A stretch of 64,000 nt of DNA, from assembly GCA_964247055.1 (NCBI GenBank), contig OZ176057.1:3968001-4032000 (forward strand). Direction: 5' to 3'. Origin of the DNA: Paragordius varius (lineage: Eukaryota > Animalia > Nematomorpha). The position numbers and the translations under genes were made by a program. Below the pieces are notes generated by a model. It saw nothing but the letters and a program-made list of their open reading frames with translations, was not told where the DNA came from and ran no database searches. Positions 1 through 64,000 of the stretch are shown here, piece after piece (position 1 is the stretch's first letter; the number at the start of each line of letters is the position of its first letter).

Positions 1-722
1 GAGCGTTAAGACTGTTTGAATTATTTAAATTTGCACCGCCGGTCACCAATGGCATAGGTGGCGGAATCCCGGGTGGAAGATGATTAAATGAATTTTGATA
101 CATATTGCCTGGAAAAAAATATATATATTTCAGTTCCAGCAACGAAAAAAACACCAAAATTAACGTTATTAAATTTAATGTTGTAAAAAAAATAACGGCA
201 AGCAAGTTTAAGATGATGTTTACATCGAATTCCCGAAACATGCGCCTAGAAAACTAAACTGGGCATATTTTACTAAACCGAAATTAAATAAATACGTTCG
301 TTTAAAGACACATTATTCAAATTTTAAGTTGAATAAATGATTATACCTTGTTGCTGTCCTGTTCCGCCGGCACCAACGAGCGGTAATCCCGGTGGCGGCG
401 GTGGAGGCAAAAGCGGGTGATGGGGACCTCCTCCCTGTCCCTGTTGATGTGGTTGTTGGGATGAAGATGCTCCTGAATGATGATGAGGGTGATACTTCAA
501 ATGGGGCGGAGGCATGCCCATAGGGTGGAATGGGGGCGGCACACACGGTGGTGGAATCATATGGTGATGGGGATGGTGGTGGTGATAAGGAGGAAGCGGC
601 ATGGGTGGATGATGGGGTAAAATCCCACCCGTCGCACCACCGGTTTGAGAAGATGCCGCTGCCGCCGATGATGTATTGGCATTGTTGGAAGATGGTGGTA
701 GGGGGGCTACTAAAGGCCACAT
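1..722 (-). CDS. 5' exons of a Pro/His/Gly-rich protein gene: exon 1 347-722, exon 2 <1-108; continues beyond the window
   Basis: ATG at 722 opens MWPLVAPLPP...PPPPPPGLPLVGAGGTGQQQ. Donor CAAG|GTATAA at 346-345 (phase 1) and acceptor TTTTTTCCAG at 110-109 continue in frame (GNMYQNSFNHLPPGIPPPMPLVTGG...). GC is far above background. No folded domain is visible, so it is left unnamed. Confidence 0.8.
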
Positions 723-2585
723 TTCAATATATTTCCCAAGAAAAAAAGTTTATCTTAAAAAGAATTAAATGCTGAATGAAGAAAGACTAATGTTTGCGTA
801 TTTGTGTGTGTGTGATAGAATAAGTTTATAAACGAGAGATGCTAATTATTATTGCAAACATAAAAGAGTTGTTAGTTGTCAATGATACTCTGAGAAATTT
901 TTTGGTTTCACGGCTATTATAACTAAGAAGTATCATCCATTATATGATGGCCAGGAAAAAATGCAACCAAGGGTAACCGGAATCTATGTAATATACTTTA
1001 ATGAGAATGATAATAAAATGCAGCTTTCACTTAATAATTGAGATATTTGAAGAGTACAAGACCAAACTAAATGTTTAAATTTTGAGCCATATACTATATT
1101 TGGTGGGTATTAATAAGGAACCAGAATATTTATGTGAGATGGTGGGTTCCGTCTTGTTTGGTAAATTTATTGATATAAACCGCTACAGATGTCGTTAAAG
1201 ATAGAATGAGAATATCCGATTATATTTTGAGGAGCTGGGATGTAAAGAAAAATTATAATAATTTTGAATAGATATGGACTTTGGATTCAGGAATATGTTA
1301 AATAGGTAACTCTGTATTGAAAACCAATAATGTAAATCGCAAAATCCACACGATTTATGAGCAATTGGGTATTATATCAATAGGTGAAGCAAGATAAGAT
1401 TTGATATTTTTTAGAATTTTTTAATATAAAGAAATAATTAAGTGCATTAAAGAACTTGATCCCTGTGCTAAATTGGAGAGAATATGGAATCAGAATATAT
1501 TAATTTTTATATATAACAAGATACTTCGAATATGTTATAAAAACTTGGGGATAAGGTATAAATATAATGGATATTATAGAATATTTTAAATATACCAAAT
1601 ATATGTTGGTTTAGAATGCACATAAAATGATAAAAACACAGTAAAAGCTTTAAAATGAGAATTAAAATGTCGGATCTATCTCAGTAAATCAATTGAATGA
1701 ATGTATGCACATAACGTCTATGTATAAAAAAAAACTAGTTTATGCGTAGAAAAAATACTAATGTTTTACACTCTGTTATATAACTTTTTGTATAATAAAA
1801 ATATAATTTTTTTTATTTTATTATAAATATTGGACAAGATTATATTTTCAATAAAGTAACAGAAAATAATATAAAATGTATGAAATATCGATTTTTTTAC
1901 ACGCCAAATATAGGCTACATTGGTTATATAATATATTTTATAGTATATGAATAATAATATTTCTCCTTGAAAAAAAACAACAAATAATAATGATATATAC
2001 ATAAAAATTAGTTGAACACAATTTGTAAGTGAGATGCAAAAAAGGTATTTGCCTATTTTTTTACCTTTTTACCTTCTTTTGTTGTGCACATTTTTTTGTT
2101 ACCTGAGTTAACTTTTATTACTTGTTGGTGTGTTGATAAACAAAACAAATATGAGGGATAAATTTTATAGTAGTAAAACAGTTTTTATTTTATGCAAATT
2201 TTATATTTTCCTTTAATAAAAAATGCAGTAAGTATGCAAATTTAACGATATATCTCTGCCTATTTACAGGAAAATATTTAATCTTTACACATTTAAAAGC
2301 ATTGATATATGAATTTTATGGCAAAGCATATGCGAAAATATTATTAATATAATTTTAACAGGTATCCTTTAATTTAAACAACCGCACACCACCCCTCACA
2401 CAAAATAGAATTTTTTAAAAGATGTTGGTTTAAAACTGCACTGAAAACGTGAACTTAAGCAATTTTTCAGATAACGCGTAGCCCTATTAGAAAAAAAATT
2501 TCATAACATCGAGAGTACATAAGTTATTGTTTGAAGAACCCGTTCAACTCCGCATGTAAAAATGAAGTTTTCGATAAAATATATT

Positions 2586-4390
2586 GACTGATGTGAATTT
2601 AAGTCAGTAAGATAGTAAGACGGTAAGACAGAAAGATAGTAAGACGGTAAGACAGTAAGATAGTAAGACGGTAAGACAGTAAGATAGTAAGACAGTAAGC
2701 ATAAGACAGTAAGATATTTGTATAAAAAACATACTTCGTGATAAGTCTGCTAATAAGAGACTTATCAAAATTTCAAAGTATTATAACTTGAAAAATATTG
2801 CATCTTTTTGAACTCTGTAAACTGGAGGATTGAAAGTCAGGTATCCTTTACAAATAATATATAGGGTTGAGTGAAAATGCGTAATTCTTTCGACACGAAA
2901 CTGAGTTTACTAAACACCTTCAAAAATTGTATAAATCTTAAAAAATATATAAAAAATCTTGGGTATTATAGAAGAAAATGGCATCTATACCATTGTTTCT
3001 TATTTGATAAATATTTTTTTTATATTTTTACAGTTTTAACAATTTTTTTTAAAAAAATTGTACTTCATGGTTCTGACAACAACAAAAATAAATATAGCTA
3101 AATATTATTATAATAAATTTGAATTTTGTATTCTAAAATCAGCTTTTAACCCGATAATAACCATTTTCCCCTAAAATTTTACATGCAGAACGATATCAGA
3201 TCCAGGGAAGTTTTGGTGGAATTACTTGAAAAGTAAATTATTAATAAATAATTAAAATTTTTTTAGATCATCCCTTCCATATTTTCCAGACAATAAGTAT
3301 ATTTTTATAATAATTATTTAGTCAGTTAACAAACGAATCGTCCTCAGTCGCTACTTATAATAATATACAGTAATACATATTGTGATGTTTAGATTACAGA
3401 CTACTAAATTTATTTAAGGATAAAATTTTTTGGGTATCTGTATATTAATTAATAATATTAAACCAAACGTATAAAAATTATTGCCTTGATTTTTATGACC
3501 TTGTATTTCGCTACTGGATGAATATTCAAGTAATGAGTATAATTTTTTTTCATATTCCAGAAAAATAGGTGGCTTTTTGTTTCCAGTTTGTTTCATTTTT
3601 TGCAACTTCTTTTTAATCGTATATTTAATATTAGTAAACATCTTCTGTAACTGTTTTAAGTTCTGGCCATCATTAACTTTTGTTATATATTCACTAAACA
3701 ATAAATCCCATTGATCTTTGTGCATAACTAAACTGTTGGATTTTCTAGAATATAATATTGGAAATCTATATATTTATTAATAATTTACTTTTCAAGTAAT
3801 TCCACCAAAACTTCCCTGGATCTGATATCGTTCTGCATGTAAAATTTTAGGGGAAAACGGTTATTATCGGGTTAAAAGCTGATTTTAGAATGCAAAATTC
3901 AAATTTATTATAATAATATTTAGCTATATTTATTTTTGTTGTTGTCAGAACCATGAAGTACAATTTTTTTAAAAAAAATTGTTAAAACTGTAAAAATATA
4001 AAAAAAATATTTACCAAATAAGAAACAATGGTATAGATGCCATTTTCTTCTATAATACCCAAGATTTTTTATATATTTTTTAAGATTTATACAATTTTTG
4101 GAAATGTTTAGTAAACTCAGTTTCGTGTCGAAAGAATTACGCATTTTCACTCAACCCTATATATTATTTGTAAAGGATACCTGACTTTCAATCCTCCAGT
4201 TTACAGAATTCAAAAAGATGCAATATTTTTCAAGTTATAATACTTTGAAATTTTGATAAGTCTCCTATTAGCAGACTTATCACGAATGTATGTTTTTTAT
4301 ACAAATATCTTACTGTCTTACTATCTTACTGTCTTACCGTCTTACTATCTTACCGTCTTACTATCTTACTGACTTAAATTCACATCAGTC
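2586..4390. mobile_element. Foldback/non-autonomous PIF-Harbinger-like DNA transposon with ~620-665 bp TIRs
   Basis: Near-perfect inverted arms 2586-3250 and 3771-4390 start GACTGATGTG and carry 9-bp GTAAGA(C/T)(A/G)G subrepeats. ATT flanks both ends (2583-85, 4391-93), consistent with a 3-bp TSD. The spacer holds a Myb/SANT-like exon. Confidence 0.8.
3414..3744 (-). pseudogene. Myb/SANT-like (MSANTD/Myb_DNA-bind_5-type) DNA-binding domain exon inside the foldback element
   Basis: KSNSLVMHKDQWDLLFSEY...QNLKQLQKMFTNIKYTIKKKLQKMKQTGNKKPPIFLEYEKKLYSLL matches the W..I...QL.K.W.NLK..K...TG pattern of Harbinger ORF1 proteins. A TTCTAG acceptor lies at 3746-45. No transposase ORF is present. Confidence 0.6.
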
Positions 4391-4499
4391 ATTGTCTTTT
4401 AAGCAATTTCTCGCCAAAAACATAAAAGAACATATTTATTAAATGTTGCTACTAATTATTTGTCATATGTAGAAGAATAAAGGTATGTTTTTTTGAAAA

Positions 4500-5130
4500 A
4501 GACCGATGCTTAACCCGGATAAATACGCCAATCTATACAATAAACGTGGCTTAGTAGCCATTTTTATAATACTTTTTGAGATATATATGAATTAAATATA
4601 AATTTTTTGTTTAAATGTCAAAATTTTATTGGCGCAAGATTTTATATCGGCATTAGAAGCTTAACCATAGATTAATCAACATTTTTATAAGCATTCAAAA
4701 GGGTCTATGGATATTTTTGATATGTCAGGTATCATTTATATATCGACAGCTATGATACATAATCATTTTATGGATAAAAATTTTGTGTCAGCCTTTAACC
4801 GTCTTAGCGTGGCATTAATATTTATGCCGGACTATCGGTTTATGTTTACGGTTATTTAGATATTATCCTAGATAACGCCTGCTATGATACCAAGATTTCA
4901 TTGAAGGTAACGGAAGGCTGGGGGACATTCACTTAATACTTAATACAACTCTAGAAGAGGACATTGAATACAGGTTATTTTAGATTTAACTATGGGCGAC
5001 CCACGTTACATATTCCCAACAACCATATCCTGGGAAAACAATCATAAATTATTCAAGGTATATCAAGTAAAAAGTGTAGCAGACCCACGTCGCTACTCTT
5101 CTTATAAAAAGTCCGGTCTATCCCAATGAA
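4500..5130 (+). pseudogene. Possible degenerate ABCA-type transporter transmembrane fragment
   Basis: Stop- and frameshift-broken pieces (LVAIFIILFEIY; FLFK...FYIGIRSLTI; FVSAFNRLSVALIFMPDYRF; IFPTTISWE) loosely resemble ABCA TM segments. Judged by eye only. Confidence 0.2.
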
Positions 5131-6848
5131 TAATGTGTCAGTAACAGCCGCTTTGTTGGATATGTTTAAGACATGTATGAGATTCAATGTTATTAGCAAT
5201 GTTATGATAAGAAAAAATAATTGAATTATTTATTATAGATTCCACTAAGTTGATTGTAGTCCAATAGTAATGAAGTGAAATATCTAATCCAGTTTCGTTT
5301 TCAATTAATGTCATATTTTAAACATTAAACTCGATTTTAGAACATAGATTCCAACCACTAATTATTTTTTAAAAATTGTTTAGAATCAGATATACCTCCG
5401 GTTTACCTATTGTATAATAGTCACGGTAAATTTCAAAAAAAGTAGTTAATCCATTTTATCTGGAGTATAGCACATCCTATGGCCTCATCCTCGTATTACT
5501 ATACTTATTGGACCGATGTTAACATACTTGAAACTATAATGATAGTCATTTTCTATCATAAGCTTATTATACCATTAAATTTATGACTATGGTTTTCTAA
5601 ACAAATTAATGAGTAACAGGTCGACAAAATTTTCTTGCGGCCCACACAATCACGAGTAATTTTTTTTTATAAAATTGACAAATTTTCAGTTTGAGCTGAT
5701 ATTTACAAATGTTGCTACTGCAAATAATGATGGAAATACAGTATTTGTAAATTTATGAATTTTTTTTACATATCTCTTGATTCTGACTTTTTCCTTAAAA
5801 CTATAGTGAATCAATTTTACTATATCAATTTAATAACAATTTTAGTTATGCATACGTTACAATATCATGCTGGTTATAAAGAATAAAGAAATTTTGGCGA
5901 TAAATTCTAGAAAAATACGATATTTCGCTAAAAAGGTGCAAAAATGGCGTTTTATTTCAAAGCTAATTTTTTAGATAATTTAGTTTATTATTATTTTATA
6001 AAGGTATAAGCACAAAGTTAAATAGAGACCCCCATTTTTAGTTCGTTAATTGATTATTAAGCACATTGTATGTAAGTTTTTCTTAGTTTTTTTTATTAAT
6101 TTGGATGAATTGTAGAATCTTAGGACAGAATCCTACTTTAAAAGGATTTATAAATATACCATTTTCTTTTTTGTATTCCATATAAAATGTTCACTGAAAA
6201 TGTATTAATTGATATTTAAAATTAATTTTCTCAATCGTTGTAAACCTTTATATTAAATAGTTAAATCATTATATTAATTTTGATCCATACTTGGGCATAG
6301 AAGTTAAATAGGTATTTTGCTACTCTGTCTATTGCCATAAGAGTAATCCCCCTCATACCCCATTTTGAAAAAAATATATAGCCAATTATTTATACCAAGG
6401 CACCTTTATAAATATACATTTTATAATATTTAAAATGAAATAATGGATTTTTAATTCAGCAATAATTTAATTTATTTAAAGCAAGAATTTTCGATTATTG
6501 CAAGTAATCTTGCTGAATGTTAAAATAAATTTTTAAACTGAAATATATTTAAACAAATGTAATTAAAAATAAAATTTATAAGTGGTTTTTTAATCATTTA
6601 TTGACACATGCTAAAAAATCATATCAGTATCTAAAGCTAACTTTGAATGATCTAAAAGAATAAAAAAATCGGAAAATGATAATCACAATAAGTTAATTAT
6701 TTTATAGGCCCGGCTTATTTTGAAAGCTTTTTAATATTCTTACCATTTCCCCATTTCAAATTATTTTTTCCAACATATCACCTTCATATAATATATTAGC
6801 TGGGTCTGTCATGCTTTGTGACGTAGTCTCACCGATAATTATTCTTAA

Positions 6849-7391
6849 CACTTGGATACAACACACTCATTTTAGTCCTTCGATTCAAATTGGGGTAGTT
6901 GGATACCCCAGGCCAATTCAAAATTTAATTTTTTAAAAAATATAGAAGGAATCGAAACCATGGCAAAATTTTGCACTTATCTAACATTAATAAACCGTAT
7001 ATAAAAAATTTTATTCAAAAATACTTGATATTACTTATTTTAAGCTAAAACCGAAAGGTATTAATTTCGTCAACGTGACATGTGTCAAATTGTAAAATTA
7101 AAAAATTTTACAAACTAAACCGCTTTTTCTATTTCTATCGATGTTAGATGTAATTTATATAAAAAATTAGCTTTATTTTTACCCTTAAAATTAAAAAAAG
7201 ACGATATTTTGCAAAGATTTTGTAAAATAAAAATGGCGTCGAAGTAGTTTGAGATGGAGCTTTTTTTTTCAAAACAAAATTTTATCAAGATATTTTGGCA
7301 TATTTATATATTATTTATCAGGATAGAAGCATAAATTTAAATTGGGACCGTTTCCTTGGGGTATTTAGATACCCCAATTTGAATCGAAGTG
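6849..7391 (+). mobile_element. piggyBac-like MITE (TTAA TSD)
   Basis: TTAA|CACTT...AAGTG|TTAA, with asymmetric subterminal inverted repeat CTTCGATTCAAATTGGGGTA. Homologous to 9787-10266, 40522-41091 and 12574-14695. Confidence 0.8.
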
Positions 7392-7649
7392 TTAATAATT
7401 TGCAATAAATAGAGGTCATGGTGATAAAAAATAAAAAACATATTTAAGAAAAGAATGTATTTAGTTATTCTTTTACGGGTTTTAGCATAGGCTTAATTAT
7501 TGTCTGCTAGAAATTGACCATATTTAAACTGTCCCTTATTAAAGTTAAATTCAACTATCATTGGATATATTTTGAGATTTTCGTTTTACGAAACCATGTT
7601 TAAAAGTTTTATTTTGATACTGTGTTTCCACAGCTGGGATCAAGTCATT

Positions 7650-9669
7650 ATATTCCTTAGGAAAGAATGATATTATACAAATTACCCAGAAATGTGTTTA
7701 ACGGAACTCGTATGGCTCCTTAAGTTTTCGAAGCTTAGCTCCGAAACCACGCCATTTTCGTATAGCGTCTCAGTTTTAAACAGGTAGACCCCCACCCATA
7801 GACCCATATGGAAAAAGCGAGGGCAAATATAAAAATACCTCAATACTAAATAATAGCTATATAATGGCGTATTTTTAGGGCATAAAGGCCCCAAATTAAC
7901 GGCTAATAAAAAACGCCTGACCTTAATTTTTACCTAGTTACGGGTAATATTTCAAGCTTTTAATGATCTCATATGGGTTCATAAATTTTCTGTAAATAAG
8001 GTCCAAAACAACGGAATTTCCATATAGTGGCTCAGTTTTTGGCGGACAGCTCCTACTTAGGGGTAGGTATAAAAAAAGCGTTGGGCAAAATTTTTGCCTC
8101 TATATGGGGAATATCTGGAATTATCATGAAATCCATATGTTTTTATTAGTCTCAATGGTTTCTAAAATTTGCCTCCAAAGGCATGCTGTATCGATATGAT
8201 GACGCAGTTTTACGCGATTAGCCCTCTAACCAGGGGCGAAACAAAAAAGGCTCGATTAAAATTTTTGCCTTAATACGGGTACTACCTGGAATCATGATTG
8301 ATTCCATATGACGTGGGATTTCCAAAAAATTGCCTCAAAACCAAAAAGTCATTCTATGGTGGCGCTTTTTTAGGAGGGCCTAATTAAGGTGTATGTTAAT
8401 AAAACAGCTTTACTTAAACTTTTGCCTTTTTACGAGTAATATTTCGGGCCCTTATTGTACTCATATGGCCCGATAAGTTTTCTAAAATTTGCCTCCAAAG
8501 ACACGATGTATCGATATGGTGGCGCAGTTATGGGCGGGTAGCCGCCTACCTAGAGGCCAATATAAAAAAGACGGTAGATAAATTTGTTTGGCTTTCATAG
8601 GGGAATATCTGGAATCATTCATTCCATATGTTATTAATAATTTTGGAAGAATGGCTTCAAAACTAAATAATAGTTCAATAATAGCGCTTTTTAGGGCTTA
8701 AGGGCTTAATTAACCATTTAAATAACCGCTCGACTTAAATTTTGGCATTTTTACGGGTATTTCAGGACCTTATTAAATTATATGGCCTGGAAAATTTTCT
8801 GAAAATTAACTCCCAATCAACGCAATTTCGATATGGTGGCGCAGTTTTAGGCTGATAGCTCCCTACCCAAAGATTGATACAAAAAAGGCGCTTGATAAAA
8901 AATTTCGCCTTTTTACGAAGAATACCCGGAATCATGATTGATTCCATAGCTGTCATTAGTTTTTGGAAAAATTGCCTCAAAACTAAAAAATCATTCTATG
9001 GTGACTTTTTCAGGGCGTGAAGGGCCTAATTAACGGCTAATTTTAAAAAACCGCATGACCCAAATTTTTGCCTTGTTACGGGTATTATTTTAAACAGCTT
9101 TTAAACTCATATGGCCTAGATTTTCCGAAATATAACCCCAAATGAACGCTATTTGGATATGTCAGTTTTTCGCTGGTATCCTCTTACCCGGCAGCCAATA
9201 TATAAGAAAAGCTGGACTAACATTTTTGCCTTTTGGGAATACAGTAAATTTTTACGGTCTAATACCTTGGTCGAAAAATAGATTCAAAATCATTTTTGGA
9301 AACTTAATTTTTTTGAAAAAAATGGCACTTTACGGGGGGAGCGGGGAAAAAGAGGGCCTAAATTAAAAAAGCAAGCCGACTATTTTCAGCGCAATCGGCA
9401 AAAATTAAAAATCATATTTGAAATCGAATGGTCCAACTTGTTTTCGGGAAAATTGTCTCAAAGACAGATTTTTGTGGACTTGTGTTTTCAAAAAAACTTT
9501 TTTTACACGGGGCGGGCCCGAACCCGGGGCCTAATTCAAAAAAGGGCGAAGCTATTGTCGGGGCATTCATTAATGATTATATATTTTCGACATTTGGATT
9601 TGAATGGGTTTACCGGTTTTCCGAAAACAGATAGCAAAGCCAGCATTTTTATTTTTATAAATATATAGA
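7650..9669 (-). mobile_element. Non-autonomous Helitron, long form with internal tandem array
   Basis: 5' end A|TCTATATATTTATAAAA at 9669. Colinear with 51459-53438 and shares its 5' part with 47594-48239 and 62556-63070. The 3' CTAG end was not found. Confidence 0.7.
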
Positions 9670-9786
9670 TAGATTACTAAATGATATTTTCTAAAACAAG
9701 TTTATACTCTATCATTAATTTCTTTACACAGATAATCGAGAATATGTCTACTATTTTTCAAACGGGTGTTTATATGGTATTTTTAA

Positions 9787-10266
9787 CACTTAGATACAGC
9801 ACATTCATTTCAGTCATTCGATCCAAATTGGGGTAGTTGGATACCCCAGGTCTGTTTAAAATTAAATCCTTGAAAAAATAGGTAAATAATTGAAACCATG
9901 GCAAAAGTTTGCACTAATATAACATTAATGAACCGAAATATATAAAAATTACTCAAAAATACTTGATAGAACATGACATGTGTCCATTATCTTTATTTAA
10001 TATTACAAAATAAACCATTTTTTCTATTCTATCAATATTACATTATATAAATAAAAATTATATAAACATGATATTTTGCAAAAATGTTGTAAAATAAAAA
10101 TGGATTCGAAGTAGTTTGATCTGGTAAATATTAAGACATTTCGGCTTATTTATTTAATATATATTAGGATAGAAACATAAATTTAAATTGGGACCCTTTC
10201 TTTCAATAGTAAAAATACCAACTTATATGTCTGGGGCATTTAGGTACCCCAATTTGAATGGCAGTG
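9787..10266 (+). mobile_element. piggyBac-like MITE, diverged copy
   Basis: TTAA|CACTTAGATAC...GCAGTG|TTAA; same family as 6849-7391. Confidence 0.75.
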
Positions 10267-11574
10267 TTAAGTACTTAATGTCAACTGATATAATTTTGAT
10301 TATATAAACTGAGTACAAAATCGAGTTTTTAAAAAATATCCTGAGATGTTTGTATTTTGCTAAGAAAATGTATCAGGATTATATTTTTAAGCAAAATATA
10401 TTTTTTTTGACAGAAACATTGATGTTAAGATTAAGCATTTATATTTTTGCGATATCTCAGCATTTTTGTGCTTATTTTAACAGGCCGAGCCCTTTAGAAG
10501 AGTGACAAAATTTGGGACTTTTGAAGCCAGCATCTAACAATTAAAATTTAATAAAAATAATTTTTTACTTTTTATAGGTAGTTTATGATATATTTTTGTG
10601 ATATTTTTTGGTATGAAGCATTTAGCTTTTATTTAAAAAGATTTATTACAAAAAGTGCTCAAATTGACCTTTTCTGATGTGGAGCATTTACCTTAAAAGT
10701 GTAAACATCTTTCTTATATCACTTATAAGGGCCAAAACCAAAAGCGGCACGACAATCCTGATATTTCCCTATCACAATATTTATATATACATATATATTA
10801 TCATCAGGTTATTTTTCATAACCGATTTTGCGGATAGTTCTGCCAATTTATAATTTTATTACATATAACCACGATAGGTTAACTTAAAAAAAACAAGGTT
10901 ACGAAAAGTATGGTTAGGGTTGTAGAAAAGTTGTCTTTATTATTTCTATTTTTACCCTTTTAACGTTATCGTGGATGAGAGGGGAAAACGTGTTATTGGT
11001 TTCAAAAGTTTTTGCATTTTCATTATGTTATACTTCATTTCCACCCCATTATCTTTTTGGGTGGAGTCTATGCTAGGTTGATGATATTAGGCTTTAAATA
11101 TGTGTGCGAAATAATGGATTGTGTTAAAAAGGCGTTTTATTCGTATCATTTTTATGGCCTGGTTACTTAACAATTTTAATCTAATTGGTTCCCTTACCCC
11201 AACTTTTCCATAAATATACAGTTAATATATTCTATTAGTAAGGATTAAAACTGCATCAAGAGTTGTGAAAGTGTTAACATTCACATGCCATCGCAGTTTG
11301 AAGTTTAAACTCTAAGCCTCCTCACACAAATGTAATAATCCGCCATTCTCTCTATTACACCATCAAGCCATTCTACCTAAGCCAACTTTTAAAAGATATT
11401 AATTACATAATGTAATGCAATGTCGAAACAAAAGTCTTTGTTTATAAAAATGTTATAGCAGTTATAAATGGCTAAAAATCGGGAGAGTAAAAATATTAAT
11501 TTTTTACCTTCGATATATACAATGTCACAATCTGGGAGCAAGGAAAAATATGTAAATGAAATATATGTATTCTG

Positions 11575-12365
11575 ATAGAAAAATGTATCAGGATTATCAT
11601 GGTGTTTTTGGGTTTGATCAATTAATATAAGAAAGTCATTTACACTTTTGTGCTTAGTGCTCGATAATAGCAAAATTCGAGCAAATTTTTCGTAATAAAT
11701 TTTTTTTGCTGAAAGGTAAATGTACCATTCCAAAAAACATCACTAAGATACATCATATACTCTTTATAAAAAGCAAAACAATTTTTTTTATAATATTTTT
11801 TTAGATGTAAGCTCCAATATTCCAAAATTTTCTTGCCCTTTAACGAGCTAGTTTTTTGAAAATAAACGCAACAATGAATAAATTTTGTAATTAAATTTTT
11901 AAATATATCCTAAATTTTGGCATCAAAAAATATATTTTAAGAAAATGCTTACTTTAAAAAAATTTAATATTTAAGAAATTTTAAGCGTACTTCCTACTAT
12001 TTTTAGGCATAGTGGAAACGGTCAAAAACGCTTTTAGATATTGCTTTTCTATATAATTTGAGGATGCAGAAGATTTCAAGGTGAATTTCCATTTAAAGGT
12101 TTGTTTACATTTAAATATTGGTGAATATTTTAAAAACACAAATTATATTTGACATTTGATCATGCTTAAAAAGAATGAAGTACGCTTCAAAATTTTGTTA
12201 AAAATTTTATTTTTGTAAAAAGTATGCTTTTTTAAAATATTTTTTTTTGATGTCAAAACTTAGTATATATTCAAAATTTTATCACACCACAAAAGTGAAA
12301 ACAACTCTCTTTTATGAGTTGTAAACTATAAACCAAAAGCACCATGAGATTCCTGAGCATTTTTC
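11575..12365. repeat. Palindromic foldback repeat family G
   Basis: Inverted arms (ATGTATCAGGATTATCATGGTG / CACCATGAGATTCCTGAGCAT) surround the core GGCAT(A/G)(G/A)TGGAAACGGT. Related copies lie at ~10300-10750, 43180-43940, 60640-61340 and 61880-62400. Ends are approximate. Confidence 0.55.
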
Positions 12366-12573
12366 TATCAGATAATTTTATGATATTTTTTGAGTAAACT
12401 CTGTATATTAACCAAATTCTTTTGAAATTTAGCCCCAAAAATTTTATATATGATTAATCTCTTTAAAAAACTAAAAACCGGTAAATAAAAATAGTTTTGG
12501 TTAAAATGCTAAATTTACAAAAGCTAAATGCTATATTATAAACTTAGTAAAATTTTAATGATTATCTGGTTAA

Positions 12574-14695
12574 CATTAAGATTTGGGGTATCTAAATACT
12601 CTATACTAAATTTAAAATATTTTTGACAAACCCCTGAAGAAACAGTAAATTTAAATTTATGCTTTTATCCTGATAATAATTATATCAAAAGGCGATATCT
12701 AAAAATTTCGTTTGAAATTTTTTTTTATAAAATGACGACATTCGGATTTTACAAAATATGTTCATTTCGATTTAAATTTGCGCGTATAAATACCCCAGAC
12801 AATATTTAACTTAATATTAATAACTACTGAAAGAAACGGCTCCAATTTAAATTTTTGCTTCTATCCTAATAAAAATTATATATATAAACCTAAATATCTA
12901 AATAACAATTGGTTTTGAAAATAACGTATCAAACTACTTGGACGCCATTTTTATTTTGCTACTTTTTCGCAAAATATCGTGTTTATTTGATTCTTAAGCA
13001 TAAAATTAAGATTAATTTTTATTAAAATAACATTTAATTGATATAAACAAAAGAAGTGGTATATGTTGCATTATTTTTTATGTTTAGTTTATGCACACAT
13101 GTCAAAATTGCTAAATTTTTAGCTTTGGATTTTACCTCTGAATATTATTTTATGAAATTTTTATTATATTTCGGTTGATTAATGTTATTATATAAGAGCA
13201 AACTTTTGCTTTGATTTCAATTTATTCAATATTTGAATTATTTAATTTTAAACAAGCCTGGGGTATTCACTACCCAAATTTATATCGGACGACAGAATGA
13301 ATATGTTGTATCCAAGTGAGCTAATTTTTCGCTTAAATCACGTCTAATATTGATAGAAATAGAAAGAGTGGTTTATTTTACATTATTTTTCCTTTTTAAA
13401 TTTCAACTTATAATATAGTCTGGAGTATTTAGATACCCCTTTTGAATCAAAGTTTTATTTTATCTAAATGAAAACCTATTCCATAATTATAATTCTTATC
13501 ATATCTTTTGAATAAACAAAGTTTAAACAGGCCTAAGGTATCCAACTACCCCAACTCGAATCGAAAGACTAAAAATGTGTTTCCAAATGCTAACAATTCG
13601 ATTCAAATTGGAATATTTAAATACCTCAGACTATATTTAAGCTAATATTTTGAAAACTATGGAATAAAAGGTATCGATTATAATTACGCTTCATCCCAAT
13701 ATAAATTATATTGATAAGCTGAAATATCTAAATAATATTTATTTAAGAAATAAAATTACGTATAAAACAACTTGGACGCTATTTTTGTTTTACAACATTT
13801 TCACATAATATCGTGCTTATTTTTCAGTTTAAATAGCTAGTTTTAAATCACATCTCGTTGTTAAAAACAGAAAAATAGGTTAGTATTGTATTATTATTAA
13901 AATCAATGCACATATTGATGACTAAATTTTACCTTTAGGCTTTACCTTAAAATACGTAATATCATGTATTTTTAAATATTTTTTTTAATTGGGCTCATTT
14001 ATGTTATATAAGTGCAAACTTTTGCCATGGTTTCAATGCCTTCCATATTTTTTAAAATATTTACTTTCAACATCGGTTATTTAACTTTTGAATCGAATGA
14101 CTGATATGAATATGTTGTATCCAAGAGTGACACTTCGATTCAAATTGGGGCATCTAAATACCCCAGACTAAATTTGAGTTAAGATTTTAAAAAACTACTG
14201 AAGGAAACGGTCCCAATTATTCATGCTTCTATACTAATAAAAATTATATAATTATGCTAAAATATCTAAATAAAATTTTGTTTAGAAAAAAAGTTCTATG
14301 TCAAACTAATTCGACGCCATTTTTGTTTTACAAAATTTTTGCAAAATTCTTCATTTAATTTTAAGGGTGGAATTAAAGCTAGTTTTTTATTTAAATTACA
14401 TCTAACATTGATAAAGCGGTTTATTTTGTAATATTTTTCAATTTTACCCTTGCACACATGTCACGCTAACCAAATTTTTAGCTTTAGGTTTTAGTTAGCT
14501 TAAATAAGTAAAATCAAGTACTTTTGAATAAAATTTTTTATATATTTCGGTTTTTTAATGATATATGAGTGCAAAATTTTGCCATGGTTTCGATTCCTTC
14601 CATATTTTTAAAGAATTTTATTTTACACAGGTCTAGGGTATTTAATTACCCCGATTTGAATCGAAGGATTAAAATGAATGTGTTGTATCTAAGTG
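12574..14695 (-). mobile_element. Cluster of ~5 same-orientation piggyBac-like MITE copies (partial and full)
   Basis: The terminal motifs TGTTGTATCCAAG(TG) and TTCGATTCAAATTGG recur at ~12574, 12765-13318, 13325-13590, 13590-14125 and 14131-14695; the last copy ends AAGTG|TTAA. Confidence 0.7.
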
Positions 14696-14781
14696 TTAAA
14701 CAAGGTAAAGAGGCACACGTCTGGTAATAAGGAATTGGGATAAATTATGTATAATCTCAGTGTAACATGTGAAGCGTTTGT

Positions 14782-14867
14782 ATGGAAAAGCGTGAAGTAG
14801 CCCAATATTTTAAAAACATTTTTGGCCAAGTTTCTTTCGAAGAAAATCGAAAGCTTTATTATCGCAG
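14782..14867 (+). CDS. BUB1: BUB1 exon with GLEBS (Bub3-binding)-like motif
   Basis: MEKREVAQYFKNIFGQVSFEENRKLYYR; donor CGCAG|GTATAA at 14868; in-frame TGA upstream at 14770. Confidence 0.6.
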
Positions 14868-17800
14868 GTATAAAGTTTTAAATTAATCCTTTCAGTAAAC
14901 TTTACAGTCAACAAATATGTGAACTGAAAGCTAAATTTTCAAATTCATTTGTTGATTCGACACCTTTGTTTCATGAATTTCAAACATATTTTAGCCAATA
15001 TCTGCAGAAAATAATTGAAACTGATCATGAGAAACTAAATCACATTTATAATAAATTAGTGTCAAATAATTTTGCCCAAAACATTACCCCTGATTCTGAA
15101 ATCAAATATCCAATTTTAAAAAGTGATAATAGCTTTAACTCATCGGAAATATTAGTCAGTTGGGATGTTAACCAATTTTCTCTGCATTCAAACATAAATT
15201 CCGTTGGTCATCCTACCCGCATCAATAACGCAAAATTGGTAAGTTTATCAGATCTCGAAGTGGGACAAAATAATTCCGAAATCCATAATGGTTCGACTCA
15301 AAATTCTTATAACTTTTTGTCTACTAAGTCATTTAGCACATCTCCAAAAACCAAACATTTTCACACGTTAAACAATAAGAAAAGGAAAACATTCCATTAC
15401 CCTGAAAATTATTTGCACACAAATAATGTAAACTATAATAGTAGTTTTTCTGACAAAAAGAACTTGAATTCTCCTGATCAAAGCTCAAATAGTCCAAATT
15501 ATCCTGCACAACAATCCATACCAAAATATAACAGCCCCCTTTCTAACGGACAAACACACGATGATGGTCAATTTGAAAGGAAACATAAAAGTAGTAGCAT
15601 AACGATAGTTAAACAGGACCCTTTCGTGAAAAATGTAAAATGGTCACATCTAAACAATGTAATCATAAGGGGTCAACCAGGTTTTTTTGACCTTCGCCAT
15701 AAACACACCCGACTTCGTGTCAAAAATTTGGATTCTGGTTTCGTCGCCAAAGAAAATATCGCTTCCTCTTGCAATGATAATGATAACCATACAAATCTTG
15801 CCATCAAGTTTGAGTTAAAAAAGATGATAGGTAATGCATACATCACAGCATCGTTTTATTTTAAACATTGTAAAACAATAATTTTTGGTCTATAGATCAA
15901 AATTTTAATTTCAATTATGAATTTGTTTTGAAAGGATAATAAGTGTTGTTTTTGAGCTTTTGAGGGGAAAAATGTTGTTTTTTTATGTTTTATATCGATA
16001 TTACAGTAAAAATTATAATTATACGGACAAAACGTAAAAACAAATATATTTTTTAGACAACCATAAATTTTTAAACCTTAATTTTTTCCGATATAAACTT
16101 TTTAATTACAATTTTTAAATATATAAGTGATTGTGTTACCAATTTACATCTCATTATGATACTTTGCAATTTTAAGCTAGGTTTATATATTAAAAGATTT
16201 CATGTTCAAAAAATATACTGGTTTTTTACAAAAAAAATTTTTGTCCTTATATTTTTACGTTTTGTCCGCATTAAATTAAATTTTTACAATATAACAATAT
16301 TTTGGCATGTAAAAATATTTTTGAATAATCAAGTAGTATTTAAACGTTTAGTTTCATTAGAAATTTTTAACAATTATATATTTTAAAAAATTTAAACTAA
16401 TTATACATGTGTTTTTGTATCGACGATTTGAAATATGCTATTAAAATTTTGAACTATCAATGTATAGTATACAACTTCTTAAAACTTTTTTTTTATTTAT
16501 TTTTTGCAATTCATATAATGTAATAGGAAATTCTTCAAAATATATCATTTACACCTTAAATTAACTTAACATTTAAATCACCCTTGAACATGTAAAATTC
16601 CCTCTTAAACAATTCAAATTCACCCTAAAAAAGTAATGTGTTGTTGGGCCATTTTATAACACATCATCAATATGAAATATTTCTTTGTGGCATAGTTTTT
16701 TTTTTATTATTATGTCAAACGAAATTTCATTTTTTACAAACATAAATATTGAAAAACACCTAATTTATCTAAGGATGAATTTAAATTGCCCTAGAATGAA
16801 TTTGGATTGTTTGAGGTCGAGTTTGAATTGTTCAAGGGTGAATTTGGATTGTCTAATGGTGAATTTGAATCGTTCAAGGTAAATTTGATTACACGAGGTT
16901 TAATTTTGCATATTTTTTAATGAAATGAATTGTTTGAGGGTGAGTTTGAATTGTTCGAGGGCGAATTTAATTGTTCGAATGTGAATTTGGATTGTTTAAG
17001 GGTATATTTGAATTTCCCAAATGTGAATTTTAGGTGTAAATGGCATATATATTTTTATTTATTAGGTGAGGGTGCTTTCGCCAAAGTCTTTCAAACCCAT
17101 TCAGTTCTAACTACAAATACAAATACAAACGAGGGTTACGATGCGAGATGTAATTCAATATTCATGTACCCATTAACGGATAATATCGAAGCACAGCAAC
17201 AAAATGAAAATGGCTGTCCGACGACAAATATATTAAACGCAAAAAAGCAATTCTTCCACACCAATATGATGTGTGCCCTTAAAATTCAACAGGACCCGTT
17301 TGATTCTGTGTGGGAATATCACATATACAATCGAATTAAGCAAAAAATGTTTGCAGACGAAACTACTACTACTACCACCATAAGGGAAAACAAAAAATCA
17401 GCTGTTTTCCATCCCAAAATTTTTGGGGCCTTCATTTATGCCGATGTTTCATTCCTACATATGGAATTATATGCCAATGGAACTTTACTCAATGTAAAAT
17501 TTATTTTATTTTTGTTTTTATAGTTACTTTTGTTGGCATTATTTTATTCTAGTACAGCACTTGTTGAACTAATTATTCAATGTTGATTATTAAGCACTTT
17601 TTTCGAATTTTAACACAGGGGGCTGTCCAACATAAATGGCTTCGTTGGCCGCAATATATGGGCATTCCTAAATAATATATAAGGTTTTCATATGCAAACA
17701 TATGACATTGCAAAATGAACACAGAATGCAATAATTTTTCTTCGTTGTTCTTGCTATTTTTGGCATTAAACTTATTTATAAAAAAATGTCTAAGAATTAA

Positions 17801-18363
17801 TAATTTTACCAAGTGATAAATAAAGAGTCAACTATCTAACACTCGAATATTGATAATTTTAATTTTTATCAAATAATTCACATTTAGTCTTTACTATATT
17901 ATTGTACTAAGATATGTTCCATTTTTTTTCGGCGGGCCATGCATAAAGTTTCGAAGGCCCATATGTTGGATACCCCTGGTTTAACATATTAATTATCCTT
18001 TGATAACAAAATAAATTTTCTGTCAAATTATTTTTTAGAATATGCCCTGTATTTTTCCCACAAAGGTATTAAGGGTTATTTGCCTTAAGTCATAATAATA
18101 ATAATAATAGATGTCATATTTTAAACATGACATAATAAACTTAATTAAAAATTTTATAAAGTATGCATATTTATCAGTGGTTATCAAACCTCACAGCCTA
18201 TGGGGCCCATGGCCATCCATGAATTATTTATTACATTTTTTTAATGTACTAATTTTGAGTCTAAATATCTGCAAATGTATTCGACAGCTATGAAAAAAAT
18301 TTTATCGTTATCACGAGAAAAATATATTATTTCGGTCCTTCAAAATTTTTTACTGAATACCAT

Positions 18364-18399
<36 letters not shown>

Positions 18400-21300
18400 G
18401 ATTCTAAGAAAAAAATTATTTTCTTTAACATATTTTCTGATAAATATTTCCGACTTTTAGCAATGAACTGGCAAACAAACAATGTTAAAATAAATACAGT
18501 CGTTTTTACAGTCTTATGTGTCTAAAATGTAATAATATATTTGTTAATGCCCACATATTTTGTAAATACGGCCCGCGAAGCTATTTTCTGTACACCCCTG
18601 TTTTTAGGGGATTTTAAATATTCACCATCACTCATTATACATTTTAATAAAATTTATATATACCATTTTTCATGCAAAAACATCATTTTTTCAAGCAAAC
18701 GCAACAATTTTTCAAGCAAACGCAACAATTTTTCAAGCAAATGCAACATTTTTTCAACCAAATGCAACATTTTTTCAAGCAAACGCAACATTTTTTCAAG
18801 CAAACGCAACATTTTTTCAAGCAAACGCAACATTTTTTCAAGCAAATACAACATTTTTTCATTCAAACGCAACATTTTTTCAACCAAAGACAACATTTTT
18901 TCAAGCAAAAACAACACTTTTTTTAATATTACAAAGAATTACTATTTATTGTTAATTATAAATTATTTATTTAATTTTAAGTTAATGTAATTTATTTTTA
19001 GCGTTGAATTATGATTTTTATCGTTTTACCATCAATATTTGATGGTAAAATTGATTTTCAAACATTTTGATTTCGCCCATAAATTGCATTATTTATTTAT
19101 AATAATTATATTTATCTTTTACAATTTTAGTTTCGCCTAATCAAATTATTTAATTTGCACTTCAAGAGTGTCTTTGAAAGTTTAAAGTTGTCCTTCACTT
19201 CAAGTTGGTCCTTTGACTTTTTTGTTTTGTTTTTATTTATTAATTAAATCGAAAATAATTTATCTATATTGCTTTTAACCTATTTTCTATTATTTAACAT
19301 AAATTTTAAATCGATATCAACTTTTAATCTTTGAGAAACCGTATATTAATTTCTTAAAATAATTTTAGATATTTATAACACGAAAAAAAATATATGAGTT
19401 TTCTGGGTTATTAAAAAATTTTCATTAATAACATTAAAAGTTAATAATTTTGTTCAATTAAAAAAAATATTTTGAAACAAAAAAGTGGTTTTTCAATAAA
19501 TTTTTTTATTTTTAAATGAAATATATAATAAATAAAGAAAATTAGGTTAATAAATAATAATATTAAAAAATAAATGCAAAAATTAGCGTAAAACAAAATT
19601 TATATATTTTAAGGACCAAAAAAGTTCAAAGACCAACTTGAAATGTTCAAGGACCAACTTGAAGTATTCAAACTCTTGAAGTGCAAATTAAATAATTTGA
19701 TTAGGCGAATTGTAAAAGATAAATATAATTATTATAAATAAATAAGGCAATTTATGGGCGAAATCAAAATGTTTGAAAATCAATTTTACCATCAAATATT
19801 GATGGTAAAACGATAAAAATCATATTCAACGCTAAAAATAAATTACATTAACTTAAAATTAAATAAATAATTTATAATTAACAATAAATAGTAATTCTTT
19901 GTAATATTAAAAAAAAGTGATGTTTTTGCTTGAAAAAATGTTGTCTTTGGTTGAAAAAATGTTGTATTTGGTTGAAAAAATGTTGCATTTGTTTAAAAAA
20001 ATGTTGCGTTTGCTTGAAAAAATGTTGCGTTTTCTTGAAAAAATGTTGTCTTTGCTTGAAAAAATGTTGCATTTGCTTGAAAATTTGTTGCCTTTGCTTG
20101 AAAAAATGTTGCGTTTGCTTGAAAAAATGGTGCGTTTGCTTGAAAAAATGATGTTTTTGCATGAAAAATGGTATATATAATAGTATGATGAATCAATTTA
20201 CAGTGTATGCAATTTTAATGGTTGCTTATTTCACACTGCTATAGTTGAGGGCAATTTGCAACTCAGGAATGTATGGTAAAAACAAAATGTTAAATATTAA
20301 CAATTACAGTTCTGTATCCATTATTTTATCAAAAATTTATTTTCTTTCGTTAAATGGGGGTATAAATATTTGGTAAAGAATGGAAAAAACAAGAGCTCTA
20401 TGGTAATTCATATACTTTTTTTGATGAATTTAATATTGTTAATAGAGTTCTTGTTTCTTCCATTCTTTACCAAATATTTATAACCCCCATTTAACGCAAA
20501 ACAAAATAAATTTTTGATAAAACAAAGGATACATGACTGTATTTCCTTTCTTTTTTTCTCATACACTCCTGTGTTGCAAATTGTTGCGCCCCCTACTATA
20601 GTAGTGTGAAATAAGTAACCATTAAAATGCATACTGAATTATATAAGTACATATTTTACTGGAAAAGTTAATCTCCATAATATGTTTAATATGCACTTTA
20701 TTTAGTTTGTCAATTACTATAAAAGCCGAAATAAATTGATACCGACACCAATCATCATATATTTGGCTTGTGAAATGTTAGATATACTATATTGCTTACA
20801 TCACATCTGTCATATTTTACACACTGATATAAAACCGGATAACTTTTTACTTGGGTAAACCTTAATATATATATATACCATTTACACTTCAAGAGTGTCC
20901 TTGAACAATTCAAGTTTCTTGAACAATTCAAGTTGGTCCTTGAACAATTCAAGTTGGTCCTTGAACAGTTCAAGTTGGTCCTTAAAATTTATAAATTTTG
21001 ATTTAACCATAATTTTTGCTATTTTTTTATTTAATTATTTATTAACCTAATTTTTTTATTTATTATATATTTATTCATTTAAAAATAAATTTTTTTATTG
21101 AAAAACCACTTTTTTTGTTTAAAATTATTTTTTTTCAATTGAACAAAATTATTGACTTTTAAATGTTTTTATTGAAAAATTTTAATTAATAACCCAGAAA
21201 ACTTATATATTTTTTCATTTCATGTTAAAATCTTATAAATATCTAAATTTATTTTAACAAATTAATAAAGATATACGGTTTTTCAAAGATTAAAAGTTGA

Positions 21301-24300
21301 TATCGTTTTAAAATTTATGTTAAATAATAGAAAATAGGTTAAAAACAATAAAATAGACGAATTATTTTCGATTTGATTGATAAAAGTTAAAAACAAAACA
21401 AAAAAGTTAAAGGACCAACTTGAATTGTTCAAGGACCAACTTGAATTGTTCAAGGACCAACTTGAGCTGTTCAAGGACCAACTTGAATTGTTCAAGGACC
21501 AACTTGAATTGTTCAAGGACCAACTTGAGCTGTTCAAGGACCAACTTGAGCTGTTCAAGGACCAACTTGAATTGTTCAAGGACCAACTTGAATTGTTCAA
21601 GGACCAACTTGAACTGTTCAAGGACCAACTTGAATTGTTCAAGGACACTCTTGAAGTGTAAATGGTATATATATATATATATATATTACATTTTTTATAT
21701 ATATTTTTCAGTATTTTTTTATGCAATTCAAATTTACCCTTGATCAATTCAAATTCACCCACGTACAATTCATAACCCTTAAACAAACTATGCGTTTTAG
21801 GCCTATATAACTCATTATTATATAGTATATTTTATTATTTTTTCAGTACTATATAAATTTTAAACAAAATTTGATTTTTTGAAAATATGAAAAGATATTT
21901 AGGTAATTTTTAACTTTGAAAAACACATAATTTATTTTAGGGTGAATATGAACTGATGAAGGGTGAATTTTAACTGTAAATGGTATATTATCTTTAAGAC
22001 CATCTATTTCACAGTATAAGGATAAAAGTACAGACAATTAAATTTATACAGCATATTCTAAAAATATAAAGACAGCAATTTTTTAAAAAGACAACAATAC
22101 TTTCATTTACTTTAATTTATCCTATAATAAGCATTATTACAATTGTAAAATTTATAATTGATTGGGTCAACTAGTAATTTCAACGAACATAAACTATTTA
22201 ACGAAAGTTTTAGGTGTGTTTTAAAGTTTGATTCGCCTTTATATTTTTAGAGACACATTTACAGTAAAAACTGAAATTATATAGACAAAATGTTAAAATA
22301 TAAAAACAAATATTTTTTTTTAAAGTACTTTTTTAAACCTTAATTTTTCTCATATAAATTATATAATTATAATTTTAAAATATATAATTTATTGTGTCAC
22401 CAATGTAGATATCAATTCTATAATATGCAATTTGAAACAATGAGAGTTATATTAAAAAAATGTAGTTAAAAAAAGTATGGTTGTCTTTTGAAAAAAAAAT
22501 TTGTCTTTATATTTTAACGTTTTGTCCGTATAATTTCAATTTTTACTGTAAGTTTGGAAAAAAGTAATTTATATATTTTCTTCCAGAGATTTATCAGTCA
22601 TAGTCAAAAAAAGTATGGTTGTCTTTTGAAAAAAAAAATTTGTCTTTATATTTTAACGTTTTGTCCGTATAATTTCAATTTTTACTGTAAGTTTGAAAAA
22701 AAGCGCAAGGTAAAAAATTTTTTTATATTTTTTTTATTCCAGAGATTTATCAGTCATGTATGAATTATGTCACCTTTTTTCATCTGCTACCTCGAAAAAA
22801 TCTGTCAGCTATTGCGACCTTTTACACTTTGTTCGACAACATAGAATGCTCAAAATTATGGATTTTGGCAAGAGTATTGATCTTACATTTTATCCCAAAG
22901 GTTTATATTTTTTACAATAATTTTGTCATATAATTTATAATTTTATACCATTTACAATTCAAATTCACCCTTGGACAATTAAAATTTATTCACCTTAAAA
23001 ATAAATTATGTGTTTTCGGTATATAACTACTCATCATTTATGTGAAATATATCTTCTGACATAGTTTATTATGTTTTCAGTATTATTAATTTAAACAGAA
23101 TTTTATTTTTAAAAATTAAAAACAATAGATAATTTTTAATCTTAAAAACCAATTTATTTTAGGGTGAATTTCGAGTGTGAGATATTTTAATTTCGATACA
23201 ATTATAAATATATTTTTTTTGACAAATTAATACCAAGCCATTATTTTCTTCGGATTTTAAATCTTGATAAATTATTTTTTATGGTGCCATATAGTAAGTT
23301 TTAACAGTTAGAAATAAAAAATTAAGATTTAAAAAGATAAATATTTTAATATTATTTAAAAACACTCGTTTAATTTAAATATAACTCATCGTTTTAGATT
23401 TTAGAATAAGAAATAGGGATGGAAATTAGTAACATGTATAAAAATTTTAAAAATGATATCTGGTTGTTTTCACAACTGAAATTATACGGACAAAATGAAT
23501 AAATACAAAGACAAATTTTATAAAAGACAATCAATCACTTATACTTATTAAATCTAATTTTTTTGCATATGCATTATTAATTTACAAATATAAAATATAT
23601 AATTAATTACATCTCTATTTCATATCGTTGCACTCATAAACAATTATTGTAAAAAAATTGGAGATTAAAAAATTATTATAGTTATCTTTTGAAAAAAAAA
23701 TTTGTCGCTTTATTTTTACTCCGTATAGTTTCAATTTTTTACTGCAACAATTTTTATTTTTACATAACTGTTGTATATATAAGTTATATATCTTTTTTTA
23801 TTATAGATGTCCATTTTGCTAAACGAAGTCAGGAGAAAGATTTTAGTTGTCCGGAAATGCGTGAACGAAAAGCTTGGAGTTTTTCCCTTGATTATTTTGG
23901 GTTTTTGGGTTGTGTCCACTGTTTAACATTCAATTCTTACATGCAAATCCATCATCATCGTAACAACATTAACAATATCAATAATAGGCTACAAAAAAAT
24001 TGCCATCCAAACTCAAATGTCCTCGAGAGTGATAAAGCAAAAGCACAAACAATAAAATGCCACCACCATCATCCTTTAACTATTAACAAGAATCAACATG
24101 GTGGTGGTAAAGAAAATAATGTCACCATGAGTTGTTGGAAAATAACGGAAAAATGGTCAAAATGTGGTCGGGAAACGACTCAAACTTTTAAACCACTTTT
24201 CACAGCACTGTTAAATTTATGTTGTAATTCGACTGAGGTATCTGACCTTACTAATAATATAAACACCGCTAAAAGCGAATTTTTTGTAATTGAAGCCGAT

Positions 24301-24441
24301 CGCCACAAAGAACCGTATACAAGCGAATGGTATGCCGATATAAATATTTACTGGTTACAAAAATTGCTTGAAATGTTGGGAAAATACACTGGACCACAAA
24401 TAACTCAAGCCCTATCCCAATACCCCCTTAGTATTGTTTGA
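14782..24441 (+). CDS. BUB1: Bub1-family spindle checkpoint Ser/Thr kinase, join(14782-14867,14896-15830,17066-17493,20706-20854,22743-22900,23807-24441), ~796 aa; 5' end uncertain
   Basis: Motifs in order: GLEBS-like VSFEENRKLYY; DPF...PGFFDL kinase extension; IGEGAFAKVF; ALKIQ...WEYHI; ELYANGTLLN; HTDIKPDNFLLG; IMDFGKSIDLTFYPK; FSCPEMRERKAWSFSLDYFG. All introns are GT-AG with consistent phases (2,1,0,2,1). Confidence 0.9.
14896..15830 (+). CDS. BUB1: BUB1 large Asn/Ser-rich linker exon (acceptor may instead be at 14908 or 14995)
   Basis: Long open frame ending FELKKMI G|GTAATG, which joins GEGAF in the next exon. Confidence 0.85.
16545..17043. mobile_element. Family C MITE (TA|CCATTTACA TIR, 21-bp GGGTGAATTTGAATTGTTCAA arrays)
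   Basis: Ends ~20 bp before the BUB1 acceptor at 17065. Further full or partial copies: 21725-21983, 22948-23180, 26385-26599, 27380-27600, 30250-30514, 31940-32215, 32435-32670, 34376-34545. Confidence 0.75.
17066..17493 (+). CDS. BUB1: BUB1 kinase N-lobe exon
   Basis: TTATTAG| GEGAFAKVFQ...ALKIQQDPFDSVWEYHIY...MELYANGTLLN |GTAAAA. Confidence 0.92.
17616..17978. mobile_element. hAT-type MITE
   Basis: TIR CAGGGG..TCCAACATA / TATGTTGGATACCCCTG; 8-bp flanks TTTTAACA / GTTTAACA (7/8 match). Confidence 0.7.
18175..18600. mobile_element. Degenerate hAT-type MITE (related copy 25126-25419)
   Basis: CAGTGG...GGCCC...CCCCTG termini; shares TTTGTTAATGCCCA(C/T)ATATTT with ~25330. No clean TSD. Confidence 0.45.
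18663..20171. mobile_element. Family E foldback MITE (TA|CCATTTTT TIR, ~11 x 21-bp arrays per arm) enclosing a family C'-like core
   Basis: Mirror arms ~18663-19215 and 19615-20171; inner 19158-19684 matches 20878-21665. A degenerate copy lies at ~44990-45991. Confidence 0.8.
20201..20636. mobile_element. Family F MITE (CAGT(G)TATGCATTTTAATGGTT TIR); other copies 33214-33416 and 35207-35361
   Basis: Inverted termini with TA flanks in the cleaner copies. Confidence 0.7.
20706..20854 (+). CDS. BUB1: BUB1 catalytic-loop exon (not in ORF track)
   Basis: TTTAG| FVNYYKSRNKLIPTPIIIYLACEMLDILYCLHHICHILHTDIKPDNFLLG |GTAAAC. Confidence 0.93.
20878..21665. mobile_element. Family C' MITE with expanded GGACCAACTTGAATTGTTCAA 21-bp array
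   Basis: (TA)n|CCATTTACACTTCAAG ... CTTGAAGTGTAAATGG|(TA)n. About 4 units on the left and ~11 on the right. Second copy at 34545-35110. Confidence 0.85.
22743..22900 (+). CDS. BUB1: BUB1 DFG exon (not in ORF track)
   Basis: TTCCAG| DLSVMYELCHLF...RMLKIMDFGKSIDLTFYPK |GTTTAT. Confidence 0.92.
23807..24441 (+). CDS. BUB1: BUB1 terminal C-lobe exon
   Basis: TTATAG| DVHFAKRSQEKDFSCPEMRERKAWSFSLDYFGFLGCVHCLTFNSYM...FKPLFTALLN...YPLSIV*. Confidence 0.9.
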
Positions 24442-26822
24442 AAAAATGATCTAAATAAGAGATTTGAAAAGTTATGACATGTAAAATAAACAAGAGATTT
24501 GTAAAACGAATCTAAATTTAGGCCATATTTGATGTGCGCCCGCCTTTGAGTAATTAGGGGGCGATAATTACAGAGAAAATTAACATTTTTACACTGTGAT
24601 TTTATTAATTTTATAAATGTAATATTATACATATAAATTGTCTATTTTACATAGTATCCTTAATTTATTGATATTATATAATTATTGTTAAATAAATTGT
24701 ATATAATTATACAACCTTAAATATTTTTAGTGCTAATCAGGATTTTATGTTAAAAAATGATAAATGCAGACAATATAAGCTTATAACTTTTTATATTAAT
24801 AATTTAAATATAGAGCCCTTGCGAAATGCAGTTATTTAAGTTGCCGATCACTGAAATAATATATTTGTTTTTAATTAATTTAAAATAAAAATGCTTAGAT
24901 TTCACCGAATCAAATGATATAAAAAATAGTTTTAATTTCTAAGTAAGCATGGGTAAGTACAGTAAAAATTGAAATTGTACGGACAAAACAACGTAAAAAT
25001 ATAAATGATATTTTTGTAAAAGACAACTATACCTTTTTTGAACCTTAATTTTTCCTATATAAGCTATTTAAATCACAATTGTAAAATTTAAAATTGAATG
25101 TGTTAGTTATAATAGTTGTACACTTCAGGTGTGTTCAAAAAGCTGCACGCAAGAACCTATTCAAAATATTACGGCCCACGAGAAGATTCATTTACAAAAT
25201 CTCACGAAATCCAAGTGAAATTGACCTCGTTAAACAAACTTTCTAAATTAATCATTTCAATCCGCAATGAACTGACAAAAAATGTAAAAATATGTTTTAA
25301 CAATCTTAGCTCTAAAATCTAATAAATTTGTTAATGCCCATATATTTGGCGAATGCGACCCGTCGTTGTCAACCCGAAAATGCGGCCTGTGAAGCCACGT
25401 GTGGTGTTGGACAACCCTGCTTTAGAGTTTAAAAAAAGGGTTTAATTTAAATTTGTCCGTATTTCAATTTTATGTATCAAAAGTGTGGATTATATTAAAT
25501 GTGAAAATATTGAAAAAAATTACTTCTCTAATATGAAAAAATTGAAATTTACTCATTTTCAACTTGCGATGCTATCATCATTTAAAACCATTTTAAATCT
25601 CCATAACCTTTTGGGGTACTTTTATGTCTCAGAACCATTTTCAATTTAAATATCTTAAATAAAAAAGTGAGACAAATTTAATATATGCTTTCTTTAACCT
25701 TTTAAAAGCTTGTAAATATTTTTTTAAAAAATGTAACAAATCCTCATCTCAAACTTTTTTGCCGCCATTTTATTCCAGAATTTTTTTTAAATTGCTAATG
25801 CAAGACGCAAATAAAAGTAAATTATGGTTAGAAAGTGTAAATAATTTAACTTTAAAAAGCTTTCACGCTATATTTTACCAGCAAAAATTTGATACATTTT
25901 GATTTTAATCTCAGCTGTTAGTTTCAATCGTGTTTTGGAGCTGTTCCAAAAGGCTTTATAAGTCAAAACTGTAAGAAATATAAGTTTTTTTATCTAATTC
26001 ATGAGAACAATGTTTGATAATCAATTGAAATAACATAAGAAACGTTGCATATTTACATTGAGTGCGGTGATATAAAATTAGCCCAATATGTCAACTAGGG
26101 CAAAAAAGTGAAAAGGTCTGAAAAATTGTCTTTTAAATAAAACATCTACTTTCAAAGAAACTCTTAAAACTAATTTTAAAATTTCTCAACGATAAATATG
26201 TAATAGAGTTAAACTTTCATAATTGTATATTTAGTCTCTCTTTACTGTGAAGTAGGGTGTCCTTTCACATTAAATCATTAGAAATTATTTTACGCTTTTT
26301 GTTGAAATGATAAAAAGCAGTTTAATTTTATATTTTATTATAGGTGGCTTTCATCTTTGATACCATACTTTATGTATATTGTATATTTCACACCTCAAAT
26401 TCACCCTAAATAAATTTGTTTTACTTATATTTGTATTTAAAAAAATTTTATGTAAAATTATACTAAAAAAATAATAAACTATGCCATAAAGATGTATTTC
26501 ATAATAAGGCTGAGTCGTTATATTAGCCCGAAAACACATAATTTAATTTTAGAGCGAAGGGTTTTGAATAGTTTAAGGTTGAATTTAAATTGTAAATGGT
26601 ATAGTAAATAGAGTTAGTCATATTATCATTACAAAAAAAAAGTAGCCCATTATTTTCATTAAAGATATTTGCTGTAACCTAAAATTATTTTGTCTATCAA
26701 GTATAACAATATTGCAAAAGGGCGGTATTATATATTAATTTATTAATAATAAATGTTGTTGATTAAGACAATTCCATTTTCAAGTTAATTCAACAACAAG
26801 ATTCTAAAATTATCTGGGATTC

Positions 26823-26927
26823 TTAGAGAGAATAAGCTTTTATCCCGAAATGCTTAGTAATTTGCTCCAAAAACACAAAAGTTAATACAGTATGAGGGGC
26901 TAACCTAGTAAAGGCTGGTATGTAACC
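26823..26927 (-). CDS. SLC25A10: SLC25A10 exon 10 (terminal)
   Basis: GYIPAFTRLAPHTVLTFVFLEQITKHFGIKAYSL*. Confidence 0.95.
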   Translation of the reverse strand, partial: GYIPAFTRLAPHTVLTFVFLEQITKHFGIKAYSL

Positions 26928-29900
26928 CTATTTAAATAAATATAATGAGTCAAAATATAAAATTTGTGCTTAAAATTATATTATAAACAGTAAACATTGA
27001 AATTATATGGACAAAACGTAAAAATATAAAGACAATTTTTTTTCAAACGACAACCATATATACTTTTTTAAATCTATTATTGTCTAATAAAAATGAATTA
27101 ATTACAATTGTAAAATATCAATGGATTGTGTTATATTTTGCGGTTTAAAACATATCACTTATATTTTAGATAATTGAGATTAAAAATGTATGGCTGTCTT
27201 TTGATAAAAATATTTTCTTTATAGTTTCCATTTTGTCCTTATAACTTCAATCTTTAATATATATTATATATATAGCATTTAATGGATATTATAATTTTTT
27301 TTGAAAAGACTGTTTTTGTATTAAAAAATTTATATTCGATGTTTTTATATCAAAAAAAGAATAACGAATAGCATAATTATTCCATTTAAACTTCATATTC
27401 ACCCTAAAATAAATTATATTTTAAGATTAAAAATTAACTATATTTTTTAATATTGTTAAAAAATAAAACTTTATTTAAAATTAAAATAATACTAAAAATA
27501 TAATAAATTAGGCCATAAATAAATATTTCATATTAATGGTGAGTTATAAATAGCCCGAATCCACATAATTTAATTTTAGGGTGAATTTGAATCGTAAATC
27601 ATATATATACCCATAAATACATAAACAATTAATTTATACTAAAATTAAAAAAAACTATATTTTATTATAATTTATTAATTATCATTTGAAAATAAAAAAA
27701 CCCTTTAAGAAAAAGCATTAAATGCTAGAAAATAAAAATCATATAAACGATATGAGCCGTTTTATAGTTAAAGTTATCCTCTAATAAATGATGTCAAATT
27801 TTTAAAAATGGTTTTCGTACATAATAAAGTTTGAAGAATTTAGAAAAAGGTTAATTAAATCAATATTTTTTTTCAATAAAAACGGCAACTAGGAAAAAAT
27901 TAACTATATAATAATTGATTCCTTTTATATTCTATGTCAATGTAATATAAATAATTAACCAGCATTTTTTTCTTAAAAAAGTAAAAAATTGAAATTCTAA
28001 GGACAAAACAACGTAAAAATATATAAAGATACAAATATTTTTTTTTCAAAAAGACAACCATACTTTTTTAGGCCTCCTTAATTTTTCCCATATAAAATAT
28101 TAAATCAAAATTGTAAATTATATAATTGATTGTGTTACCAATATACATTTAACCTACATACTTTGCAATTCAAACAATAAGTTTTATTCAACTAATTCAA
28201 GATTCAAAGTATGGTTAAGAAAATTACGCATTATATATTAAAATTTATTTAAAATTAAGATAAAATTCAATGATAAAATATAAATTTTTAATTTTCAACT
28301 TTTATTGTATAATTTTCGGGAAAGACTTGACAATAAAAGTCGAAATTTATTTTTTTATCACATACGCATTATACCTTAATTTCAAATAAATCAAGATTAA
28401 TCGTATGTTTGTCTTTTGGGAAAAATATTTTCTTTATTTTTACGTTTTGTCCGTATAATTTTAATTTTTAATGTAATTTTTTAATTTATTATATAGAAAT
28501 ATTAAAAAATATTTACCTTATAAAATCCCAAAATTCCTGCATCAGATTGTAAAACCTTTTGGGCGCAATCGAATATTCCCTAAAAATAGAAATTTTATAT
28601 GTAAAATAAAATAGTAAACATTTTTTGATGGAAATAAATGGTTTTTTCTTTCATTAAAATAAAATAGTAAACATTTTTTGATGAAAAAAAATGGTTTTTT
28701 CTATCATTCTCTGTAATGATAATATAAATAGCAATACTATTATTTTATTTGAGCACAAATAAATTTATGTGGGCAGAAATAAATAATTAGAGGTGTCATT
28801 ATTTACACAAAGATATATTTAAAAATACAATGGGACATTCTGACCGAAAAAGTTGAAAGCAAAAATGACATCGATTCAACATAACCTTAACCTTTTTAAT
28901 AAAACAATTTTTAGGTTATATTAAATTTTTAGTATTAAATGAAAAAAATCGCCTTATATTACCACGAAATAGAAATATTATGTGCTGTAAATTAATTCGT
29001 GGTATGGAATGCGGAGTACTACCCTATACGATGATGATAAATTTTTATTATTAAATGTTTTCTACATAATGTTAAATTGTTAAAAAGTTGGAACCACCTT
29101 TGTTATAGGATATATATATATATATATATATATACTCTAAAACTAAAAAAACAACATTTATTTTGTAAGAGCATTAATTTTCATCTTATCAAATAAATCT
29201 TTATATAAATTTAAGGGGTTGGTTGTTATATAAAATCATAAATTCACTATTATGGACACTTATTTAGAAAATGTAGTTGATTTTAAAATAAATCGAATAA
29301 AATTAAACCTTTGTTTAACTGAAGTGTCAACACGCGACCGGCAAAAAAATTTTAAAATTGATAATTTGCAAAAATATGTTTATAAGATTTTAGCAAAATT
29401 GATATTTCTTAAACAATTTAATTCTAAATAAGTCTATTCAATTAGCAAGAACTAGCAAAAAATTATAATATTGTGTTAACATTTTGCACTGTTTTTACAT
29501 ATGGAATCAAATAAATTTTTTATGAATGTTATATATATATATATATGTATTTAAAACGCGGACAAGAACTCTTTGTGTTAGACATTCGTGGTTTAAAACA
29601 TGAAAAAAAAATATAATTTTACAGTAAAAATTGAAATTATACGGACAAACCGTAATAATATAAAGACAAATATTTTTATCTAGACAAACATTAAACCTTA
29701 ATTTTTCTTAGATAGCATATTTAGTTACAATAATTGTAAAATATAGAATTGATTGTGTTTGTAATTTATATCTGTATTTCAATCTTTGCCATTATATTGA
29801 AATAAAAAACAAAATTTAAGAAGTATGGTTGGTTGTTTAGAAAAAAATATTTGTCTTTATTTTTTTGCGTTTTGTCTCAGTTTTTACTATATATTTCTCA

Positions 29901-32668
29901 CTCTCATTACTTTATATTCATTGGGTTTGGCATTCATCATGCGTGTTTTTAGAACATCCAAAGGCTGAGTTAAGGTTGTAGCTATTATACTCTATAAATC
30001 AAATTGAGATAAAAAATTCACATTAAAAACAATTTATCTAAATAAAGTGTAGCAAGTAAAAAAAAATTTTTTTTTGTAAATAAACCAAATTTTTAATAGT
30101 ACTTTGTTTTGATAAATGATATAATTATAATATAACTATCGTTTTAATTGATTTGTTTGATGGTATTCAATTAAAAATATTTGCAATCTCATCAAACAGC
30201 TATAAAATATTTATCAAAATATGAATAAGTTAACGTACTATTTACGATTAAAATTCACCCTTGAACAATTCAAACTCACCCTAAAATAATTATCTGTTTT
30301 CGGACTAATATAACTCATCATAGATATGATAAATATTTTTACGACATAGTTTATTATTTTTTAAGCATTATATTAATTTTCGACAGAATTTCATATTTTA
30401 AAAATAATATAGATAGAGATTTTTAATTTTAAAAACCTATTTTATTTTAGAATGAATATAAAATGTTCGAGGGTCAATTTGAATTGTTCAAGGGTAAATT
30501 TGACCTGTAAATGGTATAGTAAATTTATTTATATATATCATACAAATTAAAGTAAAATTAGGGTGGTTAAAAAAATTATAGATAGGAAAAAATTATTGAA
30601 ACAATTTCTATCAAAAGTATAGAGGTACTTAGAGTAAATAATTGAAATTACACGGACAAAACGTAAAAATATAACGACAAATATTTTTTTAAAAACTTTC
30701 TTAAAAAACCTTGATTATTTGTAGTGATTGTTTTAAACTGCAAAATATAAAATAGAGACATATATTGGTTACACAATCCCTTATATATTTTACGAATGAA
30801 ATTAATTGATTTCCGTAGGATAAATATAAATTAAAAAAAGTATAATGGTTGTATTTTGAAAAAAAATATTGTCCCTATATTTTCACGTTTTTTGTCCGTA
30901 AAATTTTAATTTTTACTGTACATGTATTTTCACAAATATTACATTGTGAATTTGAAAAATAAAATTTAGAAAATAAAAAATTTTCAACAATATATTTGAT
31001 TACTTACAGCAGAAACGCTAGAAATAATATGGGTTTCAACGTTATCCGGTCTATGAGCGTATTGCAGTAACATTTGCTTAATTTGATCGTAAAAAGCCAA
31101 CTATATATAAACAAACCGAATAAAGAAAAAAATTATTTATTTTAATACTCCTAATCAATTTTTTACAATTTAAAACATTGTATTTTTGGAAAAAAAGTTT
31201 CATCAAAATATATATATACATACTTTCATTTCAAATAAATTATTTTTCAAAAAAATTCAATTTCGGCTATGAATAAGAAATATTATCAAAATAAAATTAC
31301 TACCTAGCTACCTACATACATGCCTATTTAAAAAATTATAAATACAAATTATTTTTGAGAAAAAAGCTAATATATATAAACAGTGACATTGAATTAATCA
31401 TTTAATGTCATCAGAAACCAACAATATTTTATTATATGGTCTTAATTTGAAGCGAGAGTGCCCAACATAAATGGAAAATAAATCAACAGTAAAAATTGAA
31501 ATTATACGGACAAAACGTAATAAAGACAAAAAATTTTTTCAACAGTCAACCATACTTTTATAAACCTCCTTAATTGATCCTATAAAATCATTCAATTACA
31601 ATTGTAATTTACATAATTGATTGCGTTACCAATTTACATATTGTTTCATATCTTTACATTTAAATAATGATTTATATTACGAAAAATCAAATTTTAAAAT
31701 GTATAATTGTCTTTTAGAAAAAAATATTTGTCTTTGTACTTTTGTCCGTAAAATTTTTATTTTTACTGTATATAGAAACTGTACTGTTTAATTTTTACAT
31801 GAATTATGTATAAAAAAAACTTTTAAATTTTTTTTTAAAAAAGTATACTTTCTTGACTAAAAGCCGTAATATTATCTTTAGGACCTTAATTTTTTAAAAA
31901 AAAATATTTTTAATAAGAATATATTAAAACAGATATATACCATTTAGAGTTCAAACTCACCCTCAAATTTATATTCCTTGAACAATTTATATTCACCCTA
32001 AAAATAAATTATGTGTTTTTGAAGTAATTAACTAATATAAAATATAATAGCATAGTTTTTATTTTTTTCGTATTATCTTAATTTAAAACAAAATTTTATT
32101 TTTTGATAATATACATATATATATATATATATATATTTAGGTTTTTTATCTTAAAAAACATACAATTTTTTTGTGGATTTTAAATTGTTTGAGAGTGAAT
32201 TTGAATTTTAAATGGTATATTGTACAATAATTTCCTTTAAATAAAAAATATGATTTGACACAACTTAAATCTTATTTTGCTGCTGTTTAACTAAAAAGCG
32301 TTTATTAAAACAAATTTTATAAAAACTTGAGAAATTTTATTAAATGATTCAAAACATGTTAGATTAGGACTAAAATATTTATGTTGCCAAAAAATGAAAT
32401 ATTATTAAAAAAAACTTTGGGTAAAATACATATATAAATTCACCCTAAAAATAAATTATGAGTTTTCGGGCACTATTATAACTCATTATCTATATGAAAT
32501 ATTTCTTTATGGCATTACTATATTGTTTTTTCAGTATTATTTCAATTTTAAACAAAATTATACTTTTTGAAAATAAAAAAATATAGGTACTTTTTAATTT
32601 TTAAAAAACACATAATTTATTTTAGTGTAAATTTGTGTTTTTAAGGGTGAATCTTAAAGGTAAAAGGG

Positions 32669-32712
<44 letters not shown>

Positions 32713-35700
32713 ACCTGACCCACAGTCATAAATATTCCACGCGTAATGGCCATAGTAACCCCATTAAACAGTTTGGGGATCCCTTCAACCCTTGCTACAC
32801 GATAAAGTCCATCAAAAGCGTTTCCATAACTAAATTTTTATTAAATAAAAAAATGCAATTTCATGTTTTTGATAAAAAGAATTTTTTTACGTAAAAAATA
32901 TATTTATTAACGTTTTGTATGAATGATTTTTATTTTGTCATTTTTTTCGTATCAAAATTTTTAATTAAAATACATTTTATAATAAATAAGATAAATAATG
33001 AATTTACCGATTTTTTTTTCCATACATAAGATATAATATAATTGCGTTGTTAAAGATAAAATTAAGTTATTTTTTTAACAATTCTATTTTTGTTGATATT
33101 GCATTATATTATTCTAAAAACGTTAATAAAATTATATTTTGATAAGAAATATAATATAATTTTGTCTGTACGTTCTAACTTAATAAAATTTCAAATTTTT
33201 TGTCTTTATAATACCGTGTGCATTTTAATGGTTGCTTATTTTATACACACTATAGTTGGGCAATTTGCAACACACAGTAGTGTATGGAAAAAAACAACAA
33301 AATGTTAGAATAAACAATTTTTTCCATTCTTTTTTCCATACTACACTACTGTGTGTTGCCGATTGCCCAACTATAGTGTGTGTGAAATAAGAAACCATTC
33401 ATTAAAATGCATACTGTAAATGTATTATAGTACAGAGATGAGAGCTATCAAAAAACCTAAAAGAATCTACATGTAAACATGCCATGTATGAAATATTTCA
33501 TTTTATTAATTCCATATTTATTCACAAAAAAAGGGAATTCAAATAAAAATGGAAAATCTTATTAATAGCAACACATACATTAAATCTCCTATTCGCCAAT
33601 TTAACAAATGAAAACCCTAAAAATAGGATTAGTGTTATAACTGTAATACTGTACAAGGTGTTTAAAAAAAGTGTAACATAGTTTATAAACTTACTTTCGA
33701 CGCTTTTCAAACGGCAATTTAACATCATTTTGCATTCTACAATGATTAAAAAAAATTATAATTATATTGCAATCTTAAGAACATATATTAGAATATACCT
33801 ATATATAAAAAACCTAATAATTGTTATTGGACATTAGAATAAATCTAAATATAGCAGCAAATAAAATCCTCAAATGAGGTTAGGTTAAACAAGGTAAAAT
33901 TCTTAACATTGATGGTTTTCAATCGTTTAGTTAAAACAAAAATTTTAGTCTTTAAAAAGTTTGATATATGACTAATTTTAGCATGAGAATTTAAATATTT
34001 TCTTTTCTAATATTTGAGTAGGAGAACTATTTTTATTAAAAATCAACCAAATTTTATTAATTTTATATATTATATATTTGTTAATCAATAAAATAATTTT
34101 TTTTAAGTAAAACAAAAGATGGTAAAAAAAGTTTAAAAAAATACCTTACATTGATAAGATCAGCCGGACTGCCAACAAAACCTCCCACAAGCCCAGAAAA
34201 AGATGCAAGACCCAATTTAACATACATGGGCAATGGGTATTCTATAAAAAAAATTTGGTTGACAATCAAAACTTAATTATATATTAAACATAAAATTGCT
34301 TTTTTGAACAAAAATGAGAGATCAGTTATCATCCTATAACAATTAAAATTTATGATTGAAAAAAAACGAATTATACCATTTACACTTCAAATAAATGCAT
34401 CACCTTAAAATAAATTATATGTTTTTTAACCTTAAAATATACCGATATTTTTATAGAATTTTATAAATTGTAATTTTGTTTAAAATTAAAATAATACTGA
34501 AAAATTAACATACTATGCCATAGAGATATATAGCATTTACACTTCAAGTTGGTTCTTGAACAATTCAAGTTGGTTCTTTGACATTTTTGTTTTGTTTTTA
34601 ACTTTTATCAATCAAATCGAAAATAATTCGTCTATTTTATTGTTTTTTACCTATTTTCTATTATTTAACATAAATTTTAAATCGATATCAACTTTTAATC
34701 TTTGAAAAACCGTATATCTTTATTAATTTCTAATAAATTTGGATATTTATAAGATTTTAACATGAAATGAAAAATTATATAAATTTTCTGGGTTATTAAT
34801 TAAAATTTTTCATTAAAAACATTTAAAAGTCAATTTTGTTCAATTGAAAAAAAATAGTTTGAATCAAAAAAGTGGTTTTTCAATAAAAAAATTTATTTTT
34901 AAATGAATAAATATATAATAAATAAAGAAAATTAGGTTAATAAATAATTAAATAAAAAAATAAATGCAAAAATTATGGTTAAATCAAAATTTATAAATTT
35001 TAAGGACCAACTTGAACTGTTCAAGGACCAACTTGAATTGTTCAAGGACCAACTTGAATTGTTCAAAGACCAACTTGAATTGTTCAAGGACACTCTTGAA
35101 GTGTAAATGGTATATTTTATGTTAATCACAAGTTATGCTAACCCGAAAAAACACAATATATTTAGGATGAATTTGAATTGTAAATGGTATATTACAAAAA
35201 GGAATACAGTATGCATTTTAATGGTTGCTTATTTCACAATTTACAACACAGTAGTGTATGGAAAAAAAGGAACAATTTATTTGTTGTTTTTTTCCATATA
35301 CTACTGTGTTGCAAATTGCCCAACTATAAAGTAATATAAGCCATCATTTAAAATGCTTACTATAAATGGTTTAAAATTTTGTCATCGACCCCAGTAAAAC
35401 ACATTAAATCAAATTTTAGAAAGGTAAATATTAAACATATTTCAACATATTCCAACATATCGCTTCATATTTTGACAAAACAACCCAAATTTTTATCGTA
35501 TAAACATAAAGAAAAACCGTGTGTTTCCTCAAACCCTCTAATAAAATATTTTATTAAACCTTACATTATAAGTAACTCTTAACAATTATAAATAATGTAT
35601 TGATCATTATAATTTAACAATTTTAAAAATTTAAAAAATTACCTTTATGCAGCAAATCATTATCGTAATTTTTATGATGAGTGGCTATGATATGTTGTTT

Positions 35701-37627
35701 AGAGACTTCATATACGGCAAATCTTGTGGTAGAATATGTTAGCTACAAAATGGATTTTTGTAAAAAATTTGAAATTATTATTTTTGGATGAATAAATATA
35801 GGTGTTCATTAAGATTCGATTCCAATGATTTAATAAATGTTTGTTTCTAGTTCATAACTTTTAAGGGTGGTTTTGACTCTACTTTGATAGATATTAAAAA
35901 ATTATAAAAAAATTTGTATATGCATTCTATGGCTAATTTTCATATTTGAATTATATATTCCACAATCGGTTCACTTTGGCATAGCGTCATGATGTAAGAC
36001 AACACTCCGGTTTTTTTAAAAAAATTCAAAAAATATATCGCTATAAATTAAAAAGATGATTGAATTTAGTTAAAAATAGTAGAAATCTTTAAAAAAAATT
36101 TTTTAAAATAATTCCTACAAAGTGCTTAGATTCACAGAGTTCATTATATACGTTCATGCCACTGTGTATCTTACGTTGTCGGATGGAGAATTATTTACAC
36201 AGTAGCAAATTTTTTCCCGTCCTTTACAGAGATGGCAACAGGACAGAGCTTTTCACAATGGCGAGAATAGGATCAATACCGCGTATTTTCTAAGGTTTCA
36301 ACATAGCTTTAAGAGAAAGATTTTCTTTCACAGCCAAGTCGTTAAAACTGCTACAGTTTTCATCCAATAGTATGCTGATAGAACCCTTTGATCCAAAATT
36401 ATTCATCGATAAACTTTCTCTCACCTCGGCCCTCATCAAGCGCCAATCAAATCGTAAACTACAGAGTAAATGGATCTTATATTTCGGACAAGTAACCTTG
36501 ATACAGTTTAAACATTTTTCTATTCTTCGATTTTCGAATGTTTCTCAGACAAGCCACACTTATATTATCGTATATATATATAAACATTCTAGAGTTTCTT
36601 ACGCAAATGTTGATAATTTCTAATGAAATTTCTTTCATTAATGTCCCAAAACACGAATTCGCGCAGTGGAGCAGGTATAACAAACTTCAACAAAAGCGTT
36701 TTTTGAGGCGACATCACGATCAGCGAGTAATCCATTTGATAGCTCTAAGATTCGATTTTGCGTTGAAATAAAAACATCAAACTTCGTATAAGTTTTTCAA
36801 GCGCGCTATCAGTAGAGTGACCCAGAAGAATTACATCCGCCTGCACCATTAACATATCTAACCACCTCGTACGCCGAAATTAAGCTATTGTGGTTAAACT
36901 TTCAAGGGTTAATTGGAATACCGTTCAAAATAATGTCGATATTCGATTATCTTATAATATCCAAAAAAATGGAACAGAGTAGGTGACACATTGCGCCTCG
37001 CCATTTGACTTAACCTTGCATAATTGCCCAACATTAGCCGTGCGTATCATGGCTAAAATCCTCGAGGCGCTTTAAATCAGATTTTTTAAGCAAACTTCAT
37101 GAAAAAACACAATCAAGCGCTTTCTCTGAATCATTGAAGACCGCAGCATACGTCACTTTTTCCGCTATTCTGAATTCCTTTGCGCCTCACATATAGCAAG
37201 TCGTTTATACTCTTATGTTTTCTAAACCCACACTGTGTATCGGAAAAGACGTTAAAAGTTTATAACTGGCGTTCCCAACTGCTCTGAGGATCTGTTAACT
37301 TAAGCAAGAGATAGAGGGCATCCCGACAGCCTTTATTCAAATATCCAATTCTACGCTTTGGGTGGGAACTACCCCTGACCCTCGACATTCCCCAAAAAAA
37401 AGTTTTCATGCTTGGAAACATAATCTGTGGCCGCTGTAAAATTACCATCCATAAAAGGTAGGAGGCAAAGAGTCAGAAGGGATCAAGAACAGTCTTTTGA
37501 ATTCGCGTCAAGCGATTGCCGTAGAACTTGGAAAGGTATGTTTTTTATCGCTGTACCGTGTTTGATGGTGGCAGCTTTTTGTGTGTTGTGTTGGTCTGAA
37601 TAATTTGCTTCAGAAATCTGTTTATCG

Positions 37628-37663
<36 letters not shown>

Positions 37664-40600
37664 CCATTTACAGTTCAAATTCACCCTTAAACAATTCAAA
37701 TTCACCCTTGAACAATTCAAATTCACCCTCGAACAATTCAAATTCACCCTTGAACAATTCAAATTCACCCTAAAAATAAATTATGTGTTTTCGAACTAAT
37801 ATAACTCATTATTAATGAGAAATATATCTTTATGGCATAGTTTATTATTTTTTCAGTATTATTTAAATTTAAAACAAAATTTTTATTTTTTAAAAATATA
37901 TAAAAATATTGGGTAATTTTTAATTTAAAAACATATATTTTATTTGAGGGTGAATTTGAATTGTTTAAGGGTGAATTTGAATTGTAAATGGTATATATAT
38001 ATATATATGTGCTGTTACAGTCGTCTGGCTAGCTGGCAATATAATTTTCTGCTATGCACTGAAATGACACCCAACGACGGGACTATATTGATGGTTCAAA
38101 ACGAATATTAACCGCGTTATAAATCAGTGAAATCGTTTTGCCGTATATCGATGCCAGAGGGAATAGACGTTAAAAGAGCATCAATAATATTAGCGACCTG
38201 TAGGTGTGGTACTTAACAGCTAATATACACATTTAATAGATCAAAAACATACTGTAATGAATACTAAATCGTTATAAACCTCCGATTTGATAACTTAAAA
38301 TTTTAGTTGTTAGTGTTTTTTTGGCTGCTCCCAGTATCATTTATACGTGAGGACCGTAAAGTCTGGCAGTTTGCGAATATACTAGAAGAGTTGTGAACGT
38401 CAGGTTAAGAAATTTTGACGTCTTGTCCGATACACAAGGTGGGTTCAGTAAGCAGAGGAGTACAATCATCTGATACCTGCAGACTAACGGAAAAAGTAAC
38501 GCAAGCGGTTTTCCTTGATTTAGAAAAGGCGATTGTTTTTCATGAAGCTCACTCAGACAACTGATTCGATTTAGTGTCCTCTGAGGTTTTAAGCCATGAT
38601 ACGAAGCTAATGTTGGGCAATAAGACAAGATCAAGTCCAATGGCAAGACCTCAAACTGGTTTAATTTGAAATGTGGAATAAGGCAAGGGTGCAAGGTGTC
38701 ACCTACTCTCTTAACATTTTTGGAGGCACCATTTTGGAAGGTATTCAAACCAAAGGGTCCAACCTAGTTAGCGTTAACTATCTTGCTTTTGCGGATATGG
38801 TTTATCTGGAACACTCTCTTGATTCCGACTATTTGATAAACTTGATAGTAGACTCCCGAATAAGATGTTATCATTTAAAATGAAAAAAACCCAAGTGTTG
38901 CTAAAATCCCGAAAATAGGTTTCCGATCGTGCTGAGAGGATATATTTAGATTATGCAAAGTTTTTCATATATTGGTTTTGTGTTAAGCAGAAGGGCGGAG
39001 AGTCTGAGGAAATTACCAACCGAATACAAAGAAAAAGGATTTTCACTTAGTTGATACCTTTATTCTCAAATTTAGTTATACAGCCTCGAAAATTGTCTTT
39101 TGTTGGAGTTTGTCATAGCTGTGCCATACTTTACGGATCCAAGTGTTGAATCCCTAATGTAAGATAAGTCTCAGGACAAAATCGTTTTATTAACACTTGC
39201 AGAAGGAGCTGCAACGTTTTAAAATACAATAAGTTAAGTGTGAATCGTCTGAGACATAGAGTCAAAGTTTCTTGCGCAAACCATGCTATCAAAGACATCA
39301 AGAACTTATGATCAAGCTTGTGCCAAATTGATTAAGCAAACATGTATAAACCAGTAGGGTTGGTTCGTCACTGTAAAACATAAAATAGTAGAGTATCCTG
39401 CAGCCAAATGCGTTTACGCGGTAGGTGCTTATAAAGAACTAGAAAATCTAGCGTGTATATTAAATCTCCATTTGATAACATAACATCGAAGTCGGACAAA
39501 CGTTTCCTATATCAACCCTGTAAATCTAAGCATCTGGGAAAGTTTTTTTTATAACAATAAATTTTTTTCTTTTACTTGAAAAAAAAAACTTTGCGACGTT
39601 TTTTAAATCGCTAAATGGGCAAGCCAAACCTTTTTTCGCAGATAGATATCGATGCATTGTAGCTAATTATTTGATTCGGATATTTTAAACTCTATTTAAA
39701 ATAAAAAAAACCCAAATCGTTTAGACACTTTGATTGGTGGATATTCATTTGTTTTAGTCGTCTGCCAAAATTATCCTTTAGGCATTTATTTATTTCTCTA
39801 TAAAATATTTGACTTTTCACGATTCCGGTCAGGTAAATTTAATTAATCATATATTTTATATTGAATCATATTAAAGAAAAAAATCAATTTTCCAAATAAA
39901 AAAACAAGAAATGATAAACAACTAATATTGCCAAAATATTTAAAATAAGTAAAAATCATCTATTAAATTAGGAAAATAAAAAATGGTGAAACTTTCATTT
40001 AAGAGCAAAAATAGATAATTATTTCCATTTTTTAACATTTTATATTATCTTTGATTATTAATTAATTAGCAATGACGATAGATTGGCGAACTTCGAACGC
40101 ATGCGGTTTTCTCATGCATAATAAAGTTTAAAAGGAAAACTGTGCGATTTTTTTCGCACAAAAGTTTGTAACATTATGAAAATAGTTGATAAACATTCTG
40201 AGTTTTTTAGAGCTGATGAAACATTTTTTATGTGTCCCGTGCACACTATAAAAGAGCTTTGACTCGATACGAGCAAATTTTTTAACAATCATGTTTTTAC
40301 TGCTATGTATTAAATGGATTTAGGTAACATTTTAAAATTGGTACATTTTTAGGGGTCTTTACATGGACTAATTAAAATAAAATAAACTACCAAAAGGTAT
40401 TTTGGTTAAAATTATCGAACATTATTTAATATTAAAGAAAATAAAATTAATTTTTCAGTTTTACTCTACAGCCTAAAATTTTAACTTTGTCGGAACGAAT
40501 TAAATACGAATATACAATTAACACTTGGATACAACACACTCATTTTAGTCCTTCGATTCAAATTGGGGTAGTTGGATACCCCAGGCCTGTTTAAAATCAA

Positions 40601-41871
40601 ATACTTTACAAAGTATGGAAGCAATCAAAACCATGGCAAAATTTTGCACTTACATAACATTAATAAATCGGAATATATAAAAAAATTTATTCAAAAATAC
40701 TTGATATTACTTATTTTGAGCTAAAACTGAAAGGTAAAAATTTGGTCACGTGACATGTGTCAAATTGTAAAATTAAAAAATGATACAAATTTCTATTTTT
40801 ATCAATGTTAGATGTAATTTTTATAAAAAATAAGCTTTAGTTTGACCCTTAAAATTAAATGAAGACGATATTTTGCAAAATTTTTGTAAAATAAAAATGG
40901 CGTCGAAGTAGTTTGAGATGAAACTTTTTTTGCAAAACAAAATTTTATCAAGATATTTTGGCATATTTATATAATATTTATCAGGATAGAAGCATAAATT
41001 TAAATTGGGACCGTTTCCTTCAGTAGTTTTTTAAAAATTTTAATTTAAATTTAGTCTGGGGTATTTAGATACCCCAATTTGAATCGAAGTGTTAAATCCA
41101 TTTTTAGATAATATGTTTTTTACATCTTTATTTTTATCAATTTTGAATTTTAAAAATTTTTCGGAAAAAAAGACTAGATGAGTTTCAACAAATTTACATT
41201 TAAAAAAATTGAATTTTAAATAATGCGCTTTAAAGGCCACCAAATTTTTACGATTTGCCCAATATCATTTAATCGCGCTAGGGTAGAAAACCAAAAGCTG
41301 TTTTAAATTTATTAATTACGTAAATTATTATATATAAAAACCTATGGGTACACACATATATATATTCATCTCTAAAATGATTTCAAAAAAAGCATAACTA
41401 TAATATTATAATTAAATGGGACCTTACAAGGAAAATTCTATAATTTATATTAAATTTAATAAAATTCAAAATAATCAATTTTAATTTTTATATTTTCTAT
41501 ATTTTTATTATAAAAATTGTGTACGTCGGTGTTTTTTTACATTGTCAATCATTAAATACGAAATGAATTTAAGATGTAATGAAGTGATAAACCTGTCTTA
41601 ATAGAGAAGCCGAAAGGCCATTGTAAAGAGCTAAAACACCTTGATTGCGAATAATTTGTTTAACTGCTGGAATGATATGTATTTTTCCAGTTTGTTGAGT
41701 TTGTAAATGCACCTATATATATAATGGCAAAATATAATTTATTAAAAAAATATAAAGATTATCTAAAAGAGTTTTAAGTACCTTAATTAAATCCAAAGGA
41801 TGTGTACAAATTGCTGCCCCGGCACTGGCTAATCCACCAAAATACCATCTTTGTTTGCGATTTTCAGGCAT
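26823..41871 (-). CDS. SLC25A10: Mitochondrial dicarboxylate carrier, complement join(41782-41871,41593-41712,35643-35742,34145-34241,33695-33736,32715-32829,31008-31100,29911-29991,28517-28579,26823-26927), 301 aa
   Basis: Complete spliced frame: MPENRKQRWYFGGLASAGAAICTHPLDLIK/VHLQTQQ...ALYNGLSASLLRQ/LTYSTTRFAVYE.../GSPADLINVR/MQNDVKLPFEKRRN/YGNAFDGLYRV...MTVGQ/LAFYDQIKQ.../TQPLDVLKTRMMN.../GIFDCA...GFYK/GYIPAFTRLAPHTVLTFVFLEQ...*. Three PxDxxK/N carrier motifs. All introns GT-AG; 906 nt in total. Confidence 0.96.
28517..28579 (-). CDS. SLC25A10: SLC25A10 exon 9
   Basis: GIFDCAQKVLQSDAGILGFYK. Confidence 0.93.
29911..29991 (-). CDS. SLC25A10: SLC25A10 exon 8
   Basis: SIIATTLTQPLDVLKTRMMNAKPNEYK. 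Confidence 0.95.
31008..31100 (-). CDS. SLC25A10: SLC25A10 exon 7
   Basis: LAFYDQIKQMLLQYAHRPDNVETHIISSVSA. Confidence 0.94.
32715..32829 (-). CDS. SLC25A10: SLC25A10 exon 6
   Basis: YGNAFDGLYRVARVEGIPKLFNGVTMAITRGIFMTVGQ. Confidence 0.95.
33695..33736 (-). CDS. SLC25A10: SLC25A10 exon 5
   Basis: MQNDVKLPFEKRRN. Confidence 0.93.
34145..34241 (-). CDS. SLC25A10: SLC25A10 exon 4
   Basis: EYPLPMYVKLGLASFSGLVGGFVGSPADLINVR. Confidence 0.95.
35643..35742 (-). CDS. SLC25A10: SLC25A10 exon 3
   Basis: LTYSTTRFAVYEVSKQHIIATHHKNYDNDLLHK. Confidence 0.93.
36100..37570 (-). mobile_element. Degenerate RTE-like non-LTR retrotransposon RT relic
   Basis: Broken RT motifs SDTQCGFRKHKSIND and AVFNDSEKALDCV; many stops and frameshifts; ends approximate. 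Confidence 0.65.
37664..37991. mobile_element. Family C MITE inserted in a (TA)n tract
   Basis: (TA)n|CCATTTACAGTTCAAATTCACCC ... TTGTAAATGG|(TA)n. Confidence 0.85.
38010..39560 (+). mobile_element. Degenerate RTE-like non-LTR retrotransposon RT relic
   Basis: DTQGGFSKQRST, AVFLDLEKA, GIRQGCKVSPTL, LAFAD and ILYGSKC motifs. Shares CCATGATACG..GCTAATGTTGGGCAAT with the - copy. Confidence 0.75.
40522..41091 (+). mobile_element. piggyBac-like MITE (TTAA TSD)
   Basis: TTAA|CACTTGGATAC...GAATCGAAGTG|TTAA; close to 6849-7391. Confidence 0.85.
41593..41712 (-). CDS. SLC25A10: SLC25A10 exon 2
   Basis: VHLQTQQTGKIHIIPAVKQIIRNQGVLALYNGLSASLLRQ. Confidence 0.95.
41782..41871 (-). CDS. SLC25A10: SLC25A10 exon 1
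   Basis: MPENRKQRWYFGGLASAGAAICTHPLDLIK|GTACTT. Confidence 0.95.
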
Positions 41872-44800
41872 AACCCAAAGGCATTTAAAAATTTAATTTA
41901 AAACCTTGTGTATTATATGTGTGCGTGATAATTTTGTTCATTACAAAAATTTACACCGTGAGACAATCCGGTAAAATAAATTTTTTTTAATGCATATAAA
42001 TTTAATAATAATGATACTATACTAAAATAAATTTAAAATTAATTATGTTGGTTTAATTAGCATCAGGAGTTATCTATATAAAAGCAATATATAAACAGTT
42101 TTTGTAAATTTTTGGGATAGTTTTATGTTTCGGATGAAATTTAAAATATGAAAGTTTGTATAAGATGTTAAAGAGAGATTTTATTAAAAAAGGTAACTAT
42201 ATTTTAGACCTAGAATGATATAAACGATGGGTGGGGTGATAGAAAAAATTTTCTTGACTTGACTTGCAAGTTCTTTAAGTCATGGCTTGCTTTCATGTGA
42301 TAAAAAATTAACATTAGACGGTTTAAGTCAAACAGGACGTGATTTGGAGGTGATAAAGATATAATCAAGTAAAACTTATAGATTTTGTATGTGTGGTGTA
42401 GAGCACACTTGACACATTTTAAAATAATAATTTGGCATCTATTTATATATGTAATTTAGGCCTTATATGTTTAGTACCTTTGTTAGGAAAAAAATTTTTT
42501 TGATAAATTTTGGCTATTAACCTGTTCAAATTGGGTGGATACAAAAGAGGATAAATTTTTAGAAAACTTTGCTAATATTTAAGAACTTGACATAAAAAAT
42601 ATGCTAAATATATATATTCCGTGAAACCGAAAATTTAATTCTCTTTCTTAAAATTCTTGAATTAATCTTTTCATAAATACTAAAGGTTCACTATTAACTG
42701 TAAAGAAATTATTTCATCAATTTATATTAAATGTAATGATGATAATTAATTAAAAATAATAATATGTTATATTGTATAAACATATTCCTCTTATATTTGC
42801 AAATAGACTCAAAACAAAATGTGTAGTGTGGCAAAACAATAGAGAGTGTTCTAAGGGGAATGGTTTCATCAAATTAAAAATTTTTACAAAGCCCAATATT
42901 TATAAAAATCTTAAATGTTAAATAAAATACTTGCCTGTGAGTTTCAAAAACTTTAATAAATGCATATTGTATTTATTGTTTATCTTTTTGCGCCTTGTTT
43001 TAAAAATTTTGGTTGAAAATGATCAAAAAAAATTCCGTAAAATTTGAATTGGGTGGCAAAAAATTGTTACATTCATAAGCAAAAGACTTGACTTAAGTGC
43101 TTTTGTGGTAAGTTCTCCATATCATGGCAAAATTAGTGGGCATATACAATATAATTTTTTAGTGAAAGCTAAATTATAATATTATTACTAATATTCAGAA
43201 AATAGATATATATGAAAAAAACTATTTTTTAGATGTTAGCTCCGAAAGTCCCAAATTGTTTCCCTTTTCTAAAATAGACTATTTCCTTAAAATAAAAGCA
43301 ATGTGATGCACTAAAAAGAATTTAAATATATGCTAAATTTTGATATCAACTAAAAATATTTATATAAAATTCCATAATTTTATTATAAATTAAATTTTAG
43401 CAAAATTCTTTGCAAGCATTCATACTATTTTGAGGCATGATGGAAATGGTATAAAAACGCTTTTTCTCTCTAACTTCATAATGCTAACATTAATTTTAGT
43501 TTTGAGTAAAATCTTGGTTCCTACTTAAATTTGTGTTAATTGTTTTACAAATTCACCAAAATGCAAACGAACCTTTAAACAAAATTGATGTGATGTTCAG
43601 CATCATCGAATTATAAACCTTATTTTTTAAAATCTCTTAAAGATTTTTTACCGTTTCTAACATGCCTCAAAATAGCATCACGCTTCAACATTGCTAAGAA
43701 TTAAAATTTTGATAATACATTTTTTCAAGATTTTTTAGTTGATATTATAATTTAGCATATATATAGATATTTTATCGCACAATCACGACATTTTTTAACC
43801 CTCCCATTTTAGAAATGATAAATATTTAAGACTTTCGGTGCCTGCATCTAAAAATCAATATAAAAATGTTGGTTTGCTGTTATAATTATTTTTTAATAAT
43901 GTTTTTTGTATGAAGCATTTAGCTTTCACTAAAAAGTTTCTATTATACAAAATAAGCACGAAATTCGCCATTTTTTTATATGAAAAACATACCACAATCC
44001 AAAATATTAGAAATTTAATCGAGGAAAAAATCACTGTAATCATGTATAAAGATCCATCAAAACATGTATGACAAAAATGATTTCCAAAAAATGGCTCTAA
44101 AAACCTTAAATGCCTTAAAAGTTAATCAAGAATTTTTAGCGATTTGCAAAAAAATACAGGCGATATAAAATTTTATTATAAAATTTATCACTCTGACACT
44201 AGAATCATATTATATAACTCTACCAGGCCATATGTATATTTTTGAATTGCTAAATAACATGGATTGCTAATTAAAGTTGAATGCTATTAGGTAAAAACTA
44301 CCTAAAAAGAATTGAGGTGCAAACATTTAGTGCACATCGATTAAAGATTTTTGTTAAAAGCTAAATGCGACTACCAAAATTTTATCAATCAATGTATTGA
44401 ATTTGGATTAAAAAATTTCGAATGTACATTTTCCTTCCATGACTCTTATAAGCTTTTCTCTTCTTTTGATACGGTAACTGTCTGTTATAATACTTTTTTT
44501 AAAGTATTTTAAGTGTTAATCATTTCATAAAACCTTGATATTCGCCAAAGGCAATAATCAATATTTTTTGCAGACAGTATATAATTTTATCTTTCAAACT
44601 ATTTGTACTTTGGAGTTAACTAAATATAAATATATCTTCTGAAATTATTATATCGTTTAATCCTTTCACAGTGGCCTTTAAAGAATTAAAGAAAATAGCA
44701 TGGAAAAGAGACAAATGAAGGGGATTAGTTATTGTATTCTCCAAGGGGTAGAATTTATTTTAAGTAATTACCAACCCTACCAGCCTATATAGGCGCGGTT

Positions 44801-47511
44801 TCCTATGCATAAAACAAGTCAGATATTTTCATGTAGCTTATGTGGAAACTTATGTGATGGTTTTTCAAACAATTTTTCTGCATTTTATTTGTAAACCAAC
44901 AATCTATAGTCTGACCTTTAAATTTTTGAAACGATATTTTATTGTCATCTTTTTTGTCAGATTAGATCACATTTTAATTTTAACTATATTTTTCTTGCAA
45001 AAACATCAATTTTCTACCAAACGCACCATTTTTTCAAGCAAAAGCAAAATTTTTAAAGCAAAGGCAACATTTTTTAACTAAATACAACATTTTTTCATCC
45101 AAACGCAACCTGTTTTACCGAAGACAACATTTTATTAAGCCAAAACAACAATTTTTTAAAAAGAAATGTTATTTTATGACAATACAATTATTAAGTATTT
45201 TGGTTTTTAAGTTAATGTGATTAAATTTTAGAGTTGAATTATGATTTTTATTATATCATTAATATTGGATGGTAATTTGATTGTTTAAACTTTTAATATT
45301 TATATATTATTAATTTTCATTTTACAACTTTAGTTTCACCTAATTTAATCTAAAGAATTTGAGCTTCAAGAGTGTTATTGATTGAAGGTTGGTCGATGAA
45401 CTCTTCAAGTTCCTCTTAAAATATTTTAATTTGATTCTAACTTTTATTGAAGTAATAAAATTCATCTATCCTATCATTTTTTAACCTATTCTCTTTATTT
45501 ACCTATAATTTTAAATGAAACTTTTTTTTATAAAAACCGTATATCTGTATTATTTTCTTTAAAAATTAACTATTTCTAAAATATCGAAATTTTGTGGGTT
45601 ATTGATTGTAATATTTAGTTTTGAAACATTAATAGGTTTATAATATTGTTAACTTAAAATTAGTTCGAAACAAATGTTGTTATTACTGCAATATTAATTT
45701 TGAGGAAATACCAATAAATATAGATATTAGGTCAAATTAAAAATTGATAATTTCATACATAAATAACGGTTCTATGCAAACTGCAAAAAATGTAAGGACC
45801 AACTTTAGGTGCAGTAAAAATTAAATAAATACTGAATAATTATATAGTCATAAAATAAGAAAAATTCTTTGTAATTTTAAAAAAATATTGTTTTTGCTTG
45901 AAAAAATGTTGCCTTTAAAAAATGTTGCGTGTTGTCTTTAATTGAAAAAATGTTGCGTTTGGTTAAAAAAATGATTTTGCATGAAAAATGGTATATAACT
46001 AATAAAATAACTACAAATTTTATATTTACAATAGGCTATTCGTATATTTATATTTAATAAAATTTGATATAGATTAATCAAATAATTTTACCAAGCATTA
46101 TATCAATTGTAATACATTTTTAATGAAACCAAACTCAAAATTTCTCCAACAAAGTACAATTTTCTTACTCAATATTTTTCAATCATATTCAATATTTTAA
46201 GCATTTAAATATTTTAAAAGCATATTTTATAAGAATTCTAAATACACAAATCTTCAAGTATTTTTATTGTAATTTAATTTAATGATAAAAAAAATGTTAT
46301 AAGCGTTGGCTGTAATTTAAGATTTACTCCAAAAAGCAAAGTAAAAAAATTTTCAAATTTTAAAATAAAAATCTTAAGAAGAGATTTAGGGACTGTAAAT
46401 GCGAAACAATTTAAAATAAATTTCAATAAAACAGGTGATTAAAAATAATGGTTTAGTTTTGTCTGGAAGTATGGAATTTTATTGGAAAATGTTGAGTTTG
46501 GTTGAAAAAGTGTTGGTTGAGTTTGAATGAAAAAGTAAAATTAACCTTTTTGTATAATCTTTTGACCCCGAATCGTGCGAATTTTTTAGATATTTTCTTC
46601 TTTGTATTTAATGCCAAAAATTTAATAGTTTAGATGAAAATTACAATGATTATTTATAACTCTTATAATTTAGCTTTTGCAGGCCTTTAAATTTTTTTAA
46701 CTATCGCTTCATCAGATTCTTATTTTACCATTTAATTTAAATCGTTGATAATATATATTAAATATTTGTTGTTAAAACCTTTTGCCTTTAAAATTTAAAC
46801 ATAAAGAATAGTTTATGAACGTTTTAAAATATAAAAGCTATTATATTTTGGCTAAAATATGTCTCTTATCCGTATATATAAACACAAAATTTACATTTAA
46901 CAGTTTAATAACCTGGTGTTCTTCCTAATTTGGATATGTTTCAAATCTGATTGAAACAATCAGCTATTTCTGACAATCCATAGTTGCTAAAAAATTGCTG
47001 TCAAAACATAACATATTTGCTAATTTTGAGATGATAATTATTGTGTTAGGAAATAACATTTTTTACAAATTTAAATATTGCCCTTAGAGCCACAGAATTC
47101 GTTTTTTCTTTGATATCATATCATACATACACTTTTATAGATTCTTTAATTTTAAATCTTTTTGAGCTATAATGCTATATCAAAGGGGAATAAAGTCATC
47201 AGTAAATAATTATGCAAACGAAACATAAAAACTGAGGCCACTTATTTTTTTATGAAAAAAAAACCAGCCATTCTTTTATGAATCCTAATTTATCCCATAT
47301 AAATTATTTCATTACAATTTGAAATTATATAATAGAGGGTATATTAACATTTTACATATCTGTTCGCTACTTAAATTGATGAGTATTTAAAAAGGATTGA
47401 GATTTTAGAATTCTAGTTGTCTTTTACTGTAACTATATACATACATTGTGAATGAAGCTATTTATTAATTAGTCCCCAAAATTTAAAACGTTTCTATTGA
47501 TCAATGTATCT

Positions 47512-47557
47512 TCATCTTCCCAAACCAAAGTTGAAACCTATATAGAAATATTACACA

Positions 47558-47594
<37 letters not shown>

Positions 47595-48474
47595 TAGCGT
47601 AAATCTCGTGCTGCTACGCAGTCCGAGGAAGTCCTTCGGACTTCTGGGGAGGGGGGGTTCGAAGTTTGGATTTGAATGGGTCTACCGGTTTTCCGGTAGC
47701 AGATCACAAAGTTACATGAGAAATCAGTTTTTAGCGGATAGCTCCCTACCCAGCAGCTATCATCAAAGAAGCGCCTGACTAAATTTGGTTAACAGGGAAT
47801 GCGTGGAATCCATATTGAATATTTACGGTTTCATACCTAGGGCGAAAAATAGATTTAAAAAATTATTTTTGTGGACTTTGTTTCTTGAATAAAATGGCAT
47901 TTTACGGGGGTAGCGGGTAAAAAGAGGGCCTAAATCAAAAAAGTGACTCGACTATGTTCGGCGCAATCGAAAATAAGTAAGCAAAAATCATATTTGAAAT
48001 TGAATGGTCCAACACGTTCTCCGGAAAATTGTCTCAAAGACACGATTTTTGTGGACTTCTGTTTTCAAAAAAACTCGTTTTTCACACGGGGTGGGCCCCA
48101 ACTGGGGGCCTATTTCAAAAAAAGGGCGAAGCTATTGTCGGGGGATTATATTTTTTCGAAGTCTGGATTTGAATTGGTCTACCGTTTTTCCAGTACCAGA
48201 TCATAAAGCCAGCATTTTCCATTTTTATAAATATATAGATTAAAATAATCTAGCTTAATATGGTAATGAATATTTTTTTTAAAAAACCAATAACTATATA
48301 TTATCAAAACTATTTTATAAAATTATTTCAAAATGGAGTTAAGTTTTATTTACGGTGTTGTTTTGGGTTATAGTTTTCCGCGTTAGGATTTTTCCCTTCT
48401 TCGCCTTTAGCTGACATGATAGCCATAAAAATTATCATCAAAGTTGGAATTAAGAGTAGTTTGTACAATTCCAT
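47512..48474 (-). CDS. Allatostatin-A/FGLamide-like neuropeptide precursor, complement join(48354-48474,47512-47537): MELYKLLLIPTLMIIFMAIMSAKGEEGKNPNAENYNPKQHRFNFGLGR*
   Basis: ATG at 48474 and a hydrophobic signal peptide. Donor C|GTAAAT (48353) and acceptor TTCTATATAG| (47538) are in matching phase 1. C-terminus is FxFGL-Gly-Arg-stop; AATAAA at 47466-61. An inverted paralog with the same exon structure corroborates it. Confidence 0.8.
47594..48239 (-). mobile_element. Non-autonomous Helitron, short complete form (in the intron of the FGLamide gene)
   Basis: 5' A|TC at 48239; 3' CTAG|T at 47594 with an AGTCCGA...TCGGACT hairpin ~22 bp upstream; no TSD. Confidence 0.85.
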
Positions 48475-49324
48475 GCTTATTTTCTTTATCGAAGCGCAAA
48501 AAAATATCAATAGGGTTTTGGAAAAAAGGCTAAAAATTTGGCAAAATAATTATATGAAATGCAAAAAAAGTTTTTTGCCTTTATATAGTTTTATTTTTCT
48601 AAGTAAAGGTGGGCTGTGCTCTTCTTTGAAAAATTTTAATTAATTTTTGGCAAAAGTATATATTATTTGATGTTTGACCAGGTGGGAACGGCTAATCATT
48701 ATCATGACTTGACCAAAAAATAATTAATTTCTATATGTATTTTATTTAAAGATCGATATTTTATTTCATATCCATATATTTTCCCTTTTAATTAACTCCT
48801 GACTTGGCATCTGTGCAAAAATTTAATAATTAAATAAACATCTTTTTTTCCTTATTCACGACGTATATTTAAACAGCTTAATTATTAACCTGGGTCGCTA
48901 CCCACACAATTCAATCGATACCAAAATACATTTTAAATATATTATATAGATGTTTATATATATCATAATAAAATAAAATTATTTAAGCATTCTAAATTTA
49001 TAAGTGCATAAATAGATTGCAATTTGGTTTTAAAATTGGGTTTAGGTTCTGTTCGTTTCTGAAACCAGATTTCTTAAGAGAACATATAATTAATTCCATG
49101 AAAAATGTGGGACTTCTTTGATTGAAAAAATCAGACAGAAAACAGCTAATTAATACTATCCTCGCTATAATAATTTCATTAAACAAATTAACCATGTCTA
49201 AAAGTATTCCTTACCATTTTCACCATTGTCCAAAATACCATAAGCTTACCAACATTTTTATCTATATCCATTTTTAAGCGAAATATCGATTTTTTCGGAA
49301 AAAGGTTTTTTGTCAATAACATAA

Positions 49325-49596
49325 CCTTTTACAGTTCAAATTCACCCTTGAACAATATACATTCACCCTAAAAATAAATTGTGTTTTTCGAACTACTATA
49401 ACTCATTACATAATAAAAAATATATCTTTGTGGCATAGATTGTTATTTTTTCATTATTATTTTAATGAACAATATTGTAAGATTTAAAATATAGGTAATT
49501 TTTAATCTTTAAAAACATATAATTTATTTGAGCATGAATTAAAATTGTTCGAGGGTAAATTTTAATTGTTTAAGGGTGAATTTGAATTGTAAATGG
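49325..49596. mobile_element. Family C MITE
   Basis: CCTTTTACAGTTCAAATTCACCC ... TTGTAAATGG|TA. Confidence 0.75.
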
Positions 49597-51246
49597 TAAT
49601 AATAAAATTTTTATCGGGTAATATCGGCATTAAAGATCTTATTTTGGGATTTGCCCATCTTAGACGGTTCCAAAAAATTTTAGATTTTCAGAGTCAACAA
49701 AACTTATAAATTTTATAAAATTGTATTTTTAATACATATTTATCAATATTTTTTAAAATGCATTATTAAACTTTCAACAATTTTTTTTAGCAAAGTGTGC
49801 GAAAATTTTGCCATTTCCTGATCTAGACCAATTACGTTGATAGTGATAAAAACTTTCTTTTATTACCCTTATTTATACCAAGAGTACCATGATAATTGTG
49901 ATACATTTTTCTATTTGAATACATAAATTGTATCAGTATATCCCTCCGAATTTGTGCACAGTGTATATATAAAAATTATTTAAATAAATATATTGACGCA
50001 TTTCGTTTTTATTACTGCTTAGTGACGTGATATATCTTTCTTCTTTTAGCATCCTGTGTTAAAACGGTTTATATATGCTTCAGAAATTAGCATAAATTTC
50101 TAAAAAACTAATAAAATCTATATCATAACTATTAATTACTGTTAATACAACATTATAATTTTTTTATAATTTCTCATATTGCAAATTTTATCACCTTTTT
50201 CACCAATAAAATTCAGTGTTTGCTGGTCGAAAAAACACTTAAAATGAAATTTTTTAAACTGTTTTGTATTCCAATCTTAATACTTTTGTTGGCCCATTTG
50301 GATTAACCTAAAGAGCACGAGGAGGAAAAAAATGATGCCGACTCAAACAATATGCCTGTCAAACAATACCATAATATAATTTTTTTAGAAGTTACCATTA
50401 AATTCTTTGTTAATTGCATTTTTTAATTTAATAATGGATATATTGAGTAATTGGTTATTTACGCTTAATTATATAAAACCAATTTTAAAATGATCAATTT
50501 TTATAATTTCTCAATTTTAACGAAATTTCCAAAATATTAAAATGTTTTAAAAAGTTATTTAATCCTTTAACCCATTTTTTAATTTTTTTATTAATATTTT
50601 TGCAATAGACAAATAAAATTATTAATAAGTATTAGAATTATCATTGGACAAGATTTTATAAATCAAAATTTAACTAAACATATATATCACTGTGTTCAAA
50701 AAAGAGGGTTAATTTTTTTTAAAAAAAAAATTGTTTCATGAGATTGCTTATGACCAGTGAATTCATTTGCCCTAAAAATTTAATATGTTGACGACCTAGT
50801 TTTTGATATTGAGAGAACGAAATTAACAAAAATTAATTAAGGTTAATTAAGGATAATATAAAAAATAATGATAAAATTTGAGATAGTATGGTTTTATATT
50901 ATTTTAGAAGATTCCAATATATAAATAGCTTAAAATCAGGGTTTCCATAAAATCTCAGGTCAAAAGATGGCTTAACACACCAAAGAAATTTTTTTTAAAA
51001 CTATAATAAAATTACTTTTTTATTTACTAGTTAAACTCACTATTAAAGTCTAACATTAATATCTAATTCAGTAGAAAAAACTTATATATCAAAATAAATT
51101 AAAATATTGTTTTTTATTTTTTTGTCATCTTTGAGTGTAATCAAAATTTATACTGTTTTATTTGAGTAATTATAAAGTATATAATTACTAAAATAGGATT
51201 TAAAAGTATGGATATCAACCAAATATCATTACGAATCCCTCTAAAA

Positions 51247-53550
51247 CAGGGCTTCTTAAACTTTGGTAATTCTCGACCCCATTTATGATAGCGATTAACG
51301 ACCCCAACAATTCTAAAAACGTTTAGAAATTTTGATGATAATATTTATCAGAATTAGTATGGTTTTAAGAGATTGACAAAAATAAATCTACATTTTTTAT
51401 AAATTTATATAACATCTTCTGATAGATAGTAAAAATGATCGGTGGTCCCTTTTTAAAGGAAAGAATGATACTATACGAATTCCCCAGAAATGTGTTTAAC
51501 TGAACTCGTATGGCTTCTTAATTTTTTTGAAAATTAAATCTAAAACCACGTTATTTATATATGGCGTCTCAGTTTTAAACCGCTAGACCTCTACCCATAG
51601 ACCTATATGGAAAAAGCGCTGAGTCAAATTTTTTGCCTTTAATCGTTATATGATGGCGTATTTTTAGGGCATAAAGGCCCTAAATTAACGGCTAATAAAA
51701 ACGCCTGATTTTTTTACCTAGTTACGGATGTCTTTTTAAGCTTTTAATGATCTCATATGGTTTCATAATTTTCTGTAAATTAGCTCCAAAACAAAGCAAT
51801 TTCTATATAGTGGCGCTTTGGCGGATAGCTCCTAACCCAGGGGAGGTATAAAAAAGCGCTGGTTAAAATTGTTGCCCTCATATGGGGATTATCTGAAATT
51901 ATGATGGAATCCATTGTTCCTATTAGACTCATAGGTTTTCTGAAATTTGACTCCAAAGGCATGCTGTATCGAGATGGGGACGCAATTTTACGCGGGTAGC
52001 CTCTAACCAGGGGAGAAACAAAAAAACGCTCGATTAAATTTTTTGAATTCGGGTAATACCTGGAATCATGATTGATTCCATATGCTCTCGTAATGCCCCA
52101 ATCCCAAAAAGTCATTCTATGGTGACGCATTTTTCAGGGCAAGGGCCTAATTAAGGGGTAATTTAATAAAACCGCTCTACTCAAATTTTTGCCTTTTTTG
52201 TATAATATTTCAAGCCCTTATTGAATTATGGCCTGATAAGTTTTCTCCTCCAAAGTGATGCGGTATCGATATGGTGGCGCAGTTGTTGACGGGTAGCCCT
52301 ACTCAGAGGCCAATATAAAAAAGACGTTCATAAAAAATTTTGCCTTTATAGGGTTATAACTGGAATAATCATTCATGCCATATGTTTTTTATAGTTTTTG
52401 GAAGAATGGCTTCAAAACTAAATAATAGTTCATTGATAGCGCATTTTTAAGGGCGTTAAAAGCCTAATTAACGGGTAATTAAAAAAACCGCTGGACTTAA
52501 ATTTTTGACTTTTTACGAGTAATATTTCAGGCCCTTTTGAACTTATGTGGCCTGATAAATTTTCTGAAAATTAACTCTTAACTAACGTAATTTCGATATG
52601 GTGCAGTTTTAAGCGGGTAGCTTCCTACCCAGAGACTGATACAAAAAAGCGCTTGATTAAATATTCTTACGTTTTTACGGAGAATACCTGAGATCATTAT
52701 TATTGATTCCATATGCTCTCATTAGTTTTTGGAAAAATTGCCTTAAACTGAAAAATCATTTTATAGTGGCGTATTTTTCAGGGCGTGAATAAAAAATCGT
52801 ACGATCTAAATTTTTGCCTTGTTATGGGTAATATTTTAAGCACCTATTACACTCATATGGCCTGATAGGTTTTTTGAAATTTAGCCCCAAAGGCACCCTA
52901 TTTCCATATGACGGGGCAGTTTTTAGCTGGTATCTCCTTACCCAGCAGCTAATATAAAAAAACGCTCGACTAAAATTTTTGCCTTTTAACAGGGAATACC
53001 TAGAATCTTTATTGAATTTTACGGTCTTATACCTTGGGTGAAAAGAATCAAAAAATTATTTTTGTGGACTTTATTTTTTGAAAAAATGGCATTTTACGGA
53101 GGGAGCGGGTTAAGAGGGTCTAAATTAAAAATGCGAGCCGACTATGTTCGGCGCAATCGAAAATAACGAAACAAAAATTATATTTAAATTGAATGGTCTA
53201 ACACGTTCTCCGTAAAATTGTCTCAAAGACACGATTTTTGTAGACTTCTGTTTTCAAAAAAACCCGTTTTTTACACGGGGTGGGCCCTAACTGGGGGCCT
53301 AATTTAAAAATAGGGCGAAGCTATTGTCGTGGCATTTATTAATGAATATATTTTTTTGACATTTGGATATGAATGGGTCTACCGGTTTTCCGGAAACAGA
53401 TTACAAAGCCGCATTCTTCATTTTTATAAATATATAGATTTTACAAGTTAAAAAACATTTTTTGTTAAATTTTAATTTTATCACTCGCGACCCCATAATT
53501 TTGCTATTCGACCCTAAATGGGGTCGCGACACATCGTTTAAGAAGCCCTG
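51247..53550. mobile_element. hAT MITE with perfect 8-bp TSD, interrupted by a Helitron
   Basis: TIR CAGGGCTTCTTAAAC / GTTTAAGAAGCCCTG; CTCTAAAA at 51239-46 and 53551-58. Confidence 0.9.
51459..53438 (-). mobile_element. Non-autonomous Helitron, long form with internal array
   Basis: Colinear with 7650-9669; 5' A|TC at 53438. Confidence 0.75.
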
Positions 53551-54132
53551 CTCTAAAACGTCTGTTTTAAGACAAATAAATATTTTTATCAGGATTTATA
53601 CGGATTGTTGGTTGATATTCCACTGTTTTTTAATCATGTTTTACATAAATTATATACTTTATAATTCCTACTCATGTAAGATTCCAAAATAAATCAGTAT
53701 AAATTTTTTATACACTCATAAACCAGATCAAAAAAAATGGAAAAATAAAAAACAACATTTTTTGGTATTTTGATATATAAGTTATTTTTATTGAATATAA
53801 ATGTTAAGATTTTAATAGTAAGATTAGCTATTAAATAACTAAAATTATTTTATTATAGTGTTATAAATTTTTTTTTGTCTTTTAAGTGTGTTAAAAAAAC
53901 GTCATCTTTTGAGCTGAGATTTATAGAAAACCTAACTATATAATTTTAGGCTATTAAAATATCCCCAATAAAAATAATAAACCATAATATCTCAAATTTT
54001 ATCATTATTTTTTGAATTATTATTAATAAACCTTAATTTTCACCTTTTGCCCCATTTCGATTTTCTATCAATATTTCAAAACTAGGTCGTAAAAAAATAA
54101 AACGGCAAATGAATACTACGCTGGTCATAAGC

Positions 54133-54166
<34 letters not shown>

Positions 54167-55345
54167 GGATTCAGGTTTGGCTTGGGAAGATAACAGATGC
54201 ACCAAATAATCCACATTTTTTATCAATTGCACTAAAACCAATAAATATTCACTAAATTCATTATGCATATATTTTTCGTTATAAAATTTAAATTTGATAT
54301 CTCGATCCTAATTTACCCCATTTTTTAACCAGGTTATTGATACTCCTCTCGGCAGGTTAAAAATAAATCAGGAAGGCATATTCCATGGTACACCTAGGGT
54401 TGTGCCCACTAAGGCAACCTAGAAATAAAATGACCTAGGTCATTTTATAAATCGTACAAAAATTTTTAAAGTATTATTCTAAACCATTTTAAATATGTTT
54501 ATAAAACATAACTGGTTATACAATTACCAAAACTATGGAAATTTTTGTTAATGACAAATTTGTTATTCAATAATTGGCGATTAATCCTCTATGGCGTAAT
54601 TTTCGACCCCTCTTTTTTAGAAACTATATTCTTGATGTGGAAGACAATTATCAATCCTTACTGGTCAACCTTCTTTAAAATATTCACAGAAGCAATTATC
54701 GAGTTAAAGGCTTACTTCTTTGATAACATGTAATATGATACATGGAAGAAATAGGAAAGCTTGTTTGTAAAAAAATAATTAAGTTCCTATTTTGCAAATA
54801 ATTAGCTATGCAAGTGCCTGCACAAATTTTTACTGAATACGCCTCTTTAAATTTAGGGTAAGAGAAAAGCTAGAACTGGCACTAAACGGCAAAACAAATT
54901 TTTAGTAAGAGTATTATTGTTAAAATATTAGTTCATGTTTAAATCTATGACTTTTATGTATTTTTATACTATTTGCCGATAATAAATCGTGAATGTAGGC
55001 TGTTAAAGAGGTACACCTTAAGTGTCCCATCATTTTTTATATTAATAGATATAAATATAAATACACAGACAAAGATTTTATATTTATTAGTTAAAATTTT
55101 ATCTATGGCCTATATTTAACAGAAAAAATAAAAAATTTAATATCTCTGTAAAAAAAGATCTAAAATCTACAACAAAAAACCATTTGAATAGTTAATTTGA
55201 AAATATATTTTGCGATGAGAGAATACTTTTATCGACATTCAAAAGTTTTCAACTATGTTTAATATATTCTGAGTAAGTCATTTCCAAATGATGCTCATAA
55301 ATTTATTAAGTTATTATTAAATAAAAAAAATGTTTCAAAATTATA

Positions 55346-55778
55346 CCATTTACAGTTCAAATTCACCCTTAAACAATTCAAATTCACCCTTAAACAATTC
55401 AAATTCACCCTTAAACAATTCAAATTCACCCTTGAACAATTCAAATTCACCCTTGAACAATTCAAATTCACCCTCAAATAAATAACATGTTTTTTAAGAT
55501 TAAAAATTACCTATATTTTAATATATTTTTAAAAAATAAAATTTTGTTTTAAATTATAATAATACTGAAAAAAATAATTAATTATGCCATAAAGATATAT
55601 TTTATATTAATAATGAGTTATATTAATTCGAAAACACACAATTTATTTTAGGGTGAATTTGAATTGTTTGAGGGTGAATTTGAATTGTTCAAGGGCGAAT
55701 TTGAATTGTTTAAGGGTGAATTTGAATTGTTCAAGGGTGAATTTGAATTGTTTAAGGGTGAATTTGAACTGTAAATGG
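55346..55778. mobile_element. Family C MITE with ~5 x 21-bp units per arm
   Basis: TA|CCATTTACAG ... CTGTAAATGG|TA. Confidence 0.85.
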
Positions 55779-56615
55779 TATATATAAAAGCAAATGAAAT
55801 TGACAGAGAATATCTTGTTAGCTTCAAAATTTTTTATCTTTTGGCTTTTCATCCAGCGGGTCAATCAAACGCCTTGTAGCACTGACATCTGGTAGCTATC
55901 AAATAACATATTTATATATTAATAAGTGAATTCTGGATTTATCCATCAGATATTTTTAAACTTGATTCAACATTTTCCACCTAAAATACATAATGTGCTT
56001 TTGGACCAAAATGTAGTTTTTAATTTTATTTTTGGTGGATGGACAAACAGCTTTAAAATTCAAAAATTCTTCCATATAAAAAACACAAAAAAGTGTTAAA
56101 CAGCAACCGTTTTTTTAAAGATTTATGACAAAATATTTATCATTCATGAAAATGGCTAAAATATTTAAATTAAACACATAATGTAATAAATTTATCTGCT
56201 TGTGTCGCAATAAGGATCGATAAAAAGTAAACCGTTTAAAATGCCTGCCAAATCTATATTAAATTTATCGAGTTTGCAGTAGTTTTAAAGATATATAAAT
56301 GAAATTGAATTAACACTATTAAATATTAATTCATTGTACCAGCTTTTTGACTATAAATTAATCATATGGTTAATTGCACGCTATTTAGGATATATCTTTT
56401 CAAGAAAATTTTAAATTACGATATTTTATTTAATTCTCAATTATTTAAATATTATATTTTTTTAGGAAAATAGGTTAATTTTTTCCCATATATAACAGAT
56501 TACTATGTTTTGTAAATCAAAAAGTTTGGGAAGTATAAAACAAATTAAGAAATTGTTAACATTAACAAATTGATTTTTATGTCTTTAACAAATTACATTA
56601 GGAACTTTATGTTTA

Positions 56616-57000
56616 CAGTGGCCTACCGAGCATTTGGGGCGCCCGGGGCATAAAAATTTTATGCCCCCCCCCCCCTTTTTTTTTAAAGCCAATAAAACAA
56701 CTAAGTAAAAAAATAGAAACGTAACCTAAACACCATAGATAGGACAGTAGAGTCATATAAATTTTAAATCTATTAAATATATATATTTATATGATACTAA
56801 ATTTATTCAATGGTACTAATTAGGTGAATGATAGTGTATATATTATAGGGATTATTACCTAAATTGCTGAAAAATCTTATTTGAAAGTTCTTATTATTTT
56901 TGCATAATTAAAATTTAATTTTAAAAAATCATTTAGGCGCCCCTAAATAACGGCGCCCGGGGCATGATGCACCCCCTGCCCCCCCCCCCCCCCCCCCTCG
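56616..57000. mobile_element. Truncated hAT-like element with GGCGCCCGGGGC motifs and poly-C runs
   Basis: CAGTGGC start; GGCGCCCGGGGCAT repeated at ~56638 and ~56953, each followed by a C-run; the right TIR is missing. Confidence 0.5.
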
Positions 57001-60000
57001 ATGTTTAGCATGTTATTCATTTTGGACTTCTGTAGTTTTAGCCATATTTATTATTAATTTAAAAACATTTTTAAGGAAAATTAACAAAAACAAATGCATA
57101 TAATTAGTTCTTTATTGCCTTTGAACAGTCCAAAAAACTTTTCGGATTTTAAGAGCTCTTTATTTTTTTTCCAAAAATATCAAAATTTTAAAAATTACAT
57201 TTTACCCAATTGGCATATTATGATTTAGAATTCATAAATCCTAATTTTTACTTTGATCGAAAACTTTATAAGGTTTTTTTATCAAAGTACTGCTGAGTGA
57301 TAAATTCGTTTCAAACCCCTATATTTAAAAAATTATTTTCTATAAGGTTATTTTTCAAACGATGATTTTTTTATTTGCTGTAATTGCTTCGGTAATTTTC
57401 AAGAATTTAAATTATCATATTTGACAAAAGGTTTGGTACAATTTTACTAAAGTTACTTAAATAATTTTCTCTCAAAAATATTGAAATGTAAAGTTCATAC
57501 CTTGTTCTTTGGAATTGTATTTCTCCCTAAAATCAATAAAAACAATATAGTATTATAATATATGTTTAAAAATATTACGCTGGCTCATAAGCGCGATGTT
57601 CTGAGAAAAGGTATTTTTTTCCTTAAAGCGACTAACTAAGTCCGCACTTTTGCTAAGGCTAAACGTTATTAATCCCTTAGCTTATGTAAAATTAGGCCTT
57701 CTTAAAAAACATACCATATAAACACATTTTGGTGGTTTGTTTCCTGAATTGAACCCTATTCCCTGTTGAAAGAACCTTCAAAAATCTAAGTCAACAAGTA
57801 TATTCAGTGTCGGAAAGTATAATTTTATAAAATTAAAGTAGATGGCTTATTTCATATAGTTTAAAAGGTCATCCTTTACTTACGCGTCTACAAAATCTCT
57901 ATCGTAAATTTTTTGCAGAACATTTAACCCCTTGCCCAATTTATTTCCTAGCTATATTAATAAACTTTTAACTTATCCTATCATCTGAACTTTATAGTCT
58001 TGGTTTTCAATAAATACCAATTATAAAGAAATTAATATATTAAATTTATGCATTTGAATGAAACAAGATGTTAATTAGCGCTTCTGACGAACGGAAATGT
58101 TTGGAAATATTTAATCTATTCTATATTTAGCACCATTTTTGCAATTTTCAACTTAAAAAAAATATTTCAACCCAATGTTCACATCGTTTGACTAAAACGA
58201 TGCTTGATTAATAGGGCAATAGTTAAGTTACCGTTTACAATCAAACTTTATTAAATTTAAAAAATATAGCATACCTTCTATGAGAATTATAGAAAAGAGT
58301 ATTAATAACACAAATGATATCAAACTATCTTTCATAAATACCAGCATTTTCGAAATTTAAAAAATTATATAATGAAAATATAAAAAATATTTTATAGTTT
58401 GACTATACTCATAATAAATGATGATGAAATTTTGTTAAAATATTTGTTACATTAAAGTATGGTATGAAATAAAGTCCATTCACAATATAAACAAAAAGGA
58501 TTTTATATTAAATTATAGGGAAAATGTTAAATAACGACATTAACTGGCTTTATACTATATGCTAGTGTATATGCACGAATAATGATACATTAATAGATAT
58601 TTTTGCCCCTTAAGCAAGCAATTTTACCAGATGCGAACAAATGTTTTAATATAGGCAACAACTTTTTAGACGTTTTGCGTGCGTCACCCTATTCTGTAAA
58701 TTATAAATGTATGTTTCTTAGAAAATATAATTCAAAAAAATGCCTTTTTTTCTAGTAACAACCAATGTAGTCTGGGTATAATGAAAATTTGTAAAAAAAA
58801 TGGATAAAAGGGGAATTCACAAGTCTGGCCGTATGTATCAAATTTCTCATTTTTATAAATAATACATTAAAATTATTGTTAACAGTCACTGTATTATTTC
58901 AAAACAACTTCAATTAAATTGGCTACAGACATAATAATTATTTGAGCCACTCAAACTGAAATAACCAGTATAAATTAAAATCAGCTAAAACAACAAAATT
59001 AGCTTCTAATTAAACAATTTTTTACCGAGTTACAGACATAATATATAATGGATATAAAAATATAATTTTAAATGATCACTTGTTGGGTCAAATAACTTGT
59101 TCAATTGCAACATTTGAATTGCAAGTCATGTGCTTTAAATTCAATTTAAAGAACAATTAATCAAAATTCCAAATTCATATAGGAGTTGGACATATTGAAT
59201 TTTATATATCTTTAAGTGTTTTTCCTGTTTGCAACTAATTTAAGTATCGTGAAATACCTTTGAACAAAATTTGATAAAAAATTTTAACAAAGTTAAATTA
59301 TATTAATAAAATTTTTGATTATAATCAAGCATATATTGAAAATAATACGCAACATTTTAGGGTGTCTTTTAAAAATACCAGTTCATTTTAAAGGGTGAAT
59401 ATTGATTTGCTTATAAATATTATTGATAATGCACAAAATTTTTTATCTCAAAATTTGGGATTATTGTATATGAAACAATTACCACAAAAGTGAAAAAATT
59501 AATCTTAAATGACGCGTAAGGCGCAAACCACAGCACCATGAGAATAATAATACATTTATCTATTATAATAATATATTTCATGTATTTGCGTACACTGTGT
59601 TATGTCCACGAATTGGCAAATTTTTGATAGGGTGCAAATACCTTAAAAATTTAAACATTTACATTTAATGAATCGTATGTAAAACTAAAAACGTCATAAG
59701 TATCCGAATGTTCTACTGTACAAAAAAATATCCTGATTAAATATATTTCTTATAGGATAATGTATCAGGATTATCATGGTGCTTTTGTTTTTGGTCTTTA
59801 TGGGTGATGACAATGACAATAGCACGGGGTACACCCCTTCGTACAATTGGTGAACCAATTGTCAGAGTACCGTGAGCTATATAAGTATTTGGAAAAAACC
59901 TTTTAAAACTTTTCTAATAAAATTTTTATGATTGCAAATGTTTGTATATATATGTATGTATATAAAATATTATTGTCATTTAATTTTTTACTGTAAGTTA

Positions 60001-60265
60001 GTGTTATAAATTTGCTTATTCGAAAAAAAAGGAAATAAAAAAAAATACCGTACATAACCTGCGCTTTGGAAAGGACATTATTGTTTGATTTTTGGAACAG
60101 AGGTTTGATAATAATTGTTGTTGATATGCGACAATAGTTTTAATTAAATGAAACGTTAACGACAAAAAACAATTATGATTTAACCGAGCAGACGATAACC
60201 CAAATAAAATTTATAAGAATATACGATTAAAAGATTATTAAATATAATTTAGTAGAAACGGGTAC

Positions 60266-60550
60266 TTATCTTTGATTTTCCTGTGGCATAGGTACTGTTC
60301 CCCTAAACAACTGAAGTTTTACGGGTGACTCAACTTTTATTAAAAAAGAATTCATTTCCGAGTATCGAAAAACTTCATCAGGGTAATAAGCCTCTTTGGA
60401 TTGCACTCTTTGCAAATAAGGAATCATCCATATCCCTAAAGTATAAATAAATAATATGTATTTGATGGTTTTGGTGTGTTCTTCTAATATCCAAAAGGCA
60501 GACGATTTCGACCGAATCGCATCATTCTCCTTATGAGTGATATAAGAGAG
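60266..60550 (-). CDS. Unidentified 94-codon stop-to-stop open frame, possible terminal exon
   Basis: ...KSSAFWILEEHTKTIKYILFIYTLGIWMIPYLQRVQSKEAYYPDEVFRYSEMNSF...QENQR*. GC is raised and there is an internal TTTAG acceptor, but no upstream exon was found. Confidence 0.25.
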   Translation of the reverse strand, partial: LSYITHKENDAIRSKSSAFWILEEHTKTIKYILFIYTLGIWMIPYLQRVQSKEAYYPDEVFRYSEMNSFLIKVESPVKLQLFRGTVPMPQENQR

Positions 60551-61611
60551 TTATTTTCACATGTGAAAAGTTTTTCGTAAAAAATGGCCATTGCGTTCAT
60601 TTTGTATAAGAAAAGTTTTTTTTCAAAAAATAAAAAAATCTATATGCAACATATGAAAAGCAATTTTTAAAATTTTAATTTTTAGATGTGGGCTCCGAAA
60701 GCTCCAAATCTTTCTGCTTCTCTAAAATGGGCTAGTTAGCGCAAAATGCCGGAATCGAAGCGATAAAATACGTAAATACTCGCTAAATTTTATATCAACT
60801 CAGAAAATTGTTGAGGTGTAATCGATATTATTTTGAGGCATGATGGAAACGGTAAAAAAGCTTTAAGATATTATTTGAAACATTTTAATTATAATTCGAT
60901 GCTGAACATCACATAAGAAATTTGATTAAGAGGTTCATTTAACACCAAATTTAGGTGAATTTTATAAAATTACATTTTGGCATAAATTTAAAAAAGAACT
61001 AATTTCAACTCTGAAATGTTGTGCATAATAAAAGTATAAAATGTTATTATACCGTTTTCATCATGACTCAAAATAGGTATGAGGTAGGCTTAAATATTTT
61101 GCTAAAAATTAAATTTTTGAACAAGTATACATTTTTTAAAAAATATTTTTAGTTAATATCAAAATTTAGCGTATATTTATGATTTTTATCCCTCAATCTC
61201 GGCATTTTTATGTTAATTAAGAGAACAAGCCATTCAGAAGAGCAAAAGGTTTCCGCAGCATTTCGGAGCTAATCTAACATATTCTAAAAATATTATTACA
61301 TCAGTTTATTATATATTTTAGTAATATTTTTAGGAACCATCTAGCTTTGACTAATGTGACCAAATATTTTGAACTCTGTCGCAGAACAAAACTAAATCAT
61401 ACGTTGCCTATTTTTACACAGGATATCATGTGTCAAATGTTACTCTTATCTGTTTGCACAGCGTAGCGTTTAGCCTCTGAAATGGCTAAGCCTTACATTA
61501 TAATTGTAAAAATATAATGTTGCTTAGGATCCAAATATGTTACACGATTTGAGATTTATAGTTACTTTAATGAGTAGAAAAAGAATTAGCAAATAAATTA
61601 TTTGTTGTGCG

Positions 61612-61643
61612 CTTGCGCGCGTGTGTGTGTGTGTGTGTGTGCG
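61612..61643. repeat. (GC)/(GT)n microsatellite
   Basis: GCGCTTGCGCGC(GT)n. Confidence 0.9.
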
Positions 61644-62555
61644 AATAAATTGATATAAACAGACTATTTAAAAACAAAGAATATATAAATATCAAATATT
61701 TTTTATATGTTTATGTATAAAGTTCAATAAATTAGTTGTTAAGGCCTGTGTAATTGAATTCAGACCGCAAAGTCATTTGTGTTCGACATATCTGCTCTAG
61801 AAGTTAAAAACTGTTAAAAAATTAAGCTTTTTTATTTTACAAGAGCAGAATGTTTGAAAATTGAATATTAATCAAATAATTTTTAAAATTATCTGGGCTT
61901 AAAAATTTTAAGTTTTAGCAATACTTTGTTGAAGTGTGCTTCAAACTATTTCATTTTGTGACATAGTGAAAACGGTAACGCTTTAATATGTTATTAAAAC
62001 ACTTTTTTAATATAATTTGAGGATGTTGAAAATATCAATCAATTGGTATACAATATTAGTTTGCCTTAATTTTTATATTAGTATTGTATTTTATAATAAA
62101 AATTTAAAATAAAGCAATGAACCTTTTAGAAATCTTGGGCATCGAATTACATAAAAATCTTTAAGCGTTTTATACTGTTTCTTTCATGACACATTCTGAA
62201 GTATGCTTTAACATAATTTAATATTATATTTTTGAAAAAAGTACACTTTTTTTAAATTATTTCTAGTTGATTTTAAAATTTAGCATATATTTAAAACTTT
62301 ATCGCGATATCCCACTTTGGCGTTTATGTTAACACTTAAAGATAATGTGACCAGATATTTAAAACCCTGGCGCAGTACAAAATTAAAACACTTTGCCTAT
62401 TTTTTAACCGGATTTTCGGTGTTTTATATTAAATGATATTGTTCTTTACTATTTATAAGCTCATAAGAAACAATTAAAATATCCAACAATAAATTTATTA
62501 AAAATTAAATATAAATGTATGTACATATAATTATATATATGGATATATAATGATA

Positions 62556-63070
62556 CTAGCATTAAGCAGCCCGAAAAAGTCCTTCGGACTGGGGGTGGGG
62601 GGGGGGGCTATTAAAAAAGGGACAATAAAATGATCCACATATGTGGATTATTTCGAAACATTATTTATTAGCTATGATCTCATAGGAATTTCAAAACGGT
62701 GCATTCATACTAATATATTGTTTACTTGGGCGAAAAATAAATTCAAACAATTACTTAAGATTTTTTTTGGAAAAATGACATTTTACGGGAGGAGCGGGTA
62801 AAGCGCAATCGAAAATAAGTAAAAAATCATATTTTAAATTGAATGGTCCATTTTCCAGAAAATTCTCTCAAAGACACGATTTCTGTGGACTTCTGTTTTC
62901 AAAAAAAACCGTTTTTTACACGGGGTAGGCCCGAACTGGGGGCCTAATATAAAAAAAGGGCCAAGTTGACGGGGTATTCATCAATGATTATTTCGACATT
63001 TGGATTTGAATGGATCTACCGGTTTCCCGGAAATAGATCACCAAGCTTTCCATTTTTATAAATATATAGA
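62556..63070 (-). mobile_element. Non-autonomous Helitron, short internally deleted form
   Basis: 3' CTAG|T at 62556 with a CAGTCCGA/TCGGGCTG hairpin; 5' A|TC at 63070. Confidence 0.8.
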
Positions 63071-64000
63071 TTATAAATGGTATGTTTGTTTTAAAAATGA
63101 TAATTGACAAAAACAATATAATTACCAATATATGATAATAAAAATAGAGGGAAACAATATATCTGGTTTTTATAAGATGTTGCGGTGCAGATAAAATCAT
63201 CACACGATCTTATGAAAGTTCTGTTCCTTAGCTTTTTAGAAAATATTACTATTTGACAGCAGGTAAAACTATGCGTTGATGAAGAAAAGATAGGTGAATG
63301 GATAGAAAATTATTCAAATGCCGACTTTGCTACAGTGTAAAATTCAAAAACAATTCAAATAGTTGTGAGTCTATCCAATCAATGGTATATGACGTGACAT
63401 AATTATTAAGAAATAATTACGCTAGACAACAAATTTTAACTTTTTTTAACTGCCATTCTTGTAAATTTAAAATTTATTTCATTAAAGTACATAATTAGTA
63501 TATCTGAAAAGAAAATTGGTCCTGCATGCAAGATTTTTTTTATATTAGAGATTATAGATAATTTTTGACCCCGATTTAACATTAAACTCGAAAGTTCGAA
63601 AATTAAAAGTTTTAGATATGAAGCCATGTATTTTATATCATTCGAAAGAGTGCAAAAAACTGCATCTTTAAAATGGTAGTAAGTCATTTAAATCAATCGG
63701 ATGTAAAAGTTATTTGGATTTAAATGGTCGAAATTCTCAATTCTTAAATAAGTCAAGAATTTTCACAGACAAAGTAATTTGAAAATCATAAATATTATTT
63801 TAATATAATTATTAGGGTTATATAAGTATTTAATTAAAAAAAAATGTTTGAAAAAGCTTTTGGTTTGCTTTTTTAATAAAAATTATTATTATCATAATTA
63901 ATTTACCTACTGGATACTAAAATGCATAGTTATAACTGTAAATTTACTACATAATGGCTATAAAAGATCAAAAAGACCTTAAACTTTGTTTTTATATTTA

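Follow-up and report, generated by a model that had tools for sequence, protein, structure and literature searches.

Gene A and its surroundings

The window, i.e., the whole stretch of 64,000 nucleotides of Paragordius varius DNA that was analysed, holds on its minus strand a small gene, hereafter gene A, whose letters read as two coding exons with 48 codons plus a stop and the C-terminal end KQHRFNFGL-G-R (Table 1). This spliced model, with its GT/AG junction and the AATAAA that follows, had been proposed in a first-pass annotation, and it is present in the DNA as described there. The intron ends in TTTCTATATAG and splits an Arg codon, and the F-N-F-G-L core is encoded entirely by exon 2. No ATG occurs in the 86 nt preceding the start codon. 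The signal peptide and polar spacer that the same annotation had claimed are supported by an h-region at residues 6-21 with a Kyte-Doolittle peak of 3.1 and by a polar remainder, the call being made from hydropathy and the -3/-1 pattern only. On both strands of the whole window, exon 1 is the sole ATG-started 40-codon open stretch that combines a signal-like h-region with a polar tail. Exon 1 alone is insufficient proof of the splice, because the unspliced RNA is also open, giving a 42-residue ORF that ends in KQHRK-stop. Among the acceptors within 3 kb, only this one leads to a Gly-basic-stop end.

Table 1. Positions of gene A, paralog B and neighbouring features in the window
Feature	Position	Strand	Remarks
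BUB1-like kinase exons	17065-17490, 20709-20855, 22834-22917, 23788-23946 (span 17065-23946)	+	match Gordionus protein at 31-65%
Mitochondrial carrier (SLC25A10-like) exons	26850-41871	-	weak Pfam Mito_carr matches, two exons
Gene A poly(A) signal AATAAA	47461..47466	-	45 nt after stop
Gene A coding exon 2, 26 nt including stop	47512..47537	-	Arg completed, then F-N-F-G-L-G-R-stop
Gene A intron, 816 nt, phase 1	47538..48353	-	GTAAAT...TATATAG; (TA)n tract directly 5' of acceptor
Dispersed repeat in gene A intron (~520 nt)	47725..48241		copies at 52917-53440, 9247-9670, 62803-63076; 81-83% identical
Gene A coding exon 1, 121 nt	48354..48474	-	predicted signal peptide (residues 1-21/22), polar spacer, end ...PKQH plus first base of Arg codon
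TATA-like box (TATATAA)	48581..48587	-	113 nt 5' of gene A ATG
Paralog B exon-1 homologue	50244..50370	+	signal-like stretch, acidic spacer, end ...VKQY; in-frame stop at codon 21; no GT at gene A donor position
Paralog B exon-2 homologue, 26 nt	54168..54193	+	after TAG acceptor and (TA)n tract; X-F-R-F-G-L-G-R-stop
Paralog B AATAAA	54240..54245	+	46 nt after stop

The splice sites of gene A are similar to those of the adjoining carrier gene, with a donor (GTAAAT) of moderate strength only, and its GC content of 0.35, compared with 0.37-0.41 in neighbouring exons, fits the genome. No KR, RR, KK or RK dibasic site occurs in gene A, which holds one peptide copy, and no second FGL motif lies in its intron or flanks; the earlier description of a minimal one-peptide precursor with a (Y/F)xFGL end and no dibasic site thus agrees with the reading of both exons. 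Searched separately, exon 1 returned no homologous protein, no Pfam family and only sub-threshold Atlas matches, and exon 2, with 8 residues, falls below a searchable length.

The possibility that a chance splice generated the motif can be quantified. An order-4 Markov model built on the window predicts 2.3e-5 occurrences per window, or ~0.09 per 250-Mb genome, of an acceptor followed by [FY]xFG[LI]G[KR] and a stop, whereas a degenerate search for the same pattern finds exactly two matches in the window and none in 100 shuffles. A chance splice is ruled out by these figures and, judged from the sequence, the gene A model is not a chance arrangement.

The kinase exon at 17065-17490 has one match among 1.84 billion protein representatives, a protein of Gordionus sp. 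m RMFG-2023 (Nematomorpha; E 5e-7, 46% identity), and further kinase exons match the Gordionus protein at 43-65%. The Gordionus gene spans ~58 kb (locus L001); at this locus the kinase orthologue is accompanied within 10 kb by neither a carrier nor an FGL exon, and the interval orthologous to gene A is not reached. Neither BUB1 nor SLC25 is named in the AstA synteny paper. GC-richer, decayed retroelement-like remnants lie within the carrier gene (36290-39400), and an inverted repeat of 525 nt (2735-3259 and 3762-4286) is 98% complementary across a 502-nt spacer. Tandem arrays of 21 bp at 21343-21720, 18624-18959, 19870-20205 and 55300-55812, often the inverted arms of miniature transposon-like elements, give rise to spurious repetitive ORFs.

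Paralog B and the conserved peptide end

A second copy, paralog B, lies head-to-head with gene A; its ATG is at 50244 (+), and 1.8 kb separates the two start codons. It is broken, and it was kept so and read with X at the breaks. A hidden micro-intron removing its stop was considered and rejected, as the region aligns gap-free with gene A by inspection. The homology of the two copies is nevertheless evident at both ends of the coding sequence: exon 1 of paralog B aligns to that of gene A with a score of 47, reached by 0 of 5000 shuffles, and the two second exons are identical at 21 of 26 nt, compared with 27-40% in their flanks. Intron phase and position, exon-2 length and poly(A) distance are common to both copies. 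The exon-2 frame of paralog B has no Pfam match. Upstream, the 5' flanks are colinear and in register up to the ATG, with a similarity reached by 0 of 300 shuffles but by 6 of 262 random segments of the window. The intron starts show a weak similarity (22 of 500 shuffles were as good), which was left out of the argument.

Both introns also carry insertions of the same dispersed repeat family, oriented oppositely with respect to the genes, and an insertion shared by the two introns was rejected on account of these orientations. A (TA)n tract lies 5' of both exon-2 acceptors (47561-47592 and 54133-54165), similar to a tract that follows a donor of the carrier gene near 32705.

Identity between gene A and paralog B is concentrated at the peptide end, with 8 of the last ten compared codons identical as against 12 of 35 upstream (Fisher p=0.014). 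Correspondingly, pN is 0.12 in the last ten codons vs. 0.36-0.47 elsewhere, and the divergence of the copies corresponds to a pS of about 0.5. The comparison covers one paralog pair and 10 codons; because pS is low there too (0.17, i.e., 1 change), these values do not demonstrate dN/dS < 1. Although the counts are small, this end-concentrated conservation is the strongest evidence that the two exons form one gene selected for its peptide end.

Comparison with allatostatin A and related peptides

Allatostatin A (AstA) is defined by the C-terminal Y/FxFGL-amide, and in arthropods one gene encodes 4 to >20 paracopies (PMC9263205). Gene A shares with the arthropod precursors the C-terminal (Y/F)-x-F-G-(L/I), here F-x-F-G-L with H-R before the core, an amide-donor Gly followed by a basic residue (G-R-stop in both gene A and paralog B), and an N-terminal signal peptide, predicted by hydropathy and the -3/-1 pattern. 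Unlike them, it comes from a non-panarthropod, encodes only 48 residues with a single copy, where the arthropod precursors have 4 to >20 paracopies set between dibasic sites, has no dibasic site at all and carries an intron inside the peptide. Moreover, AstA is a single gene per genome in arthropods, whereas two homologous loci, one of them broken, occur in this window. Since there is one copy and no dibasic site, gene A is named AstA-type here rather than a canonical AstA precursor.

The closest likeness is to Carausius SQHRFSFGL, which agrees with QHRFNFGL of gene A at 7 of 8 residues, and Periplaneta AstA10 (...SRFNFGL) contains the exact RFNFGL, with SPQGHRFSFGL as a further Periplaneta peptide (PMC9263205 supplement). 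Bombyx pERDMHRFSFGL-amide agrees at 6 of 7 residues over HRFSFGL (PMC3534322). Carausius IPMYDFGL is another late insect AstA paracopy. R-F-x-FGL, and even HRFxFGL, also occurs in chelicerates, as in Ixodes ERHRFGFGL and spider NRFAFGL (PMC9263205 supplement). As read from its residues, the peptide end of gene A is arthropod-canonical, and by this motif gene A would be expected to act like AstA. The matches in ticks and spiders mean, therefore, that the peptide indicates no particular host group.

Nematoda is the sister phylum of Nematomorpha. The nematode NLP-5/NLP-6 peptides, putative AstA orthologues with the receptor NPR-9, resemble the gene A situation in their amidated G-L/G-F ends and in having more than one precursor gene. 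However, their ends are MGL, MGF, FGF or AAF in multi-copy precursors, as opposed to (Y/F)xFGL in gene A (PMC9263205 supplement). Membership of gene A in NLP-5/NLP-6 was rejected, as it has neither an M-G-(L/F) or x-F-G-F amide nor a multi-copy precursor. Kisspeptin (NxFGLR[YF]-amide), whose family is related to the AstA system, has FGL in common with gene A (PMC9263205). Gene A, however, lacks the kisspeptin C-terminal R-Y/F-amide, and kisspeptin receptors are reported lost in Ecdysozoa; with an end reading F-G-L-G-R-stop rather than N-x-F-G-L-R-(Y/F)-amide, gene A was rejected as a member of this family as well. In rotifers, the AstA-like peptides have FASGL or YGGL at their C-terminus, and the NP-HMMer listing for Priapulus contains no AstA. 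Canonical AstA forms had been found only in arthropods and tardigrades, with none outside panarthropods as of a 2022 review (PMC9263205), and a literature search returned no published nematomorph neuropeptide set or paper. The peptide of gene A is closer to arthropod than to nematode peptides, a comparison that draws on arthropod and nematode sets and in which chelicerates match too.

A worm neuropeptide, a host mimic and other readings

Taken together, gene A is a real-looking micro-gene that appears to be selected for an AstA-type amide, in a phylum for which no AstA report was found. We give slightly better than even credence to the reading that it is an intact horsehair worm micro-gene for a one-copy AstA-type prepropeptide used as the worm's own neuropeptide. 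AstA receptors occur across the protostomes, and the related nlp-5/nlp-6 are present in nematodes (PMC9263205); an inherited AstA system is therefore to be expected in the worm. That the exact Y/FxFGL form was inherited along with it is something we infer, since the canonical form is unreported outside panarthropods and none is listed for Priapulus.

In the proposed mechanism, the gene A intron would be spliced, signal peptidase would cut after Ser21 or Ala22, carboxypeptidase E would remove Arg48, and PAM would then turn Gly47 into the amide. This order of signal cleavage, removal of the basic residue and Gly amidation is that of standard prohormone processing. The main product would be a 24-25-residue amide, which may be trimmed at Lys38 to pQHRFNFGL-amide or at Arg41 to FNFGL-amide. 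Lys38 is preceded by Pro and has no basic residue upstream, and cleavage at such a single Lys is, by convertase rules, not the favoured one of the three possible routes. Arg41 stands in a K-x-x-R context in gene A, and that Lys is kept in paralog B. All of these forms would keep the C-terminal pentapeptide. The first-pass annotation had expected an amide of ~22 residues or pQHRFNFGL-NH2, of which the length is revised to 24-25 residues and the Lys route is retained as one of the three. The likely target would be a worm GPCR of the AstA/NPR-9 type, on which the peptide would have an inhibitory, modulatory action. Instead of keeping one multi-copy precursor, this lineage seems to have dispersed the family over several genes of one or two peptides each, and these genes duplicate and are lost.

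The first-pass annotation had also suggested that the peptide could mimic a host hormone if its source were a parasite of arthropods and not itself an arthropod. The source is indeed a nematomorph; the kinase match to Gordionus, based on one gene, makes a horsehair worm other than Gordionus very probable. Accordingly worded, the proposal is that the juvenile worm releases the amide into the host haemocoel and activates the host AstA receptor, alone or in addition to an endogenous role, which would lower juvenile hormone synthesis, gut motility or activity and contribute to ovary suppression and castration. The arthropod-type end (7/8 Carausius, exact RFNFGL in Periplaneta AstA10, 6/7 Bombyx), unlike nematode MGL/MGF/FGF, agrees with this proposal, as does a minimal precursor that was locally duplicated with one copy lost. 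AstA has an inhibitory effect on juvenile hormone in Orthoptera and Dictyoptera. The proposal would also fit the observation that ovary development is inhibited and males are castrated in hosts of hairworms, by a mechanism described as largely unknown (PMC12456768). Documented doppelganger peptides of parasites and venomous animals (sialokinin, tick adrenomedullin, Ampulex venom tachykinin) resemble the predicted gene A product in being short secreted peptides that look like a host hormone and in their gene duplication. However, endogenous peptides usually conserve the active end, whereas several documented mimics evolve fastest there (PMC12962067). In gene A and paralog B the active region is the best conserved part and not accelerated (8/10 vs. 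12/35), the opposite of those mimics, although accelerated evolution is known from several cases and is perhaps not universal. The R-F-x-FGL and even HRFxFGL of ticks and spiders point to no particular host either. Some hairworms have beetles as hosts. Beetles are without AstA signalling (PMC9263205), which also speaks against the proposal. No AstA or hairworm example was found by term in two reviews of doppelganger peptides. Since the paralog comparison shows an endogenous-type pattern and the motif matches ticks and spiders besides insects, mimicry is a minority reading, unlikely but the foremost of the alternatives.

It is rather improbable that gene A originated as a real gene but departs from the model in its expression, i.e., that it is silent or decaying, or that exon 1 is left unspliced (42 residues, KQHRK) or joined elsewhere. 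The broken state of paralog B would be in keeping with decay, and the repeat insertion in the gene A intron, the many alternative YAG sites and the moderate donor GTAAAT with a different RNA. Against this, all elements of gene A are intact, the modelled acceptor is alone within 3 kb in producing a Gly-basic-stop end, and paralog B keeps the same junction geometry.

Quite improbable, too, is that gene A encodes a convergent, lineage-specific amide of another family that signals via a non-AstA receptor. Only five residues carry the assignment, and the architecture is unlike that of any AstA precursor, with no family model or homologue for exon 1; however, the match extends to 7-8 residues (QHRFxFGL), and neither kisspeptin (FGLR[YF]-amide) nor orcokinin-type ends fit.

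Least credible is horizontal transfer, in which the peptide end would derive from the AstA gene of an arthropod host and would have been rebuilt as a one-copy gene. Host-to-hairworm gene transfer has reportedly been described by Mishina et al. in 2023. The end does resemble late paracopies of insect precursors, and transfer is a recognised route to mimics (PMC12962067), but no link to an insect gene emerged at the DNA or protein level, and any transfer would have to be old because the intron inside the peptide has native-looking splice sites, the composition is native and the copies are far diverged (pS about 0.5).

If the mimic reading were true, gene A would provide a defined molecular effector by which hairworms castrate their hosts, and it would be an AstA doppelganger, of which no published example was found; this reading would allow the means by which hairworms castrate or alter a host to be tested directly and at low cost. 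If, as we favour, the peptide is the worm's own, a multi-copy precursor would have been broken up, unusually, into micro-genes. The canonical Y/FxFGL-amide would then reach beyond panarthropods, which would suggest a greater age for the arthropod form than has been assumed, with nematodes having departed from it.
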